Part shown: piece by piece, positions 1-60,622 of the stretch | Layout of the letters: every line of letters begins with the position of its first letter | Position numbering within the stretch: the first letter of the stretch is position 1 | Source: Thermoanaerobaculia bacterium | GTDB lineage: Bacteria > Acidobacteriota > Thermoanaerobaculia > Multivoradales > UBA5704 | Direction of reading: 5' to 3' | DNA length: 60,622 nt | Assembly (NCBI GenBank): GCA_035308185.1 | Contig: DATGHG010000186.1 | Coordinates: 1-60,622 of the forward strand | Notes under the pieces: generated by a model | Database searches by the model: none | What the model was told of the DNA's origin: nothing | The model's input: the letters and a program-made list of their open reading frames with translations, nothing else | Program-made: the position numbers and the translations under genes

Positions 1-186
1 GCGGCATCATCATCGTGCCGCCACCGTCCCCGCCACCTCCGCGACCTGGAGCGGCACTGACGCTTCGGGGGCTCGTCGTCGGCCAGCTGGCGGCTCGAGC
101 GTGCAGCCAGCGGCCGCTGGCGCACTTCGTCGCGCGCACCAGAGAAGGGGCGTAACCACCAACCGGCTGGCGTGGCCTCGGGCCGT

Positions 187-363
187 TCAGTCAGCGAGCC
201 GCGCCGCCGGGTTGGAGAGCGCAGCGCCGGCCTGGTGGTAGCCGGAGAGAGCCATCGCGTCGCCGAGGCTGACGCCCTGGCGGCCGGCGGTGGTGACGAA
301 GCCTGAGCGCAGGCTGTGGCCGCCAAACTCCCGCGCGTCGTAGCCGGCCAGGGCCGGCGCTCT
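187..363 (-). pseudogene. Tyrosine recombinase (phage-type integrase) C-terminal remnant, about 58 codons, with no N-terminal part
   Basis: Not in the ORF track. The minus-strand translation reads RAPALAGYDAREFGGHSLRSGFVTTAGRQGVSLGDAMALSGYHQAGAALSNPAARLAD*. This resembles the box-II region of tyrosine recombinases (GHSLRxGFxT....G.....M..SGH), but the catalytic-Tyr segment and everything upstream are missing. It starts directly after the TGA of ORF 364..954. Confidence 0.45.
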
Positions 364-954
364 TCAGAGCGCGGGCTTGCCGTCAGCCTTGACGTCCTTG
401 ACCGGCTTCCAACGAGCTGCCGCCAGGTCCTGGAGGGAGATCCGCCAAAGTCCATCCGCCGCAATCCGGCCGCCGAGCCAGAGCTCGTCGGCACCGAGCG
501 CGGCCGTCATCGGACCGGACGAAACCGTCAGCCCATCAAGCAACACCCGCTCGAGGACGTTCTGCGAGGGATCGAAGCGATCGAGAGCGAGCCCGTCGAC
601 GGTCGAGACGACGAGATAGAGAACGCTCTCTCGCGGCCCACAGAGAAGCGCCCGCACGACCCCACGGGGAACCGTCCTCGGCGGGGATCCCTTCTTCTCG
701 AGCTTCTGCCACTCCACTTCGCCACTGCCGACGACGATCTCTCGCTCCGGCTTCTCGGAGGCGGAGAGTTTTTGCAGCCGGTAGCTGTTCCAGGAGGCGA
801 GCCAGATCGCGTCTTTCGGCCCGGTACAGATCAGGAAGTCGGTTTGGGCCTTGATCTGAGCCATCGCGACGAGATCACCCAATTCGACCCTGGCGGGCGT
901 TGCTCCTTGACGAAGTCGCAAAGCCCGAGTTCGTCCGGTGAGCCCACGACCCAT
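364..954 (-). CDS. Hypothetical protein. Either the C-terminal part of a frameshifted secreted protein or a separate ORF starting at ATG 864
   Basis: The track ORF is 196 aa. From ...VELGDLVAMAQIKAQTDFLICTGPKDAIWLASWNSYRLQKL... onward the composition looks like a real protein. The first ~30 aa are Arg-rich and look out of frame. It overlaps ORF 831..1280 in a different frame. Confidence 0.5.
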   Translation of the reverse strand: MGRGLTGRTRALRLRQGATPARVELGDLVAMAQIKAQTDFLICTGPKDAIWLASWNSYRLQKLSASEKPEREIVVGSGEVEWQKLEKKGSPPRTVPRGVVRALLCGPRESVLYLVVSTVDGLALDRFDPSQNVLERVLLDGLTVSSGPMTAALGADELWLGGRIAADGLWRISLQDLAAARWKPVKDVKADGKPAL

Positions 955-1280
955 TTCGACCCACTAGGGTCCATGGCCGCGGCGTAGGCGGAATCGGTGG
1001 CGAGGGCGCAGGCCAGCTTGCCCAAACGGTGATCGAAGACGGCGCCCGCGCCCAGGCTAAAGACCTCCAGGGTATCCCCCCGCAGGAGGAAGGGATGCCC
1101 CTTGCTGTCGGCAGCGAGAAACTGAGTCGCGTTGGCGGCGGTAGCGGTCGCCTCGACCCGGGTTAGGCGAAGCTTCTCGTAGCCCGTGGCGCCGGCTGCT
1201 TGGGGCTCTGATCTGGCTCCGGACGGGAGCGCCAGAGACGCGCAGAGGAGGAGGGCCGCGTATCGCATGCGCATGTTCAT
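831..1280 (-). CDS. Secreted hypothetical protein, N-terminal part with signal peptide
   Basis: MNMRMRYAALLLCASLALPSGARSEP is a typical Sec signal. The body composition is plausible up to ...GLCDFVKEQ, after which the tail turns into RPPGSNWVISSRWLRSRPKPTS, which looks like frameshifted sequence. Confidence 0.55.
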   Translation of the reverse strand: MNMRMRYAALLLCASLALPSGARSEPQAAGATGYEKLRLTRVEATATAANATQFLAADSKGHPFLLRGDTLEVFSLGAGAVFDHRLGKLACALATDSAYAAAMDPSGSKWVVGSPDELGLCDFVKEQRPPGSNWVISSRWLRSRPKPTS

Positions 1281-1289
1281 AGCCCTGCC

Positions 1290-1445
1290 TTAAACCCCGC
1301 AGATCTGGGTGCAAACGCAATCAATCGTACCGTCGTTGAATACGCAGCATGTGCAGCAGGTGTAGCAGACAATGCCGCGGTCAGAGCCGACTCCACAATG
1401 GTTGGTGCAAGGCCCCGCACTTGCCGGGACGGCTCGTAGGGCCAA
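1290..1445 (-). CDS. Small cysteine-rich peptide, 51 codons, TTG start
   Basis: Not in the ORF track. My own translation is (M)ALRAVPASAGPCTNHCGVGSDRGIVCYTCCTCCVFNDGTIDCVCTQICGV*, with 10 Cys. The sequence AAGAGGGA lies 6 nt upstream of the TTG. The TAA stop is 9 nt before the ATG of the downstream gene. GC3 is about 67% in this frame versus about 51% in the competing ATG frame. Confidence 0.4.
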   Translation of the reverse strand: MALRAVPASAGPCTNHCGVGSDRGIVCYTCCTCCVFNDGTIDCVCTQICGV

Positions 1446-1468
1446 CCCATCCCTCTTGAGGCTTCGTT

Positions 1469-1771
1469 CTATCCGGGCAGCTTGACCGCGAGGATGTCGA
1501 TCTTCTCGATGGACGGAGGCTGCGCGAGGAGCTCCGCCGCACTCGCCATCAGCGCCGCGGCGACGCGCCCGCCGAGATGGGCCTGGCGGCCCGCGTCGTC
1601 GGCGAAGGTGTCGAAGATGCCGAAGGTCGAGGGTCCAAGCTGAGTCGCATACCAGGTGATGGTCCCCGGCTCGTCTTCGACGATCGCCAGGCCGCCGCGA
1701 AGGAAGTTGGCGACGTCCTGCTCTTTCCCGGGTTTCGCTTCCAAACGGACCAGCAGCCCCACCTTGACCAT
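1469..1771 (-). CDS. ABM-domain (antibiotic biosynthesis monooxygenase-like) protein, 100 aa
   Basis: ATG at 1771 is preceded by GGGAGGA. MVKVGLLVRLEAKPGKEQDVANFL...WYATQLGPSTFGIFDTFADDAGRQAHL fits the ABM ferredoxin-like family. The longer track ORF (to 2032) has an Arg/Pro shadow N-terminus. Confidence 0.75.
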   Translation of the reverse strand: MVKVGLLVRLEAKPGKEQDVANFLRGGLAIVEDEPGTITWYATQLGPSTFGIFDTFADDAGRQAHLGGRVAAALMASAAELLAQPPSIEKIDILAVKLPG

Positions 1772-1868
1772 GAGCTGATTCCTCCCTGTGTCGAGCTCTC
1801 TGCGAGGGCCTGGGCGGGACGGCGCCGCCACTCCCGCGGCAGGCCCGGAGACGCTAGGCCCGAGGCTA

Positions 1869-3317
1869 TCACCTCTTGGGGCCGCGAGCAGGGACGCCGG
1901 CGGCGACGTAGCCCAGCGCCGCCAGCGCCGCGGTCGCTTCGTCGCCGAAAGCGGCGGCCGGCCCGAGGCGGTTCGGTGCGGCCGCCAGCTGTGCCTCCCG
2001 CCGCTGCTCGAGATAGGCGGCGACGTCCGCATGGCCAGCCGATACGTCCCGCGTCTCGCCGGGATCGCGGGCGAGATCGAAGAGGTGGCTGCGAATCAGC
2101 TTCCAGCGCCGGCTGCGGATGGCCGCCACGCCCCCGCCGTCGAGGTTGCTCACCGCCAGCCGTTCCGGCTCGGGCCGGCGCAGCGCCAGGGGCGTCAGGT
2201 CGAGACCCGCGAAGCCGCCGGGCGACGGCACGCCCAGCACCGCCAGCACGGTCGGTGCGACGTCGATGCCGCGCACCTGCTCCGGCACGGTCTCGCCGCC
2301 GTGCGCACCGCCCGGATACTTGATCAGCAGCGGCACGCGCAGCAGCTCGTCGTAGAGAGTGTGCGAGTGCCATCCCACCTGGCCGTGCTCGCCGAACTCC
2401 TCGCCGTGATCGGAGGTGAAGACGATCGCGGTCGAGTCGTACAGGCCATGTTGCCGGAGAAACGCGACCAGGCCGCCGAAATCGTCGTCCATGGCGCGGA
2501 TCTGGGCGTCGTAGGTGGCCACCACGTGCCGCAGGTCGGCGGCGTCCAGACGCAGGAAGCCTTCGTTGATCCCGGCGAGCACCTCCAGCGGCGTTTGATC
2601 GGCCGGCAGCCGTCCGTGATAGCTCGCGCCTTCGATCATCGCCAGGTGCTGCCGGTCCGGGGTGTAGGGATGATGCACCTGGTAGGTGTGGAGGAACAGG
2701 AAAAACGGTGCGCCGGGGTGCCGCTGCAGCCAGAGGATCGCGGGCGCCACCTGGTTTGCCAGCCTCGCGGTGCCGGGGCCGACCTTGGCGGATCGGTAGC
2801 GCTCGAAGCCGCGTCCGAGCCCGAATTCCGGACCGATCTGGCCGCCCTCGTTGAACGAGAGCGTGCGGAAGCCATGAGCGAGCAGGACCTGGGCCAGCGT
2901 CTCCACGCCGGAAGCCAGCGCGGTGCCGCGCTTGTACGACGCGCCGTGCTGCGGCAGCAGCAGCGAGGTCAGCATCGAGGCGTGGGACGCCAGCGTCGAG
3001 GGCGCCTGGGCGATGGCCGTGGCGAAGAGCACCGCGTCGCGGCGAAAGCGATCCAGCTGGGGAGTGGTGGGGAAGCGGTAGCCGTAGCAGCCGAGGTGAT
3101 CGGCGCGCAGCGTGTCGATCGAGATCAGGATGCAGCCGCGGGCCGCGGGCGTGGCCGGCGGCATGGGCAGGCCACCGGCAAGCAGGCTCGCCACGCCGCC
3201 GGCAAGCAGAGCGAGACCGAGCAGGGCGGCGCTCGCGTTGCGGGCGATGCCGACCGGCAAGCGTTGCCGGATCGCTCGCGCGCCACGCATCAGCACCACG
3301 GCTCGTCGGGCGCTCAT
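1869..3317 (-). CDS. Sulfatase-like hydrolase/transferase (alkaline phosphatase superfamily), membrane-anchored
   Basis: Motifs ILISIDTLRADHLGCYGY, APSTLASHASMLT and FTSDHGEEFGEHG, with an N-terminal TM segment. The start lies 1 nt after the stop of the upstream gene. Confidence 0.9.
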   Translation of the reverse strand: MSARRAVVLMRGARAIRQRLPVGIARNASAALLGLALLAGGVASLLAGGLPMPPATPAARGCILISIDTLRADHLGCYGYRFPTTPQLDRFRRDAVLFATAIAQAPSTLASHASMLTSLLLPQHGASYKRGTALASGVETLAQVLLAHGFRTLSFNEGGQIGPEFGLGRGFERYRSAKVGPGTARLANQVAPAILWLQRHPGAPFFLFLHTYQVHHPYTPDRQHLAMIEGASYHGRLPADQTPLEVLAGINEGFLRLDAADLRHVVATYDAQIRAMDDDFGGLVAFLRQHGLYDSTAIVFTSDHGEEFGEHGQVGWHSHTLYDELLRVPLLIKYPGGAHGGETVPEQVRGIDVAPTVLAVLGVPSPGGFAGLDLTPLALRRPEPERLAVSNLDGGGVAAIRSRRWKLIRSHLFDLARDPGETRDVSAGHADVAAYLEQRREAQLAAAPNRLGPAAAFGDEATAALAALGYVAAGVPARGPKR

Positions 3318-3318
3318 C

Positions 3319-4119
3319 TCAGTTCAGCCACGGCCCGCGGGCGCCGTCTCCCTGTCCCTTGATCACGCGCAGGCCGCGCCGACGCTTGGCGCGGTCGAGC
3401 TTGCGCTGCAACCACCAGCGCTCGACGCGCAGGCGGGTCTGGCGCAGGCCGCGGCCGAAGCCGCCGTCGCGGACGTAGAGGTAGCTCAACCCCACGGCGG
3501 CGCAGATTCCGAGCAAGCCCCCCAGGTCGTGGGTGGCCAGGAAGGCGACGAACGCGAACAGGATCTCGAGCCCCAAGAAATAGCGCGCCTCGATCGGCAG
3601 CACGAAGAACAGCATGATGGTGGCGCGGCGGTTGGCGGTGGCGAAGGCGGCGACCAGGATGGCGAGCAGCACCCGCTGGCCCTGGAGCAGCGGGAAGTAG
3701 GCAGGCAGCGGCAGCAGGTTCGCACGGCCCTCCTGCAGCCCCTGCACCAGCAGGGCGACGGCGCCGGCCAGCGCCGAGGTGATCAGCAGCAGCCGCCAGA
3801 AATGCTTCCGCCCCAGGCCGCCGTAGACGTCGCGGCCGAACATGAAGAGGATCAGCAGCTCGAGGAGGAACCAGAGGTTGGGGCTGCCATAGCCGACGAA
3901 CGGGTAGGTGAGCAGCTGCCAGACGAAGCCCAGGCGCCAGGCGAGCGGCGTCAGGCGGAGCAGCTCCGGCACGATCCGGGTGGCGTCGAAGAACTGCAAG
4001 GTGAAAGTGACGAAGAGCGTGACGAGGATGATCAGCAGATCGGGCGGCGGCGCGCCCCAGGGGCCGCCCAGCCCTCCCAGGGCGACGCGCCGGCCGTAGA
4101 CGGGGTCTCTGGGGTTCAT
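3319..4119 (-). CDS. Polytopic membrane protein, divergent rhomboid-like
   Basis: About 6 TM helices. WQLLTYPFVGY...LLILFMFGRDVYGGLG, ITSALAGAV and ATHDLGGLLGICAAVG resemble the rhomboid WR/GxSG/HxxGG layout by eye. Catalytic competence is uncertain. Confidence 0.5.
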   Translation of the reverse strand: MNPRDPVYGRRVALGGLGGPWGAPPPDLLIILVTLFVTFTLQFFDATRIVPELLRLTPLAWRLGFVWQLLTYPFVGYGSPNLWFLLELLILFMFGRDVYGGLGRKHFWRLLLITSALAGAVALLVQGLQEGRANLLPLPAYFPLLQGQRVLLAILVAAFATANRRATIMLFFVLPIEARYFLGLEILFAFVAFLATHDLGGLLGICAAVGLSYLYVRDGGFGRGLRQTRLRVERWWLQRKLDRAKRRRGLRVIKGQGDGARGPWLN

Positions 4120-4134
4120 CGCCGGATCTCGATC

Positions 4135-5568
4135 TCAGGCATGGCGCACCCAGCGCCAGATCTCCTGCAGGGTCGGCTTCTTGCCATACATCAGGATGCC
4201 GACCCGGTAGACGCGGGCGCAGACCCAGATCATGACGGCGATGGCCGCCGCACACAGTCCGTAGGCCGCCAGCAGCTGCCAGAGCGGCGGCATGCGGGTG
4301 GCGATGCGCAGCATCATCACCAGCGGTGTGAGCGGCGGCACCAGCGACAGCCCGACCGACAGGGCGGAGTCCGGATCGTTGATGATCTGCACCATGAAGA
4401 CCGCCGGCGCGACGACGAAGATCGCCGGCAGGCCGGCCAGCTGCTGCGCCTCCTGCAGGCTGTTGAAGGCGGCGCCGAGCATGGCGTAGAAGGTCGCGAA
4501 GAGGAAGAAGCCGCAGAGGAAGAGCAGGAAGAAGTTCAGCCACAGCGCCGGATGCAGCACCGGCAGCGCCAGCTCCGGCGGCATCGCCACCATCGCCGCC
4601 AGCAGCCCGGGAGCGGTCAGCACCGCCAGGGCCGCCGCCCAGATCGCCATCTGCGTCAGCGCCACCAGGCAGATGCCGCCGAGCTTGCCGAGCATCAGCT
4701 CGGTCGGCTTGACCGCCGCCGAGAGCACCTCGATGATGCGGGAGCCCTTCTCCTCGAGCACTCCCTGCATCACCTGATTGCCGTAGATCAGGATGCCCAT
4801 GTAGAGCATGAAGAACAGCACGAAGGCCAGGAAGAAGCCGGCGGCGCCGCCTTCCGCCCGGCTGCCGGTGGCGGAGATGCGCACCGTCTGCACCGCGAGC
4901 GGGTGGACCAGCGCGTCGATCTTCGCCGCGTCGAGGCCGGCCTGGCGCAGCCGCCAGCGGCCCACCACCTCGGAGACCCGGCGCTCGAGCGCCTCCTGGG
5001 TGATGACGTTCGACAGGCTCTCGGCGTGATACTCGAAGCGGTTGGCGGCGAGGCCGTCGCGATCGAGCCGGATCCAGGCGCCGATCTCGCGCCGCTGCGC
5101 CATGGCGTCGAGCTCCCGGTGCCCGGCGGCGGTCCTGCCCGGTTCCTGCACCAGCAGGCGAACGCTGAAGTGAACGTGGCCCGCGCCGCCCCGCCGGCCC
5201 CCGCCGGCCGCGCCGCCGGTCCTGGCGCCGGGCTCGCCGGGGGCCGTCTTGGTGTCCGGCTGGGCGCCGGTCACATTGGCGCCGTGCTCGCCGCCGGTGT
5301 TCATGGCGCCCGGCTGGGCGCCGGGCGTGGCGGCAGCGGGTTCGCCGGCCTCGAGCGCGGCTTTCAGCTCGCGGCCGAGGCCGGTGCCGGTCGCGTCCAC
5401 GATCGCCAGCCGCTGCTCGGTGCTGGTCTTCGACATCAGCAGCGACGGCCCCAGCACCAGCGCGCCGATGAACGCCGGGACGGCGACGGTGGCGATCCAG
5501 AAACCCTTGGTGCGGATGCGCGCCAGGTACTCGCGCTTGCCGATGATCACGGCGTAGTCAAGCCGCAT
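4135..5568 (-). CDS. ABC-2 type transporter permease (NatB-like)
   Basis: It has an N-terminal TM helix, a large extracytoplasmic loop and a C-terminal bundle of 5-6 TM helices. It overlaps the stop of the upstream ATPase gene by 11 nt. Confidence 0.85.
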   Translation of the reverse strand: MRLDYAVIIGKREYLARIRTKGFWIATVAVPAFIGALVLGPSLLMSKTSTEQRLAIVDATGTGLGRELKAALEAGEPAAATPGAQPGAMNTGGEHGANVTGAQPDTKTAPGEPGARTGGAAGGGRRGGAGHVHFSVRLLVQEPGRTAAGHRELDAMAQRREIGAWIRLDRDGLAANRFEYHAESLSNVITQEALERRVSEVVGRWRLRQAGLDAAKIDALVHPLAVQTVRISATGSRAEGGAAGFFLAFVLFFMLYMGILIYGNQVMQGVLEEKGSRIIEVLSAAVKPTELMLGKLGGICLVALTQMAIWAAALAVLTAPGLLAAMVAMPPELALPVLHPALWLNFFLLFLCGFFLFATFYAMLGAAFNSLQEAQQLAGLPAIFVVAPAVFMVQIINDPDSALSVGLSLVPPLTPLVMMLRIATRMPPLWQLLAAYGLCAAAIAVMIWVCARVYRVGILMYGKKPTLQEIWRWVRHA

Positions 5569-6469
5569 CGCCCACCGCCTTGATGAAGATGTCCTCGAGG
5601 TCGGGCTCCTCGCTGCGGAACTCGCTCACCTCGAGGAACTCGACCAGCCGGCGCAGCAGCTGGGGGCCCGAGGCGCCGACTGCCAGCAGCAACCGCGCTC
5701 CGTCATCCCGCGGCAGCACGGCCTCGATGCCGGGCAGGGCCTTCACCCGCTCGAGGTCGGCGGGCGCGATCGGCGCCACCAGCCGGTAGGCGTTGCCGCT
5801 CGCCTGGCGCTTGATCTCCTTGAGCTCGCCATCCAGCACCAGGCGGCCGCGGGAGATCAGGCCGATGTGGTCGCACAGCTTCTCGGCCTGCGCCATGCCG
5901 TGGGTCGAGAAGAGGATGGTCCTACCCAGCCGGCGATACTCGAGCAGCAGGTCCTTGAACAGCCCCTGGTTGATCGGGTCGAGCCCCGAGAACGGCTCGT
6001 CGAGGATCAGGATCTCGGGCTGATGGAGCACGGTGCCGATGAGCTGCACTTTCTGCTGCATGCCCTTCGACAGCTCTTCGACCTTCTTCTGGCCCCAATC
6101 GGCGAGCTCGACCCGCGCCAGCCACTCCTCGACGGCGGGCAGCGCCTGCCGGCGCTTCATGCCGTGGATCTCCGCCAGGAAGAGCAGCTGGTCGATCACC
6201 GTCATCTTGCGGTAGAGGCCGCGCTCCTCCGGCAGGTAGCCGATGCGGCGCAGGTCGGCGGGCCGGCGAGGTCGCCCGAACAGCAGCACCTCGCCCGCAT
6301 CGGGGGCGAGGATGTCCATGATCATGCGCAGGGTGGTGGTCTTGCCCGCGCCGTTGGGCCCGAGCAGACCGAAGATCACGCCCGCCGGCACCGCCAGCGA
6401 CAGCCGGGCGACGGCCACGAAGTCGCCATAGCGTTTCTCCACGTTGCGCAGCTCGAGGCTGGCGGCCAT
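5558..6469 (-). CDS. ABC transporter ATP-binding protein
   Basis: Starts at MAASLELRNVEKRYG, preceded by GAGGAGGAAGGG. Walker A is GPNGAGKTT, the signature is LSKGMQQK and Walker B is ILILDEP. The long track ORF 5558..7861 upstream of this start is shadow sequence. Confidence 0.95.
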   Translation of the reverse strand: MAASLELRNVEKRYGDFVAVARLSLAVPAGVIFGLLGPNGAGKTTTLRMIMDILAPDAGEVLLFGRPRRPADLRRIGYLPEERGLYRKMTVIDQLLFLAEIHGMKRRQALPAVEEWLARVELADWGQKKVEELSKGMQQKVQLIGTVLHQPEILILDEPFSGLDPINQGLFKDLLLEYRRLGRTILFSTHGMAQAEKLCDHIGLISRGRLVLDGELKEIKRQASGNAYRLVAPIAPADLERVKALPGIEAVLPRDDGARLLLAVGASGPQLLRRLVEFLEVSEFRSEEPDLEDIFIKAVGDAA

Positions 6470-6631
6470 CCCTTCCTCCTCGGCACTCGTCAGGCACAGC
6501 TTACCAGGGCGCCCTCTGTCATACTGACGCAACTTTCTCCAGGATGCCGGCGTATGGGTGGTGAGACGCTGGCCAAGACTGCCTACCCGCAGGCCTGGAA
6601 TCTCGACGATTACCAAACCAGGAGGACTGTC

Positions 6632-7414
6632 ATGATCTCTCGCAAGACCCTCGCATTCGTGCTGCTCGGCGGCCTGGCCGCGGCGGCGCTCGCCGCCCAG
6701 ACCGCCGACGAGCTGGTCGAGAAGGCCATCCAGGCCAAGGGCGGCCGGGAGCGGATCAAGGCGGTGAAGACGATCCGCTTCACCGCCAAGATGACCATGG
6801 GCCAGGGGATGGAAGCCCCGGTGGTCATGGAGCTGGTGCCGCCCGAGCACAAGCTGCGGATGGAGTTCACCCTGCAGGGCATGACCGGCATCCAGGCCTA
6901 TGACGGCACCAACGGCTGGCAGATCATGCCGTTCATGGGCAAGACCGATCCCGAGGCGCTGAGCGGCGACGACCTCAAGGAGGCCAAGGAGAACGCCGAC
7001 CTGCTGGAGGGGCCGCTGTTCAATTACAAGGACAAGGGCAACAAGGTCGAGTACCTGGGCAAGGGCGACCTCGAAGGGACGCCGGTGCAGAAGCTCAAGC
7101 TGACCGAGAAGGACGGGGACGTCACCACCATCTACCTCGACGCCGACAGCTTCCTCGAGCTCAAGGACGAGACCACGCGCAGCGTCCGCGGCAAGGCGAC
7201 CGACATGGAGACCACCTTCGGCAACTACAAGCAGGTCGAGGGGCTGACCCTGGCGTACACCATCGAGACCAAGATCAAGGGTGCGCCCGCGCCGCAGCTG
7301 ATCACCCTCGACAAGGTCGAGGTGAACCCTGCCATCGCGGCCGGCCGCTTCGACATGCCGAAGGTCGAGAAGAAGCAGGAGGCGGCCAAGGACGCCGCGC
7401 CGCCCAAGCCCTGA
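6632..7414 (+). CDS. LolA-like outer-membrane lipoprotein-sorting family protein (secreted)
   Basis: AGGAGGA lies 6 nt upstream of ATG 6632. The signal peptide is MISRKTLAFVLLGGLAAAALAAQ. TADELVEKAIQAKGGRERIKAVKTIRF...QAYDGTNGWQIMPF matches the LolA-like family from memory. Confidence 0.65.
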   Translation: MISRKTLAFVLLGGLAAAALAAQTADELVEKAIQAKGGRERIKAVKTIRFTAKMTMGQGMEAPVVMELVPPEHKLRMEFTLQGMTGIQAYDGTNGWQIMPFMGKTDPEALSGDDLKEAKENADLLEGPLFNYKDKGNKVEYLGKGDLEGTPVQKLKLTEKDGDVTTIYLDADSFLELKDETTRSVRGKATDMETTFGNYKQVEGLTLAYTIETKIKGAPAPQLITLDKVEVNPAIAAGRFDMPKVEKKQEAAKDAAPPKP

Positions 7415-7613
7415 CCCTGGCGCGGCCCCGGCCCCGATGCCACGCGCCGGGCCGGCCGGGATGGCACGCGCCGGGCCGGCCGCGATGCCGCCACTGCTGC
7501 ACATGTCGTCGAGGTTTCCGATCGTGGACGGGTGGTCGCGCGCCGGCGCTGGCCGGCGGGCGGCGCCGCCCCGCCGTGGCGCTTGCCGCGGTTCGCAAGA
7601 AGGAGGGTTCGAG

Positions 7614-10600
7614 ATGGATGCGTTCCTGAATGAGATCAAGCAACCCGCGACCTGCGGCGCCCGCCGCCGGCATGGTGCCCGCAGGGGCGGCGCTGTCCGC
7701 GGCGGCCGCGGCGCGCGCGGCCTGCTCGGAGCCGTTGCCGTCCTCGCCGTCCTTGCCGTTCTCGCCGGCACGGCGGCCGCCGTGCCGGCGCATGCGGCGC
7801 CGCCCACCGGCGCCGCTGCCGCGCCGGCCGCGAAACCGGCAACGGCCGCCGGTCCCACCACGCCCGCTACCGGTGTCGGCGCGGTGGGCGCGGTGGGCGC
7901 GGTGGAGATCGACTCCTACTCGTTCGGCGGCCTCGCGGCGCGAGCCATCGGCCCGGCGGCGACCGGCGGCCGCATCGCGGCGATCGAGGCCGTGGCGGAC
8001 GAGCCGCTGACCGTCTACGTCGGCGCCGCCGGCGGCGGCGTCTGGCGGTCGCGGGACGGCGGCACCACCTTCCATCCCGTCTTCGACGATCACGTCCAGT
8101 CGATCGGCGCCATCACCGTCGATCCCGGCAACGCCAAGACCGTCTGGGTGGGCACCGGCGAATCCTGGACCCGCAACAGCGTCGGGGTGGGCGACGGCAT
8201 CTACCGCTCGACCGACGACGGCGACCACTGGGAGCACATGGGCCTCGAAAACTCGGAGCGGATCGCCCGCATCCGGGTCGATCCCCATGACGGCAACGTC
8301 GTCTATGCCTGCGTCACCGGTCACCTGTGGGACGACAGCGAGGAGCGCGGCGTCTACAAGACCACCGACGGCGGCAAGACCTGGAAACGGAAGCTTTACG
8401 TCAACCCTGGCACCGGCTGCTCGGACCTGGCGATGGATCCTCAGGAGCCGCGCATCCTCTACGCCGGCATGTGGCAGTTCCGCCGCTATCCCTGGGCCTT
8501 TCGCTCCGGCGGCCCGGGCAGCGACCTGTACAAGAGCACCGACGGCGGCGAGACCTGGCGGCCGCTGACCCGCGGCCTGCCGGCCGGGCAGAAGGGACGC
8601 ATCGCGGTGGCGATCGCGCCGTCGCGCTCGGCGGTGGTCTACGCCCTGGTCGAGAGCCGCAACACCGCGCTCTACCGCTCCGACGACACCGGCGAGACCT
8701 GGACCGAGGTCAACTCCTCGTTCAACGTCCAGGTGCGGCCGTTCTACTTCGCGCGGATCGTCGTCGATCCGGCCGATTTCAACACCGTCTACAAGCCCGG
8801 GCTGTTCCTGACCGTGAGCACCGACGGCGGCAAGTCGTTCAACTCGCCGTTCGCCGGCGGCGGCCCGGGCGGCCCGCACAGCGATCACCACGCCCTGTGG
8901 ATCAACCCCAAGAACCCGCACCAGATGCTGCTGGGCACCGACGGCGGCGTCTACCTGTCGTTGGATCAGGCGCATACCTGGCGCTACCTCAAGGCCCTGC
9001 CGGTGTCGCAGTTCTACGAGGTGAGCTTCGACATGGCGCAGCCCTACGACGTCTATGGCGGGCTGCAGGACAACGGCTCGTGGACGGGGCCCTCGCGTGG
9101 GGCCGGCGGCGGCATCACCAACGACGAGTGGCACAACATCGGCGGCGGCGACGGCTTCTACGCGGTGAGCGACCCCGCCGATCCCGACGTCGTCTACGTC
9201 GAGTTCCAGGGCGGACACGCGTCCCGCATGTCGCTGGCGACGCGGACCAGCAAGGACATCCAGCCGCTGCCCGGCACCGGCGATCCCGAGCTGCGCTACA
9301 ACTGGGACACCCCGATCGTGGTCAGCCCGACGCGGCCGGGCACGGTGTACATCGGCAGCCAGTTCCTGTTCCGCTCGCGCGACCGCGGCGACTCGTGGGA
9401 GCGCATCTCGCCCGATCTGACCACCAACGACCCGCACAAGCAGCAGCAGGGCACCTCGGGAGGCCTGAGCATCGACAACTCGAGCGCCGAGACCTACACC
9501 ACGATCTTCGCCATCGCCGAGTCGCCCAAAGACGCCAACGTGATCTGGGTCGGGACCGACGACGGCAACCTGCAGCTGACCCGCGACGGCGGCGGTTCCT
9601 GGGCCAACGTCGGGCGTGCCATCCCGGGCCTGCCGCCGGGCACCTGGGTGTCGAAGATCGAGGCCAGCCGCCGCGACGCCGCGACCGCCTTCGCGACTTT
9701 CGACAACCATGCCAACGGCGACATGAAGACCTACGTCTACAAGACGGTGGACTTCGGTAAGACCTGGCAATCGCTGGCCGGGCCCGGCGTCGCCGGCTTC
9801 GCGCACGTGGTGCGCCAGGACCTCGACAACCCCGACCTGCTGTTCCTGGGGACCGAGGCCGGCCTGTTCATCTCGATCGACGGCGGCGGGCACTGGGCGC
9901 GTTTCACCGGCAACCTGCCGCCGGTTGCGGTGTGGGACGTGCAGATCCATCCCCGCGAATCGGACCTGATCATCGCCACCCACGGGCGGGGCATCTACAT
10001 CCTCGACGACATCACGCCGCTGCGCAAGCTGACCCCGGAGGTCCTCGCCGCCGACCTGGCGTTGCTGCCCTCGAAGCCGGCATCGATGGTGTTGCCGGTC
10101 TTCCTGCAAGCGTTCCCCGGGGACGAAGAGTTCGTCGGCACCAACCCCGAGGAGGCGGCCTCGATCTGCTACTACCTCAAGAAGCGGCACATCCTGGGCG
10201 AGCTCAGGGTCGAGGTCTACGATGCCGACGGCAAGCTGCTATCGACCCTGCCGGGCGGCAAGCGTCGCGGCATCAACCGCGTCGCCTGGCCGATGCGGCT
10301 GAGCGGTCCCAACTTGCCGCCGGCGAATTCGCTGATCATCGATCAGCCGGCCCTGTTCATCGGACCGCGGGTGCTGCCGGGCACCTACTCGGTGAAGCTG
10401 ATCGACGGCGACCGGACCTTCACCACCCAGGTCAGCCTCACGCCGGACCCGCGCTCGAAGGACACCGACGAGGATCGGGCGCTGCAGCACCGGACCGTGA
10501 TGACCCTGTACGCCATGCTGGGGGACCTCACCTACACCGCCGACGCCCTGGTGGACGTGCGTGATCAGGCGCGGCAACGCGCCGCTGGCCTGGCGGCCGG

Positions 10601-10994
10601 CGCGCCGCTGCGTCGCGAGCTCACGCGCCTGGCGGATCAGCTCGACGCCCTGCACCAGCAGCTGGTGGCGACCCACGAGGGCGGCTGGCTCTCCGGCGAG
10701 GAGGAGCTGCGCGAGAAGATGGGCAGCCTCTACGGGTCGGTCAACGGTTTCGAGGGCCGGCCGACCCGCTCGCAGCTCGACCAGGTGAAGGTGGTCAAGG
10801 CGCGGCTCGACGACATCGCCGCCCGCGTCGACGCCGTCGAGAAGGGTCCGCTGGCCCAGGTCAACCGCGGTCTGGCGGCGGCGAAGCAGCCGCCGATCGT
10901 GGTGCTGGACCGCAAGGCATGGGACAAGAAGCAGGAAGCGGGCGGCGGCGCGGGCGGCAAGCTCGACCCGCGCGCGCTGGCAGCGATGCCGTGA
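7614..10994 (+). CDS. BNR/Asp-box (sortilin/VPS10-type) repeat protein, secreted, 1126 aa
   Basis: AAGGAGGG lies upstream of ATG 7614. It carries repeated Asp-box motifs: WRSRDGGTTF, YRSTDDGDHW, YKTTDGGKTW, YKSTDGGETW, YRSDDTGETW, SIDGGGHW. Confidence 0.85.
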   Translation: MDAFLNEIKQPATCGARRRHGARRGGAVRGGRGARGLLGAVAVLAVLAVLAGTAAAVPAHAAPPTGAAAAPAAKPATAAGPTTPATGVGAVGAVGAVEIDSYSFGGLAARAIGPAATGGRIAAIEAVADEPLTVYVGAAGGGVWRSRDGGTTFHPVFDDHVQSIGAITVDPGNAKTVWVGTGESWTRNSVGVGDGIYRSTDDGDHWEHMGLENSERIARIRVDPHDGNVVYACVTGHLWDDSEERGVYKTTDGGKTWKRKLYVNPGTGCSDLAMDPQEPRILYAGMWQFRRYPWAFRSGGPGSDLYKSTDGGETWRPLTRGLPAGQKGRIAVAIAPSRSAVVYALVESRNTALYRSDDTGETWTEVNSSFNVQVRPFYFARIVVDPADFNTVYKPGLFLTVSTDGGKSFNSPFAGGGPGGPHSDHHALWINPKNPHQMLLGTDGGVYLSLDQAHTWRYLKALPVSQFYEVSFDMAQPYDVYGGLQDNGSWTGPSRGAGGGITNDEWHNIGGGDGFYAVSDPADPDVVYVEFQGGHASRMSLATRTSKDIQPLPGTGDPELRYNWDTPIVVSPTRPGTVYIGSQFLFRSRDRGDSWERISPDLTTNDPHKQQQGTSGGLSIDNSSAETYTTIFAIAESPKDANVIWVGTDDGNLQLTRDGGGSWANVGRAIPGLPPGTWVSKIEASRRDAATAFATFDNHANGDMKTYVYKTVDFGKTWQSLAGPGVAGFAHVVRQDLDNPDLLFLGTEAGLFISIDGGGHWARFTGNLPPVAVWDVQIHPRESDLIIATHGRGIYILDDITPLRKLTPEVLAADLALLPSKPASMVLPVFLQAFPGDEEFVGTNPEEAASICYYLKKRHILGELRVEVYDADGKLLSTLPGGKRRGINRVAWPMRLSGPNLPPANSLIIDQPALFIGPRVLPGTYSVKLIDGDRTFTTQVSLTPDPRSKDTDEDRALQHRTVMTLYAMLGDLTYTADALVDVRDQARQRAAGLAAGAPLRRELTRLADQLDALHQQLVATHEGGWLSGEEELREKMGSLYGSVNGFEGRPTRSQLDQVKVVKARLDDIAARVDAVEKGPLAQVNRGLAAAKQPPIVVLDRKAWDKKQEAGGGAGGKLDPRALAAMP

Positions 10995-11153
10995 GGCCTC
11001 GGACGGTTGTGGCAGGCGCTGGACGAGGCAGGCATGCCTCGGGTCCAGGAGGGTGCGGCAGGCGACTGAGACGAGTCTCCAACCAGAGGGGCCTGGGCGC
11101 CCCCTTCCCCCGGAGTGCCGCAGGGGGATGCGGGGGGCGATCCGATAGATACG

Positions 11154-11184
11154 AAAAGGGGGACCGACCGGTCCCCCTTTTTTT
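11154..11184. terminator. Bidirectional rho-independent terminator between the BNR gene and rpsU
   Basis: AAAA-GGGGGACC-gacc-GGTCCCCC-TTTTTTT. This is a perfect 8-bp GC stem flanked by an A-run and a T-run. Confidence 0.75.
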
Positions 11185-11186
11185 GG

Positions 11187-11396
11187 CTACGCCAGACCCT
11201 GACGGCGCTCTTCGGCCAGCTTGCGCAGGATCTTCTTGCGCGCCTGGACTGCCTTGCGCTTGCGCTTGACCGAGGGCTTCTCGAAGTGCTGCCGCTTCCT
11301 GAGCTCGGTCAATATCCCCGACTTCTCGACCTTGCGCTTGAACCGGCGGAGGGCGTTCTCGAAGCTCTCCTCCTCGCGCACGTGAACCACAGGCAT
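11187..11396 (-). CDS. rpsU: 30S ribosomal protein S21
   Basis: [48 protein letters not shown], 69 aa. The RBS is GAGAGGTGAG. Confidence 0.95.
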
Positions 11397-11487
11397 TTCG
11401 CACTCACCTCTCTTCTGTGCCAGATTTGCTGCCGGCGGCCCAAACAGGGACACCGGGCCGCAATCATCGCTCAAGCGCTGAGTCGAG

Positions 11488-13266
11488 TCAAGCGGGAAGC
11501 GGCTTCTTGGCCAGCGTTTCGACGCGGCGGGCGAGGGCTTCGAGGCGGCCCGAAAGGCGGCCGAGGCCCTCGCCCGCGGCCTCGAGCCTCCCGCGCTCGG
11601 CGCGGATGAACCGCGTGTAGGGAGCGATCGCCTCGTCGATGCGGCGCAGGCTGCGCTCGAGCTCGCGGTCGAACTGGCCGGTGAGCGCCGCGATCAGTTG
11701 CTCGCGGAGGGCAGCGATCTGCGCGCGCAGGTCGCGCTTGGCGGCCTGCCGCCGACTGGGGATGATGAACAGGCCGAGCACCGCCACGGTGCCTGCCGCC
11801 AGCACGCCGGTGGCGTCGGCGGCGGCGCCGGCCAGGACATGAGCGAGGAGCGCGCCGAGGCCGATCGCTCCCACCTCCACCAGGGCGGTCGAGGCGACCG
11901 CTACCTGCACCGCCTCGGCCAGCCGGGTGGACTCGCCCTCCTGGTCGTAGCGCTCGACCGCGTCCTGCGCCGCCCGGCCGACGCTGTCGAGCAGCCGCGA
12001 GCGATCGAGCTCGAAGGCGCCGCCGACCTGGCCGACGATGCGCCCGGGGTGCAGCTGGCGCCGCTGGCCCACGTGCTCCATCACCGCCTGCCACTGGCGC
12101 AGGTCGGCGCTCACCATCCAATCGATCACCTCCTGGACGCGGCGGGCGATCACCTGGGGCGCGTCGGCGACCACCTGCGCGACGAACGCCGCCTTGACGC
12201 GCGGCTTGTTGAGCAGGTCGAAGACCCGCCCCAAGCGCAGGGTGTCGTCGAAGAACCGCATGCCGCGGGCTTCGAACTCCTGCAGCACGCCGGCGACGTC
12301 GGCCAGGCGGAACCGGAACTCGCGCGCCATGTCCTCGCGATACAGCGCCAGCTGGCGCTCGACGTCGTCGATGGCGGCGACGTCGCCGGCGAGCAGGGTC
12401 AGGCCGGTCGCCGCCGCTTCGCGATAGCGCGCCACCAGGCGGCCGGCGATGCCCAGCGGGTTGAGCAGCTTGAGGCGCAGGCGCTCGGTCTCGTCGAGGG
12501 TGTCGGCGACGTAGCGCTCGAGGTCGGCGAAGCGGCTGGCGGTGGCGAGCGCGGCGTCGCCCCCGGCCTTGGCGCGCAGCGCCTGGCGCGCCGAGATCGG
12601 GAAGACCTCGGGCGCGGCGCCGAGCAGCGCGGCGGCGTGCTCGGCGACGAAGGCGCGGACCTCGTCCACCGCCGCGGCGCCTTCCAGGATGTCGATCTTG
12701 TTGATCACCACCACGATCTTCTTGCCCCACTCGCGGATGGCCTGCAGGAAGGCGCGCTCGCTCTCGGTGAACGGGCGGTCGGCGGAGGTCACGAACAGCA
12801 CCAGGTCCGAGCGCGGCACGAACTCGCGGCTGATCGCCTCGTGCTGACGGTGGATGGCGTTGGTGCCGGGGGTGTCGACGATGTGGATCTCCCGCAGCAG
12901 GTCGAGCGGCGCGGTCACGACGTCGATGGCCGCGTCGCCTTGCAGGCCGCCGGCGGCAGCCGGCGAGGCGGGGCCGTAACGCAGCAGCTGGATGCGGGTG
13001 GTGGTAGGGGTGACCCCTTCGGCGAGGAGCGTGCTGCCCACCAGGGCGTTGATGAAGGCGCTCTTGCCGGCGTTGAACTCGCCTGCCACCACCAGCAGGA
13101 AGAGCTCGTCGAGCTGCAGCGCCGAGTGCCGCAACGTTTGCAGGTCCTCGGCCGTGGCATCGCAGGTCGCCAGCAGCTCGCTCAGCTCGGCCAGCAGCCG
13201 CCGCTCCTCGGCCAGCAACTCGTCCTGTGCGACGTCGAGGATACGCCTCAGCATGGCTGCTCGCAC
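11488..13266 (-). CDS. Bacterial dynamin-like GTPase
   Basis: G1 is [15 protein letters not shown]3 is DTPGTNAI and G4 is VINKID, followed by a long helical stalk region. The start may be at MLRRIL a few codons downstream. Confidence 0.9.
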
Positions 13267-13336
13267 CCTCCCGCAAGCACGTTAGCACAGCCGGTCCGCG
13301 GTGCCCGGACGCCGCGGCGGCCGGATCGGCGGCGCG

Positions 13337-14269
13337 CTACTCGCCCGTCTCGTCGCTGTCCGCGACGGGTTTTTCCGGCTGCCGCGCCGGCGGTGTTGGC
13401 GATGTTGGCGATGCGGGCGGTGTCGGCGATATTGGCCGCTCTTGCCGGGTTGGCGGGGCGGGGGGCGCGGCCGTGGTGGCCGCGGCGGCGGCGGCGCCGC
13501 CGCCGACGGCGTTCCAATCGCAGTAGTAGACGAGCAGCTGACCCTGGCGTTTCTCGAACCAGACCGCCGCCGCGGCGCCGCTCGCATCCTTGGGATAGAA
13601 CCAGCCGAGCACGCCCTTGTCGGGGTAGCCCCGGATGTCGTTGGCGTTCGGCGGCCCGAGGGCGGCCCGGACCTGGTCGCCGGTCATGCCGGGCGACGCG
13701 AGAGCGAAGCGCTCGGCGGTGACATAACGCGCCGCCCGGGCGCGGGCCAGCTCCTCGCGCAAGCGGGGGTTCTGAGGATCCGCGGCCAGCGCCGCCTCGT
13801 AGATCTCGCAGGCGCGCCGGTAATCGCCGGAGCGGGCGACGAACTGGTGCGCGACCACGATCTCCTCGTCGCTCTCCATCCGGATGGCGGCGAGCTGCCG
13901 CGCCGAGAGGGCCGCACCTTCGACCGGCGGGTCGGCGTTGATGTAGGCGACCAGGCGGCGCCCGAGCTGCAGCGCCCCGGCGTCGACCTCGCGGCTGAGC
14001 TGCTCACGGGGCGAGAGTGCGCCTTGGGCGCCGGCTGCCGCGGGCGCCGGCGCAGGCCCGCCGAGAGCGTCGAGCCGGCTGCGCTCGGCGTCGAGCTGGC
14101 GCTTGGCCGCTTGCAGCCAGGTCCATTCCGCCTCGTTGCCGAGCCGCGCTCCCCGCCCGGGCTCGGCCGCGCCGCGGCAGCCGGCGGCCGCCAGCGCGGC
14201 GGCGAGGAGAGCGGCGAGGACGGCGGCACGCAGCGCCGCGCCCCCGGCCCGCAGCGCCGGCCACGCCAT
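13337..14269 (-). CDS. Lipoprotein with a BamE/SmpA-like segment and a Pro/Thr-rich tail
   Basis: The lipobox is LAAAGC after MAWPALRAGG... The segment GMTGDQVRAALGPPN...GWFYP is BamE-like. The C-terminal SPTPPASPTSPTPPA is encoded by short tandem DNA repeats. The rest of track ORF 13337..16231 is shadow sequence. Confidence 0.7.
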   Translation of the reverse strand: MAWPALRAGGAALRAAVLAALLAAALAAAGCRGAAEPGRGARLGNEAEWTWLQAAKRQLDAERSRLDALGGPAPAPAAAGAQGALSPREQLSREVDAGALQLGRRLVAYINADPPVEGAALSARQLAAIRMESDEEIVVAHQFVARSGDYRRACEIYEAALAADPQNPRLREELARARAARYVTAERFALASPGMTGDQVRAALGPPNANDIRGYPDKGVLGWFYPKDASGAAAAVWFEKRQGQLLVYYCDWNAVGGGAAAAAATTAAPPAPPTRQERPISPTPPASPTSPTPPARQPEKPVADSDETGE

Positions 14270-14499
14270 GGCGGCGCGCCGCCGCCGAGCGTCGAGGTGG
14301 TGACGAAGGATCCGGTCCTGCCGGCGGAGGGGGTGAGCGCTGCGTGGCCACATACTGCTGCGGCTGGCCAAGGTAGCACAGCGCCGGAGGCCCCGCCAGG
14401 GCTTCTGCCTTTCGCCGGCCGCTCCCCGGGCATCTCGGGGCCGGACCGTGGCGCGGGGTCTAAGCCTTGATCTGACAGGGCTTTTGCGCCTTCGGCGCC

Positions 14500-14528
14500 T
14501 TGACACGGCGGAACTGCTACCGAATAAT
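14500..14528 (+). promoter_or_regulatory. Sigma70-like promoter for the gene starting at 14620
   Basis: TTGACA-N17-AATAAT lies about 90 nt upstream of the start codon. Confidence 0.45.
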
Positions 14529-14619
14529 GAAGTTCCTTTAGAACGCGGCAAGGACGGCAGCTGACGACGAGACCTCTGCGGACCCTGAAGGCCCTGCGTG
14601 CAGCGGCGGAGAACCGAGG

Positions 14620-16641
14620 ATGTCCTTTGTAGAAAAGGTCGAGCAATTGAACCGGGAGTTCGGCGCCACGTTCGACCGCGCCGTTTCGTCCCTTCGCCAT
14701 GAGCTGCAGGATCGCCTGCGCGAGAGCCACCAGGAGCTGGATCGGAGGATCGACGCCTTCTCGCCGCCGCTACCGGTGCTGGCGCACGAGGACCTGGCGC
14801 CGGCTGCCGAGCAGGTCCGCGGCGAGGCGCGCGCCGGCGCCTTCGACGAGCTGCGGCAGGCCTTCGTGGCGCTCGATCGTGCGCGCAGCCAGTCGGCGGT
14901 GCTGGCGGCGTTGCTCGCCGGCGCCGGACGCTTTGCCGCCCGGGCCGCCATCCTGTTGTGGCGCGATGGCGAGCTGCGGGGTTGGGGCGGCCAGGGATTT
15001 GCCGACTCCGACCAAGCCTTGCACGACCTGGCGCTGGTGCCGCCTGCCGGCAGCCCGTGGAGCCGGTTCGGCGGCCATGGCGCAAGCGTCGCGACCGGCG
15101 CGGCCGAGGCGACCCCGGCGGACGCCGCGGCCCAGCTTTCGGCGGCGGACTGCGCGGTGCTCTGCGGCCGGATCGAGAGCCCGGTGCCGGCGCAGGGCTT
15201 CCTGGTCCCGCTGGTGCTGCGCGATCGGACCGTCGCCCTGCTCTATGCCGACCAGCCGGTGTCGGCGCAGCCGGCGCCGCCGGGTCAGGAGTCGGCCGGT
15301 GTCTTGCCAGCCTTGCAGAGCCTGGTCTACGTCGCGGCGCTGGCGATCGAGTCGCTGCCGTTCCGGCAGCGCGACGCCACCTCGACTCTGTCAACCCTCG
15401 GAGAACCGGGGACGGCAGGCCCGCAGCTGGCTCCGCCCCCGACGTCGGATGCGAGCGGCGAAGTCCAGCCTGCTCAGGCCGCGTCCCAACCATCCCAGCC
15501 GGCGGCGGCCCAGCCATCCCAGCCGGCGGCTCAGCCGGCTCAGCCGGCGGCGGCTCAGCCGCCCCGGGACACCGCGGGCGAGAGCCGGCCAGCGGCTGCC
15601 GCCGGCGAGGCCGCCGAGCCTCGGCAGCGCCTGGACGATACCGTCGAGACTCAGCGACCGCGGCTGGCCCCCCCGCCGCCGGCGGCCCCGACCGAGGCGC
15701 CCCCTCCGGCTGGTCCCGTCCCGCCCCTGGCCGTGACCCCGGCCGCGCTCTATGACTCGCCCTCGGTGCCGCTGGCGCAGGAGACGGCGGAGCTGCCGGC
15801 GCCGCGGCCGCTGCGGCCGGCGCGGGCCACGGTCGAGACCTCCGCGGTCTCCCACGGTGCCTCTCCCTACCTCGAAGAGCCCGCCACCAATGGCGGTGAC
15901 CCCGCCGCCGCGGCCGGCGCTGCCACCGCCGACATGCCGCCGCCGCCTGCCGCTCCCTTCGCTGCCCCAACTCCGGCCGCTGCCGCCGAGCTCGGCGCGG
16001 TCGCCGCGGTCGCTGCCGCTGCCGGCACCGGCGCCGACGCGCCCGCCGGGGGTGCGACCGACAACGAGACCGTGCTCTTGCCGCAAACGGTGCGGCGCGA
16101 TGCCGAAGCCTCGCCCGGCCCCGTGATGGGAACCCTGCGCGCCGTGCCGCCCATGGCGCCGGCCGCGGCGCCCCCGCCGACGCCCCTGAGCACCGCCAGC
16201 CTGGGCGCTCAGCCGGTGGCCGTCCCGCCACCCATTCCCTTCTCTCCCGCGGCTCCGGGGGCCGGCGCCTTCGAGCCGCTGCGCACCGGGCCGATCGGCT
16301 CCGGCACGCCGGAAGTGCGCCCGCCCACCGGCGTGCAGGGACCGGGTTGGGCGTTTGCCACCACCCGGTTGCAGCCGCCGTCGAGCGACGAAGCGTTGCA
16401 CGAGGAGGCGCGGCGCCTGGCCCGCCTCCTGGTCAGCGAGATCAAGCTCTACAACGAAGAGCAGGTCGAGGCAGGGCGCCGCAATCGCGACATCTACGAG
16501 CGCCTGCGCGAGGACATCGATCGCTCGCGCCAGATGTACGAGGAACGGGTCGAGCCCCGCATCGTGAAATCGACCGACTACTTCTACCAGGAGCTGGTCC
16601 GGATTCTGGCGGCGGGAGATTCGAAAGCGTTGGGAATCTGA
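14620..16641 (+). CDS. GAF-like domain protein with a long Pro/Ala-rich linker and a conserved C-terminal helical module
   Basis: The N-terminal part ...ILLWRDGELRGWGGQGF...LVPLVLRDRTVALLYAD is GAF-like. The middle ~330 aa are low complexity. The C-terminal part is HEEARRLARLLVSEIKLYNEEQVEAGRRNRDIYERLREDIDRSRQMYEERV. Confidence 0.7.
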   Translation: MSFVEKVEQLNREFGATFDRAVSSLRHELQDRLRESHQELDRRIDAFSPPLPVLAHEDLAPAAEQVRGEARAGAFDELRQAFVALDRARSQSAVLAALLAGAGRFAARAAILLWRDGELRGWGGQGFADSDQALHDLALVPPAGSPWSRFGGHGASVATGAAEATPADAAAQLSAADCAVLCGRIESPVPAQGFLVPLVLRDRTVALLYADQPVSAQPAPPGQESAGVLPALQSLVYVAALAIESLPFRQRDATSTLSTLGEPGTAGPQLAPPPTSDASGEVQPAQAASQPSQPAAAQPSQPAAQPAQPAAAQPPRDTAGESRPAAAAGEAAEPRQRLDDTVETQRPRLAPPPPAAPTEAPPPAGPVPPLAVTPAALYDSPSVPLAQETAELPAPRPLRPARATVETSAVSHGASPYLEEPATNGGDPAAAAGAATADMPPPPAAPFAAPTPAAAAELGAVAAVAAAAGTGADAPAGGATDNETVLLPQTVRRDAEASPGPVMGTLRAVPPMAPAAAPPPTPLSTASLGAQPVAVPPPIPFSPAAPGAGAFEPLRTGPIGSGTPEVRPPTGVQGPGWAFATTRLQPPSSDEALHEEARRLARLLVSEIKLYNEEQVEAGRRNRDIYERLREDIDRSRQMYEERVEPRIVKSTDYFYQELVRILAAGDSKALGI

Positions 16642-16649
16642 GCCGAACC

Positions 16650-19004
16650 TTGCCAGTGAACGACAGTCCGCGCCTGACCCTGGTCGTCGCCTCCTGCCTG
16701 CTCTGTGTCCCGCTGCTGCTGGGCTCCGCCCAGCAGGCCCTGCCCGACGGCGGCTCGGCCGGCGACATCCCTGCCATTTCGGCCGGCGCCGGCCAGACGT
16801 TCCGTGCCGCCGCCGCGGCGATGCGCCGGCACGACTGCGCCGCCGCCCTGGCGGAGCTGGCGCCGCTGGCCGCGGGCGGCGGCAGCGCCGGCGACTCGCG
16901 CGCTGCGGGCGGCGCGGGTGCCGCGAGCGGCCCTGCCGGCGCCGGTGGGTCCGACAAGACGCTGGCAGGCCTCGTCTCGGGCCTCTACGCCCAGGCCTGC
17001 GGGCAGGTGCCGCTCGCCGAGGAGCGCCTGTTCAGCGCGCGCAGCCCCAATGGCATGCTCGAGGATTGGCGCCTCCTCCTGCTCGGCGACAGCGCCCATG
17101 CCCGCGGCCACGTGCTGGTCGCCAAGGCGGCGCTCGCCAAGCTGCTGGGCGACTACCCTGCCTCGCCGCTGCGCCCGCGGGCGCTGGTCAGGGCGGCGGC
17201 GCTCGATTGGGAGCGGGCCGACGCCGACGGCGCCATCGCCCTGGTGCGGCGGGCCCGGCGCGAAGGCCTGCGCGGCGAGGACCGGACCAGTCTGGACGCG
17301 CTGGCCTGGGACATCGGCACCCGCCGCGGCGACGCCGCCATCCGCACCGAGGCGGCCCGCGAGCTGCTGGTCTCCTCGCCGCTGGTGGCCGCGCAGCTCG
17401 GCGTCGCGGAGGTGTTCCGGCGCGCCGACGGCACGCTTTCCCTGGCCAGCGCGCTCAGCGCCGCGCAGCTCAAGCAGCGGGCGCAGGCGCTGCTCGCGCT
17501 GCAACTCGAGCCGAGCGCCCTGGCAACGCTCGACGAGATGCCGCCCGGCGACCGCGACCTGCAATGGGTGCTGCTCAAGGCCGAGGTGCTCACCCGCGCC
17601 CATCGCGGTGGTGACGCGCTGGCGCTGCTGCGCCCGCTGCAGACCACCGCCGGCGACCGCGACCAGGGAACGCCCGAGCGCGCCCGGCGGGAGATGCAGC
17701 CGCTGTTCAAGGCCCGCTCGATGGCGGCGCTCGAATGGGCGCTGGCGCAAGCTGCCGACGACCTGGCGGCGGCGCAGCACGGACGCTCGGCGCGCGTCCA
17801 GGCGGAGCGCCGGAAGCTGCGGCTGGCGGCCCGCCTGCACCTGCGCAGCGTCGCCGAGATCGACGCCGATCCCGAGCTGTCGATCCGCGCCCTGCGCGCC
17901 CTCTACGCGCACCTGATCGAGGAGGATCTCTTCGCGCCGGCGGTGGAGGCCTTGCACCGGCTGCGCGCGCTCGACCCCAAGGACCTGACCGGCGCCAACC
18001 TGCTCTGGGCGCGCGGTTGGCAGGACTTCAGCCGCCGCGACTACCGCGGCGCGATCGGCTACTGGACCCAGCTCGACAGCCTCTACCCGGCCGACAGCTC
18101 CGGGCGCCGCGCCCGCTACTGGACCGCCCGCTGCCGCGAGGAGTTGGGAGAGCGCGAGCGCGCCCAGCAGCTCTACTCCGAGGTGGCGGCGGCCGATACC
18201 AGCGATTTCTATCGCCGCAACGCCCTGGCCCGCCTGGCGCGCTTCAAGGCGGCGGCGCCCGCCGCGGAGGCGCGCTCGGCCGAGCCGTGGCCCTACGACG
18301 CGGTGCTGGTGCGGGCGCAGCTGCTGACCGATCTCGGGCTCGACGCTCTGGCGCAATCGGAGCTCGACCTGGTGCGCGATCGCTCCACGCCGCGCTCGGT
18401 GTCGGCGCTGCAGGCGGTGATCCTGGCGCGCCGCGGCGACCGCCGCCAGAGCGTGCTGGCGATCCGCGAGGCCTTTCCGGCGCTCGGCGGGCCGTTCCAG
18501 GCGGCGGTGCCCGAGGAGGCCCTCAAGCTCTACTACCCGCTCGACTACGAGCAGCCGATCCGCGCTTCGGCGGTGGCCAACGGCCTGGCGCCGGCGCTGG
18601 TGTTCGGCGTCATCCGCCAGGAGAGCGCCTTCGACGCCAACGCCCTGAGCCGGGCAGGCGCCAGCGGTCTGATGCAGCTGATGCCGGGCACCGCCCGCGA
18701 GCTGGCGCGGGGCCTCGGCCTCACCTGGTCGCGCGAGCGGCTGATCGATCCGGCCTGGAACGTCCAGATCGGCGCCTCCTACCTGCGCCAGGTGCTGGCG
18801 ATGTTCGACGGCAACGTCGAGCTGGCGCTGGCCGCCTACAATGGCGGCCCCTATCGCATCAAGCGCCTGTGGCGCGAGGCCCGGACCAGCGATCTCGATC
18901 GCTTCGTCGAGGGCCTGTCGATCGAGGAGTCGAAGGTCTACGTGAAACGCATCCTGGTGCTCTCCGACAGCTACCGCCGGCTGTACCCTCATGCCGCCGG
19001 ATGA
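16650..19004 (+). CDS. Soluble lytic murein transglycosylase (Slt70-like)
   Basis: The superhelical N-terminal region is followed by the SLT catalytic motif GVIRQESAFDANALSRAGASGLMQLMPGTA...AYNGGP. The start is TTG 16650 or GTG 16656, ahead of the signal peptide PRLTLVVASCLLCVPLLLGSAQQ. Confidence 0.9.
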   Translation: MPVNDSPRLTLVVASCLLCVPLLLGSAQQALPDGGSAGDIPAISAGAGQTFRAAAAAMRRHDCAAALAELAPLAAGGGSAGDSRAAGGAGAASGPAGAGGSDKTLAGLVSGLYAQACGQVPLAEERLFSARSPNGMLEDWRLLLLGDSAHARGHVLVAKAALAKLLGDYPASPLRPRALVRAAALDWERADADGAIALVRRARREGLRGEDRTSLDALAWDIGTRRGDAAIRTEAARELLVSSPLVAAQLGVAEVFRRADGTLSLASALSAAQLKQRAQALLALQLEPSALATLDEMPPGDRDLQWVLLKAEVLTRAHRGGDALALLRPLQTTAGDRDQGTPERARREMQPLFKARSMAALEWALAQAADDLAAAQHGRSARVQAERRKLRLAARLHLRSVAEIDADPELSIRALRALYAHLIEEDLFAPAVEALHRLRALDPKDLTGANLLWARGWQDFSRRDYRGAIGYWTQLDSLYPADSSGRRARYWTARCREELGERERAQQLYSEVAAADTSDFYRRNALARLARFKAAAPAAEARSAEPWPYDAVLVRAQLLTDLGLDALAQSELDLVRDRSTPRSVSALQAVILARRGDRRQSVLAIREAFPALGGPFQAAVPEEALKLYYPLDYEQPIRASAVANGLAPALVFGVIRQESAFDANALSRAGASGLMQLMPGTARELARGLGLTWSRERLIDPAWNVQIGASYLRQVLAMFDGNVELALAAYNGGPYRIKRLWREARTSDLDRFVEGLSIEESKVYVKRILVLSDSYRRLYPHAAG

Positions 19005-19115
19005 CGGGCCGCGGCGCGCGCGTCGCCGCCGGAGGCTCCGCCGCTGGCCGCGACCGGACGACTGCCGATAACCGCTCCACGATGGGCGCGATGGGCGCCG
19101 GCCCTGCTGCCGGCG

Positions 19116-20522
19116 GTGCCCGCCCTGCTGCCGCTGGTCATCGCGCTCGCCGGCTGCGGCCCGGCGCGGCCGGCCGTCCCCGGCGGCCCGGTGGTCCTGA
19201 TCACGCTCGAGGCGCTGCGCGCCGACATGGTCAGCGGTCTCGGCGGCGAGCCCGGCCTGACCCCCAACCTGGCGGCGCTGACCGGCGAGGCCGACTGGGC
19301 GGGGCGGGCGATCGCCTCGTCGAGCTGGGGCGTGCCCGCCATGGCGACGCTGTTCACCGGCCTGACGCCCTGGCAGCACCACGCGGTGCTGGAAGGCGAC
19401 AACGCGCACCTGGCTCAGGACCTCATCACCCTGCCGAAGGCCTTCAAGGCGCTCGGCTACCACACCGCCGGCTTCACCAGCGGCCGCTGGTGCACCGCCG
19501 CCAACGGCTATGACCGCGGCTTCGACAGCTTCGACGAGGTGGGGCGGATCCGCGATGCCGCCGAGTACCTGGCCGGGCTCGAGGACGGCAAGGAGCTGGT
19601 CTGGGTGCACCTGCTGGAACCGCAGGCGCCCTACGTGCGCCGCGATTGGCTGCTGCCCCGCCGTCTGGGGACCGGCCGGCCCCTGGTCGCCTCCGACCTG
19701 CCGGCGATCGTCGAGGCGGCCGACCTGGTCACGGCCTCCAATCCTGACCTCCCGCCGCCGGCGGCCATGCGCCGGCGTCTTGGCTCGATGTACCGGCTCA
19801 ACGTGGTTTGGGCCGACGAGAAGATCGGGCGGCTGCTCGACGCGCTCCGCGCCAGCGGTCAGTGGGAGCGCGCCCTGGTGGTGGTGACCTCGGCCTATGG
19901 CGAGGAGATCGGCGAGCGCGGCATCTTCGGGCACGGCGCCGACCTCGAGCGCGAGAGCATCGAGGTGCCGCTGATCGTGAAGCTGCCGAGCTGGTGTCGC
20001 CGCCCGCTGGCGCCGCCCGCGCGGCAGCGGGTCGCGCTGGCGCGGCTGTGGGCCACCCTGGTCGAGGCCGCCGGCGGCGCGGCGCCGCCGGCGCCGGCGC
20101 CCAGCCTGTTCCGCGCCGCGCCGGCGGACGTCCTGTCCGAGCTCTACCTCGGCAACGGCACCAACCTCTTCTCGCTGGTCGCGGGGGACGACCAGCTGCT
20201 CTGGCGGTCGCGGTTCGCTCCGAGCGAGCCGCGCCGGCCGGACGATCTCGGCGTCATCTCCGGCCGGCTGTTCGACGGCTTCGCGGTGACGCCGCCGCTC
20301 ACCGGGCTTGGACCGCCGGACCTGGCGCTGGCGCGCTGGGAGGCCGGCGGCGGCAGCCGCCGCTTCGTCGACCCGCCGCGGGCGGCGGCGCTGGCCGGCC
20401 GTCTGGCCGCCCGCTGGGGCGATTTCATCGCCGAGGAGCTGGCTCCGGAGGAGGAGGATCGAGAGTGGCTCGACCAGCTGCCGCCGCCGGCGCCGCCGGC
20501 GGCCGGCCCCGGAGGCCCGTGA
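19116..20522 (+). CDS. Sulfatase-like hydrolase (lipoprotein)
   Basis: The lipobox is LVIALAGC. VVLITLEALRADMVSGLGG and VVVTSAYGEEIGERGIFGHG are sulfatase/alkaline-phosphatase superfamily motifs. Confidence 0.85.
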   Translation: MPALLPLVIALAGCGPARPAVPGGPVVLITLEALRADMVSGLGGEPGLTPNLAALTGEADWAGRAIASSSWGVPAMATLFTGLTPWQHHAVLEGDNAHLAQDLITLPKAFKALGYHTAGFTSGRWCTAANGYDRGFDSFDEVGRIRDAAEYLAGLEDGKELVWVHLLEPQAPYVRRDWLLPRRLGTGRPLVASDLPAIVEAADLVTASNPDLPPPAAMRRRLGSMYRLNVVWADEKIGRLLDALRASGQWERALVVVTSAYGEEIGERGIFGHGADLERESIEVPLIVKLPSWCRRPLAPPARQRVALARLWATLVEAAGGAAPPAPAPSLFRAAPADVLSELYLGNGTNLFSLVAGDDQLLWRSRFAPSEPRRPDDLGVISGRLFDGFAVTPPLTGLGPPDLALARWEAGGGSRRFVDPPRAAALAGRLAARWGDFIAEELAPEEEDREWLDQLPPPAPPAAGPGGP

Positions 20523-20581
20523 GACTCGTCGCCGGCGGAATTCCCGGTGGTATACTCATGCGCCCGCGCCAGGGCACTTCC

Positions 20582-20654
20582 GGGTCCATAGCTCAGCGGT
20601 TAGAGCGTCCGGCTCATAACCGGCAGGTCCCTGGTTCGAATCCAGGTGGACCCA
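20582..20654 (+). tRNA. tRNA-Met (anticodon CAT), elongator type; could be the Ile2 lysidine type
   Basis: Cloverleaf folded by hand. The acceptor stem is GGGTCCA/TGGACCC, the T arm is CCTGG-TTCGAAT-CCAGG and the anticodon loop is CTCATAA. G1:C72 is paired, so it is not an initiator. No CCA is encoded. Confidence 0.9.
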
Positions 20655-20844
20655 CTGCGAAGCCATGAAGGCGATTTCCTGCCCGCCGCGGAGACCTGCC
20701 AGCGCCCTCGAGGCGCCGGCGACCGCGGGCGTCGCAGGTCGATGAATGCGGGCTGGTCCGCACGCCGTATCGGAGCTCCGAGCCGCGACAGGCCTTGGCG
20801 CTCCGGCCGGTGCCGCGGGCCGGAGAGAGGAGCTGTTTTTGTCG

Positions 20845-21588
20845 ATGAACTCCAACCTGGAAACCGTCGTGGAGCTGCAGCAGGCCATCCTTCAACTGCG
20901 TGAGGCCGAACAGCGGCTGCACGGCATCCCTGACTGGATGCGCGAATTGCACGACGAGCATGCCGCGCGCCAAGCCGAGATCAGCGGCCTCGAGCAGGCG
21001 CTCGAGGAGGCGGCGCGGGAGCGGCGCACGGCCGAGATGGCGGTGGCCGACGCGCAGGAGAAGCTCAAGAAGTACCAGCAGCAGATCAACCGCGTCAGCA
21101 CCCAGCGGGAATACGGCGCGCTGCTGCAGGAGATCGACACCACCAAGGCGGCGATCGCGGGCTACGAGGAGCAGGCGTTCACCTCGCTCGAGCAGCACGA
21201 CCAGCAGCAGAAGGAGCTGCAGGACAAGCGGGACGGCTTTCGCGAGCTGGCCGAGCGCTATGCCGTCGAGCTGGCGCGATGGGAAAGCGAGAAGCCGGCC
21301 ATCGCCCATCAGGTCGGCGCGCTGGGCGCCCAGATCGCGGGCCTGCGGGCCAAGCTGCCTCGCCAGGTGCTGGCGCAGTTCGAGCGCATCCTGGAGCGCA
21401 ATCCGGCCGGCGCCCTGGCGCCGGTGCGCCTCATCGAGGGGCCCCGCCGCGGCCCGCGCGAATGGCACTGCGGCGTCTGCAACTACCGCGTCAGGCCCCA
21501 GGTGGTGGTCGAGATCGGCAACGGCGAGAGCCTGGTGCAATGCGACAGCTGCAAGCGCGTCCTCTACCTCCAGGAGGTGCCGGCCTGA
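20845..21588 (+). CDS. Coiled-coil protein with a C-terminal C4 zinc ribbon (COG1579-type)
   Basis: MNSNLETVVELQQAILQLREAEQRL... is a long coiled coil, ending in CGVCNYRV...QCDSCKRVLY. Confidence 0.85.
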   Translation: MNSNLETVVELQQAILQLREAEQRLHGIPDWMRELHDEHAARQAEISGLEQALEEAARERRTAEMAVADAQEKLKKYQQQINRVSTQREYGALLQEIDTTKAAIAGYEEQAFTSLEQHDQQQKELQDKRDGFRELAERYAVELARWESEKPAIAHQVGALGAQIAGLRAKLPRQVLAQFERILERNPAGALAPVRLIEGPRRGPREWHCGVCNYRVRPQVVVEIGNGESLVQCDSCKRVLYLQEVPA

Positions 21589-21625
21589 TCGCCGGCGCTC
21601 CTCCCGCCCGCCGCGCGAGACGGCC

Positions 21626-22363
21626 GTGAGCCCGCCCGCGCCCGCCGTCCCGGGCGCTCCCGGCGAGCGCCTGGCGGCCATCCGGCGCCGCATCGCCGCC
21701 GCTTGCGACCGCTCCGGCCGCGACCCCGCGACGGTGACCCTGGTCGGGGCGAGCAAGACCCAACCGGCGGCGACGGTGGCATCGTTCGTCGCCGCCGGGT
21801 TGGCGGTGCTGGGGGAGAACCGGGTGCAGGAGGCTCAGGCCAAGCGGCGGGAGCTGGCCGAGATGCAGCGCCTGCCGCCCGGCGGGTGGCATCTGATCGG
21901 ACCGTTGCAGACCAACAAGGCGCGCCTCGCGCTCGAGCTCTTCGCCTGCGTCCACTCGCTCGACCGGCCGGCGATCGCCGCCGCCCTCGACCGCGAGGCG
22001 GCGAAGCGGGGCGCGATGCTCGATGCTTTCATCGAGGTGAACCTCGGCGACGAGCCGAGCAAGCACGGTTTCCCGCCCACCGGGCTGGCGGCCGCGGTCG
22101 CGCCGCTGGCGGCGCTCGGCAACCTGCGCATCGGCGGCCTGATGGCCATCCCGCCGTTTGCCGCCGCCACCGACCGCGAGGCGTCGCGGCGGTGGTTCCG
22201 GCGCCTGCGCGAGCTGCGCGACGACCTCGGCGCGCGGCGCGAATGGGCGGGCTGGCCGGGCTGGCTGTCGATGGGGATGAGCGACGACTTCGAGGTGGCG
22301 ATCGAGGAGGGGGCGACCCACGTGCGCATCGGCACGGCGCTGTTCGGGCCCCGGCAGGCCTGA
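21626..22363 (+). CDS. yggS: YggS-family pyridoxal-phosphate homeostasis protein
   Basis: GASKTQ, GENRVQE, WHLIGPLQTNK, HSLDR and SMGMSDDFEVAIEEGATHVRIGTALFG. GTG start at 21626. Confidence 0.9.
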   Translation: MSPPAPAVPGAPGERLAAIRRRIAAACDRSGRDPATVTLVGASKTQPAATVASFVAAGLAVLGENRVQEAQAKRRELAEMQRLPPGGWHLIGPLQTNKARLALELFACVHSLDRPAIAAALDREAAKRGAMLDAFIEVNLGDEPSKHGFPPTGLAAAVAPLAALGNLRIGGLMAIPPFAAATDREASRRWFRRLRELRDDLGARREWAGWPGWLSMGMSDDFEVAIEEGATHVRIGTALFGPRQA

Positions 22364-22499
22364 GCGGGTGGCGCCCGGGTCCCCGCGTTGGCTCCGCGGT
22401 CGCCCTGGCCATCGGGAAAATCTTTATCCATGCTAAGATAGCTATCCTTTTCTAGACGGGCCCGGACGGCGGCGGCGCTCTGCCGGCGGGCGGAGGAGG

Positions 22500-23006
22500 T
22501 TGGCGATGGCGCTCACGCCGCTCGAGATCCAGAAGATGCGTTTCCCGCGGCGGCTGCGCGGCTGCGACGCCGCCGAGGTGGAGAGCTTCCTGGCGCTGGT
22601 CGCCGAGGAGCTGGCGGCGCGGCTGGCGCAGGTCGAGAAGCTCGAGCGGGAGAACCGCTACTACCACCAGCGGCTCGAGGAGACCGAGAACCGCGAGCAC
22701 CAGCTGCAACAGACGCTGCTGCGGGCGCAGAAGGTGTCGGACGAGATCACCGCCAACGCCAAGCGCGAGGGCGAGCTGACCGTCAAGGAGGCCGAGCAGG
22801 CCGCCGACCGCATCGTCCAGCAGGCCATCGACCAGTCGTCGCGCATCGAGTCCAAGATCAACGAGCTGCGCACGCTGCGTCGCGAGCTACAGGTCAAGTT
22901 CAAGAACAACCTCGATCTCTTCCAGCGCATCCTCGAAGCGGAGATGGAGGACGAGCGCAACACCGCCACCGTCCTCACCCTGCCGCGCAAGCGGCGGGAA
23001 GCTTGA
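22500..23006 (+). CDS. divIVA: DivIVA-domain protein
   Basis: LTPLEIQKMRFPRRLRGCDAAEVESFL followed by a coiled coil. It lies downstream of yggS, as in many dcw-adjacent loci. Confidence 0.85.
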   Translation: MAMALTPLEIQKMRFPRRLRGCDAAEVESFLALVAEELAARLAQVEKLERENRYYHQRLEETENREHQLQQTLLRAQKVSDEITANAKREGELTVKEAEQAADRIVQQAIDQSSRIESKINELRTLRRELQVKFKNNLDLFQRILEAEMEDERNTATVLTLPRKRREA

Positions 23007-23055
23007 GCGCCGGCAGCGGCCGGGCGGGCGCGACGTCCCGACGCGGGCGGCAGCC

Positions 23056-24306
23056 ATGCCCGAGCTGCTGATCCACGGTCTGGGCGAGCTGGCCACGCCG
23101 CTCGGCTCGTCGCCGCGGCGCGGCCCCGAGCAGCGCCGAGTGCTGCGGCTCCGCGATGCCGAGGTGCTCTGCCGCGACGGCCGGATCGCCTTCGCCGGCA
23201 CCGCGGACGAGCGCCGGCGCCAGCTCGGCGAGCTGCCCGGCGTCGAGCGCCTGGATGGCCGCGGCGGCACCCTGGTGCCGGGCTTCGTGGATCCCCACAC
23301 GCATCTGCCGTGGGCCGGGAGCCGCGAGGAGGAGTTCGCCGCCCGGCTGGCAGGCAAGACCTACCAGGAGATCGCTGCCGGCGGCGGCGGCATCCTGTCG
23401 ACCGTCGCCGCCACCCGGGAGGCCAGCGAAGACGACCTGGCCGCCGCCGTCGGCCGGCGCCTCGACCTGATGCTCGCCTGGGGCACCACCACCGCCGAGG
23501 CGAAGAGCGGCTACGGGCTCTCCCTGGACGGCGAGCTCAAGCAGCTGCGCGCCATCCGCCGGGCCGCCGCGAGCCATGCCGTGGACCTGGTGCCCACGCT
23601 GCTGGCGGCGCACGAAGTGCCGCCCGAGTCCCGTCACGACCGTGGCCGTTTTCTCGACCTGGTCTGCGGCGAGATCATCCCGGCCGCCGCCGAGGCCGGC
23701 CTCGCCCGCTTCTGCGACGTCTTCTGCGAGCACGGCGTCTTCGACGCCGCCGAATCGCGGCGCGTGCTGGCGGCCGGGGTCCGGCACGGGCTGGCGCCGC
23801 GTCTCCATGCCGACGAGTTCGTGGACTCGGGAGGCGCCGAGCTGGCGGCCGAGCTCGGCGCGCTGTCGGCGGATCACCTGATCGCGGTCTCGGATACCGG
23901 CATCGCGGCGCTGGCCGCCGCCGGCGTCACCGCGGTGCTGCTGCCCGGCACCAGCTTCTTCCTGATGCAGCACCGCTATGCGCCGGCTCGCCGGCTGATC
24001 GCGGCGGGAGTGCCGGTGGCCCTCGCCACCGACTGCAACCCCGGCTCCTCGCACACCGAGTCGATGCCGATGGTGGTGGTGCTGGCGGTCTTCGAGCTCG
24101 GCCTCTCGGTCGAGGAGAGCCTCACCGCCGCCACCCTCAATGCCGCCTGCTGCCTCGGCCTCGGCGCCGAGATCGGCTCGATCGAGGCGGGCAAGCGCGC
24201 CGACCTGGTGCTGCTAGGCCTGCCGAACCTGCTGCATCTGGCCTACCACTACGGCATCAATCCGGTGGCGGCGGTGATCAAGGGCGGTAAGCCGGTGCTG
24301 GCGTAG
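23056..24306 (+). CDS. hutI: Imidazolonepropionase
   Basis: [51 protein letters not shown] and ATDCNPGS. Confidence 0.9.
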
Positions 24307-24343
24307 AATCGCGCTTCACAGTCCACGCAAAGGAGATCGGCTC

Positions 24344-24826
24344 ATGCACCCATCGCTCATTGCGCGCGTCCTTACGGCGCTCCTGCTGCTGATCCTGGGA
24401 GGGCCGGCCGGGTCGGGCGGGTTGTCGGCAACCGCGGTCGAAAACAAGGAAGGCAAAGCCATGGAACCCAGCAAAGACACCGCCAAGGAAATCGTCACCC
24501 CCACCGGGCTCAAGTACGTGGACCAGAAGATCGGCGCCGGCCCCGAGGCCAAGGCCGGCGACGCGGTGCAGGTGCATTACACCGGTTGGTTGCTGGACGG
24601 CACCAAGTTCGACTCCAGCCGCGACCGCAACCAGCCTTTCCGCTTCAAGCTCGGCGCCGGCCAGGTGATCAAGGGCTGGGACGAGGGCGTCGCCGGCATG
24701 AAGGTCGGCGGCAAGCGCAGGCTGACCATCCCCTCGGAGCTGGGCTACGGCCGCCAGGGAGCCGGCGGCGTGATCCCGCCCGGCGCCACCCTGGTCTTCG
24801 AGGTCGAGCTGCTCGGGATCGGGTAG
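24344..24826 (+). CDS. FKBP-type peptidyl-prolyl cis-trans isomerase, secreted
   Basis: [60 protein letters not shown], with a signal peptide. Confidence 0.95.
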
Positions 24827-24839
24827 AACTGCCGGTTCG

Positions 24840-25535
24840 CTATTCGCGCACCAGCGCCCTGGCGGCCAGCTCGAGCACGCGCTCGCCTTCGAGCAGGCGC
24901 GTGTGGCGGCGCGGCTCCGCGAGGAACACCAGGGTCGCGTCGGTGCCCGCGGTCGCCGGCCCGGCGGCGAGCATCGCCGCCAGCCTCGGGCTGAGCTCGG
25001 CGAGCGGATAGATCCAGGTTTCGACGGCGACCAGCCGGCTGGGCGCCCCGGCCGGCGCGCCGGCGCGTCCCGGCGGCGGCTCCCAGGAAGGGATCTGGCG
25101 CTGGCCGTAGCGCAACACCGTCGGCGAGCCGAGCAGGATCAGGGCGCGGCCGCGGTCGGTGAGGCTGCCGGGCGTGCCGTCGTCGCCATACAGGCGGTCC
25201 GCCGCCGCCGCGCGCTGATGAAAGAGGCGGGCGCATTCGTTGCCGTCGCCGCCGGGATCGGGGTTGCGACGGCGCCAGAACTGATCGAGGAACTCGGCGG
25301 CTTCGAGGTGGGTGCGGATCCGGCGAGCCTGCTGCGCCTCCTCGGGCAGCATCAGCCAGCGCAGGGGGCCGGCGGCGAGCTCGGCGGCAGGAGACGGCGC
25401 CGGCGGCGGCTCGCCGCTACAGGCGCCGAGCACCGCGCACCAGAGCAGGGGCACGGCCCCGACCGCGCGCCAGGGGTGTGCGTTAATGAACGCTGCCCTC
25501 CGCGACCGGCTCCTCGGCCTCCTGGATGGGGCCAA
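24840..25535 (-). CDS. GWxTD-domain protein (lipoprotein-like)
   Basis: FWRRRNPDP...RLYGDDGTPGSLTDRGRALILLGSP is the GWxTD pattern. VLGAC is lipobox-like. The annotated start overlaps the upstream gene by 53 nt, so the true start may be further downstream. Confidence 0.65.
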   Translation of the reverse strand: MAPSRRPRSRSRRAAFINAHPWRAVGAVPLLWCAVLGACSGEPPPAPSPAAELAAGPLRWLMLPEEAQQARRIRTHLEAAEFLDQFWRRRNPDPGGDGNECARLFHQRAAAADRLYGDDGTPGSLTDRGRALILLGSPTVLRYGQRQIPSWEPPPGRAGAPAGAPSRLVAVETWIYPLAELSPRLAAMLAAGPATAGTDATLVFLAEPRRHTRLLEGERVLELAARALVRE

Positions 25536-25764
25536 AGGTCTGCTCGTAGCGCTCGAGGTTGGCGGATAGAGCGCGAATGATGCGCTTGAGGTGACCGGGG
25601 CTGGTGAGGATGCGGGCCGAGACGATGCCCTGGGGGGGCAGCAGGTTGATGAAGTCGAGGATGAACTCCTCGCGGGTATGGGCGATGCGCAGCAGGTTGG
25701 AGTAGCGTCCCCGCAGCTCGTCGTCGCTGATCTTGACGTTGAGTCCGTCGGCGGGCTCGGGCAT
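25483..25764 (-). CDS. DUF3467-family small protein
   Basis: MPEPADGLNVKISDDELRGRYSNLLRIAHTREEFILDFINLLPPQGIVSARILTSPGHLKRIIRAL, 93 aa. The track ORF upstream of this start is shadow sequence. Confidence 0.8.
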   Translation of the reverse strand: MPEPADGLNVKISDDELRGRYSNLLRIAHTREEFILDFINLLPPQGIVSARILTSPGHLKRIIRALSANLERYEQTFGPIQEAEEPVAEGSVH

Positions 25765-25849
25765 GCGCTGCCTCCTCGCTGGGCCTGGTCCGGCTTGATG
25801 GTATCGCAACGGCACGCGGTGGGCGCCGGCGGCCGGCTGCCCGGCTACT

Positions 25850-27208
25850 TCATGGGCGCGGCGGGTCGGCAGGGCCGCCCCAGCGCACGCCGCCCGCGAA
25901 CTCCCACCGGTGCTCGGGAAAGTAGACGCCGGCGCCGCCGGTCGCGGCGGTGACCGTGAAGCCGAGCACCCGCCGGTGGTAGTCGTAGGGCGCGCCGTCG
26001 CGGGCATGGACGGCGACGTCGACCGCATACTCGCCGGGAGCCAGGCGCAAGGCCGGGCAGGTCACCCGCACCACCGCCTCGCCGCTCAGCTGCTCGGGCA
26101 CGAAACCTTCGAGGTCGGTGTTGGTGCCCCAGCACTCGAAGCCACGCGGCGTGTTGATCGCGATGCCGAAGACGAAATCGGCCAGCGGCTGCGCGGCGCG
26201 GGCGTGAATCTCGAAGACGGCGGGCTCGCCGGTTTGCAGGTGGTAACGCTCGCTGCCATCGGCGCCGAGCAGACGCACCGCAGTGACCTCGGCTTGGCGC
26301 GAGCCCCAGCGGCGCGGCTCGTCGCCGGCGCTCGCGTCCGTCTCCTGCTCGCGCTGCTGATTGGCCGCGAGGTGCTCGGCGCCCTCCTGCTCGGCCACCG
26401 CCTGGCGATAGGCGTCGACCACCCGGCGCGGCTCCCCGATCAGGCGCTGGCAGCCGCGGTCGAGCCACAGCACGCGGTCGCACAGCTCGGCCACCAGGTC
26501 GAGCGAGTGGCTGACCAGCAGCAGCGTCCGGCCGGACGCGAGGAACTCTTCGAGGCGCCGGATGCAGCGGTGGGCGAAGGCCTCGTCGCCCACCGCCAGC
26601 ACCTCGTCCACCAGCAGCACGTCGGGCTCGGTGTGGATGGCGACGGCGAACCCCAGCCGCACGTACATGCCGGAGGAGTAGTTCTTGACCGGTTCCTCCA
26701 TGAACTCGCCCAGTCCCGAGAACTCCACGATCTCGCGATAGCGGCGGTCGATCTGGCGGCGCGACAGGCCGAGAACGGCGCCGTTGATGTAGACGTTCTC
26801 CCGGCCGGAGATCTCGGGATGGAAGCCGGCGCCGAGCTCGATCAGCGCCGCCACGCGGCCGTCCACCGCCAGCTCGCCGGTGGTCGGGTGCAGCATGCCG
26901 GCCACCAGCTTGAGCAGCGTCGACTTGCCGGAGCCGTTGCCGCCGATCACGCCGAAGGACTCGCCGCGGGTCACCTCGAAGGTCACTTCCTCGATCGCCG
27001 GGATGGTTGCCTCGCGCGGCAGGTCGCGAGTCCGGGAGCCGCCGACCAGGGCGCTCTTGAGAGTGCGCAGGCGGTCGCCGGGAAGGCTGCGGCGGAAGCG
27101 CTTCGACACCCGGTCGACGCGGATGACCGGCGGCCGGGTGCCGGGAGCCGCGCCGCGGTCTGCGGCGGGCGTCCGGCCGGTCTCGGCGATCGCGGCAGGG
27201 TCGGTCAT
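25850..27208 (-). CDS. wzt: Polysaccharide/O-antigen ABC exporter ATP-binding protein with a Wzt-type C-terminal domain
   Basis: GGNGSGKSTLLK, NYSSGMYVRLGFAVA and LLVDEVLAVGD, plus a C-terminal beta-sandwich-like ~150 aa. ATGA start/stop overlap with wzm at 27205..27208. Confidence 0.9.
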   Translation of the reverse strand: MTDPAAIAETGRTPAADRGAAPGTRPPVIRVDRVSKRFRRSLPGDRLRTLKSALVGGSRTRDLPREATIPAIEEVTFEVTRGESFGVIGGNGSGKSTLLKLVAGMLHPTTGELAVDGRVAALIELGAGFHPEISGRENVYINGAVLGLSRRQIDRRYREIVEFSGLGEFMEEPVKNYSSGMYVRLGFAVAIHTEPDVLLVDEVLAVGDEAFAHRCIRRLEEFLASGRTLLLVSHSLDLVAELCDRVLWLDRGCQRLIGEPRRVVDAYRQAVAEQEGAEHLAANQQREQETDASAGDEPRRWGSRQAEVTAVRLLGADGSERYHLQTGEPAVFEIHARAAQPLADFVFGIAINTPRGFECWGTNTDLEGFVPEQLSGEAVVRVTCPALRLAPGEYAVDVAVHARDGAPYDYHRRVLGFTVTAATGGAGVYFPEHRWEFAGGVRWGGPADPPRP

Positions 27209-28008
27209 GCGGTTTCGACCAGGTTCTCGCGCAGGCGCTCGAAGATGCCGGCGCCGAGAGCCCAGGCGGCGAGGCTCACCAGCGCCATTTGCAGCCAGAG
27301 CGAGCTGCTGGGAGGCTGGCCGAAGAAGAGGATCTGCTGATAGCCGGCGGTGAACGGGGTGAAGGGGTTGAGACGCACCAGCCACCAGAAGAACGGGCGG
27401 CCGGCGAGCGATTGCAGCGAATACAGGATCGGCGTGACGAAGAAGAGCAGGTTCAGCAGGTTGGCCAGCAGGTCGCGGACGTCCTTGAAGTACACCGTCA
27501 ACGCGGCCGCGCCGACCGCCAGGCCGGCGATCATCGGCAGTTGCAGCAGCAGGATGACCGGCAGCAGCAGGGCCGCGACGCCGCTCACCGCGTAGCCGAG
27601 CAGGCGTGCCGCCGCCAGGCCGGCGGCCAGGATGGGCATCGCGAGCAGCAGGTGGACGCCGTTGGCCAGCACCGCGACCATCGGCAGCAGCTCGGCGGGG
27701 AAGACGGCCTTGCGGATCAGGCCCGAGTTGACGACCAGCGACATCGATCCTTCCAGCGCCGAGGTGGCGAGCCAGATCCAGGGAAACAGGCCGCTGACGA
27801 CGAACAGCGCGTAGGGCTCGATGCCGGGCACCCGCGGCTTGAAGATGACGCTGAAGACGAAGGTGTAGATCGCCAGCAGCAGCAGGGGATTGGCCAGGGA
27901 CCAGAGGAAGCCCAGCACCGAGCCGCGGTAACGGGCCTTGAGCTCTCGGGCGGTCAGGGTCGCCAGCAGGCCGCGGAAGCGGAAGATCTGGCGGGCCACC
28001 CGGAGCAT
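27205..28008 (-). CDS. wzm: ABC-2 type polysaccharide exporter permease
   Basis: RELKARYRGSVLGFLWSLANPLL plus 6 TM helices. Confidence 0.9.
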   Translation of the reverse strand: MLRVARQIFRFRGLLATLTARELKARYRGSVLGFLWSLANPLLLLAIYTFVFSVIFKPRVPGIEPYALFVVSGLFPWIWLATSALEGSMSLVVNSGLIRKAVFPAELLPMVAVLANGVHLLLAMPILAAGLAAARLLGYAVSGVAALLLPVILLLQLPMIAGLAVGAAALTVYFKDVRDLLANLLNLLFFVTPILYSLQSLAGRPFFWWLVRLNPFTPFTAGYQQILFFGQPPSSSLWLQMALVSLAAWALGAGIFERLRENLVETA

Positions 28009-28179
28009 CCGGAGCGACTCTGCATCACCCCCCGGCAGGAGTCAAGCGCTCGCCGGGCGGGCCCGCCGCCTCCTGTAGACTGGCGACAATGAAGCCACTT
28101 GGACGCGGCGCCGGGCGGGGCGGCGCGCCTTACCGATGAACGGCGCGCGCCGCTCCGGAGCTCTCACCGCCCCCTGACA

Positions 28180-30636
28180 ATGCCTCCTTGGAGCATCCTC
28201 GACCTGGCGCCCGGCTGCTACGCGGCGGTGCTGGCGCTGCTGCTGGTGACCGCTCTGCGCCGCTGGTACGAGCCGGTGCCGTGGCGCGTGCTGGCCGCCT
28301 TTGCGCTGGCGGTCGGGGTGTTGTTCGGCAGCTCCCTTTTCGGCGGCCGGGTGCTGCTGCCGCTCGACGACCTGCGCGGCGAGGTGCCCTTCCGGTTGCT
28401 GCGGCCCAGCCAGCCGTCCGGCAACGTGCTGCAGGGCGACCTGATCGAGCTGGTGGTGCCGTCGCTGGCCGCCGGCCGGAGCGCCCTGGCGGCCGGTCGC
28501 TGGCCGCTGTGGAATTCCCGCGTGGGCGCCGGCATGCCGCTGCTTGCCGATCCGCAGGCCCAGGCGCTGGCGCCGGTGGCGCTGCTGGCACTGCCGTTCT
28601 CGCCGCTGCGAGGGGCGGCGGTGATGGCCGCGCTGCGGGTGATCGTCGCCCTGGTGTTCACCTTCCTGCTGTTGCGCCGTCAGGGATTGGGGGAAGGGCC
28701 GGCGCTGGCCGGGGCGCTGGCCTTTGGGCTGAGCGGCTTCTTGTTGCTCTGGGTGGGATGGCCGCTCGCCAGCGCGGCGGCGCTGTTGCCGGCCGTCCTC
28801 TATGCGCTGGCGCGGCTGGCGGCGGTGGATTGGCCGGCAGCGGAAGCGAGGAGCGCGACCCAGCCGGCGGGCGCCGGACCCCCGCGCCGGGATGCCCTGT
28901 TGCTGGCGCTGGCGCTTGCCTCGTTGCTGCTCGCCGGCCATCCGGAGACCGAGCTGTACGCCTGCCTGCTGGCGGCCGCCTTCGCTGTCGACCTGGTGCT
29001 GCGGCGCCCGGCCGGGCAGCGGCTGGCGGTGCTGCGCCGGATGGCCGGCGCCACCGCGGTGGCCGCGGGGCTGGCGGCGCCGGCGCTGCTGCCGGCGCTC
29101 GATTACCTGCCGCAGACGTTGCGCGCCTCGCGCCTCGCGCATCCGGCGGCGGCGGCGGCGGCGGCCGGCGGCGATCTCGCCCGGCGCTGGTTGCCGATCG
29201 TGGCGCCGAACGCCTACGGCAACAGCCGCTTCGCCGCCTACTGGGGCCTCTCCAACACCAACGAGGACGCCGCGGGCTTCGCCGGCACCGCGGCGGCGCT
29301 CGGCGCCGCGCTGGCGGTCGCCGCACCGCGCCGGCGGCGGCTGCCGCAGGAGAGCCTGATGCTGGCGGTGCTCGGCGTCTGCCTCTTGCAGCTGGCCGAT
29401 CCCGGCTGGCTGCACGCGCTGCTCGCCGCCATCGCCCCGGCGCTTGCCGGCAGCCGCCGCTGCCTGGCGCTGGTGGCCTTCTGCCTGGCCTATCTCGCCG
29501 CCTGCACCTGGGAGCGCCACCGTCGCGGCGAGCTGGGTCGCGCGCCGCTGATCGCGGTGGCGGCGGCGCTTGGCGCGCTGATCGCCTGGGCCTACCTCGA
29601 CCATCCCAGCCCGGGCGATCCGCAGCGGCTGGCGGTGCTGCGCTTCGGTTGGTTGCGCTGGCAGGCTCGCTTCCTGATCGCCGCCACCCTGCTGCTGGCC
29701 CTCCCTGGCGGCCGGCGCCTGTCGCGCCGGGGCCATGGCGGCTTCCTGGGGGCCGCGATGGCCGCCGGGCTGGCGGCGGTGGTGGGGGTGGAGCTCCTGC
29801 TCGCCCATCTGCCGGCCAACCCGCCGATGCCGGCACGCCTCGCCTTCCCGCGCCCGCCGCCGCTGGCGCTGCCGGCGGGAAGGCCCGGCGGCGACCGCAT
29901 CGCCGCGCTGGGCCGCGGGCTGCCCCCCAACCTCGCCTCGCTCTACGGCCTGACCGACGCCCGGATTTACAACCCGGTGGCGCCGGCGGCCTACCTTGCC
30001 CTGCTGGCGCCGATCACCACCGGCTGGTGGGGCGAGATGCCGGAGCTGGGGTCTCCCGGCGACCCTCTCTACCGCCGCCTGGGCGTCGGCTATCTGCTGG
30101 TGGCACCCGGCGAGCGCCCGCCGCCGCCATGGACGCTGCTGATCGCAGACCCCAGCGGCTGGCTCTACCGGCGGGCCGACGCCTGGCCGCGGCTGTATCT
30201 CGCCGCCAGCGCCGGCGCCGGCGCCGGTGGCGAGCCCCAGCCCGGCCGGCTGGCCGTCACCAGCTTCGAGGATGACGAGATCGCGGCCCGCGCCAGGATC
30301 GACGGTGGCGGCGCGGTGTTGGCGGGCAGCCTCTACCAGGACGGCGGCTGGCGCCTGCTCGTCGATGGCCGCCAGGTGCCGGAGCCGCTGCCGGGGCGCC
30401 TGCTCGCCGCGCCGCTGAGGCTCCCAGGCTCCAGCGACCGCCCTCGGTCTACCCCCAAGGCTCCGCATGCGGAGCTGCGGCTCGATCTGCTCTATCGTCC
30501 GCGCGGTTTCCTGGCCGGAATGGTGGCGGCCGCCCTGGCCTGCGCCGGCGCCCTGGCCGGCTGGACGCCTGGGCCGCGTGGAAGCCGTCGCCTCGGCTCA
30601 TCCTCCCAGGATCACCCGACGGGCGGCACCAACTAG
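28180..30636 (+). CDS. YfhO-like polytopic membrane protein (putative glycan-modifying)
   Basis: It has more than 12 TM helices. LQGDLIELVVPSL...GRWPLWNSRVGAGMPLLADPQAQALAP resembles the YfhO N-terminal region, and there is a C-terminal soluble domain. It is divergent from wzm. The start is taken at MPPWSILDL; the ORF is open from 28099. Confidence 0.65.
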   Translation: MPPWSILDLAPGCYAAVLALLLVTALRRWYEPVPWRVLAAFALAVGVLFGSSLFGGRVLLPLDDLRGEVPFRLLRPSQPSGNVLQGDLIELVVPSLAAGRSALAAGRWPLWNSRVGAGMPLLADPQAQALAPVALLALPFSPLRGAAVMAALRVIVALVFTFLLLRRQGLGEGPALAGALAFGLSGFLLLWVGWPLASAAALLPAVLYALARLAAVDWPAAEARSATQPAGAGPPRRDALLLALALASLLLAGHPETELYACLLAAAFAVDLVLRRPAGQRLAVLRRMAGATAVAAGLAAPALLPALDYLPQTLRASRLAHPAAAAAAAGGDLARRWLPIVAPNAYGNSRFAAYWGLSNTNEDAAGFAGTAAALGAALAVAAPRRRRLPQESLMLAVLGVCLLQLADPGWLHALLAAIAPALAGSRRCLALVAFCLAYLAACTWERHRRGELGRAPLIAVAAALGALIAWAYLDHPSPGDPQRLAVLRFGWLRWQARFLIAATLLLALPGGRRLSRRGHGGFLGAAMAAGLAAVVGVELLLAHLPANPPMPARLAFPRPPPLALPAGRPGGDRIAALGRGLPPNLASLYGLTDARIYNPVAPAAYLALLAPITTGWWGEMPELGSPGDPLYRRLGVGYLLVAPGERPPPPWTLLIADPSGWLYRRADAWPRLYLAASAGAGAGGEPQPGRLAVTSFEDDEIAARARIDGGGAVLAGSLYQDGGWRLLVDGRQVPEPLPGRLLAAPLRLPGSSDRPRSTPKAPHAELRLDLLYRPRGFLAGMVAAALACAGALAGWTPGPRGSRRLGSSSQDHPTGGTN

Positions 30637-30645
30637 AATAGCGGC

Positions 30646-30957
30646 ATGAGCGAGCATGATCCGACGCTGAGCGTCCGCTGCCCCGATTGCGGCTCCGAGC
30701 TGGTGGTCGACGCCGCCACCGGCGAGGTGCTCTCGCACCGCCGGCCCAAGCAGCCCCCCGCCGGCGGCAAGGACCTGGATTCGCTGCTGCAGGGGCTGGA
30801 CGAGGACAAGGCGCGGGCCGAGACGGTGTTCCAGCGCGAGGTGGCGGCGATGAAGGACCGCGACCGCCTGCTGGAGGAGAAGTTCCGGCAGGCCCTGCGC
30901 CGGGCCGAAGAAGACCCCGACGAGGGGCGGCCGCCGCGGCCCTTCGACCTGGACTGA
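30646..30957 (+). CDS. Small zinc-ribbon/coiled-coil protein
   Basis: CPDCGSELVV half-ribbon followed by a charged helical tail. It lies 10 nt after the upstream stop. Confidence 0.55.
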   Translation: MSEHDPTLSVRCPDCGSELVVDAATGEVLSHRRPKQPPAGGKDLDSLLQGLDEDKARAETVFQREVAAMKDRDRLLEEKFRQALRRAEEDPDEGRPPRPFDLD

Positions 30958-30976
30958 GGCGCTGCCGTCGGGCGCC

Positions 30977-31360
30977 CTATCTGCCCACCAGGAGCTTGCC
31001 TGCCCAGACGCCCAGGGTCCCGGCCGCCAGGCAGCCGGCGACGGTCGCGCCGACGTTGGCCGCAGCCAGCAGCCAGCTATCGCTTTGCAGGTACTGCAAG
31101 GTCTCGTAGTTGAAGCTCGAGTAGGTGGTGAATCCGCCCATCAGGCCGGTGGCGAGGGTCAACCGCAGGCCGGGCGACAGGATCGCGGTGGTGAGGCCGA
31201 TCTCCATGATCGCGCCGAGCAGGAAAGAGCCGAGCAGGTTCACCGCCAGGGTGCCCCAGGGAAATGCCGGTCCCGCGAATCGCGAGAGCCAGGTGGACAG
31301 CAGGTAGCGAGCGCCGGTGCCTGCCGCCCCCGCCGCACAGATCCACAGGAATCGAGCCAT
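30977..31360 (-). CDS. crcB: Fluoride ion channel CrcB/FEX
   Basis: MARFLWICAAGAAGTGARYLL...GTLAVNLLGSFLLG...GLMGGFTTYSSF. The RBS is GGAGGAGAGG. 127 aa. Confidence 0.9.
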   Translation of the reverse strand: MARFLWICAAGAAGTGARYLLSTWLSRFAGPAFPWGTLAVNLLGSFLLGAIMEIGLTTAILSPGLRLTLATGLMGGFTTYSSFNYETLQYLQSDSWLLAAANVGATVAGCLAAGTLGVWAGKLLVGR

Positions 31361-31414
31361 ACCTCTCCTCCTGGCCGTCCGGCGCGCGAAGGCGCCGGGA
31401 GCCGCCTCGGGTGA

Positions 31415-31480
31415 GATCGAGTAGGAGTCATTGGCCGCTCCTGCCGGAGCTGCGGTCGAGGGCGGACTCCACCGCCGCGA
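31415..31480 (-). promoter_or_regulatory. Fluoride riboswitch (crcB RNA motif)
   Basis: The minus strand reads GGCGGUGGAGUCCGCC-CUCGACC-GCAGCUCC-GGCA-GGAGCGGC-CAAUGACUCCUAC. This matches the conserved GGCGAUGGnGUUCGCC...hairpin...AUGAnnCCUAC architecture, with GGAGUC/GACUCC pseudoknot pairing. It lies about 60 nt upstream of the crcB ATG. Confidence 0.8.
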
Positions 31481-31516
31481 GCAAGCGCGCATGATAGCGG
31501 AACCGCCGCCACCCGG

Positions 31517-31575
31517 GGACGATCCGGAGCGCCGCTGCCGTGCCCGTCCGGACGATCCGGAGCGCCGGCTGCCGT
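31517..31575. repeat. Direct repeat, 2 x ~25 nt, period 33
   Basis: GGACGATCCGGAGCGCCGCTGCCGT at 31517..31541 and GGACGATCCGGAGCGCCGGCTGCCGT at 31550..31575. Confidence 0.8.
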
Positions 31576-31832
31576 CGCCGATCGAGAGCCTGCCGCCACT
31601 CGTGCCGCGGTGTCGCCAGATGGCCGATTCCGAGTAGGGGGCGGATCGCTCGACCTGATCGACTGGTCTATCAATAGCTATATTTTTTACCTATTAGCCA
31701 GTGTAAATCCGGTACAACGGCTTCAGTAACGGAAAAAAGGCGTATGACAACGGTAAAAATACGGTGTGTCCATTTACGGTAACTAGTTGAGGTAATTGGA
31801 CTTACGGAGAGAAAATCGCTTAGATTCACGGC

Positions 31833-32231
31833 ATGGGAATCCGCGTCGTCGATCCAGCGAAGTCAGACCGGGGGAAGGCGATCGTGTTCCTGGCCGACCG
31901 GCAAGGCTTTAGCCAGCGCGATCTGGCTGCGAAGGCAAAGTTGAACAGCAACACGATCTCGGACTGGTGCATGGGCAAGACGAGTCCTGACCGCCGTTCC
32001 ATGGACAGCGTGCTGCGGGTGCTCGGTTGCACGGAACAGGTGGTCGAGGAGGCCACGGCGATCTTCCGCGAATGGCGCCTCAGGCCGGTCGCTGCCGCGC
32101 TCGTCGAAGAGGGCCCCGGCCGCTACGCGGCTGCCGACGATATCCACCGCGAGCTGGGGCGCATCGTGGCCCGGCTCGTCGATCTGATTGGCCAGCTGCT
32201 GCAGCGCAAGCCGCCATCTCCGCCTGCTTGA
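31833..32231 (+). CDS. XRE-family helix-turn-helix regulator
   Basis: FSQRDLAAKAKLNSNTISDWCMGKTSP is a typical HTH_3 motif. The 5' half has lower GC than its surroundings, and an AT-rich leader precedes the gene. Confidence 0.7.
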   Translation: MGIRVVDPAKSDRGKAIVFLADRQGFSQRDLAAKAKLNSNTISDWCMGKTSPDRRSMDSVLRVLGCTEQVVEEATAIFREWRLRPVAAALVEEGPGRYAAADDIHRELGRIVARLVDLIGQLLQRKPPSPPA

Positions 32232-32362
32232 TCCCGCTCCGGCGCCGCCCTTCGCCGGGCACCGCCGCCGCCCGCCCGCCCCTATCTGGCCGGCCGGCCG
32301 GCGGTATCGGCATGCCGGGTAGTGGCTCGCCGAGCGACTACCGCACGGCACATCGGGCCGGG

Positions 32363-32393
32363 TTACCCGCAACCGCTCGCGAAATGGTAGAAT
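32363..32393 (+). promoter_or_regulatory. Sigma70-like promoter with an extended -10, for the NYN/OST-HTH gene
   Basis: TTACCC-N19-TAGAAT, with a TGG immediately upstream of the -10 (TGnTAGAAT). It lies about 160 nt upstream of TTG 32554. Confidence 0.4.
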
Positions 32394-32553
32394 GATTGGT
32401 GGTTAGTCAGGCCGCTTGCCCCCTCGCCGCTGTGGCCCTCGCCCAACCGCCCGCCGCCGCCCGCCAAGTCGGGCTGCTTCGCACGCATCTCAGTACCACG
32501 AATCACGGCGAGATCCGACGAGCCCTTCCCGGGTTCGAGAAAGGGAATACAAC

Positions 32554-34368
32554 TTGAGTCCATGGTGGCTACGCCCCACATCCGAGGGCGCCGCGAACGA
32601 AGAGAATCCGGAGCGTCCGGAAACCGAACCGAAGCAAGAGCAGCGAGAGCCGGCTCCATCCCTGCCCGCCGCCCGTGAAGCGGAAGCCTCCGGGCGCCTG
32701 CACGATGGCATCGCCGGTCCTACCGGGACTGGCGGCGCCGCTGCCGCGCCCGCTGCGCTCCCTGCGCCCGCTGCGCTCCCTGCAAACGCCGCCGGCGGCA
32801 GGGAGACCGCGCGAGCGGCCGCCGCCCTCGCCGCGCCAGAGCCGGCATCGAGCTGGCTCGCCGAGACCGCCGCCCGCTCCTCCCAGAGAACCGTCACGCC
32901 GCACCCGGCGCCCACGCCCGCGGCCGAGGCCGAACCGCTGTCGCCCACGGCTGCCGAGCCCTATCGCGCCTTCTGGCAGCCACGCGAAACGGTCTCGATC
33001 CAGGAGACTGCTGCGGCACCGCTCCAACCCGCGGCTCCGGCCGCTCGCGCCGCCTCGTGGCGCTCGACTGCCATCTCCGACCTCGACCGCGACCGCGAAG
33101 AGGACGCGGCTGCCCGGCCGCCGCAGCCGGTCGACAGCGCTCGCGAGCCCGCCGTCCAGGTGGCAGCGAGCGAGGCCGATGCCATCGCCGCGGACACCGC
33201 GGACACCGCGGACACCGCGGACACCGAAGGCGAAGGAGTGGGCGAGGCGGAGGACCGCGACGAGGATAGCCGGCCCGAGGTGAAAAAGAAGCGCTCACGC
33301 CGCAGCCGTGGCGGCCGGCGCAAGAACGGCCGCGCCGCGGCAGCCGGCGGCGGGGCCGAGGCGGCCGACGACGACGACGAGGACCTCGATGCGGAGGAGA
33401 CGCCGGCGCCGTTCCCGGTCGCGCCCGCGCCGCCGGTGGCGGCCAGCCCGCAGCCCCTGGTCCACCGCGCCGCGCGCGGCGGCGAGAGCGCCGCACGCGC
33501 CGGCGAGAGCTACGTCATCTCCGCCAGCGACCTCGACTCGATGAGCCGCGAGATCATCATCTCCGTCCCCGACCGTCAGCGGCAGCAGCAGGAGGAGCGC
33601 AAGATCGCGGTGTTCTGTGATTTCGAGAACATCGCCCTGGGCGTCCGCGACTCGGAGATCAGCAAGCTCGACATCGGTCTGATCCTCGAGCGGCTGCTCG
33701 AGAAGGGCAAGATCATCGTCAAGAAGGCCTACGCCGACTGGGAGCGCTACAGCGACTACAAGCGGCCGTTCCATGAAGCGGCGATCGAGCTCATCGACAT
33801 CCCGCAGAAGTTCTATTCGGGCAAGAACAGCGCCGACATCAAGATGGTGGTCGACGCCATGGACATGTCCTACGCCAAGGAGCATCTCGACACCTTCGTG
33901 ATCCTTTCCGGCGACAGCGATTTCTCGCCGCTGGTCTCGAAGCTCAAGGAAAACAACAAGTACGTCATCGGCATCGGCGTCAAGAACTCCTCGTCCAACC
34001 TGCTGGTCGACAACTGCGACGAGTTCATCTATTACGAGGACATCTGGCGCGACGCGCAGAAGGGCCCGAAGCTCGACGGTCTCAGCAAGAAGACCGCCGA
34101 GGCCTTCAGCCTGATGGTGGAATCGATCCAGGCGCTGGTGCGCGAGAACAAGGACGTGCTCTGGGGCTCGATGATTAAGCAGACCATGCAGCGCAAGAAG
34201 CCCTCTTTCAACGAGGGCTACTACGGCTACAGCACGTTCTCCGAGCTGCTCGAGGACGCCGAGCGCAAGGCCATCGTCAAGCTGAAGAAGGACCAGCGCT
34301 CCGGCACCTACATCGTCACCGGCTTTGCGAAGAGCGGCGATGCCGGACCCGGGCGGCGCCAGGCGTAG
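32554..34368 (+). CDS. NYN (LabA/PIN-like) nuclease domain plus OST-HTH/LOTUS domain protein, with a long disordered N-terminal extension
   Basis: NYN motifs are IAVFCDFENIALG, KKAYADW and ILSGDSDFSPLVSKLKE. The OST-HTH motif is LWGSMIKQTMQRKKPSFNEGYYGYSTFSELLEDA. The start is uncertain: TTG 32554 follows AAAGGGA, and an alternative ATG lies near 33541. GC3 stays high through the low-complexity part, which includes 4 x GCGGACACC at 33190..33225. Confidence 0.8.
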   Translation: MSPWWLRPTSEGAANEENPERPETEPKQEQREPAPSLPAAREAEASGRLHDGIAGPTGTGGAAAAPAALPAPAALPANAAGGRETARAAAALAAPEPASSWLAETAARSSQRTVTPHPAPTPAAEAEPLSPTAAEPYRAFWQPRETVSIQETAAAPLQPAAPAARAASWRSTAISDLDRDREEDAAARPPQPVDSAREPAVQVAASEADAIAADTADTADTADTEGEGVGEAEDRDEDSRPEVKKKRSRRSRGGRRKNGRAAAAGGGAEAADDDDEDLDAEETPAPFPVAPAPPVAASPQPLVHRAARGGESAARAGESYVISASDLDSMSREIIISVPDRQRQQQEERKIAVFCDFENIALGVRDSEISKLDIGLILERLLEKGKIIVKKAYADWERYSDYKRPFHEAAIELIDIPQKFYSGKNSADIKMVVDAMDMSYAKEHLDTFVILSGDSDFSPLVSKLKENNKYVIGIGVKNSSSNLLVDNCDEFIYYEDIWRDAQKGPKLDGLSKKTAEAFSLMVESIQALVRENKDVLWGSMIKQTMQRKKPSFNEGYYGYSTFSELLEDAERKAIVKLKKDQRSGTYIVTGFAKSGDAGPGRRQA

Positions 34369-35668
34369 GCCGCCCGGCGGTGCGTCCAGGCCGGCTGCCG
34401 GCGCGTCTCGGCCGAGCGCCGGCGCGTCTCGGCCGGCTGCCGCGCGCGGGCGCGGGACGCCGGCCGGACGGGGCGCTCCCCGTGTCGCGGTCGTCGGCGC
34501 CGGCGCCTTCGGCGGCTGGTTGGCGCTCTGGCTTTGCCGGCGCGGCGCCCGGGTGACCCTGCTCGATGCCTGGGGGCCCGGCAACTCGCGCGCCAGCTCC
34601 GGTGGCGAGACCCGGGTGATTCGCGGCATGTACGGCCGCGACAGCCTGTACACCGAGTGGGTGGCGCGAGCGCTCGACCTCTGGGTGGAGGCGGAGGCGC
34701 AATGGGGCCGGCGCCTCTATCAGCCCACCGGCGCCCTGTGGATGTTCAGCGGCGACGACGGTTATGCCCGGGCCTCCCTGCCCGTGCTGGCCGCGGCCGG
34801 GTTGACGGCGGAGGAGCTCGACCTGCGGGCGGCGGCGGCCCGCTTCCCGCAGGTCTCGTTCGACGGCGTCGACAGCGTCTTCTACGAGGAGCGGGCGGGC
34901 TTCCTGGCGGCGCGCCGCGGCTGCCGGTTGGTGGCCGCCGCGGTTGCCGCCGCGGGCGGCGAGGTGCGCGAGATCGCCGCGACGCCCGGCGCCATCGCGC
35001 GGCAGGCGGGAGCAAGGGGGGGCGGGAAGATGTCGCCGTTGCCGCTCGCGGACGGCAGCCGCCTTGCCGCCGACCTCTACGTCTTCGCCTGCGGCCCCTG
35101 GCTTGGCGAGCTGTTCCCCGGCCTGCTGGGAGGCCGGCTGCGGCCGACTCGGCAGGAGGTCTTCTATTTCGGCACGCCGCAGGGTGGCGGCGCGCGCTTC
35201 GGCGAGGCGGTCCTACCGGTCTGGATGGACCATGGTGAGCGCGTCTTCTACGGCATTCCCGGCAACCACGCCCGGGGCTTCAAGATTGCCGACGATTCCC
35301 GCGGCGAGCCGTTCGACCCCACCTGGGGCGAGCGGGTGCCCTCCCCGGAGGCGTTGGACCGCGCCCGCCGCCACCTCGCACGCCGCTTCCCGGCCATGGC
35401 CGGCGCGCCGCTGCTCGAGGCCCGCGTCTGTCAGTACGAGAACACGCCGGACGGCCAGCTGCTGGTCGATCGTCATCCGGAAGCCGCCAACGTCTGGCTG
35501 CTCGGCGGCGGCTCGGGACACGGTTACAAGCTGGGGCCGGCGCTCGGCGAGTACGCCGCCGACCTGATCCTGGGCGGCGGCGACCCGCACCCGCAGCTGG
35601 CGCTGGCCCGCCTCGCCGGTACCGCCGAGGCAGCCTTCGTCTCCCAGTTCACCGCCGGCCGGTCCTGA
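34340..35668 (+). CDS. FAD-dependent oxidoreductase (DAO/sarcosine-oxidase-like)
   Basis: VAVVGAGAFGGWLALWLCRRGARVTLLD is a Rossmann dinucleotide motif. Also GGETRVIRGMYG and GGGSGHGYKLGP. The start is ambiguous (34325, 34340 or later). Confidence 0.85.
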   Translation: MPDPGGARRRPPGGASRPAAGASRPSAGASRPAAARGRGTPAGRGAPRVAVVGAGAFGGWLALWLCRRGARVTLLDAWGPGNSRASSGGETRVIRGMYGRDSLYTEWVARALDLWVEAEAQWGRRLYQPTGALWMFSGDDGYARASLPVLAAAGLTAEELDLRAAAARFPQVSFDGVDSVFYEERAGFLAARRGCRLVAAAVAAAGGEVREIAATPGAIARQAGARGGGKMSPLPLADGSRLAADLYVFACGPWLGELFPGLLGGRLRPTRQEVFYFGTPQGGGARFGEAVLPVWMDHGERVFYGIPGNHARGFKIADDSRGEPFDPTWGERVPSPEALDRARRHLARRFPAMAGAPLLEARVCQYENTPDGQLLVDRHPEAANVWLLGGGSGHGYKLGPALGEYAADLILGGGDPHPQLALARLAGTAEAAFVSQFTAGRS

Positions 35669-35719
35669 AGCGCAAGGGCGTACGCGGGACTTGCGGCTCC
35701 TGCCCGCGGCAAGTGCTTT

Positions 35720-35752
35720 TTGACACCACCCCTGGTAAGACGATATCTTACC
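35720..35752 (+). promoter_or_regulatory. Promoter with an overlapping inverted-repeat operator upstream of vapB
   Basis: TTGACA-N18-TATCTT. The inverted repeat GGTAAGA-cgata-TCTTACC (35734..35752) overlaps the -10. Confidence 0.5.
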
Positions 35753-35756
35753 AAGC

Positions 35757-35987
35757 ATGAAGACCGCCGTCTCTACCAAGGGCCAGATCGTGATTCCGGC
35801 GGAGATCCGTCACCAGGACGGCATCGAGCCGGGGCAGGAGTTCGAGATCGAGCGCCTCGATCGCGGTGACTACCGGCTGAAGCGACTCACGCCGCCCAGG
35901 AATCACGGTCTGCTGGAGTGGCTCCTGGCCTGCCCCGAGAAGGGCTTCTTCGTGCCCATCGATTCCGAGTCCACGGACACGCTTTGA
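35757..35987 (+). CDS. vapB: AbrB/SpoVT-fold antitoxin (VapB-like)
   Basis: MKTAVSTKGQIVIPAEIRHQDGIEPGQEFEIE. Confidence 0.85.
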   Translation: MKTAVSTKGQIVIPAEIRHQDGIEPGQEFEIERLDRGDYRLKRLTPPRNHGLLEWLLACPEKGFFVPIDSESTDTL

Positions 35988-36391
35988 CGGTCCTGGTCGA
36001 CGCGAACGTCCTCAGCGAGGCGGCGAGGCCCGAACCCGACGCCAGGGTCCTGGCGTGGCTGGCTCGTCACGAGCCGGAGATCGCCGTCGACCCCGTCATT
36101 CTCGGCGAGATCCGTTTCGGCATCCTGCTGCTGCCGATCGGGAAGCGTCGCGCACGCTTGGAGCAGTGGTTCCACGACGGCATCCAGAGGATCTACTGCA
36201 TCCCATGGGAGGCTGCGACGGGCCTGCGTTGGGCTCGACTCCTCGCCGAACTGCGTGCCGGCGGCCGCTCGATGCCGATCAAGGACAGCCTGATCGCGGC
36301 GACGGCCCTGACCCATGGCTTTGCGATCGCGACCCGCAACCGGCGCGACTTCGCGCCGGCAGGGGTCGAGATCGTCGATCCGTTCGCCTGA
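35984..36391 (+). CDS. vapC: PIN-domain toxin (VapC-like)
   Basis: TTG start overlaps the vapB TGA (TTGA). LVDANVL..., DPVILGEI, KDSLIAATAL and TRNRRDF give the PIN acidic-residue pattern. Confidence 0.85.
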   Translation: MTVLVDANVLSEAARPEPDARVLAWLARHEPEIAVDPVILGEIRFGILLLPIGKRRARLEQWFHDGIQRIYCIPWEAATGLRWARLLAELRAGGRSMPIKDSLIAATALTHGFAIATRNRRDFAPAGVEIVDPFA

Positions 36392-36429
36392 GCCCGAGAC
36401 CGCTCGGCGACCGCGGCGGCAGCCGCCGC

Positions 36430-37350
36430 CTACGGGCAGGTGAGCGCGCTGGTGTCCTGCTCCGGCGGCGCTGGCGTCAGGTCGATGTTGCTGTAGGTGG
36501 CCTGGTGCCCGGTCTTGGTGTCGGTGACGTTGACCTTGAAGCCGACGTTGGTGCCGGCCGAGTAGAACACCCAGAACCTGTTGTTGACCGGACAGCCGTT
36601 GAACACCTTGATCAGCATCTCCGGATTCGTGGGGCTGAAGAACCAGAAGATGCCGCCTTCGGTGATGCCGAGGGAGGCCAGGGGGATGGCGCCGCCGTTG
36701 CCCGAGCTGCCGCCGCCCTGGCTGGTCGCGAAAGTGGTGGTGATCTGGAAACGCTTGTCGCCCGGCAGGTCGTCGATGCACAGGGTCTGGCCGTTGGCCA
36801 CGCAGCCCGGAGGTCCGGTGGTGACGTTGTCGGTGATGGTGGTGGCGACGCTGATGCCGTTCGGCGTCGTCGAGGTGCCGACGGTCTCCTCGTCACCGGC
36901 GCAGACGTCGGTCTGAAGGTTGAAGTTCACTCCGCCGGGTCCGCTCACCAGACCGTGAGAGAAGAACACCGTGTCACCGGAGGTGAAAGCCGGATCCGCG
37001 AAGGTCCAGGTCACCGCCGTGTCGGTGCCGTTCGCCAGCGTCAAGGTCTTGCTGAGCGTGGCGCCGATCTGCGGTCCGGTCGGCGAGCCGTCGTGGGCGG
37101 TCAAGGTCAGCGAGTACATGCCGTCCGTGTCGGTCGTGTAATAGATCAGCACGGTGTGAATGTTGGTCGCATGTAAGTTCTGCACGAAGAAATCATTGAA
37201 AATCGAATCGTGGTTGCCGTTGTCGCCCGAGCTGGGGCAGCTGAAAACCGTCGTCACGCCGGCCTGCAGCGGCGCGACGGCGGCGAGCAGGATGGCCATC
37301 GCCAGCGCCGGCGCCAGCAGCCGGCGGTCCAATCGCAGCGCTCCGTCCAT
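36430..37350 (-). CDS. Secreted hypothetical protein
   Basis: It has a signal peptide (LAMAILLAAVAPLQAG). The body is rich in Thr, Gly and Asn. The C-terminal module is LCIDDLPGDKRFQITTTF...GGIFWFFSPTNPEMLIKVFNGCPVNNRFWVFYSAGTNVGFKVNVTDTKTG. GC is visibly lower than in the flanks. Confidence 0.75.
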   Translation of the reverse strand: MDGALRLDRRLLAPALAMAILLAAVAPLQAGVTTVFSCPSSGDNGNHDSIFNDFFVQNLHATNIHTVLIYYTTDTDGMYSLTLTAHDGSPTGPQIGATLSKTLTLANGTDTAVTWTFADPAFTSGDTVFFSHGLVSGPGGVNFNLQTDVCAGDEETVGTSTTPNGISVATTITDNVTTGPPGCVANGQTLCIDDLPGDKRFQITTTFATSQGGGSSGNGGAIPLASLGITEGGIFWFFSPTNPEMLIKVFNGCPVNNRFWVFYSAGTNVGFKVNVTDTKTGHQATYSNIDLTPAPPEQDTSALTCP

Positions 37351-37459
37351 GACTTCCTCCTTCGTGAAGGGGACCGTACCGAGCTTGAGGCGTCATGCAG
37401 CGACGAGATGTTACCGCCGGCTGCCGTGGAAGGCCAGACTTGGGCTACGATACCGGGCC

Positions 37460-38449
37460 ATGCTCAGCGCCAAAGCGATCCTGTTCGCGACTCTCGGGGT
37501 GGTTGCCGCGGTCTACGTCGCCATCTGGGCGGCGAGCCTGATCCGTACTCGGCGTGATGGCGCCGCGCCCGCGCCCGGGCCGGATGGGGCCGAGGACGAA
37601 CGCGAGGGCCACGCAGGGGCCCCGGAGCTCGGCGTCGTCGGCTTCGTGGTGAACTTCTTCGACACCCTCGGCATCGGCTCGTTCGCCACCACCACCTCCT
37701 TCTTCAAGCTGCGGCGCCTGGTGCCGGACCGGCTCATCCCCGGCACCCTCAACGTCGGCCTCGCCCTGCCGACCGTCGCCCAGGCCCTGATCTACATCAC
37801 GATCGTGGAGGTGGACATGCGCACCCTGGTGCTGATGATCGCCGCGGCGGTCGTCGGCGCCTGGCTCGGCGCCGGAGTCGTCGCCGGCTGGCCGCGGCGC
37901 AACGTCCAGATCGGCATGGGGATCGCGCTGCTGCTGGCGGCGGTCCTGATGCTGGGAACCCAGCTGCAGCTGTTCCCGCTCGGCGGCGACGCCCTCGGGG
38001 TCCTGGGCACCCGCATGGCGATCGCGCTGGCCGGCAACTTCGCGCTCGGCGCGCTGATGACCCTGGGGATCGGCCTCTACGCTCCCTGCATGATCCTGGT
38101 CAGCATGCTGGGCATGAACCCGAAAGTGGCCTTCCCGATCATGATGGGCTCGTGCGCCTTCCTGATGCCGGTCGGCAGCATCCGCTTCATCCGCAAGCGG
38201 GCCTACGCGCCGCGCGCCGCCGTCGGCCTGGCCCTGGGCGGGATCCCGGCCGTCCTCCTCGCCGCCTACGTCGTGCGCTCGCTGCCGCTGGGCGCCGTGC
38301 GCTGGCTGGTGGTCGTGGTGGTGCTCTACACCGCCATCGCGATGCTGTGGTCGGCGCGCGCCGGCAAGCCGCTCGCCGCGCTCGCGCCGCAGGTCGCCCT
38401 CGAGCCGCCGGCGCCCGGCGCCTCTCCCGGCGACGCCGGCGCCTCGTAG
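37460..38449 (+). CDS. TauE/SafE-family anion exporter-like membrane protein
   Basis: It has 7-8 TM helices and Gly-rich helices (GFVVNFFDTLGIGSFA, LGIGLYAPCM). The family call is from memory. Confidence 0.7.
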   Translation: MLSAKAILFATLGVVAAVYVAIWAASLIRTRRDGAAPAPGPDGAEDEREGHAGAPELGVVGFVVNFFDTLGIGSFATTTSFFKLRRLVPDRLIPGTLNVGLALPTVAQALIYITIVEVDMRTLVLMIAAAVVGAWLGAGVVAGWPRRNVQIGMGIALLLAAVLMLGTQLQLFPLGGDALGVLGTRMAIALAGNFALGALMTLGIGLYAPCMILVSMLGMNPKVAFPIMMGSCAFLMPVGSIRFIRKRAYAPRAAVGLALGGIPAVLLAAYVVRSLPLGAVRWLVVVVVLYTAIAMLWSARAGKPLAALAPQVALEPPAPGASPGDAGAS

Positions 38450-38478
38450 CGCCGGCGCCGCCGCCGCTCCGGCCGCGG

Positions 38479-40749
38479 CTACATGAAGTGGAACACCAGC
38501 GTGCCCCGGAAAGAACGGCCGTTCAGGCGATAGAACTGCTCGGGCCCCAGCTCGCTGGCGGCGATCGGCGCCCGCGAGTCGTTCAGGTTCCAGCCGTCGA
38601 GACGCGCCTCCCAACCGGCGAAGCGGTAGCTGACTCCCGCCGACCAGGTCGCATAGGACGCCGCCAGCGCGGTGTTCTCCGGGTCGAGGAAGCGGCTGCC
38701 GGTGTAGTTGATCGTCGCCCAGCCGGAGATTCCGGACGCCGGCCGGTAGACGAGACCCAACGCCGCCAGGTCGTGCGCCGACAGCGGCAACCGGTCGCCG
38801 GCCAGCTGCTCGAGCACGCCGTCGTCGGAGAGCGCCAGGAAATCGGTGTACTTGGCGTCGTGGTAGCTGTAGGTGCCCTGCAGCCGCAGGTCGCCGGCCA
38901 GGCGGTAGTCGGCTTCGAGCTCGATCCCCTTGAAGCGCTCCTTGCCGGCATTCACCAGCTCGGGATTGCCGAACTGGTCGACCTGCCCCACCACCAGGTT
39001 GCTGAAGTCCATCTGGAAGAGGCTCGCCTCCCAGTCGAAGCGGCCGCCCAGGTGCCGGCCCTTGAGGCCGAGCTCGAAGCTCTGGGAGGTCTCCGGCTTG
39101 AGGATGACGCCGTTGACGTCCGGGCCGAAGTCGAGCGCCGCCGGCTTGAAGGTGTTGCGGTAGTCGCCGTAAGCCCAGATCGCGCCGTCGGAGTTCTCCC
39201 AGGTGAGGTAGCTCAGGCCGGCGGCGCCGCTACCGCGGGTGACGGTGCGGCTGGCGCTGCCGGGGCCGACCGAGACGTCCTTGGCGATCGCGGCTGGCGG
39301 CGCCGAGACGGCGCCGGCGCTCAGCGGCAGCGCCGCCGGCACCAGGTTGACGGAGGTGGCGACGAGGCTCTCGTGGGTGTGGTTGAGACGGGCGCCGACA
39401 TGCACCCGCCAGCGGCGTTCCGGCGTCCACTCGGTCTGCGCGTAGAGGCCCGCGAAGCTGCGGGTGTCGTGCAGGTCGGTGGTGCCGAACGGCGAGAAGG
39501 TATTGATGTCCGGAGGATTGGTGCCGTTGACGTTCTGGAAGTAGTCCCAGTCGCCGGAGGCGTTGTGCGACTTGCCGTACAGCTCGTCCACGCCGGTGAT
39601 CAACCGCAGGTCGCGGTTGAGGTCCAGCGCCAGGTGGGAGTCGAAATAAAGGTCGTCGAGGTCGAGGTGCTGCCGGATGCCGTGATCGTCCGGGTTGTCG
39701 CCGGTCACGTTCTCGAGAAAGCCGCGCCCGACCGTCTGATCGGTGTGAGCGCCGGAGATCAGCGTCGACCAGGTGCCGGCCGAAAGCTTCTGATCGAAGC
39801 CGAGGTTGAGCTGCTGGCGGTTGACGTCGACCTTGTCGTTGAGCGGGTTCTGGTTGCTGTCGATCGGCACCAGCGACGTCAGCTTGCCGTCGACCAGCGG
39901 CGTCGGGCTGAACGGCTGCTGGTCGACGATCGCGTCGTCGAAATCGACGTGGAAGGTGCCGCCCGCGGCGGTGGCCAGGCTGCCGCGGTAGAGCAGGTGG
40001 CCGCGACCCCAGCCGGTGCGGTCCTGGCTGAAGCCCTGCTGCTCGCCGTTGACGATCAGCGACTGCTGGTAGCTGCCGAGCGCCGGCAGCGGTGAGCTGG
40101 CGGCGCCGCCGCCCGAGCCGTAGCTGCCGCCCCAGGCGCTGACGCTGGCTCCGGGCGCGCCCGGTTGACGGTGGATGATCTGGATGACGCCGACGAAAGA
40201 GGTGGCGCCGTACATGACCGGCGCCGAGCCGCGCAGCACCTCGATACGATCGATGTCGGTCAGGTCGAGCGTCGAGAGCGCCGGGTTGAACGCGCCTCCC
40301 CAGGGCACTCCGTCCACCACCAACAGGAAGGCGTCGAACTCGCGCAACCCCCAGATCTCCGGGATGGAGCTGGCGGAACCGGCGTCGCCGCCCTGGGCGA
40401 TGGTGACTCCCGCGACGTTGGACAGGGCGTCCGCGAGGGTGGTGGCGCCGCGCGCCCTGATGTCCTCGCCGGTGACGACGGTGACTGAGGCGGGTACCGA
40501 CTCGACGTCCTCGGGGACGCGCGTGGCGGTGACCTGGATGGTTTCGGAGACGGCGGGCGCGCCGTTGGCAACGGCGGGGGTCTGATCCTGGGCGGCGGCG
40601 GGCGGCTGTGCCGTCGCCGGCGTCGGGTGGGAAAGGCATGCGACCGCCACCAGGGCGGCAATGGGCAGCACGGCGGCCGGCAGGCGACGGCCCGCGGCAA
40701 TCGGGAAACGCATGGCAGACCTCCTCGAAAGCGAACGCCCCGCAACCAT
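38479..40749 (-). CDS. TonB-dependent receptor
   Basis: It has a signal peptide and a plug domain (TIQVTATRVPEDVESVPASVTVV..., IDRIEVLRGSAPVMYGATSF), followed by a long beta-barrel with alternating aromatic residues. Confidence 0.9.
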   Translation of the reverse strand: MVAGRSLSRRSAMRFPIAAGRRLPAAVLPIAALVAVACLSHPTPATAQPPAAAQDQTPAVANGAPAVSETIQVTATRVPEDVESVPASVTVVTGEDIRARGATTLADALSNVAGVTIAQGGDAGSASSIPEIWGLREFDAFLLVVDGVPWGGAFNPALSTLDLTDIDRIEVLRGSAPVMYGATSFVGVIQIIHRQPGAPGASVSAWGGSYGSGGGAASSPLPALGSYQQSLIVNGEQQGFSQDRTGWGRGHLLYRGSLATAAGGTFHVDFDDAIVDQQPFSPTPLVDGKLTSLVPIDSNQNPLNDKVDVNRQQLNLGFDQKLSAGTWSTLISGAHTDQTVGRGFLENVTGDNPDDHGIRQHLDLDDLYFDSHLALDLNRDLRLITGVDELYGKSHNASGDWDYFQNVNGTNPPDINTFSPFGTTDLHDTRSFAGLYAQTEWTPERRWRVHVGARLNHTHESLVATSVNLVPAALPLSAGAVSAPPAAIAKDVSVGPGSASRTVTRGSGAAGLSYLTWENSDGAIWAYGDYRNTFKPAALDFGPDVNGVILKPETSQSFELGLKGRHLGGRFDWEASLFQMDFSNLVVGQVDQFGNPELVNAGKERFKGIELEADYRLAGDLRLQGTYSYHDAKYTDFLALSDDGVLEQLAGDRLPLSAHDLAALGLVYRPASGISGWATINYTGSRFLDPENTALAASYATWSAGVSYRFAGWEARLDGWNLNDSRAPIAASELGPEQFYRLNGRSFRGTLVFHFM

Positions 40750-40864
40750 GGCGGAGGCGCCGGAGATTGACGCGGCGGCACCGCGGCGCGGCAGCTCGGG
40801 CGACGAGCTGGCGCCGCGGCGGCGGCGGTGTGAGACGGCGTCGATCGCGAGCGGGAGGAGGGGT

Positions 40865-41713
40865 CTACTCGTTCAGCCGGCTGGTCTGCAGCATCCTGTC
40901 GATCGGCGGCAGGGTTTCGTGCCGCTCGAGCCGCGGGGCGGCCGCGGTGGTGCGGGGTGGGGAGCCCCAGGGGGCTCGCCGCGCCGGCGCGGGCGGCTCG
41001 GTTCGCGCCGGCCTGCCGGCCAGCGTCGCCGGCTCGCGAGCGAGCTCGGGCTCGCGCCAATCCCCGTCGAGAGCCGGGAACACGGCGACCATCTGGCGTC
41101 GTGCGGTGTCGCGCCGCGATCCTTCCGCCCAGACGGTGACGCCCTGGTCGCCGGGGCGCGCCGCCTCGCCAGGGTGCGGGGCGAGCACCGCGCGCGCCGC
41201 TAGGGTCGGCGGCAGCGCAATGGTCGCCGGGTTCGCCGGATTCGCCGGGATCGCGGTGTTCGCCGGGATCGCCGGGGTCGTGGTGAGGGCGCTGATCGGG
41301 GTGCCTGGCGAGATGGTGAAGCGCTGCGGCAGCTCGATCACGGTCTCGCGGCGCTCGTCGCCGAAGCGCAGCAGTAGCCGCACGTCCGCCGAGGCGGTGT
41401 CGGGCACGTCCCAAAGGACCTGCCGGAGATCGCTGTCGAGATGGGGGGTGATGCGGAAGCCGTAGCTCTTGCCGCCGTCGAGCGAGAGGAACGCCTCCCA
41501 TTCCTCGCTGGCCGGCAGGGCCGCCAACCCGGGGCGCGGCGCCCACTGCAGGACCGCTTTCGCGCCGGCGACGAGCGGGATGGCCGCCTGCGGCGCCAGC
41601 AGCTCGATCGCCGGCCCGGCCGGCGGCGCCGCTGCCGCCCCCGCGGCAGCGGGGGAGTGGGCGACGGCGGCCACCATCACCGCCGGCAGCAGCCAGCCGG
41701 GAAGCGTCCTCAT
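40865..41713 (-). CDS. Secreted hypothetical protein (Ig-like N-terminal module, Pro/Ala/Thr-rich linker)
   Basis: The start is taken at MRTLPGWLLPAVMVAAVAHSPAAA (signal). The segment VLQWAP...EEWEAFLSLDGGKSYGFRITPHL...VLWDVPDTASADVRLLLRF is beta-sandwich-like. Confidence 0.6.
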   Translation of the reverse strand: MRTLPGWLLPAVMVAAVAHSPAAAGAAAAPPAGPAIELLAPQAAIPLVAGAKAVLQWAPRPGLAALPASEEWEAFLSLDGGKSYGFRITPHLDSDLRQVLWDVPDTASADVRLLLRFGDERRETVIELPQRFTISPGTPISALTTTPAIPANTAIPANPANPATIALPPTLAARAVLAPHPGEAARPGDQGVTVWAEGSRRDTARRQMVAVFPALDGDWREPELAREPATLAGRPARTEPPAPARRAPWGSPPRTTAAAPRLERHETLPPIDRMLQTSRLNE

Positions 41714-41829
41714 GGGCCCGATTACTTTACCACCCGCCCCCGCCCCCGCCACCGGCGAGCCGTGGCAAGCGGCGGTAGTGGGTCAGTTCGAACCGTGGCA
41801 GCCGGCGGGCCGCCCCGGCTGAGGCGAGG

Positions 41830-41859
41830 GGGGCCGGGCTCCCCGCTACGCCCGGCCCC
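41830..41859 (-). terminator. GC-rich hairpin just downstream of the small peptide gene
   Basis: GGGGCCGGG-(11 nt)-CCCGGCCCC begins about 13 nt after the TGA. There is no U-tract, so it may be a stabiliser or an attenuator rather than a classic terminator. Confidence 0.35.
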
Positions 41860-41871
41860 TTCCGTCTGCCT

Positions 41872-42036
41872 TCAGTCGCATCCGTGGCAGCTGCAGGTGC
41901 CCTTGTAGGTGGCCGTGGTGCACGTGCAGGAGCAGGCGGTCGCCGCCGTGACCCCGCCGGCAGCCTGCTGGAGGACGGACAGCTGCAGCAGCGTCTCGCG
42001 GTTGAGGTGGATGGTGGCCTGCCGTTGCTTCTTCAT
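41872..42036 (-). CDS. 54-aa peptide with a Gly-Gly leader-like N-terminus and a Cys/Ser/Thr-rich C-terminus
   Basis: MKKQRQATIHLNRETLLQLSVLQQAAGG-VTAATACSCTCTTATYKGTCSCHGCD. GGGGAGGA lies 7 nt upstream of ATG 42036. GC3 is very high, consistent with native coding. The 77-aa track ORF extends upstream without an RBS. Confidence 0.6.
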   Translation of the reverse strand: MKKQRQATIHLNRETLLQLSVLQQAAGGVTAATACSCTCTTATYKGTCSCHGCD

Positions 42037-42060
42037 GACGGATTCCTCCCCGGGATCCGA

Positions 42061-42108
42061 CATCGGCACCGGTGCCGATGCTGGCTGAAAGAGTGGTGCC
42101 GGCACACC
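42061..42108. promoter_or_regulatory. Perfect 20-bp palindrome plus a related near-palindrome in the leader of the peptide gene
   Basis: CATCGGCACCGGTGCCGATG at 42061..42080 and GGTGCCGGCACACC at 42095..42108. Both are built from GGCACC/GGTGCC half-sites. Confidence 0.4.
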
Positions 42109-42186
42109 GGCGATCCGGCATTCCGCTCGCCCTTCGCGGCGACGACGGGTATTGCCCTCAGGATGCCGCCCCGGCGGCGGCGGTGA

Positions 42187-43317
42187 TCAGCGGGAGGCGC
42201 AGGCTTCGATCTCGAGGTCCTGTGCCGGCGCGCCGCCGTCCTCGCGCCGCTCGCCGCCCTGGCGCGCGGCGCCGCCGGCAGAAGCGCTGGTGATCAGCGC
42301 CACGCCGCCGAGGATGATGGCGGCGCCGGCCAGCATGCCGGCCGTGACCGGCTCGTGCGCCATCGCCCAGCCGAGGAACACCGCCACCACCGGGTTGACG
42401 TAGGCGTAGGTCGACACCAGGACCGGCGAAGCCGAGCGCAGCAGCCAGGTGTAGGCGGTGAAGCCGATCAGCGAGCCGAAGACGATCAGATACAGGACCG
42501 CCAGCGCCGAGCCGGTGGACACCTGCGACAGCGCCAGGTGCGCCGGCTCGCCGGTCAGCGCGCCGGCGGCGAAGAGCAGGACGCCGCCGCACAGCATCTG
42601 CATGGCGGTGGCGAGCAGCGGCGATCTCGGCAGCGTGGCGCGCTGGACGTACAGCGAGCCCGCCGCCCAGCTGACCGACGCGATCAGCACCGCCACCACG
42701 CCCAGCCGATCGACGGCGGCGCCGCCGGCGTGACCGGGCCGCACCAGCAGCACCAGGCCGGCCATCCCGACCAGCAGGCCGGCGACGACGCGCGGCCCGG
42801 GGCGCCTGCCGCCGCGTCGCAGCCAGGCGAACAGCACGATCCACATCGGCTCCGAGCAGATCAGCAAGGCCGCCATGCCGGAGCTCACCCGCTGCTCCGC
42901 CCACACCACGCCGCCGTTGCCGAGCAGCAACAGCAGGCCGCCGATGATCGCCGTCGAGCGCCAGTGCTCGAGCCGCGGCCGCGGGGCGCCGCGCAGCCGG
43001 GCGAAGGCGTAGAGCAGGACGCCGGCGGTGAAGTGGCGGGTGGCGGCCATGGTGAAGGGCGGGATGGTGGCGATCGCCAGGCGCATCGCCAGGTAGGTCG
43101 AGCCCCACAGCACGTAGACCGTGACCAGGGCGATGGCGACGTGCAGCATCGGCGCCGCGGCGGCGGCGGGAGCGTTCGCCGACGCCGTGGGCGCGGTCGG
43201 CGCCATGGTTGCGGGCGCCGCCGCGAGCGCTATCTTCGCGGCGGCCGAGGTTGCCGCGGCGGGTGAGGTGCCGGTGCCGGCCGCGGCTGCCGCGGTGCCC
43301 GCTCGTTCGGCGGTCAC
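42187..43317 (-). CDS. EamA/DMT-family transporter
   Basis: LWGSTYLAMRLAI... with 10 TM helices and duplicated EamA halves. The Ala-rich N-terminus suggests the true start is nearer MLHVAIALV. Confidence 0.85.
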   Translation of the reverse strand: MTAERAGTAAAAAGTGTSPAAATSAAAKIALAAAPATMAPTAPTASANAPAAAAAPMLHVAIALVTVYVLWGSTYLAMRLAIATIPPFTMAATRHFTAGVLLYAFARLRGAPRPRLEHWRSTAIIGGLLLLLGNGGVVWAEQRVSSGMAALLICSEPMWIVLFAWLRRGGRRPGPRVVAGLLVGMAGLVLLVRPGHAGGAAVDRLGVVAVLIASVSWAAGSLYVQRATLPRSPLLATAMQMLCGGVLLFAAGALTGEPAHLALSQVSTGSALAVLYLIVFGSLIGFTAYTWLLRSASPVLVSTYAYVNPVVAVFLGWAMAHEPVTAGMLAGAAIILGGVALITSASAGGAARQGGERREDGGAPAQDLEIEACASR

Positions 43318-43928
43318 GGGACCTCCCCCGCCAGGGTGACGAGCGCCGCGGCGTGGTGGTCGCCGGCGGTTTCGAGGGCTGCCGCGGCGGCTGCCGTCTC
43401 GGCGGCGGTCCGGCCAGCCGCCGCCAGGTCGGTGGTGGTGCCGACGGCGGTGCCGGCATCCAGCGGGCCGGCGTCGAGCGGCAGGTGGGTGGTCTCGTGC
43501 AAGGTCTCCAGCACGATGGTGGTGCGGGTCGAAGTGAGATTGGCGCTGGCGGCGAAGCGCTCGCGGAGCAGCCGCCCCAGGCTGCGAGCGTCGCGGACCC
43601 GCGCCTTGACCAGGAAGCAGTCCTCGCCGGCGAGATGGTGGACTTCCTGCACCTCGTCGATCCGGGCCAGCATCTCACCGGTGCTCAGCTCGCCGCCGAT
43701 GTCTCGGGTGCGCACGAAGATATAGGCGAGGAGGTTGAGGCCCAGGGCCTCGGGATCGATTCGCACCTCGTAGCCCCTGATCACGCCGCGGCTCTCGAGC
43801 TTGCGGATACGCTCCAGCACCGCCGACGGCGCCATGTGGATCTGCCGCGCGATCTCGGCGTTCGAAACGCGGGCGTTCTGCTGAAGGATCGTCAGGATCT
43901 CGCGGTCGGTAGCGTCGATCATGCGCAT
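43314..43928 (-). CDS. Lrp/AsnC-family transcriptional regulator with an Ala/Thr-rich tail
   Basis: DREILTILQQNARVSNAEIARQIHMAPSAVLERIRKLESRGVIRGY plus a RAM domain. 4-nt overlap with the EamA start. Confidence 0.9.
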   Translation of the reverse strand: MRMIDATDREILTILQQNARVSNAEIARQIHMAPSAVLERIRKLESRGVIRGYEVRIDPEALGLNLLAYIFVRTRDIGGELSTGEMLARIDEVQEVHHLAGEDCFLVKARVRDARSLGRLLRERFAASANLTSTRTTIVLETLHETTHLPLDAGPLDAGTAVGTTTDLAAAGRTAAETAAAAAALETAGDHHAAALVTLAGEVP

Positions 43929-44041
43929 TTTCCTCCCGGAGAGAGACGATAGCTGACCCGAAAAGCGATTGCAAGCACTTCGTCGGCAACAGCGTAGCAA
44001 AGCCGAACGAACGTCGGCGCTTCGGCGTCAATTGCGCTGAA

Positions 44042-45331
44042 TCAACGGTCGAAGCCGAGCTGATCGAGCGGGATGCGACTTTCCGCCTCGGCGGCGAACG
44101 GGTCGTCGGCAAGACCGCGGGCCTGCCGCAGCAGCGCGGCATGGGCGATCATCGCGGCGTTGTCGCCGGCGTAAGCCAGCGGCACCAGGCGCAGCTCGCG
44201 GCCGTGGCCGGCGCTCCACACCGGCAGCGCGCGCCGCAGCAGCCGGTTGGCGGCGGCCCCGCCCGACACCGCCAGCAGCGCGCCGCCTGCCGGGGCGCCG
44301 CCCTCGCCGGCGGACCGCCCCGGATCGGGCCGGTCCAGGCGGCCGAGGCGGTCGAGCCGGTCCAAGCGGTCGAGGCGGTCCAGCACCTGGGCGACGGCGG
44401 CGGCGCGAAAGGCGGCGAGGAGGTCCAGCACCGGCTGCGGTAAGTTGCCGGGCGCCACGTCTCCCGTCTGCCGCCCTCCCGCCACGTCTCCCGTCTGCTC
44501 TCCCACCTGCCCTGCCGCCGGCCTTTCCGCCGGCCCTTCCGCCGATCCACCGGCCGGCCTTCCGGCACCAGACCCCGGGCCGCCGCCTGCCGCGGTTCCG
44601 CCGTCCAGGGGACCGAGCCGGCGCTCGAGCCGCTCGATCTCGGTCAGGGCCTGGCTCTTCAGGCCGGAGAAGGAGAAGTCGAGAGTCTCGCCGCAGGCCG
44701 GCACCGGCAGCCGGTAGGCCGAGGGATCGCCGCGCTCGGCCAGCTCGTCGACCCGCGGACCCTGCGGGTAGGGCAATCCGATGCGCTTGCCGACCTTGTC
44801 GAAGACCTCGCCGAAAGCGTCGTCGCGGGTTTCGCCCAGAGTCTCGATGCGGCCGTCCCGGACCGCGAAGAGACTGCTGTGGCCGCCGGAGAGCACCAGT
44901 CCATGGAAGCGCGGCGGTGGCGCGGCAGCGGGCAGCGCCGCGGCGCCCGTCCCCGGATGGAGAAAGGGCGAGTAGAGATGGCCCTCGAGATGATGCACGG
45001 CGTGAAAGGGGCGCCCGAGCGCGTACGCGAGCGCCTTGCCCAGGGTCAGGCCCACCAGCAGCGCTCCCACCAGGCCCGGCCCGCGGGTCGCGGCCACGAC
45101 GTCCAGCTCGGCGGCGACGATCCCGGCCCCCGCCAGCGCCTCCGCGCTCACCGGCAGCCAGTTCGCGAGGTGCTCCCGCGACGCGATCTCCGGCACCACG
45201 CCGCCGTAGGGACGGTGAACGGCGAGCTGGCTCGAGACCACCGACGACAGGACCCGCCCCTCGCCGTCCAGGACGGCGCAGGCGGTGTCGTCACACGAAG
45301 TCTCGATGCCGAGGACCAGCGGCCGCGCCAT
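44042..45331 (-). CDS. tsaD: tRNA N6-adenosine threonylcarbamoyltransferase TsaD, carrying low-complexity insertions
   Basis: GIETSCDDTACAV, AVHHLEGHLYSP, FSFSGLK and VSGGAAAN. It is 429 aa versus about 340 aa for a typical TsaD. Confidence 0.9.
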   Translation of the reverse strand: MARPLVLGIETSCDDTACAVLDGEGRVLSSVVSSQLAVHRPYGGVVPEIASREHLANWLPVSAEALAGAGIVAAELDVVAATRGPGLVGALLVGLTLGKALAYALGRPFHAVHHLEGHLYSPFLHPGTGAAALPAAAPPPRFHGLVLSGGHSSLFAVRDGRIETLGETRDDAFGEVFDKVGKRIGLPYPQGPRVDELAERGDPSAYRLPVPACGETLDFSFSGLKSQALTEIERLERRLGPLDGGTAAGGGPGSGAGRPAGGSAEGPAERPAAGQVGEQTGDVAGGRQTGDVAPGNLPQPVLDLLAAFRAAAVAQVLDRLDRLDRLDRLGRLDRPDPGRSAGEGGAPAGGALLAVSGGAAANRLLRRALPVWSAGHGRELRLVPLAYAGDNAAMIAHAALLRQARGLADDPFAAEAESRIPLDQLGFDR

Positions 45332-45375
45332 CGTCCGAGTCTACGCGACAGGTGGCGGCGGCGGTGATCGGATCC

Positions 45376-45765
45376 CTACCCGCCGCTGGCGCCGGGGGCG
45401 GCGGCCGGCGGCGCCTCGGCGGGGGGCGCCTCCGCTGCCGGCTGACCCTCGGCCTCCGGCGCCCTGGGGATCTCGATCGGCTCGTAGACCGGGATCTCGA
45501 AGCTCAGGGTCTCGTGGCAGAAGCGCTTCCACTCGTCGGTGACGTTCTCGAAGATGACGTTCTCGTCCTTGTAGATGCCGTCGGTGACGATGTAGCTGTC
45601 GTGCAGATAGAGGATCGAGTCGTCGTCGAGCTGGCGCTCGACCTCGACCTCCTTACCGCCGACCTCCTGCTTGTCCTTGCGGACGTTGGCCGCGTTCTCG
45701 CTCCAGTCGGGATACTTCCGGAAGTTCCTGGCTTCGTAGGCAGCGCAGTAGTTCGACATTTCCAT
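45376..45765 (-). CDS. Conserved hypothetical protein
   Basis: The RBS is GAGGAGA. MEMSNYCAAYEARNFRKYPDWSENA...ILYLHDSYIVTDGIYKDENVIFENVTDEWKRFCHETLSFEIP has balanced composition. Confidence 0.7.
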   Translation of the reverse strand: MEMSNYCAAYEARNFRKYPDWSENAANVRKDKQEVGGKEVEVERQLDDDSILYLHDSYIVTDGIYKDENVIFENVTDEWKRFCHETLSFEIPVYEPIEIPRAPEAEGQPAAEAPPAEAPPAAAPGASGG

Positions 45766-45968
45766 GATCGTTTCTCCTCGCTCGGGTCGCCCCATCATCC
45801 CCCAGCCTGGCGGCTCGACGCCACCCGCCGCCGGCGGCGCCGCGCCACGGCGACTCGGCAAACACCGCAGGGCTGGAGCACCCGCTACAGACAAGTGCCG
45901 GCGCGGGTCCGGGGAGGGACAGCGCCTGATAGAGTAACGGGCCGCCGGTCCGGGAGGGAGCCACGTCG

Positions 45969-47171
45969 ATGACCGACCTGCTGACGCTTGCCGACCTCGG
46001 CCTCGACCAGCTCGCGGGCCAGCGCGTGTTCGTGCGCGTCGACTTCAACGTGCCGCTGTCGGCGGCGGGCGAGGTGCTCGACGCGACCCGGCTGGAGGAG
46101 TCGCTGCCGACCCTGCGCGAGCTGGCGGCTGCCGGCGGCCGCCTGGTCCTGGCCTCGCATTGCGGACGGCCGAAGGGCGCGCCCGAGCCGCGCTACAGCC
46201 TGCGGCCGGCGGCGCTGGCGCTGGCCCGGCTGCTGGGCGAGGAGGTCGGGTTTGCCGCCGACTGCGTCGGCGAGCCGGCCGTGACGGCGGTGGCGGCGCT
46301 GGCTCCGGGGCGGGTGCTGCTGCTCGAGAACCTGCGCTTCCACGCCGGCGAGACCGCCAACGATCCCGCTTTCGCCGCCCAGCTCGCCGCCCTTGCCGAC
46401 GCCTACGTCGACGACGCCTTCGGCAGCGCCCATCGCGCCCACGCCTCGGTGGTGGGGATCGCCGAGCGGCTGCCGCGCAAGGCCGCCGGACGGCTGATGG
46501 AAAGAGAGGTGGCGGGCCTCGGCAGGCTGCTCGGCGAGCCCGAGCGCCCCTTCGCCGCGCTGCTCGGCGGCGCCAAGATCGAGGGCAAGATCGACACGCT
46601 GGCGAACCTGCTCCCCCGCCTCGACCTGCTGCTGGTGGGAGGAGGCATGGCCAATACCTTCCTGGCCGCCCAGGGTCACGACCTGGCGGCCTCGCTGGTG
46701 GAGCCGGACCGGCTGCAACTGGCGCGCGAGATCCTCGCACGGGCGCGCGCCGGCGGCGTCGCGGTCGAGCTGCCGGTCGATCTGGTGGTGACCGACGACC
46801 TGGCGGCGCCGGGGCGCATCGAGACGGTGCCGGCGGAGCGGGTGCCGCCGGCGATGAAGGCGGTGGACATCGGGCCCGAGAGCCGGCGACGCTTCGCGGC
46901 GGCGATCGCCGGGGCGCGCACGCTGTTCTGGAACGGTCCGCTGGGTGTCTTCGAGCGGCCGCCCTTCGATGCCGGGACGCGGGAGGTGGCGCAGGCGCTC
47001 GCCGCCTGCCGCGGCTTCTCGGTGATCGGCGGCGGCGAGACCGTGGCCGCGGCCCGCCAGGCGGGAGTCCTCGATCGCATCGGGCACGTCTCGACCGGCG
47101 GCGGCGCCTCGCTGGAGTTCCTGGCCGGCAAGGAGCTGCCCGGAGTGGCGGTGCTGGAGCGGCGGCCATGA
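45969..47171 (+). CDS. pgk: Phosphoglycerate kinase
   Basis: VRVDFNVPL, ASHCGRPKG and GGGMANTFL. 400 aa. Confidence 0.95.
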   Translation: MTDLLTLADLGLDQLAGQRVFVRVDFNVPLSAAGEVLDATRLEESLPTLRELAAAGGRLVLASHCGRPKGAPEPRYSLRPAALALARLLGEEVGFAADCVGEPAVTAVAALAPGRVLLLENLRFHAGETANDPAFAAQLAALADAYVDDAFGSAHRAHASVVGIAERLPRKAAGRLMEREVAGLGRLLGEPERPFAALLGGAKIEGKIDTLANLLPRLDLLLVGGGMANTFLAAQGHDLAASLVEPDRLQLAREILARARAGGVAVELPVDLVVTDDLAAPGRIETVPAERVPPAMKAVDIGPESRRRFAAAIAGARTLFWNGPLGVFERPPFDAGTREVAQALAACRGFSVIGGGETVAAARQAGVLDRIGHVSTGGGASLEFLAGKELPGVAVLERRP

Positions 47172-48064
47172 GCGGCGGCGCCGGTCGTGGGGGCGGCGCG
47201 GGTGGCGGCGGGGGGCGCCGGCGGATCGTCGCCGGCAACTGGAAGATGCATCTGCTGAGCGCCGAAGCGGCAAGGTTCTGCAACGAGCTGCGCCGCGGCC
47301 TGGACGAGCGCCCGGCGCGGCCGGTTCCGCTTGCGCCCGCCGCCCCGCCCGTGGCCGCCGCGCCCCTTGCGCCCGTCGAGGTCACCGCGTTCGTTGCGGA
47401 TGGCGCGGTGGCTCCGGTCCCCGAGGTGGTCCTGTTCCCGTCCTTCCCGCTGCTGGCGGCGGTGGCGCGCGAGCTGGCGGGCAGCGCGGTGACGGTGGGG
47501 GCGCAGGATCTTCATCCCGCCGATCGCGGGGCGCACACCGGCGACGTCTCGGGGCCGCAGCTGGTCGACGCCGGCTGCCGCTGGGCGCTCTGTGGCCACA
47601 GCGAGCGGCGCCGCGACCACGGCGAGAGCGACGAGCTGGTCGGCCTCAAGGTGGCGGCGGCGGCGCGGCACGGTCTCACGCCGCTGCTGTGCGTGGGCGA
47701 GAGCCGCGAGCAGCGCGACGCCGGCGAGACCCTCGCCGTGCTGGAGCGGCAGCTGCGGAGTGGTCTCGCCGCGCATCCGGGGCCGCCGGTGGCCCTGGTC
47801 ATCGCCTACGAGCCGGTATGGGCCATCGGCACCGGCCTGACCGCCAGCCCCGAGACGGCGCAGGAGGTTCACCGGTTCCTGCGCGCGGCGGCGTCCGGTG
47901 CCGCCGGCGACGATGCGGCGGCGGTCACCCTGCTCTACGGCGGGTCGGTGACTCCGGGCAACGCGGCCGGGCTGATCGCGCAGCCGGACGTGGACGGATT
48001 CCTGGTCGGGGGGGCGAGCCTTGACCCGCGGCAGTTCCTTGCTATCATAGCGTGCTCCGGTTGA
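47168..48064 (+). CDS. tpiA: Triosephosphate isomerase (with a Gly-rich N-terminus and a Pro/Ala-rich insertion)
   Basis: AGNWKMH, CGHSERR, AYEPVWAIGTG and YGGSV. ATGA overlap with the pgk stop. Confidence 0.9.
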   Translation: MSGGAGRGGGAGGGGGRRRIVAGNWKMHLLSAEAARFCNELRRGLDERPARPVPLAPAAPPVAAAPLAPVEVTAFVADGAVAPVPEVVLFPSFPLLAAVARELAGSAVTVGAQDLHPADRGAHTGDVSGPQLVDAGCRWALCGHSERRRDHGESDELVGLKVAAAARHGLTPLLCVGESREQRDAGETLAVLERQLRSGLAAHPGPPVALVIAYEPVWAIGTGLTASPETAQEVHRFLRAAASGAAGDDAAAVTLLYGGSVTPGNAAGLIAQPDVDGFLVGGASLDPRQFLAIIACSG

Positions 48065-48176
48065 CCGGCCCTCCCCTTCGATCCAGCGGCGCGAGACGGC
48101 TGCACACGACCATCGGTGGGATGCGGGGGGTTGCAGGTCCCGCAACGCGCGTTTCTCCCTGTGGAGGCCTCGATCC

Positions 48177-48617
48177 GTGATCTATCTGCTGTACACGTTG
48201 CACGTGATGGTCTGCATCTTCCTGATCCTGGTCGTCCTGCTGCAGCAGGGCAAGGGCGCGGATCTCTCGGTCTTCGGCGGCGGCAGCACCCAGACCGCCT
48301 TCGGCTCCCGCGGGGCGACGACCTTCCTGCACAAGCTGACCGTGACCTCGTTCATCATCTTCGTGATCACCACCGTCGTGATCGGCCTGCCGCGGTTCGG
48401 TGGCAACTCCTCGGTGATGCGCGACACCGGCGCCGCCACCGGCAAGCCGACGGCCGCCCCGGCGAGGCCTGTCTCCCCGGCTCCCACCGGTGGCCCCAAG
48501 GCCGCGCCGCTGGCGCCATCGCCGACGGCTCCCGCGCCGACCCCGCCCCCGGCGGCCTCCAAGGCGCCGGCGTCGCAGCCGGCGCCGGCCGCGCCGCCGC
48601 CCGGCACGCCTCGGTAG
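48177..48617 (+). CDS. secG: Preprotein translocase subunit SecG with a Pro/Ala-rich C-terminal extension
   Basis: GTG start after [38 protein letters not shown]. Confidence 0.85.
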
Positions 48618-48697
48618 TGGCGCCCCGGCGACCGGCGACCGACGAGAATCGTCCGACCGACCCGGAGGTGGGGCGGTCCTGCTAGAATGCTCACCGC

Positions 48698-48782
<85 letters not shown>

Positions 48783-48824
48783 TCCCTCCGGATCGCCAGA
48801 TCCGCCTGTACCCGCTTGACGGCC

Positions 48825-49742
48825 TCACCGCGCGAGCGGCCGCCGGCTCACGCCTGAGCCGGATCCGGGAAGTCCATCCAGGAATTCGCGCACGGCGTCG
48901 TTGAAGGCCTCCGGCCGTTCGAGGTTCGAGAGGTGTCCGGCGCCGGCGATGGTCACCAGGCGGGCGCCCGGGATGCGCTCGCTCATCGCGGCGCTGACCG
49001 CCGGCGGCGTGATCTCGTCCTCCTCGCCGACGACGATCAAGGTGGGGACGGCGATCCGCGCCAGCAGCGACGTCCGGTCGGGACGCGCCGCCATGCCGCG
49101 CTGGGCGGCGGCGACGCCGGCCGCGGATGCCCCCTCGATCTCCCGCCGCAGCCAGGCCACCAGCTCGGCGCTCGACGCCAGGGTGCCAGGTGGGACCAGC
49201 TTGGGGATCAGGGCGTCCGCCAGCTGCGCCAGACCGCGGCTCTCGACCGCTGCCGCCGACTCGAGCCGCCGCTGCCGCCCGGCCTCGTCGTCGGCGCCGG
49301 CGCGGGTGTCGGCCAGCACCAGGCCGCGCACCCGCTCGGGGTGGCGCTCGTAGAGCGCCAGCGCGACGTAACCGCCCATCGACAGCCCGCACACCACCGC
49401 GGCCGCGATACCGAGCGCGTCGAGCAGCCCGACCGTCGCGGCCGCCATGTCCTCCATCCCGCAGACCGCCGCCGGCCCGCCGCCGGCCGGGCCGCGTTCC
49501 CCTTCCCCGGCGGCCGCGGCCGCCGGCCAGGGCGGCGTGGCGCCGAAACCCGGCAGGTCCGGTGCCAGCAGCCGGCAACCGCGGACCAGGCCGGCGAGCT
49601 GTGGGCGCCACATCCGCCGCGACAGCGGAAAGCCGTGCAGCAGCAGCAACGGCAGGCCGTCGCCGACATCGTCCAGCGCCAGCCCGCCGAGCGGCTGCAC
49701 GGCCGGCGGCCCGGACGGCGAAGGATCCGGCGCCGCGGTCAC
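48825..49742 (-). CDS. Alpha/beta-fold hydrolase
   Basis: LLLLHGFPLSRRMW, the nucleophile elbow GLSMGGY, and a C-terminal GAGHL. Confidence 0.85.
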   Translation of the reverse strand: MTAAPDPSPSGPPAVQPLGGLALDDVGDGLPLLLLHGFPLSRRMWRPQLAGLVRGCRLLAPDLPGFGATPPWPAAAAAGEGERGPAGGGPAAVCGMEDMAAATVGLLDALGIAAAVVCGLSMGGYVALALYERHPERVRGLVLADTRAGADDEAGRQRRLESAAAVESRGLAQLADALIPKLVPPGTLASSAELVAWLRREIEGASAAGVAAAQRGMAARPDRTSLLARIAVPTLIVVGEEDEITPPAVSAAMSERIPGARLVTIAGAGHLSNLERPEAFNDAVREFLDGLPGSGSGVSRRPLAR

Positions 49743-49745
49743 CGC

Positions 49746-50297
49746 TTACGGCGTGACCGACGCCTTGCGGATCGACACCGCCGCGACCGGCTTGTCACCA
49801 GGCTGGCTGGTCGGCACCGCGGCGATGGCGTCGACCACGTCCATGCCCTGGACGACCTGGCCGAACGCGGTGTAGCCCCAGCGCTGCGGCGAGCTCGAAT
49901 AGTCGAGCCGCGAATTGTCCACCACGCTGATGAAGAACTGGGCGGTGGCGCTGTTGGGATCGCCGGTGCGTGCCATGGCGATGGTGCCGCGGGCGTTCGA
50001 CAACCCGAGATTGGATTCGTTGTCGATCGGCGGCCGCGTCGGCTTCTCCGCGCCGCTGGCGTCGTAGCCGCCGCCCTGGATCATGAAGCCGGCGATGACG
50101 CGATGGAAGATCGTGCCGTCGTAGTGGCCCGCCTTGACGTACTTGAGGAAGTTGTCGACCGTCTTCGGCGCCTTCTCCGGGTACAGCTCGATCACGATCT
50201 TGCCCTTGGTGGTATCGAGCGTGACCTTGGGGTGCGGCTTGGCCGCCGGCGCGACGGCCGCCAGCAGGGCGACGACAAGAGCTAAGCTTCCGACCAT
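49746..50297 (-). CDS. Cyclophilin-type peptidyl-prolyl isomerase, secreted
   Basis: FHRVIAGFMIQGGG and GTIAMARTGDPNSATAQFFI. The RBS is AAGGAGGA. The track ORF N-terminus is shadow sequence. Confidence 0.95.
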   Translation of the reverse strand: MVGSLALVVALLAAVAPAAKPHPKVTLDTTKGKIVIELYPEKAPKTVDNFLKYVKAGHYDGTIFHRVIAGFMIQGGGYDASGAEKPTRPPIDNESNLGLSNARGTIAMARTGDPNSATAQFFISVVDNSRLDYSSSPQRWGYTAFGQVVQGMDVVDAIAAVPTSQPGDKPVAAVSIRKASVTP

Positions 50298-50379
50298 GGG
50301 GGTTCCTCCTTTGCCAGCGCAACCGGGCGGGGATGCTACCACGCCCGCCACGCCCGCCGCCCCCGCCGCCCCCGCCGCG

Positions 50380-51045
50380 GTGGGCGTGGTGCTCGCGGGC
50401 GGCGCCTCGCGTCGCATGGGTCGGGACAAGGCGATCCTGAGCGCCGGCGGCGAGACCCTGCCGGCCCGAGCGGCGCGCCGGTTGCTCGGCGTCTGCGCGC
50501 GGGTGGTGATCGCCGACGGCGGCCGCGGTCTGCTGCCGGACCTGCAATCGCTGCCGGACGGACCCGGGGCGGGACCGGCGGCCGGCATCCTGGGCGCCGC
50601 GCGCGCCTGGCCCGGGCAGCCGCTGCTGGTGCTGGCATGCGACCTGCCGCGCGTGCCGGCGGCGCTGCTCGCGGAGCTGGCAGGCGGGTCCGGGTTACAA
50701 GCCGAGGCCGACTGGGTGGTGCCGCGCTGGGAGCGCGGGCTCGAGCCGCTGTGCGCGCTCTACCGGCCGGCGGCGCTCGCCGCCCTGGCGGCAGCCGTCG
50801 CGCGCGGCGTCACGGCGCCACACCGCCTCGCCGAGGGCGCCGCGCTCGCGGTGCACTATCTGGAAGGCGAGCGCCTGCGCCGCTTCGGGCCGCCCGCCGA
50901 GCTGTTCCTGAACCTGAATACGGAGAGCGATCTGGCGCTCTGGCTGGGACTCGAAGCGCTTCAGCCGCCGTCGACGACCGTCTTCACCCCGCCCTCGGCG
51001 CAGATCGGGCAGGGGCAGACCTGGCGCAAGAAGTCGAAGCGGTAG
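50380..51045 (+). CDS. mobA: Molybdenum cofactor guanylyltransferase
   Basis: VGVVLAGGASRRMGRDKA, PGAGPAAGI and LVLACDLP. GTG start is inferred. The 3' end overlaps the convergent DUF971 gene by 85 nt. Confidence 0.75.
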   Translation: MGVVLAGGASRRMGRDKAILSAGGETLPARAARRLLGVCARVVIADGGRGLLPDLQSLPDGPGAGPAAGILGAARAWPGQPLLVLACDLPRVPAALLAELAGGSGLQAEADWVVPRWERGLEPLCALYRPAALAALAAAVARGVTAPHRLAEGAALAVHYLEGERLRRFGPPAELFLNLNTESDLALWLGLEALQPPSTTVFTPPSAQIGQGQTWRKKSKR

Positions 51046-51299
51046 ATGCCGGTCGAGTGGCCGTCCGACCAGCCGATGGAGATCGCATAGTTGCCCACCG
51101 GCTGGATCGCGTCGGCGGCCACCGGCCCGGCGGCCGGCTGGAAGCGGATGGCCAGGCCGGTGTGCCCCTGGCAGCCGGCGCACGGACACCAGCCGCGCAG
51201 ATAGTCGTAGTCGTACTCGGCGGAGTGACCGTCGCTCCAGGTGAGGCGCAGTCGCCGCTCCTGGGGCAGCCGGCGCACCTCGGTCAGCAGGAAATCCAT
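50961..51299 (-). CDS. DUF971-family protein (gamma-butyrobetaine hydroxylase N-terminal-like)
   Basis: LRLTWSDGHSAEYDYDYLRGWCPCAGC...ISIGWSDGHSTGIYRFDFLRQVCPCPIC. 112 aa. It starts 2 nt after the GGDEF gene stop. Confidence 0.8.
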   Translation of the reverse strand: MDFLLTEVRRLPQERRLRLTWSDGHSAEYDYDYLRGWCPCAGCQGHTGLAIRFQPAAGPVAADAIQPVGNYAISIGWSDGHSTGIYRFDFLRQVCPCPICAEGGVKTVVDGG

Positions 51300-51301
51300 C
51301 G

Positions 51302-53626
51302 CTACGCCACCAGCGGATAGACCCGGTTGCGCCCCTTGTTCTTGGCTTCGTAGAGCGAGCGGTCGGCGGCCGCGATGAGGTCGCGGGCGGTGAGGCGCTC
51401 GTCGCGGCGATGGCCGTCCCGCAGCGAGGCGAGACCGATCGAGATGGTGACCTGCGCCAAGCTGCCGTCCGCCATCGGCACCGACGCCGTTTGCACCTGC
51501 GAGCGGATTTTCTCGGCGACGCTGGCGGCGCCGGCGATGTCGGTCTCGGGCAGCACCACCAGGAACTCCTCGCCGCCGTAGCGGCCGATCCAGTCGGTCG
51601 AGCGCAGCCCATCGGAAGCCGCCTGCGCGATCGCCTTGAGCAGGGTGTCGCCGGCCAGGTGTCCGTGGCGGTCGTTGACTTCCTTGAAGTAGTCGAGATC
51701 GGCCATCGCCAGGGTGAGCGGCCGGCCGTACCGCTGGGCACGCTCGAGCTCGCGGTCGAGCTGCTCGAGGATCGCCTCGCGCCGCAGCAAACCGGTCAGG
51801 CTCTCGTAGGTGGCGGACTCGAAGAGGCGGGCGTTCTCGAACACGCTGGCGACGTGGTGGGCCAATAGGGTGAGCAGGTCCTGCTCCTCGGACGGGTAAG
51901 GCTGGCCGTCGTGTTTGGCGCCGACCACCAGCGCCCCGATGAGGCGCTGCTGATTGAGCAGCGGCACCCCCAGCCCCGGCCCGTCGAGGCCGCGCAGCCG
52001 GTGGGCGAGCAGGCTGCTGCGTGCCGCGAGCAGCTGCGTCGCGACCGGCCGTGAAGCACGTTGCAGCAGCTCGATGCCGGGGTCGTCGAGCGCCACCAGC
52101 AGCGACCGCTCGGCATCCTGCCAGCCGTCGCCGGTGGCCGCCAGCACCTTCAGCAGACCGCTCTCGGGATTGGCGATGAGCAGCACCGCCGAGCGCGACT
52201 GGAAGATCGCGGTGAGCCGCGCCACCAGATGGCGGCCCATGCGCGGCAGCTTGCCCAGCGCCGGCAGCTCGCCGGCCAGGGCGATCAACCGCCGCCGCAG
52301 CTCGTCGCGCTCGGGAAAGAAGCGCCGGTCGATGAGACGGTGGGTGAGCCGCCGCAGCGGCGCGAAGAGCAGGCCGAGCAGCAGCATGGCGATGCCCACC
52401 CGCCAGGGGGACTGGCGGCCGGCCGCCGCGCCGGCCACCGCCGGCGGGAACAGCAGCCAGATGGCGCCCAGGGCGCCGTAGAACACCAGCACCAGCGCGC
52501 CGCTCAGGGTGGTGTAGATGAGGCCGCGACGCACCGCCAGCTCGATGTCGAAGAGGTGGAAGCGGAACACCGCGGCGAACAGCGCCACCGGGAAGCAGAG
52601 CAGGACCAGGGTCTGCACGGCGGCGAACCAGCTCGGGAGCGGATGGCCGATGAAGGTCAGGATCGAGGCATACAGGGTGAACAGGAACCAGGCCACGGTC
52701 GCCGACAGCACCAGCCCCGCCTGGTGGCGGCCGCGCGGCTCCGGGTGGCGCAGCGCCTGGCTGGCCAGCAGGAGCGAGACCGCCAGCGCCCAGAACGGCA
52801 GGCCGAACTCGTTGAACCAGGCATCCGCCTGGCCGCTGGTCCACGGCAGGGCATAGGCGCCGAGCCGCTCGTCGCTGAGGTAGGTGGCGCACCAGGCGAT
52901 GCCGGCGCAGAGCCCGGCCACGTAATAGACCGGCACCACCCAGGGGCGCCGCCGCAGCCAGGCCGGACGGTCGGGGATCAGCGAGGCGAGGTGCAGCTCG
53001 AGCCCGAACTCGGCGCAGGTGAGCAGGTAGAAGACACAGGTCGCCCAGGTGTTCACCCAGCTGTGCCCGATCACCGGCACGACGGTGTTGGGCAGCAGCA
53101 GCTCGATCGCCACCGCCATCGAGAACCCCAGCAACAGCCGAGTGCGCGGGTCGGTCAGGCTCTGGCTGAGCGCCAGCAGCGCGACCGCCAGGAAGCCGAG
53201 CGCGGTGACGGCGTTGAACAGGAAGGCGAAGAGCGGGAACGGCGTGCCCGGCCGTAGGGTGACGTCGAGGAGCCGGTCGCCGCGCACCAGCCGGAAGCGC
53301 ACCGGCCGGCCCGCCCGGAAGCGGCTGGCCGCGGCGCCGTAGGAGAGCTTGCCGTGCAGCGGGGCGCCGTCGACGCTGATGATCCGGTCGCCGGCGCGCA
53401 GGCCCGCGATGTCGGCGGGCCACCCGGGGGTCACGGCGTCGACGCGCCCGCCATCCGGCAGGTTGGTGAGGTCGTAGCCGATCCGGCGCCCGACGCTGCG
53501 CGAGCTCTCCAGGGCCTGCACGTAGAACAGCGCCAAGGCCACCAGCGCCAGGGCCAGCGCAAGCCCCCAGCGCAGCGGGCGGTCATCGGCGGCCATGGGT
53601 GCTTCGCGGCGGCCGTGGGCGATCAT
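51302..53626 (-). CDS. PDZ / multi-TM / GAF / GGDEF diguanylate cyclase
   Basis: The PDZ motif is VTPGWPADIAGLRAGDRIISVDG. It has about 10 TM helices and a GAF-like segment. The GGDEF active site is RYGGEEF, with an RSTD (RxxD) I-site 5 aa upstream. The start is at 53626 or 53596. Confidence 0.85.
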   Translation of the reverse strand: MIAHGRREAPMAADDRPLRWGLALALALVALALFYVQALESSRSVGRRIGYDLTNLPDGGRVDAVTPGWPADIAGLRAGDRIISVDGAPLHGKLSYGAAASRFRAGRPVRFRLVRGDRLLDVTLRPGTPFPLFAFLFNAVTALGFLAVALLALSQSLTDPRTRLLLGFSMAVAIELLLPNTVVPVIGHSWVNTWATCVFYLLTCAEFGLELHLASLIPDRPAWLRRRPWVVPVYYVAGLCAGIAWCATYLSDERLGAYALPWTSGQADAWFNEFGLPFWALAVSLLLASQALRHPEPRGRHQAGLVLSATVAWFLFTLYASILTFIGHPLPSWFAAVQTLVLLCFPVALFAAVFRFHLFDIELAVRRGLIYTTLSGALVLVFYGALGAIWLLFPPAVAGAAAGRQSPWRVGIAMLLLGLLFAPLRRLTHRLIDRRFFPERDELRRRLIALAGELPALGKLPRMGRHLVARLTAIFQSRSAVLLIANPESGLLKVLAATGDGWQDAERSLLVALDDPGIELLQRASRPVATQLLAARSSLLAHRLRGLDGPGLGVPLLNQQRLIGALVVGAKHDGQPYPSEEQDLLTLLAHHVASVFENARLFESATYESLTGLLRREAILEQLDRELERAQRYGRPLTLAMADLDYFKEVNDRHGHLAGDTLLKAIAQAASDGLRSTDWIGRYGGEEFLVVLPETDIAGAASVAEKIRSQVQTASVPMADGSLAQVTISIGLASLRDGHRRDERLTARDLIAAADRSLYEAKNKGRNRVYPLVA

Positions 53627-53823
53627 CGGCGCAATGGGTTCCCCTGAGGAAGTGAACGAGAAATTATACCCTATCCCGGTCTTTCTCTCGTATGCAAGGG
53701 GTGACGCCCTTATCGTTCTTACGTATTTTATACTCTGCATTTCATGGTGGGAAGGGGCCGTCCCCCTAAGGCGGAATCTCCGGGTATCCGGCGTGCCGCG
53801 GCCTGCCGCCGTCCTGGGGTACC

Positions 53824-55011
53824 ATGGGCGCCTTCGCCATGCCCCGCTTCCCGAATTTCTCGCCATCGGTCGCCGACATCTCCGGCGCCGTCTACTCGGC
53901 GCTGGCGCACCGCCTGGCCAGCTTTCCGGGCGAGGTCTACCCGCTGCACGTGGGCGACACCTGGATGGAGCCGCCGGTGGGCTGCCGCATGGAGGACCTG
54001 ACGGTCGCCGCCTGGCCGGGCATGCACCGCTATGCGCCGCCGCAGGGGTTGCCGGCCCTGCTCGATGCCGTCGTCGAGCGCACGCGGCAGCGCACCGGCG
54101 TCGCCACCGAGCGCGAGAACGTGCTGGCGGCGACCGGCGCCACCGGCGGCCTGGGGGCGGTGGCCGGCGCCATCCTGCGCCCCGGCGACGAGGTGCTGGT
54201 GCTCGCGCCTCACTGGCCGCTGATCTCGGGGATCGTCCGCTCGTTCCACGGCGTGCCCGTGGACGTCCCGTTCTTCGGCGTCGCCGACTCGCCGGAGACC
54301 GCCGTCGAGCTGGTGGAGGCCAGCCTGCGCGAGCGCTCGGTGGCGCTCTACCTCAACACGCCGAGCAACCCGACCGGGCAGGTGATCCCGCGGCCGGTGG
54401 TCGAGGCGCTGGTCGCCTGGGCCCAGCGCCGCCGTCTCTGGATCCTGGCCGACGAGGTCTACGAGGACTATGTCTACGCCGGCGAGCACACCTACGTCCG
54501 GCCGCTGGCGCCCGAGAGCACCTTCGCCGTCCATTCGTTCTCCAAGGCCTTCGGCATGGCCGGCAACCGTTGCGGCTACGTGATCGGTCCCGCCGCGGCC
54601 ATGCCGGAGCTGCGCAAGGTGGGCCTGCACAGCTTCTACAGCACGCCGACGGCCTCCCAGCTCGCCGCGGTCAAGGTGCTGGGCGATGCCGGCAGGGAAT
54701 GGCTCGCGCAGGCACGGGAGCAGTACCGGCAAACCGGCGAGCGCGTCGCGGCGCGCCTCGGGCTGCCTGCCCCTGGCGGCAGCACCTTCCTCTTCCTCGA
54801 CGTCGCCGATCGCCTGGATGAAAGGGGCCTGGAAGGGTTCCTCGAAGCCTGCGTGGAGCGCGGCCTGTTCCTCGCCCCGGGGCCGAGCTTCGGTCCCTAT
54901 CCGACCCACGTCCGGCTGTGCTTCACGTCCGCGCCGCCGGCGGTGGTCGATCGCGGGGTCGAGGTGCTCGCGTCGCTGCTCGGCGGCTATAATGTGCAGC
55001 GCCGATGCTGA
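53824..55011 (+). CDS. Class I/II pyridoxal-phosphate-dependent aminotransferase
   Basis: YAPPQGLPALL, NTPSNPTG and SFSKAFGMAGNRCGY (PLP lysine). Confidence 0.9.
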   Translation: MGAFAMPRFPNFSPSVADISGAVYSALAHRLASFPGEVYPLHVGDTWMEPPVGCRMEDLTVAAWPGMHRYAPPQGLPALLDAVVERTRQRTGVATERENVLAATGATGGLGAVAGAILRPGDEVLVLAPHWPLISGIVRSFHGVPVDVPFFGVADSPETAVELVEASLRERSVALYLNTPSNPTGQVIPRPVVEALVAWAQRRRLWILADEVYEDYVYAGEHTYVRPLAPESTFAVHSFSKAFGMAGNRCGYVIGPAAAMPELRKVGLHSFYSTPTASQLAAVKVLGDAGREWLAQAREQYRQTGERVAARLGLPAPGGSTFLFLDVADRLDERGLEGFLEACVERGLFLAPGPSFGPYPTHVRLCFTSAPPAVVDRGVEVLASLLGGYNVQRRC

Positions 55012-55017
55012 AATAGG

Positions 55018-55770
55018 ATGGCCGTTCCGGCTCCACCGGCCGCACCGGCCGTAGCCATGGGCGCCGTCGCCGACTCCAGTCAGCTGCGCGATCTCGAGCT
55101 CTTCCAAGGGCTGGAGGCCGATCGGCTCGCCCAGCTCAACCAGCTCCTGCGCGCTGCCACGGTGCCCGCCGGCACCCATTTCATCACCGCCGATCAGCCC
55201 GGCGACGTGGTCTACGTCCTGCTCGAAGGAACGGTGAAGATCTACGTCAGCCGGGCCGACGGCCGCGAGGTGATCCTCGCCTTCCTGGGCCCCGGGGACA
55301 CGGTGGGCGAGATGAGCCTGGTGGACAGCGCCGGCCGCTCGGCCAACGTGGTGACCACCGAGCTGTCGCGGCTGCTATGGATGGACCGCGTCTCCTTCCA
55401 GGCCTGCCTGCGCGACATGGCGCCGCTGGCCAACAACCTGGTGCGCCTGCTGTCGCAACGCCTGCGTTTCGCCAACGAGCAGATCCAAGCGCTGTGCACG
55501 CTCGACGTGCCCGGCCGGGTGGCACGCCAGATCCTGGCGCTGGCCGACCGTTACGGCCGCTCCGCCCCGGGCGCCGGGGCCGGCGCGGCGGGCGAGGTCA
55601 AGATCCACCTGCGGCTCACCCAGAGCGATCTCGGCGAGGTGGTCGGGGCCTCCCGCGAGCGGGTGAACCAGGCGATCGTCGAGTTCAAGCAGCACGGCTA
55701 CATCGCCGTCGACTCCGATCACCGCATCCACGTCCGCGACCGCCAGGCCCTGACCCGCTACTGCGCCTGA
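55018..55770 (+). CDS. Crp/Fnr-family transcriptional regulator
   Basis: The cNMP-binding fold is GDVVYVLLEGTVKI...GPGDTVGEMSL. The C-terminal HTH is LTQSDLGEVVGASRERVNQAIVEFK. Confidence 0.85.
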   Translation: MAVPAPPAAPAVAMGAVADSSQLRDLELFQGLEADRLAQLNQLLRAATVPAGTHFITADQPGDVVYVLLEGTVKIYVSRADGREVILAFLGPGDTVGEMSLVDSAGRSANVVTTELSRLLWMDRVSFQACLRDMAPLANNLVRLLSQRLRFANEQIQALCTLDVPGRVARQILALADRYGRSAPGAGAGAAGEVKIHLRLTQSDLGEVVGASRERVNQAIVEFKQHGYIAVDSDHRIHVRDRQALTRYCA

Positions 55771-57821
55771 GCGGCGGAAGCTGCCGCCGCCAGCGCCTGC
55801 CGCGCCGCGTCGAGCAGCGCGCGGGCCGAGACCGGGCCGCCGACGGCGCCGCGCATCCAGGCGTCGGGCGTCAGGCGCCCCTGGCGGGCGATGCGCTCGA
55901 GCTCGGCGCCGACGGCGTCCGGCGGCGCGCCCGGCGCGGTCTCGACCTGCCGCAGGCGGGCCGCCAGCTGGAAGGCGACGATGTGCCCCAGCGCATAGTC
56001 CGGCAGGTAGAGGGAGTAGGCGATCATGTGGGAGTAGATCGCCAGCAGCTCGCAGCCGGGATGGCCCAGGCGCGGCGCGAAGAAGCGGTCCCACACCTCG
56101 CGGGCGATGGCCAGCACCGCCTCGCGCAGCGCCGCCGGCGTGGCCTCCGGGTGGGCGTAGAGCCAGCGCCAGACGCGCATGTCCACCAGCGACACGCCGG
56201 CGATCTCGAAGGTGCTCCAGAGCGTCGCCAGGGCAGGGGCGTGGCGGTCGGCGGCGGCGGTGGCCAGACCCAGCAGCTCGAGGTCGCGCTCCTGGAAGAG
56301 GAAGGCGAAGGCCTCGGTGAAGGCATTGTTGGGCACCCCGGCCAGCCACCAGTGATCGATGCCGTCGAGCGAGAACACCTGCTCGACGTTGTGCCCGAGC
56401 TCGTGCATCGCGACGTTGTAGCCCTGGTAGTCCATGCCGGCCTCGCCCACCCGGGTGCGCAGGTGGGAGCGATCGCCGCGCCGCACCGCGCCGAGGGCGT
56501 GACCGGCGCCCTTCGCTCGATCGACCACGACGCGGTGGGCCAGCCACGCCGCCCGCTCGGGCGAGAACCCCAGCCGCGCCAGCAGATCCGGCAGCGCCGC
56601 CTGGAAGGCGCCGGCGGTCGGAAAGGCGGCCCGTGCCCGGGCGTCGAGCTCCGCCTCGCCGTGGCGGCCGCGGGCCTTGAAACCCGAGTACCAGATATCG
56701 AACGGTTCGAGCGGCCGGCCGAGGCGGCCGGCGATGTGGCGGGCCAGCTCGTCGACCTCCGGCGCCTCCAGCACCGTCAGCAGCAGCGCCTCGACCTCCT
56801 CCTCCGGGATCTGGCGCCCGAGCTCGAAGCGGCGCGCCGGCAGGGTCGGCGCGGTCGGAGTGTAGGGATCGACCGGCAGCTGGCTGCGGAAGATGGCGAG
56901 CAGCTGCTCGTAGCGCCGGTCCGGCTCTCGACCTGCCGGGAGTGTCGCGATTGGCGACGACCCTGCGTCCGCCCCGTCCGCGCCGGCCGCGAGCGGCAGC
57001 ACCGTGTTGGCCTCCGGCTCCCAGAGCAGCTTGGGGTTGTCGATCACCGCCGCCGGGATCTCCTGACGCACGATGCGCTCCATCACCCGCAGGATCAGCC
57101 GCTGGCGCGCCAGCGCTCCGGCGGCGTCGGGGTCCGCGTAGTGGGCCGCCAGCTCGTCGCGCAGCCCCCAGTGGCTGATCAGCCGCAGCCCTTCCGGGAA
57201 CAGCCGCTCGCCGCGCGGGGTGATCAGCCGGTCCAGGCGGAGGTTGTAGGTGGAGACGTACTCCTCGGCGGCGGTTCCGGCGCGGTTCGCCGCCTGTGCC
57301 ACCGCCGCCGGCACCCGGCTGGCGAAGCGGTCCATCATCCGCGAGCGCGCCCAGGCGGCGCGGTCCCAGCCGGCGCTCTCGGCCAGGCGCTGGCGCAGCG
57401 TATGGACCGGGAAGTTCAGCAGCGCGAAGCCGGCGACGCGGTTGCGGAAGAGATCCTCGTCGACGTGCGGAGCCAGGTCCAGGTGGACCAGCAGCGCATC
57501 CACGGCGGTGACCGGCGCCGCCGCGCCGCGTTCGGTCTCGATCGGCGCCAGCAGCTCGCGGCGGACCTCGTGGAGCCGCCCGTCCACCTGCTCGAGCACC
57601 TCTTCGAGCCGGCGGCAGCTGCGCTCGAGCTCCACCGGGTCGGCCTGGAAAGCCGCCTCGCAAAAGGCGCCCAGCTCGTCGGCGTCGCCGTCCTCCGGCC
57701 ACCAGCAGGCGGCCAGCTGCTCGACGCCGCGGCGGATCCGCTCCGCCTGGCCGTCGCCGTGGCGGCTGCGCAGCCGCTCGACGATGTCCGCGATCGCCGC
57801 CGGCGGGATCGTCGGGATCAT
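55758..57821 (-). CDS. HExxH zinc metallopeptidase, M3/PepF-like C-terminal half with an unassigned ~350-aa N-terminal region
   Basis: MHELGHNVEQ...NAFTEAFAFLFQE (gluzincin third-ligand Glu) and YSHMIAYSLYLPDYALGH. The ATG overlaps the upstream TGA (ATGA). Confidence 0.75.
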   Translation of the reverse strand: MIPTIPPAAIADIVERLRSRHGDGQAERIRRGVEQLAACWWPEDGDADELGAFCEAAFQADPVELERSCRRLEEVLEQVDGRLHEVRRELLAPIETERGAAAPVTAVDALLVHLDLAPHVDEDLFRNRVAGFALLNFPVHTLRQRLAESAGWDRAAWARSRMMDRFASRVPAAVAQAANRAGTAAEEYVSTYNLRLDRLITPRGERLFPEGLRLISHWGLRDELAAHYADPDAAGALARQRLILRVMERIVRQEIPAAVIDNPKLLWEPEANTVLPLAAGADGADAGSSPIATLPAGREPDRRYEQLLAIFRSQLPVDPYTPTAPTLPARRFELGRQIPEEEVEALLLTVLEAPEVDELARHIAGRLGRPLEPFDIWYSGFKARGRHGEAELDARARAAFPTAGAFQAALPDLLARLGFSPERAAWLAHRVVVDRAKGAGHALGAVRRGDRSHLRTRVGEAGMDYQGYNVAMHELGHNVEQVFSLDGIDHWWLAGVPNNAFTEAFAFLFQERDLELLGLATAAADRHAPALATLWSTFEIAGVSLVDMRVWRWLYAHPEATPAALREAVLAIAREVWDRFFAPRLGHPGCELLAIYSHMIAYSLYLPDYALGHIVAFQLAARLRQVETAPGAPPDAVGAELERIARQGRLTPDAWMRGAVGGPVSARALLDAARQALAAAASAAQAQ

Positions 57822-58912
57822 ATGGGCGGCTTGAGGGCCGCCGCCACCAGGCCGTCGTCGATGACCAGGCGGTGGCCGGCGCCGTTGGGCTGCACCTCGG
57901 GGCGTGCGAAGGGGTCGAACTCGAAAGGCTTGATGATCCGGCCGTAGATCGACTTCAGGGCGCGGGCGCCGATGCGGCTGCTCTTGGCCGCCTCCTCGGC
58001 GATCCGCTGCACCGCCTGCTCGGTCACCTCGAGCTCGATGCCCTGCCGGCCGAAGAAGCGCTGCGAGATGCGCAGCACGCCGTCCTCGGGCTCGCTGAAG
58101 ATGCGCGACAGCAGGGCGGCGTTGAGGTCCTCGAGGATCACCGCGTTGTCGAAGCGGGACAGGAACTGCGGCTGCATGCCGTACTCGAAGAGGTCCTCCG
58201 GCCGGAAGTGGTGGCGCAGGGTGAAGTACTCGCGGATCGAGACCTTGCCGTCGATGTAGGTGGTGACGGTTGGCAGCTTGATGCCGCTCTTGGGCGATAC
58301 GACGCGGGCGAAGACCTGGTCGTAGAGGGTCTCGAAGGCGCCGGCGCAGAGGAACAGCATCTTGCCGGTGTCCACCCAGACGGTGCTGGCCTGAGTCAGG
58401 CCGGCCGCCGACGTCGGGGCGGTGATGCGGTAGGGCACCCGCTCGCCCTCGATCAGGGTGAGGACCGCCTGCTGGATGTTGATGCCGGTGACGTAGGGCT
58501 TGCCGCCGATCACCCCCGAGACCTTGTCGATCTCGTCGAGGCAGATGGTGGCGCGCTCCATCAGGCGGCCGATCTGCTCGGCGGTGGCGCCGGCGCCGAG
58601 CACCTGCCGCACCCGCTCTTCGAGGCGCGAGAACAGGCGGCTGGTATCCACCGACCCGTCCTCGGTGGCGAAGGTGTTGGCGTTCATGATCAGCACCACG
58701 CGGTACTCGGCGAGCTCCTCGAAGGCGCCGTAGAGCGCCTCGATGCCGCGCATGATGGTGGTCTTGCCGGTGCCGGAGTTGCCGATCAGCAGCAGGTTGC
58801 CGTACTTCTCCCCCTGCAGGTGCTTGAAGATCGCCACCGAGACGTAGCGCAACGCCTCTTGCTGGCCAAGCACCCGCTGGCTCAGCTGCTCGAAGATGTC
58901 TACAGGTTTCAT
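57818..58912 (-). CDS. ClpX-like AAA+ ATPase lacking the N-terminal zinc-binding domain
   Basis: GNSGTGKT (Walker A), ICLDEIDKV (Walker B), GINIQQAVLTLIEGERV, MLFLCAGAF, QPQFLSRFD and IGARALKSI are colinear with ClpX. GGAG lies 4 nt upstream of the ATG. Confidence 0.85.
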   Translation of the reverse strand: MKPVDIFEQLSQRVLGQQEALRYVSVAIFKHLQGEKYGNLLLIGNSGTGKTTIMRGIEALYGAFEELAEYRVVLIMNANTFATEDGSVDTSRLFSRLEERVRQVLGAGATAEQIGRLMERATICLDEIDKVSGVIGGKPYVTGINIQQAVLTLIEGERVPYRITAPTSAAGLTQASTVWVDTGKMLFLCAGAFETLYDQVFARVVSPKSGIKLPTVTTYIDGKVSIREYFTLRHHFRPEDLFEYGMQPQFLSRFDNAVILEDLNAALLSRIFSEPEDGVLRISQRFFGRQGIELEVTEQAVQRIAEEAAKSSRIGARALKSIYGRIIKPFEFDPFARPEVQPNGAGHRLVIDDGLVAAALKPPI

Positions 58913-59041
58913 TCGACTCCGTTTCTAGTCAGCGGCGCCTGCCAGGGGACGCCCCACCCCCTCTTCGAGGGGAGTTGGTTCCAGACCACAGAGAACCGCC
59001 CGGCCGCGCCGCCGATTCCCCGGGGGAGGTAGACTCCGCGG

Positions 59042-60622
59042 GTGAACCGGCACGCCGCCCGCGACCTCGAGCGCCACCTCAACCCCGACCAGATCGCCGC
59101 CGTCACTCACGGCGAGGGCCCGCAGCTGGTGCTGGCGGGGGCCGGATCGGGCAAGACCCGGGTGATCACCTGGCGCATCTCGTGGCTGGTCGAGGAGCGC
59201 GGCGTCGACCCCGGCCAGATCGCCGCCGTGACCTTCACCAACAAGGCGGCCGGGGAGATGCGCGAGCGGGTGGAGGAGCTGCTCGGGATGCACCCGCTGC
59301 CGGCCTCGGTGGGCACCTTCCATCGCTTCGCGCTGCTGCTGCTGCGCCGCTACGGCGAGCGGGTGGGCGTCAAGCGCGACTTTGCCGTCCACGACGCCGC
59401 CGATCAGCTGGCGCTGATCAAGGAAGCGCTGGGCGCCGAGGGGCTGTCGGAGACCGCCTTCTCGCCGCGCTCGGTGCTGGCGCAGATCAGCGCCGCCAAG
59501 AACCGCCTCATCGAGCCGGCCGCCTACGAGTCGGCGGCGAGCAACTTCTTCGAGAAGAAGGTGTCCGCCCTCTACCGGCGTTACCAGGGGCTGCTGATGC
59601 AGGCCTCCGGCGTCGATTTCGACGATCTCATCGCGCTCGCCGTCAAGCTGCTCGCCGCCGACGCCGAGGTGCGGTCCCGGGTCCGCGCCCGCACCCGTTA
59701 CCTGCTGGTCGACGAGTACCAGGACACCAACCACGCCCAGCTGCGCCTGATCCAGGAGCTGGCCGGTCCCGACGGCAACCTCACCGCGGTGGGGGACGAG
59801 GACCAGGGGATCTACCGCTGGCGGGGCGCCAACCTCGAGAACATCCTGCGCTTCGAGGAGGCGTTCCCGGGCGCCACCGTCCGCAAGCTCGAGCGCAACT
59901 ATCGCTCGACGCAGACCATCCTCGACCTCTCCGGGGCGCTGATCGCGCACAACGTCAACCGCCGGGGCAAGCGCCTGTGGACCGACCGCGGCGCCGGCGA
60001 GAAGGTCGAGCTCTACCGCGCCGCCGACGAGATCGAGGAGGCGCGCTGGGTGGTCGACACCCTGCGCGGGCTCTCCCGCCAGATCAAGCTCAGCGACATG
60101 GCGGTGCTGGTGCGCACCAACGCCCAGACCCGCGCCATCGAGGACGAGCTGCTCAAGCGCGAGATCCCCTACGCCCTGGTCGGCGGCGTCCGCTTCTACG
60201 ACCGCGCCGAGATCAAGGACCTGGTCGCCTACCTGCGCGTGCTGCGCAACCCGCGCGACAACTTCTCGCTGTCGCGCATCTTCAACCAGCCGCCGCGCGG
60301 CATCGGCAAATCGACGGTCGAGATGCTGCGCGAGCAGGCCGTGCAGCTCGGCCAGACGCTCTGGGACGTCATCTACTTCGAGCAGCTGGGGGCGCTGCCG
60401 GCGCGCAGCGCCACCGCCGTGCGGCGCTTCCGCGAGCTGATCGTGGGCCTCCAGGAGGCCGCCGCCGAGCTGCCCCTGCCGGCCCTGCTGGATCGCCTGC
60501 TGTCCTCGACCGGCATGGCCGACGTCTACCGCGACGACGATCCCGAGGACCAGGCCCGCCTGGAAAACATCCGCGAGCTGCTGTCGGCGGCGCAGCAGTT
60601 CACCGAGGCCAACAGCTACAAC
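59042..60622 (+). CDS. uvrD: UvrD/PcrA-type superfamily 1 DNA helicase (3'-truncated by the window edge)
   Basis: Not in the ORF track because it is open-ended. GTG 59042 is the first start after an in-frame TAG. Motifs are LAGAGSGKTRV, TFTNKAAGEMRER, LVDEYQDTN, VGDEDQGIYRWRGA and NYRST. Confidence 0.9.
   Translation, partial: MNRHAARDLERHLNPDQIAAVTHGEGPQLVLAGAGSGKTRVITWRISWLVEERGVDPGQIAAVTFTNKAAGEMRERVEELLGMHPLPASVGTFHRFALLLLRRYGERVGVKRDFAVHDAADQLALIKEALGAEGLSETAFSPRSVLAQISAAKNRLIEPAAYESAASNFFEKKVSALYRRYQGLLMQASGVDFDDLIALAVKLLAADAEVRSRVRARTRYLLVDEYQDTNHAQLRLIQELAGPDGNLTAVGDEDQGIYRWRGANLENILRFEEAFPGATVRKLERNYRSTQTILDLSGALIAHNVNRRGKRLWTDRGAGEKVELYRAADEIEEARWVVDTLRGLSRQIKLSDMAVLVRTNAQTRAIEDELLKREIPYALVGGVRFYDRAEIKDLVAYLRVLRNPRDNFSLSRIFNQPPRGIGKSTVEMLREQAVQLGQTLWDVIYFEQLGALPARSATAVRRFRELIVGLQEAAAELPLPALLDRLLSSTGMADVYRDDDPEDQARLENIRELLSAAQQFTEANSYN

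What the first reader, a model, noticed from the sequence alone, without database searches (positions are those of the whole stretch)
41872..42036. Stand-alone 54-aa peptide with a double-glycine-type leader and a Cys/Ser/Thr-rich core
Seen in the sequence: MKKQRQATIHLNRETLLQLSVLQQAAGG|VTAATACSCTCTTATYKGTCSCHGCD. It has a strong RBS (GGGGAGGA, 7-nt spacer) and near-saturated GC3. A GC hairpin follows the stop, and palindromes sit in the leader region. After the GG, 15 of 26 residues are Cys, Ser or Thr (6 Cys, 7 Thr, 2 Ser), plus one His.

Established knowledge: the N-terminal pattern (L-N-x-E-T-L ... G-G, with Leu at -7 and -12) resembles double-glycine leaders of bacteriocins, lanthipeptides and other ribosomally made natural products. 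C/S/T-dense cores are typical substrates for lanthionine, thiazole/oxazole or radical-SAM chemistry.

An alternative reading is a small Cu/Zn-binding, metallothionein-like or chalkophore-like peptide. It has CxCxC and CxCxxC motifs and lies on the same strand as, and upstream of, a secreted protein and a TonB-dependent receptor.

No LanM/LanB, YcaO, rSAM or C39-peptidase ABC transporter gene is in the window, so any maturation machinery is either remote or novel.
Basis: partly seen in the sequence, partly recalled or inferred. Interest (0 to 1): 0.65.

Follow-up and report, generated by a model that had tools for sequence, protein, structure and literature searches.

The report
Orphan class I lanthipeptide precursor gene
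This small gene most likely encodes the precursor of a lanthipeptide, a known kind of ring-containing modified peptide. It is one of about fifty scattered copies in this soil Acidobacteriota genome, all with the same leader but different cysteine/threonine-rich cores, and its modifying enzymes lie elsewhere in the genome.

Summary
Its codon-position GC is coding-like. It has a GGGGAGGA ribosome-binding site, a 10-bp GC hairpin after the stop and a 20-bp palindrome upstream.

It is not a singleton. About 50 paralogs in the same genome, and 0-86 per related genome, share the leader MKK..LxLx(R/K)ETLRxL..AAGG, followed by hypervariable cores. This is the LxLxKx5L/Gly-Gly leader already described for class I lanthipeptides (Walker 2020; NCBIfam NF038153).

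- In relatives, family members sit in canonical clusters: HlyD, C39-ABC exporter, 4 precursors, LanC, LanB.
- The own genome has orthologs of all these on other contigs.
- Of 41 related genomes, all 25 with the peptides carry the conserved LanB, against 1 of 16 without them.

The neighbouring secreted protein and TonB receptor form an older conserved pair. Sister species lack the peptide gene at this site, so the metallophore reading is rejected.

Verdict: a new member of a known kind, in a large lineage-specific, mostly unclustered expansion. No chemistry or expression was tested. This scan has noted similar scattered class I precursor families before, on other DNA.

The parts
41872..42036 (-). 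Precursor peptide gene (LanA-type), 54 codons plus stop
   Evidence: Translation. GC3 is 0.93. The identical ORF is called on 6 metagenome contigs. Leader-profile scores are E=5.8e-9 and, with this peptide left out of the profile, 2.7e-5.
41953..42036 (-). Leader peptide, residues 1-28: MKKQRQAT-IHLNRETLLQL-SVLQQAAGG. It carries I9-x-L11-x-R13-x5-L19, a conservative variant of LxLxKx5L, and ends in G27-G28.
   Evidence: Alignment A1 consensus MKK...KLxLxRETLRxL....L..AAGG. The motif is described in PMC7268733. NF038153 hits on paralogs.
41875..41952 (-). Predicted core peptide, residues 29-54: VTAATACSCTCTTATYKGTCSCHGCD (6 Cys, 9 Ser/Thr)
   Evidence: Sequence. The core is 62% identical to that of homolog P0002, ending in the same YK.TCSCHGCD, with 4 synonymous and 1 non-synonymous change in the last 11 codons.
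42044..42051 (-). Ribosome-binding site GGGGAGGA, 7 nt before the ATG
   Evidence: Sequence. Most paralogs shown have an AAGGAG/GGAGG-type site at the same distance.
41830..41859 (-). GC-rich hairpin (10-bp perfect stem, 10-nt loop) 13 nt after the stop; a putative terminator without a T tract
   Evidence: Inverted repeat I2. It is not called by the T-tract terminator scan. Visual inspection suggests GC-rich inverted repeats downstream of a number of paralogs; this was not tested.
42061..42080 (.). Perfect 20-bp palindrome CATCGGCACCGGTGCCGATG, 25 nt upstream of the ATG; function unknown
   Evidence: Inverted repeat I4. It occurs once in the genome and is not shared by paralog upstream regions.
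41767..42181 (-). Lineage-specific segment of about 415 bp holding the whole peptide gene with its RBS, palindrome and hairpin. Sister species have about 45 bp between the EamA stop and the next gene here.
   Evidence: Alignments with L037. No family peptide lies at this site in G003, G004, G006, G007 or G008.

Best explanation
The ORF is a real gene for a class I lanthipeptide precursor (LanA) of the LxLxKx5L / Gly-Gly leader type. It is an unclustered ('orphan') copy.

1. The 28-residue leader is recognised in trans by the genome's single conserved full-length LanB dehydratase (contig C384). LanB glutamylates Ser/Thr of the 26-residue core and eliminates to dehydroalanine/dehydrobutyrine.
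2. One of the stand-alone LanC cyclases adds the six Cys thiols to these residues, giving up to six (methyl)lanthionine rings.
3. A C39-peptidase ABC exporter (contig C414), with a HlyD-like partner, cuts after G27-G28 and exports the product.

The gene is one of about 50 paralogs with the same leader and hypervariable cores scattered over the genome. The system therefore works like the prochlorosin libraries of cyanobacteria, but with class I enzymes. The flanking EamA, secreted-protein and TonB-receptor genes are unrelated bystanders.
For: Shown:
- The gene is coding-like, with an RBS and a hairpin.
- There are about 50 paralogs in the own genome, and 0-86 per genome in 41 relatives.
- The leader matches the published class I motif.
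- NF038153 lant_leader_L1a is the top NCBIfam hit for 10 of 10 paralogs and homologs, 2 of them over the cut-off.
- A relative, G027, has a canonical cluster: HlyD/GAF, C39+ABC, 4 family peptides, LanC, LanB.
- Family peptides lie within about 3 kb of a LanC gene at 15 or more loci in 13 genomes. In the own genome these are on C368 and C477.
- The own genome has orthologs of all cluster parts: the exporter (58.6% identical), a HlyD-like protein, LanC and LanB (46% identical).
- All 25 genomes with peptides have the conserved LanB of about 1150 aa. It is intact in 21 and fragmented in 4. Only 1 of 16 genomes without peptides has it.
- Ser+Thr is at least equal to Cys in 49 of 49 cores, and Cys counts show no strong even-number bias (30 even, 19 odd).
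- The LanM genes of this genome have their own adjacent precursors with a different leader. Genomes with no LanM-sized LanC-like hit among those listed (G010, G018, G022) still hold 26-36 peptides.
- The core is conserved in homolog P0002 with mostly synonymous changes.
Against: - No modifying enzyme lies in the 60-kb window.
- The window peptide itself gets no NF038153 hit. It ranks 43rd of the 50 significant family hits when left out of the profile.
- The genomes compared are kin, so the phyletic match overstates independence.
- Most copies are far from any LanC, so some may be unmodified, modified otherwise, or decaying.
- The LanB/LanC pair on C384 has no family peptide adjacent to it. The nearest copy (10518-10715) is about 6 kb away behind housekeeping-type genes.
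Confidence: 0.7

Rival explanations
1. It is an unmodified (or only disulfide-bonded) double-glycine bacteriocin-like peptide. The C39-ABC transporter exports and cleaves it, and no lanthionine is formed. The shared leader serves export only.
For: - The copy has no adjacent LanB or LanC.
- Six Cys is an even number.
- GG leaders are primarily export and cleavage signals.
- The exporter ortholog exists.
Against: - The leader carries the LxLxKx5L element specific to class I LanAs, not only the GG site.
- 39% of family cores have odd Cys counts, and all have enough Ser/Thr partners.
- The family tracks LanB phyletically and sits beside LanC at many loci.
Confidence: 0.12
2. It is a precursor for a different RiPP chemistry that uses the same leader type, such as a radical-SAM (TIGR04149-like or ranthipeptide-like) or MNIO modification.
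For: - Weak secondary hits of three paralogs and homologs to TIGR04149 GG_sam_targ_CFB.
- The genome has 5 SPASM-domain genes and one MNIO gene.
- The Cys/Thr-rich core resembles SCIFF-type substrates (from my own knowledge).
Against: - None of the SPASM or MNIO genes lies on a contig with a family member.
- The MNIO gene has its own adjacent signal-peptide protein.
- NF038153 always outscores TIGR04149.
- No YcaO gene was found.
- No recurrent neighbouring enzyme other than LanC was found.
Confidence: 0.06
3. It is a metal-binding peptide (metallothionein- or chalkophore-like) that works with the EamA exporter, the downstream secreted protein and the TonB-dependent receptor.
For: - CxCxC and CxCxxC motifs plus one His.
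- It lies on the same strand as an exporter and an outer-membrane receptor.
Against: - EamA, the secreted protein and the receptor are syntenic in five same-genus genomes, and the protein-receptor pair occurs in further genomes of the order. All lack the peptide gene.
- Homolog P0002, with the same core ending, lies next to an HExxH peptidase-like gene and a porin-like gene instead.
- Paralogs have no recurrent transporter or receptor neighbours.
Confidence: 0.04
4. It is a recently inserted, non-functional or decaying copy of the family: transcribed weakly or not at all, and never matured.
For: - It is lineage-specific at this site.
- It is a divergent family member.
- No promoter-like site was detected.
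- No expression data exist.
Against: - The frame is intact, with a strong RBS, a hairpin and GC3 of 0.93.
- It is identical in strains differing by 1% elsewhere.
- Its core is conserved in P0002 with synonymous substitutions.
Confidence: 0.08

Closest known systems
Class I lanthipeptide precursors with the LxLxKx5L...Gly-Gly leader (Walker et al. 2020, PMC7268733; NCBIfam NF038153 lant_leader_L1a; pinensin-type clusters of Bacteroidota)
   Same: - The leader architecture, the GG cleavage site and the Ser/Thr/Cys-rich core are the same.
- Relatives' clusters contain LanB, LanC and a C39-ABC exporter.
   Different: - The host is Acidobacteriota, not Bacteroidota.
- This copy is unclustered, and the family is expanded to about 50-86 copies per genome beside one conserved LanB.
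- The window peptide scores below detection with NF038153.
- The motif is a conservative variant (Ile for the first Leu, Arg for Lys).
Prochlorosins / SyncA libraries (class II; ProcM or SyncM with Nif11- or NHLP-type leaders) of marine cyanobacteria
   Same: There are dozens of precursor genes with a conserved leader and hypervariable cores. Most are scattered far from the synthetase, which implies a substrate-tolerant enzyme acting in trans (SyncM abstract).
   Different: - The enzyme class differs: LanB plus separate LanC rather than a fused LanM.
- The leader family differs. The peptide has no Pfam hit at all, so none to Nif11.
- Many extra stand-alone LanC genes, some paired with particular precursors, have no counterpart in the cyanobacterial systems.
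- The LanM genes of this genome use other precursors.
TIGR04149 GG_sam_targ_CFB peptides (radical-SAM-modified GG-leader peptides of Bacteroidota)
   Same: The N-terminal leader pattern is similar, with weak hits for 3 of 10 paralogs and homologs.
   Different: These hits always score lower than NF038153. No rSAM gene is linked to the family in this genome.

Membership tests
Class I lanthipeptide precursor, LxLxKx5L/GG leader type (NF038153) | Leader motif L-x-L-x-K-x5-L | tested here: met
   I9-H-L11-N-R13-ETLLQ-L19, a conservative variant with I for L and R for K. The family consensus is KLxLxRETLRxL. The motif is defined in PMC7268733.
Class I lanthipeptide precursor, LxLxKx5L/GG leader type (NF038153) | Leader ends in Gly-Gly (a C39 cleavage site) | tested here: met
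   A25-A26-G27-G28. G27 is conserved in at least 90% of the alignment rows.
Class I lanthipeptide precursor, LxLxKx5L/GG leader type (NF038153) | Score at or above the curated cut-off (22 bits) of NCBIfam NF038153 | tested here: not met
   The window peptide has no NF038153 hit at E<=10. For 10 paralogs and homologs it is the top hit, with 2 over the cut-off (25.3 and 27.0 bits) and 8 below it (13.9-21 bits). The window peptify joins the family through the lineage's own leader profile (E=2.7e-5 with this peptide left out).
Class I lanthipeptide precursor, LxLxKx5L/GG leader type (NF038153) | Core holds Cys and at least as many Ser/Thr | tested here: met
   The core has 6 Cys and 9 Ser/Thr. The same holds for 49 of 49 family cores.
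Class I lanthipeptide precursor, LxLxKx5L/GG leader type (NF038153) | LanB dehydratase and LanC cyclase encoded with the precursor | tested here: inconclusive
   None lies in the window. Both are present in the genome on other contigs: LanB and LanC on C384, further LanC on C368, C477 and C343. Other family members are adjacent to LanC, or to LanC and LanB, in this and related genomes. All 25 genomes with peptides have the LanB, against 1 of 16 without peptides.
Class I lanthipeptide precursor, LxLxKx5L/GG leader type (NF038153) | C39-peptidase ABC exporter | tested here: met
   The exporter on C414 (780 aa) carries Peptidase_C39. It is 58.6% identical to the exporter encoded in the G027 cluster. 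It is not in the window.
Class I lanthipeptide precursor, LxLxKx5L/GG leader type (NF038153) | (Methyl)lanthionine thioether rings in the mature product | not testable with these tools
   This needs mass spectrometry or NMR of the native or co-expressed peptide.
Prochlorosin-type class II library (ProcM/LanM with Nif11/NHLP leader) | Nif11- or NHLP-type leader; LanM as the modifying enzyme | tested here: not met
   The peptide has no Pfam hit. The four LanM genes each have a nearby precursor with a different 'RAWKDPEYR...' leader; three were seen on C297, C189 and C345. Genomes with no LanM-sized LanC-like hit among those listed still carry 26-36 family peptides.
Methanobactin/chalkophore-type metallophore (MbnA with MbnB/MbnC) or metallothionein | Precursor linked to an MNIO (DUF692) enzyme and a dedicated TonB-dependent uptake receptor | tested here: not met
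   The only MNIO gene is on contig C27, with its own neighbouring protein. The adjacent TonB receptor and secreted protein are conserved in relatives that lack the peptide.
TIGR04149 rSAM-modified GG-leader peptides | HMM score over the cut-off (25 bits) and an adjacent radical-SAM/SPASM maturase | tested here: not met
   The window peptide has no hit. The best paralog score is 20.8 bits. SPASM genes lie on contigs without family members.

The most novel reading that the evidence does not exclude
One family of soil Acidobacteriota runs a class I counterpart of the prochlorosin system.
- A single conserved LanB dehydrates 50-86 hypervariable precursors that share one leader.
- A variable set of stand-alone LanC cyclases, some paired with particular precursors as LanA-LanC satellite modules without a LanB, sets the ring patterns.
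- New precursor genes arise as self-contained units of about 0.4 kb (RBS, ORF, hairpin) in intergenic DNA. The window copy is one such unit, absent from sister species.
Probability: 0.45. Interest if true: 0.6.

Novelty: new member of a known kind. Interest (0 to 1): 0.4.

Why it matters
The peptide's class, leader type and enzymes are already described, so the gene itself is an ordinary if unannotated member.

Three things are worth noting:
- **Scale and layout.** There are dozens of unclustered precursors per genome beside one LanB, in a phylum with few cultured members. The papers found in my searches did not describe such an expansion for class I lanthipeptides.
- **Enzyme tolerance.** If the in-trans model holds, this LanB would be a naturally substrate-tolerant class I dehydratase. 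That would be useful for peptide engineering and for asking why bacteria keep such peptide libraries.
- **Genome mining.** Cluster-based mining tools that look only near enzymes would be expected to miss nearly all of these genes.

Tried and rejected
- **Direct family searches.** Pfam and NCBIfam scans of the peptide gave nothing useful.
- **Protein-database search.** A search of 5.8 billion proteins found only the peptide itself and one 57%-identical homolog.
- **Selection across metagenome contigs.** This had no power. The six contigs are 99.0-99.99% identical to the window and the ORF is identical in all.
- **Recurrent neighbours.** Proteins within 7 kb of the 53 paralogs showed no shared enzyme or transporter family. 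The one recurrent cluster is a secreted C-terminal domain with 37 tblastn matches on 30 contigs, so it is likely chance.
- **Shared promoter or operator.** No strongly shared upstream motif (only weakly enriched 6-mers) was found among 48 paralog upstream regions. The 20-bp palindrome is unique to this locus.
- **Mobile-cassette test.** The 461-bp segment has no DNA-level similarity beyond noise to any other place in the genome, and no terminal repeats were seen.
- **LanM as the enzyme.** Rejected, because the LanM genes have their own precursors with another leader.
- **YcaO, MNIO and rSAM routes.** No YcaO gene was found. The one MNIO gene and the five SPASM genes are not linked to the family.
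- **Literature.** Searches for an expanded class I precursor family in Acidobacteria found nothing specific.

Full report
**1. Observation**

The ORF exists with exactly the reported translation, on the minus strand at 41872-42036.
- The window averages about 72% GC. The ORF's GC by codon position is 0.53/0.58/0.93, the pattern of real genes here. The two overlapping ORFs show 0.83/0.61/0.61 and 0.80/0.62/0.66.
- GGGGAGGA lies 7 nt before the ATG.
- A perfect 10-bp GC stem (41830-41859) follows the stop. It has no T tract, so the simple terminator scan does not call it.
- A perfect 20-bp palindrome lies at 42061-42080.
- Independent gene callers called the same 54-aa product on six metagenome contigs from ENA, JGI and Logan, all with the same neighbours.

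**2. Surroundings**

On the same strand lie an AsnC/Lrp regulator (43314-44000), an EamA/YedA-type exporter (42187-43317), the peptide, a protein of about 285-295 aa with no Pfam match (40865-41713/41752) and a TonB-dependent receptor (38479-40749). No lanthipeptide, YcaO, rSAM or C39 gene lies on this contig.

**3. It is one of a large family**

Six-frame searches with the peptide gave 17 weak matches in its own genome and many in relatives.
- The matching ORFs share a leader, consensus MKK...KLxLxRETLRxL....L..AAGG, followed by unrelated Cys/Thr-rich tails.
- A leader profile finds 53 ORFs in the own genome. That assembly has 524 contigs and is 85.6% complete.
- A profile built without the window peptide still scores it E=2.7e-5 against all 82,337 ORFs, ranking 43rd of 50 significant hits. 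It is a genuine but divergent member.
- Most copies shown have an AAGGAG/GGAGG-type site at the right distance from the start.
- Mean pairwise identity is 41% in the leaders and 22% in the cores.
- Cores average 27 residues, with 16.7% Cys, 16.4% Thr and 7% Ser. The leaders have 0.3% Cys.

**4. What kind of leader**

Walker et al. 2020 describe an LxLxKx5L motif in class I lanthipeptide leaders of Bacteroidetes. Many of these end in Gly-Gly, with a C39 protease in the cluster (PMC7268733).
- The window peptide has I9-x-L11-x-R13-x5-L19 and ends in G27-G28.
- NCBIfam NF038153 (lant_leader_L1a, 'class I lanthipeptide') is the top hit for all ten paralogs and homologs tested. Two are over the cut-off.
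- The window peptide itself gets no hit. Strict HMM membership is therefore not met for this copy, and its assignment rests on the lineage-specific profile and the motif.

**5. Link to enzymes**

The own genome has twelve LanC-like matches.
- Four LanM-sized genes lie on C297, C189, C63 and C345. Two were checked with Pfam and have DUF4135 plus LanC-like domains.
- Stand-alone LanC genes lie on C368, C477, C384, C343, C445 and C63.
- One full-length LanB lies on C384 next to a LanC. Other LanB-like genes lie on C233 and C279.
- C39 exporters lie on C63 and C414.
- The LanM genes have their own adjacent precursors with a different 'RAWKDPEYR...' leader, so they are not the likely partners.
- Family peptides flank the LanC on C368 on both sides and abut the LanC on C477.

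In a relative of the same order (G027, locus L023), four family peptides sit in a textbook cluster: HlyD/GAF protein, C39+ABC exporter, 4 precursors, LanC, LanB. The own genome has orthologs of each part:
- exporter on C414, 58.6% identical over 707 aa;
- HlyD-like protein on C466;
- LanC on C384, C343 and C477;
- LanB on C384, 46% identical over 1157 aa.

**6. Phyletic test**

In 41 related genomes the family has 0 to 86 matches per genome.
- All 25 genomes with peptides carry the conserved LanB of about 1150 aa. It is intact (E below 1e-140) in 21 and fragmented in G005, G013, G020 and G024.
- Of the 16 genomes without peptides, only G029 has it.
- Genomes with a single family member keep it next to the enzymes. 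In G002 the peptide, LanC and LanB lie within 7 kb on C91. In G017 the peptide abuts the LanC on C46.
- Peptide and LanC lie within about 3 kb at 15 or more loci in 13 genomes.
- G010, G018 and G022, which show no LanM-sized LanC-like hit among those listed, still hold 26-36 peptides.
- These genomes are kin, so the counts are not independent.
- In an even sample of 120 other genomes of the phylum, only 4 have any match. The expansion is therefore lineage-specific.
- In the 3-contig congener G001, matches lie megabases from the single strong LanB. The scatter is thus not an assembly artefact.

**7. Core chemistry clues**

Ser+Thr is at least equal to Cys in 49 of 49 cores. Cys counts are 30 even and 19 odd. 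This fits thioether formation better than obligatory disulfide pairing, though it proves nothing.

**8. The local context is a bystander**

The only hit of the neighbouring protein in the named-genome collection is a MAG titled 'uncultured Acidobacteriota bacterium', which gives the phylum.
- That locus keeps PGK, TsaD, AsnC, EamA, the secreted protein, the receptor and TauE in the same order. It has about 45 bp where the window has about 415 bp with the peptide gene.
- G003, which appears to be the same record as that MAG, and four further congeners keep EamA, the protein and the receptor without a family peptide.
- The protein and receptor are found adjacent in several more genomes of the order.
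- The closest homolog, P0002, is 57% identical overall and 62% in the core. It ends in the same YK.TCSCHGCD but lies between an HExxH peptidase-like gene and a porin-like gene.

The exporter/peptide/receptor logic proposed for this window is therefore not supported.

**9. Selection**

The six metagenome contigs are too close (99.0-99.99%) to be informative. Between the window gene and P0002, 13 of 33 conserved residues use different synonymous codons. The last 11 codons show 4 synonymous changes and 1 non-synonymous change. This indicates constraint on the peptide sequence.

**10. Mechanism and its status**

The gene, the family, the leader type, the presence of the enzymes and the co-occurrence are shown. 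Recognition of this leader by the C384 LanB in trans, cyclisation by a LanC, cleavage after G28 and export are inferred. The function of the product (antimicrobial, signalling or other) is unknown.

**11. Comparison and novelty**

It works like the prochlorosin and SyncA libraries but does not belong to them, because it has a different leader and class I enzymes. It is best filed as a divergent member of the known class I LxLxKx5L/GG precursor type.
- This scan has already noted scattered or unclustered class I precursor families on other DNA.
- Literature searches found no description of this Acidobacteriota expansion.

**12. Limits**

Noticed in passing
window 38479-41752 (- strand): A secreted protein of about 285-295 aa with no Pfam match and the TonB-dependent receptor after it form a conserved adjacent pair. 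The pair is seen in most of the 13 related loci examined across the order, and it is independent of the peptide. The pair's ligand is unknown.
   Followed up: partly
window 36430-37350 (- strand): A 306-aa secreted protein with no Pfam match ends in a domain of about 120 aa (…TLCL..RF.V…W…G.FWFF…N.E..VKV.DGC..N..WVF..G.TNV…TVTDT…C(P/T)). This domain has 37 tblastn matches on 30 contigs of the genome, fused to very different N-terminal parts.
   Followed up: partly
G000 contigs C368:28118-29973 and C477:6681-8000; also G013:C8, G006:C66, G012:C156, G024:C23: Satellite modules consist of one or two family precursors directly beside a stand-alone LanC, with no LanB nearby. This suggests dedicated cyclases that rely on the single LanB in trans.
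   Followed up: partly
G000 contigs C297:20619-20837, C189:664-885, C345:26361-26594: Three of the four LanM (class II) genes have an adjacent precursor with a different leader (M.K...R.W.D..YR..L...E...LP..PA...L.D..L). This is a second, separate lanthipeptide system in the same genome. The LanM on C63 sits with a C39 exporter and an extra LanC.
   Followed up: partly
window 42061-42080: The perfect 20-bp palindrome CATCGGCACCGGTGCCGATG lies between the EamA stop and the peptide's RBS. It occurs once in the genome and is not shared by paralogs. It may be an operator or an RNA hairpin.
   Followed up: partly
G000 contig C27:5041-6464: The genome's single MNIO (DUF692, MbnB/TglH family) gene lies next to a 145-aa protein with a signal-like N-terminus. 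This is a separate candidate RiPP or metallophore system, unrelated to the finding.
   Followed up: no
window about 35750-36385: A PIN-domain and MazE-like toxin-antitoxin pair is annotated on the matching metagenome contigs, just beyond the 306-aa protein.
   Followed up: no
G000 contig C445:16746-20334: A stand-alone LanC-like gene (475 aa) lies about 1 kb downstream of a 371-aa gene. It has no family peptide nearby. The gene content was not annotated further.
   Followed up: no

Follow-up and report, generated by a model that had tools for sequence, protein, structure and literature searches.

A ClpX-derived AAA+ ATPase and a predicted ACE/M32/M3-type zinc peptidase, adjacent in one Thermoanaerobaculia lineage, probably function independently

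Introduction

Several described systems offer parallels for a locus in which an AAA+ ATPase gene adjoins a zinc peptidase gene. In FtsH, which has aromatic pore loops, a hexameric ring of M41 protease domains is fused under the AAA ring. ClpX-type proteins may also act without a protease; yeast Mcx1, a mitochondrial ClpX, is a ClpP-free unfoldase that activates ALA synthase, and mitochondrial ClpX proteins such as this one retain the canonical aromatic pore loops. Among zinc peptidases, the enzymes of families M2, M3, and M32 have a fold in which the active-site cleft lies between two lobes. Further, oligopeptidases act after ATP-dependent proteases in known proteolysis pathways. Here we consider such a locus in a stretch of 60,622 nucleotides of Thermoanaerobaculia DNA (the window), for which a first-pass annotation had proposed a split, FtsH-like ATP-dependent metalloprotease.

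Layout of the locus

Both open reading frames and their ATGA overlap, as given in the first-pass annotation, were confirmed in the sequence. The features of the locus are as follows:

55018..55770, plus strand: Crp/Fnr-family regulator, the convergent boundary gene (Pfam cNMP_binding and HTH_Crp_2)
55758..57821, minus strand: predicted cytosolic zinc metallopeptidase, 687 aa (ORF; fold from an AF2 model)
57818..57821, minus strand: ATGA stop/start overlap, formed by the ATPase TGA and the peptidase ATG (sequence)
57818..58912, minus strand: ClpX-derived AAA+ ATPase, 364 aa, from an unnamed orphan family (ORF)
58913..59041, no strand: intergenic region separating the divergent ATPase and uvrD genes, presumed promoter region
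59042..60622, plus strand: UvrD/PcrA-like helicase, N-terminal 527 aa, exiting the window (homologue in relatives annotated UvrD-helicase)

Codon-position GC marks both genes of the pair as protein coding (GC3 of 0.96 and 0.94, in a window of 72% GC). The regulator gene runs 13 nt into the 3' end of the peptidase gene, and locus L084 shows the same regulator/peptidase arrangement. A consensus scan of 58913..59041 found no sigma-70-like or terminator-like site. As the first-pass annotation had it, ClpP and HslV are absent from the window by tblastn with hand-entered query sequences; there is also no second ClpX-like gene in the window.

The ATPase is a ClpX-derived module

Sequence comparisons support the identification of the ATPase as a ClpX-derived AAA+ module that has neither a zinc-binding domain nor the IGF tripeptide nor the GYVG aromatic residue. 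Its top PDB matches are ClpX, both by sequence and by fold, and the previously noted colinearity with the ClpX AAA+ module is recovered by phmmer against PDB, which aligns residues 3-333 with E. coli ClpX (E = 3e-27). The ATPase is about 29% identical to canonical ClpX and scores 139 bits with the NCBIfam ClpX model, whose cutoff is 359. The key segments are listed below:

58760..58783, minus strand: Walker A, GNSGTGKT (GPTGSGKT in ClpX), nearly invariant family-wide (translation)
58646..58675, minus strand: pore-1 loop position, TFATEDGSVD, with Ser at the position of the GYVG tyrosine (ClpX alignments)
58523..58543, minus strand: Walker B, CLDEIDK (translation)
58268..58297, minus strand: SPKSGIKLPT, the loop in the place of the ClpX IGF loop, lacking an (I/L/V)-G-(F/L) tripeptide (alignments)
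58148..58165, minus strand: Arg-finger segment FLSRFD, with R253 invariant, ClpX included (translation)
57953..57970, minus strand: sensor-2 segment GARALK, with G315, A316, and R317 invariant (translation)

Walker B residues D126, E127, D129, and K130 are likewise invariant, ClpX included. The motifs quoted in the first-pass annotation (GNSGTGKT, CLDEIDK, FLSRFD, and GARALK here, and HELGH, E503, and the His/Tyr-rich helix of the peptidase) are all present by translation, and its reading of three departures from ClpX also holds. Walker A begins at residue 44 with no Cys N-terminal to it, whereas in Salmonella ClpX it lies at residue 119 with 5 Cys ahead of it; hence, the zinc-binding N-domain is missing. 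Alignments pair ClpX TEAGYVG with TEDGSVD and ClpX SGIGFG with SGIKLP, so that the GYVG and IGF loops are lost, and the RKH segment of ClpX is replaced as well.

These losses of the zinc domain, IGF tripeptide, and conserved pore-1 aromatic extend across the whole family, which is widespread, reaches down to 39-52% identity in other lineages, and carries the family-specific motifs GNSGTGKT, YGMxPQFLSRFD, and FEFDPF. The pore-1 consensus is NAN(T/S)LAxEEG-x-V, where the Tyr position is filled by varying residues, hardly ever an aromatic one. ClpP docking requires the (I/L/V)-G-(F/L) tripeptide, whose role is described in bioRxiv 10.1101/638692. In the ATPase, a loop of similar length to that of ClpX persists at this position, where AF2 confidence is low. 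Its KLP sequence is strongly conserved in members of at least 61% identity, including P0494 and P0498, and varies in the 39-52% tier; on account of the conservation in the closer tier, this pattern suggests that the loop contacts something.

The peptidase adopts a two-lobed gluzincin fold

We obtained no Pfam or NCBIfam family match and no PDB sequence match for the peptidase family. The Pfam M3 model is nearly blind to it (1 of 44 members matched, at E = 0.027), Pfam M2 gave no match, and hhalign returned a probability of 0.6% against M2 and of 41% against a bona fide M3 peptidase, the latter over about 50 residues covering the zinc motif only. The AF2 model of the 687-aa protein (pLDDT 85.3, pTM 0.87) yields Foldseek alignments of about 685 columns to ACE, M32 (3hoa, 5giv), and Pz-peptidase A (3ahm), at E values near 1e-6 and TM scores of 0.5-0.6. 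Judged by this model, the protein is a full-length, two-lobed gluzincin of the ACE/M32/M3 type, about equally similar in structure to M2 (ACE), M32, and M3B. As the alignments run end to end, the N-terminal ~350 aa, earlier set apart as an unassignable region, would be the N-terminal half of a single two-lobed channel-peptidase fold. The first-pass label "PepF/M3-like" is apt at the level of fold or clan and fails at that of family, given the M3 profile results above. The predicted active site comprises the following elements:

56391..56405, minus strand: HELGH zinc-binding/catalytic motif, with H473, E474, and H477 (translation)
56313..56315, minus strand: E503, the predicted third zinc ligand, in TEAFAFLFQE, 26 residues past H477
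55995..56036, minus strand: YSHMIAYSLYLPDY, a conserved His/Tyr-rich helix, with H598, Y605, and Y609 (translation)

E503 is placed by hhalign onto the Glu of FVELPSQ in a canonical M3 peptidase. H473, E474, H477, and E503 show no variation among the window protein and its 40 close relatives, and the closer family members also conserve H598, Y605, and Y609. The HExxH motif and the Glu are retained by 38 of 44 diverse representatives, which, along with the model, sustains the gluzincin assignment of the first-pass annotation; the six that have lost HExxH or Glu residues come from other lineages.

The family is extensive, with at least 1123 representative clusters at 50% identity from at least 597 species of many phyla (Acidobacteriota, Myxococcota, Bacteroidota, Ignavibacteria, KSB1, Gammaproteobacteria, and others). 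In a diverse sample of members, about half look exported, having a signal peptide or lipobox. The Thermoanaerobaculia-clade peptidases have no signal peptides, and hence the ATPase and the peptidase are both likely to be cytosolic. Outside the clade, the neighbors are heterogeneous: a canonical M3 gene lies directly upstream of a family member at one locus (L049), and a canonical M2 gene does so in Cystobacter fuscus (L018), where the position of the M2 gene corresponds to a conserved cluster of ~636-aa ORFs that recurs in 11 myxobacterial loci.

The gene pair is restricted to one clade

The ATPase gene is present in 13 of 83 fetched peptidase loci, all belonging to a close Thermoanaerobaculia/Acidobacteriota group, and within 6 kb upstream of the peptidase gene in none of the approximately 60 other loci with upstream room. 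In about 16 clade genomes, all ATPase genes seen share the strand of the peptidase gene and are located upstream of it. The ATGA overlap, which fits cotranslation in the window, is not kept among relatives. Instead, they show spacers of up to ~90 nt, an antisense Cupin_2 gene between the two (five genomes: L003/L025, L005, L009, L010, and L013), or a separation of 2.4 kb (L006). About half of the clade loci have a spacer shorter than ~90 nt, which makes cotranscription likely in those cases. Further, 9 of the 83 loci, all inside the clade, have an adjacent, divergent uvrD homologue; as it is equally syntenic there, the adjacency of the ATPase and peptidase genes is explicable by shared descent.

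Viewed from the ATPase, the picture is the same. No peptidase, ClpP, or HslV gene lies near the distant members at L090, L086/L098, and L092, or within 5 kb of P0494 (66% identity), P0498 (64%), P0431 (49%), and P0437 (47%); none of the sampled contexts below 70% identity has one, and clpP was never found next to a family member among the loci sampled. The linkage is hence conserved only within one narrow clade, from the standpoint of both families.

Functional interpretation

The split FtsH-like machine of the first-pass annotation does not survive the synteny check that the annotation itself had suggested, which it fails outside the clade in both directions. Such a machine is also at odds with the equal synteny of uvrD, the cupin gene that splits the pair, the signal peptides or lipoboxes of about half of the diverse peptidases, and the modeled single-chain channel peptidase, which would offer no ring as a docking surface for a hexamer. 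As each family is large and unnamed and is normally found without the other, a novel two-component protease powered by ATP is improbable. We propose that these are probably two independently functioning genes that are adjacent in one Thermoanaerobaculia (Acidobacteriota) lineage and overlap here by chance.

A more restricted partnership, in which the pore-loop-less ClpX paralogue was recruited within the clade to a cytosolic ACE-fold peptidase as an ATP-driven gate-opener, chaperone, or substrate-presenting factor, is a weakened form of the earlier idea. The ATGA overlap, the adjacency of the pair, uniform in orientation, in all clade genomes sampled, the operon-compatible short spacers, the shared cytosolic location, and the conserved loop at the ClpP-docking position are in its favor. 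We nevertheless regard it as unlikely: the adjacency recurs in no independent lineage of either family, uvrD is just as syntenic and the cupin gene intervenes, the KLP loop is also found in P0494 and P0498 with no peptidase neighbor, the predicted clamshell offers a hexamer nothing to dock on, and there is no aromatic pore-1 residue for threading. The similar-length loop, the intact catalytic motifs, and the proximity to ClpX in sequence and fold might instead point to an alternative specificity subunit of an ordinary ClpP encoded elsewhere, with the peptidase only mopping up released peptides in a link through the pathway and not through physical contact, like that of established oligopeptidases. 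The family-wide absence of the docking tripeptide, the missing pore-1 aromatic, the divergence of the loop between family tiers, and the lack of an adjoining ClpP in all sampled members make this very improbable. Even less weight can be given to the peptidase-like protein being a nonenzymatic binding or regulatory protein that is remodeled, itself or in its complexes, by the ATPase. The six degenerate members indicate that noncatalytic use of the fold exists in the family, but they belong to other lineages, and the zinc-site residues are invariant in the window protein and its close relatives.

Under the favored reading of two independent genes, the peptidase would be a cytosolic zinc oligopeptidase or carboxypeptidase in which H473, H477, and E503 bind the zinc and E474 serves as catalytic base. 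Going by analogy to the M2, M3, and M32 enzymes, its active site would lie in an interlobe cleft admitting only short unfolded peptides, and its likely job would be late-stage peptide turnover, for which an unfoldase would not be needed. As its Walker A, Walker B, Arg-finger, and sensor-2 elements are intact, the ATPase should assemble and hydrolyze ATP; processive threading is an unlikely activity for it. We infer by exclusion, as no other partner or client was identified, that it most likely has a peptidase-independent remodeling or chaperone-type role. The nonproteolytic remodeler that the first-pass annotation gave as its fallback is thereby still a viable reading.

Comparison with known systems

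The likeness to FtsH goes no further than the broad concept of pairing an AAA+ module with an HExxH zinc protease; the M41 fold is unrelated to the modeled single-chain clamshell, and the FtsH pore aromatics are missing from the ATPase. ACE (MEROPS M2; Pfam PF01401) is the best structural match of the peptidase model, covering both lobes (4c2r and others, TM 0.53-0.62), and has HExxH and a downstream Glu at a similar spacing, with 12-14% identity in structural alignments and no detectable sequence similarity. The thimet/PepF/Pz-peptidase family (MEROPS M3; Pfam PF01432) has the same predicted fold (3ahm) and a similar length; its HELGH...FVELPSQ aligns with HELGH...TEAFA, and in human thimet oligopeptidase HEFGH presumably occupies the same residue numbers as HELGH in the peptidase. 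The model also shares its fold with the Taq-type M32 carboxypeptidases (3hoa, 5giv), with lower query-normalized TM (0.40-0.41) and no sequence similarity detected.

On the ATPase side, HslU (ClpY) is the second-best family match (60 bits, via the C-terminal lid/sensor-2 region) and likewise has no IGF loop, but its I-domain insertion is missing from the ATPase, which has no hslV neighbor, and the similarity is far weaker than that to ClpX. ClpX itself (NCBIfam NF003745 / TIGR00382), whose equivalog cutoff the ATPase does not reach, lacks a counterpart in the ATPase for its C4 zinc-binding N-domain, GYVG aromatic, RKH loop, and IGF tripeptide; its large and small AAA+ domains are nonetheless colinear with the ATPase, and the two have Walker A and B, the Arg finger, sensor-2, and the pore-2 QQ segment in common. 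Mcx1-type ClpX provides a precedent for a nonproteolytic remodeler of the ClpX type.

The two genes and their surroundings

The first-pass annotation had described two minus-strand ORFs joined by an ATGA overlap, one encoding a ClpX-like AAA+ ATPase and the other a PepF/M3-like metallopeptidase; the ORFs, the overlap, and the motifs quoted for them all translate as described. The pair and the genes on either side of it are arranged as follows:

55018..55770, Crp-family regulator, convergent, downstream of the peptidase gene
55758..57821, minus strand, peptidase gene (ORF, 687 aa)
57818..57821, minus strand, ATGA stop/start overlap of the ATPase and peptidase genes
57818..58912, minus strand, ATPase gene (ORF, 364 aa)
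59042 (start), plus strand, UvrD-like helicase gene, divergent, upstream of the ATPase gene

By GC content at the three codon positions, both ORFs look like real genes (GC3 of 0.96 for the ATPase and 0.94 for the peptidase, in a window of 72% GC). Flanked by the uvrD-like and Crp-family genes, the unit comprises two genes at most. The window holds no second ClpX-like gene, and tblastn with manually entered ClpP and HslV query sequences was negative both in the window, in agreement with the first-pass annotation, and in ~100 loci fetched around homologues of the two proteins. A promoter and terminator scan of 55500..59300 gave no match, a result that is uninformative for an acidobacterial genome of 72% GC. 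For both proteins, the closest relatives that carry a taxon name are found in metagenome-assembled genomes of Thermoanaerobaculia (Acidobacteriota).

Elsewhere in the window, the gene at 51302..53866 (minus strand) encodes a diguanylate cyclase of 854 aa with PDZ, GAF, and GGDEF domains and adjoins those of an aminotransferase and a Crp-family regulator in a block that is repeated in one of the fetched loci, L084. Housekeeping genes encode DivIVA, an FKBP-type PPIase, and a cyclophilin-type PPIase (22500..23006, 24344..24826, and 49746..50588), and the coding-looking ORFs with no Pfam match include 1472..2032, 3322..4119, 45379..45894, and 50637..51317.

A ClpX-derived ATPase family

Judged by its sequence, the ATPase is derived from ClpX, yet is not ClpX. 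Residues 3-333 align with Escherichia coli ClpX (phmmer against PDB, E = 3e-27), and the top Foldseek matches of its AF2 model, which is of moderate quality (pLDDT 70), are ClpX chains only. Its scores against the NCBIfam ClpX models, 139.4 bits for NF003745 (cutoff, 359) and 106.9 bits for TIGR00382 (cutoff, 370.75), fall below the equivalog thresholds; the HslU model scores 60 bits, and identity to canonical ClpX is ~29%. The catalytic core is kept, with K50 (Walker A), D126/E127 (Walker B), R253 (Arg finger), and R317 (sensor-2) being invariant, ClpX included. The loss of the zinc domain and of the IGF and GYVG loops, as proposed from the initial reading, is borne out by alignments with ClpX, and those with Salmonella ClpX show that the RKH loop is lost as well. 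Whereas Salmonella ClpX has its Walker A motif at residue 119 with 5 cysteines before it, that of the ATPase lies at residue 44 with none, leaving no C4 zinc-binding N-domain. In pore loop 1, TEAGYVG of ClpX is replaced by TEDGSVD, with loss of the aromatic residue, and SGIGFG of the IGF loop is replaced by SGIKLP, so that the tripeptide is gone. In ClpX, this (I/L/V)-G-(F/L) loop docks into hydrophobic grooves of ClpP (bioRxiv 10.1101/638692). Residues 192-262 of the AF2 model have a pLDDT of <50, and its confidence is low for the loop at the IGF position.

An initial homologue search returned, among the matches listed, only close relatives with at least 76% identity. More distant members (39-56% identity), from organisms of low and medium GC, came to light when contigs from metagenomes were searched for a DNA pattern of Walker A in which three positions had to have A/T-ending codons, and a search seeded with one distant member yielded 2146 relatives at E <=1e-20, whose identities to the window ATPase fall into tiers of 45-52%, 61-70%, and at least 72%. 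Common to all tiers are the absence of the zinc domain, the motifs GNSGTGKT(T/S/A), GGKPxVxGIxIQQ, YGMxPQFLSRFD, and GARALK, and a C-terminal FEFDPF. Pore loop 1 reads NAN(T/S)LAxEEG-x-V throughout, the position of the ClpX tyrosine being variable and essentially non-aromatic. At the IGF position, conservation of the KLP loop is limited to members with at least 61% identity. The members make up an orphan ClpX-derived family with its ATPase motifs intact.

A mobile or viral origin was rejected, with tblastn against plasmids and phages giving canonical ClpX alone (~29% identity), and so was a role in a defence system, for which the PADLOC matches were weak and at the level of the P-loop (DolB, E = 8.5e-6 over 64 residues). 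JGI/IMG labels the homologues P0122-P0240 and P0397-P0502 as "ATP-dependent Clp protease ATP-binding subunit ClpX," whereas NCBI calls them only "AAA family ATPase." These JGI-"ClpX" proteins lie far under the ClpX equivalog cutoff and possess none of the ClpX-specific loops; renaming them would avert wrong inferences of Clp proteolysis in these genomes. For AAA+ specialists, they represent a natural ClpX scaffold that no longer resembles a ClpP-coupled threading motor.

A metallopeptidase family with an ACE/M3/M32-type fold

The 687-aa protein has no sequence match in Pfam, NCBIfam, PADLOC, or PDB, and a profile built from 44 diverse homologues retrieved only noise from the PDB sequences. Pfam scans of these 44 gave only sub-threshold matches to the zinc motif, with M3 (PF01432) reached by 1 of them at E = 0.027. 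The AF2 model, a confident one (pLDDT 85.3, pTM 0.87), is aligned by Foldseek with ACE (M2), M32 carboxypeptidases, and Pz-peptidase A (M3B) over ~685 columns (probability 1.00, TM 0.5-0.62). The alignment being full length, the N-terminal half of the protein belongs to a single two-lobed fold, as its opening half, which provides an assignment for the ~350-aa region that had initially been deemed unassignable. The zinc-ligand pattern is present as HELGH at 473-477, with the glutamate, E503, about 25 residues downstream; these do not vary among 40 close relatives, and 38 of the 44 diverse representatives retain them, the remaining six being degenerate. The description of the protein as PepF/M3-like holds only for its fold and its HExxH and Glu ligands. 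Its zinc motif can be aligned to the one in an M3 peptidase, but the PF01432 profile itself misses the window protein. Since hhalign gave a probability of 41% against bona fide M3 (50 columns, zinc motif only) and 0.6% against true M2, we assign the family to the M2/M3/M32 fold group rather than to M3 itself. By analogy with this fold, its zinc-dependent hydrolysis would be limited to short peptides.

The family comprises 1123 clusters at 50% identity, and a genome scan with the tighter of our two family alignments found it in at least 597 reference species of many phyla. By a crude test, a signal peptide or lipobox is present in about half of the diverse representatives, which would be exported; the window protein has neither. 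In the diverse alignment, P0259, P0266, P0267, P0304, P0310, and P0338 have lost HExxH and/or the glutamate (e.g., LNDLGR, LYLLGQ, and VASLGY); keeping the fold-wide conserved positions, these six degenerate members are likely pseudo-peptidases. Source annotations call the members "hypothetical" throughout. A phylum-spanning zinc peptidase family of the ACE/M3/M32 fold, unseen by Pfam, NCBIfam, and PDB sequence searches, merits a family model.

Genomic linkage

The ATPase and peptidase genes are constantly adjacent among the genomes sampled from one clade of close Thermoanaerobaculia and Acidobacteriota relatives. A divergent uvrD gene adjoins the pair in nine clade loci, and in L004 and L084 the Crp and aminotransferase genes hold the same places too; the adjacency is part of a syntenic block that fairly close relatives share. 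Even within the clade, the ATGA overlap is not conserved: spacers reach ~90 nt, L006 has 2.4 kb between the two genes, and an antisense Cupin_2 gene splits the pair in L003/L025, L005, L009, L010, and L013. In L003, this insert encodes ~108 aa (7587-7913, minus strand); the window has no copy.

Conservation of the pairing, which the first-pass annotation had put forward as a test of its proposal, failed in both directions outside this clade. From the side of the peptidase, tblastn of the window ATPase against 83 loci, with flanks of up to 6-8 kb per side, placed an ATPase gene upstream and in the same orientation in L001-L010, L013, and L025 alone, all from Thermoanaerobaculia or Acidobacteriota with a peptidase identity of at least 59%, and in none of the ~60 other loci with upstream room. 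Neighbours in other phyla vary (SnoaL, PNP-family phosphorylase, sigma-54 activator, CMD, GNAT, and oxidoreductases), and all-against-all ORF clustering over 84 loci revealed no widely common neighbour gene, the top clusters being shadow ORFs within the high-GC peptidase gene itself. From the side of the ATPase, there is no homologue of the peptidase, ClpP, HslV, or uvrD in the fetched flanks of L090, L086/L098, P0494, P0498 (64% identity to the window ATPase), P0431 (49%), or P0437 (47%). The gene order is AspRS, saccharopine dehydrogenase-like, ATPase, creatininase family, and ABC permease in L090 and patatin, DUF481, and ATPase in L086/L098, and PhzF lies downstream of P0494 (66%, Terriglobia).

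Several of these neighbourhoods have features of their own. In L090 (4324-5403), a metagenome contig of 34% GC, the creatininase-family (PF02633) amidohydrolase gene lies 24 nt 3' of the ATPase homologue (52% identity), a single case. A link between the ATPase and uvrD was rejected, the divergent adjacency being restricted to the clade and missing around distant ATPase members. In L049 (Ignavibacteriales) and L018 (Cystobacter fuscus), the gene immediately upstream of the new-family peptidase, on its strand, encodes a canonical peptidase: Peptidase_M3 at 3654-5750 in L049 and Peptidase_M2/ACE-like at 3509-5428 in L018. This arrangement suggests peptide-catabolism gene clusters. A conserved cluster of ~636-aa ORFs occupies the L018 position in 11 myxobacterial loci, with the Pfam scan covering the L018 member only. 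In L052 (4758-5855) and L061 (4897-5862), mid- to low-GC contigs, a sigma-54 activator (bEBP AAA+ with a Fis-type HTH) is encoded 16-17 nt 5' of the peptidase homologue, which may point to sigma-54-dependent regulation there.

Functional interpretation

Taking these findings together, we think it likely that the two genes are independent. The 687-aa protein would represent a new MA(E)-type family and serve as an oligopeptidase or carboxypeptidase in the cytosol, and the orphan ClpX-derived ATPase would act without a peptidase, on some other client. The first-pass annotation had instead envisaged a split, FtsH-like ATP-dependent metalloprotease. This is probably wrong: the adjacency is seen in one clade only, and both the predicted single-chain clamshell of the peptidase and the missing pore-1 aromatic of the ATPase count against an unfoldase that threads substrates into a capped protease.

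A partnership between the two proteins that is specific to the clade is unlikely, though three points speak for it: gene orientation is constant, spacers are short in half of the clade, and the loop at the position where ClpX docks to ClpP is conserved. The last of these is not tied to the peptidase, since the ATPases P0494 and P0498 retain the KLP loop with no peptidase homologue in their fetched flanks. It is quite improbable that the ATPase, which has lost the zinc domain, the tripeptide for ClpP docking, and the aromatic pore residues, was recruited as the dedicated ATP-dependent partner of the clade's cytosolic ACE-fold oligopeptidase, in which case it might open or close the clamshell, or supply segments of peptide to it; if true, this would be an AAA+/peptidase pairing of a previously undescribed kind. 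We consider it very unlikely that an ATPase of this family, with the IGF tripeptide replaced, uses the cell's own ClpP, and likewise very unlikely that the peptidase-like protein, with its zinc ligands in place, is non-catalytic.

A literature search for a pairing of a ClpX paralogue with an oligopeptidase, or for either family, found nothing relevant. Each of the two proteins is a variant, new at the family level, of a well-known kind. Their value lies in annotation, the ATPase being labelled "ClpX" by JGI and the peptidase "hypothetical" everywhere, and the mechanistic claim is unsupported. In systems of the ClpXP/HslUV type, the peptidase is a self-compartmentalised ring for the hexamer to cap, whereas here it is a predicted single-chain clamshell of the ACE/M3/M32 type; likewise, for a system of that type the two genes would be expected to co-occur or lie adjacent across lineages, whereas here the adjacency is confined to one clade and missing around the distant members of both families.
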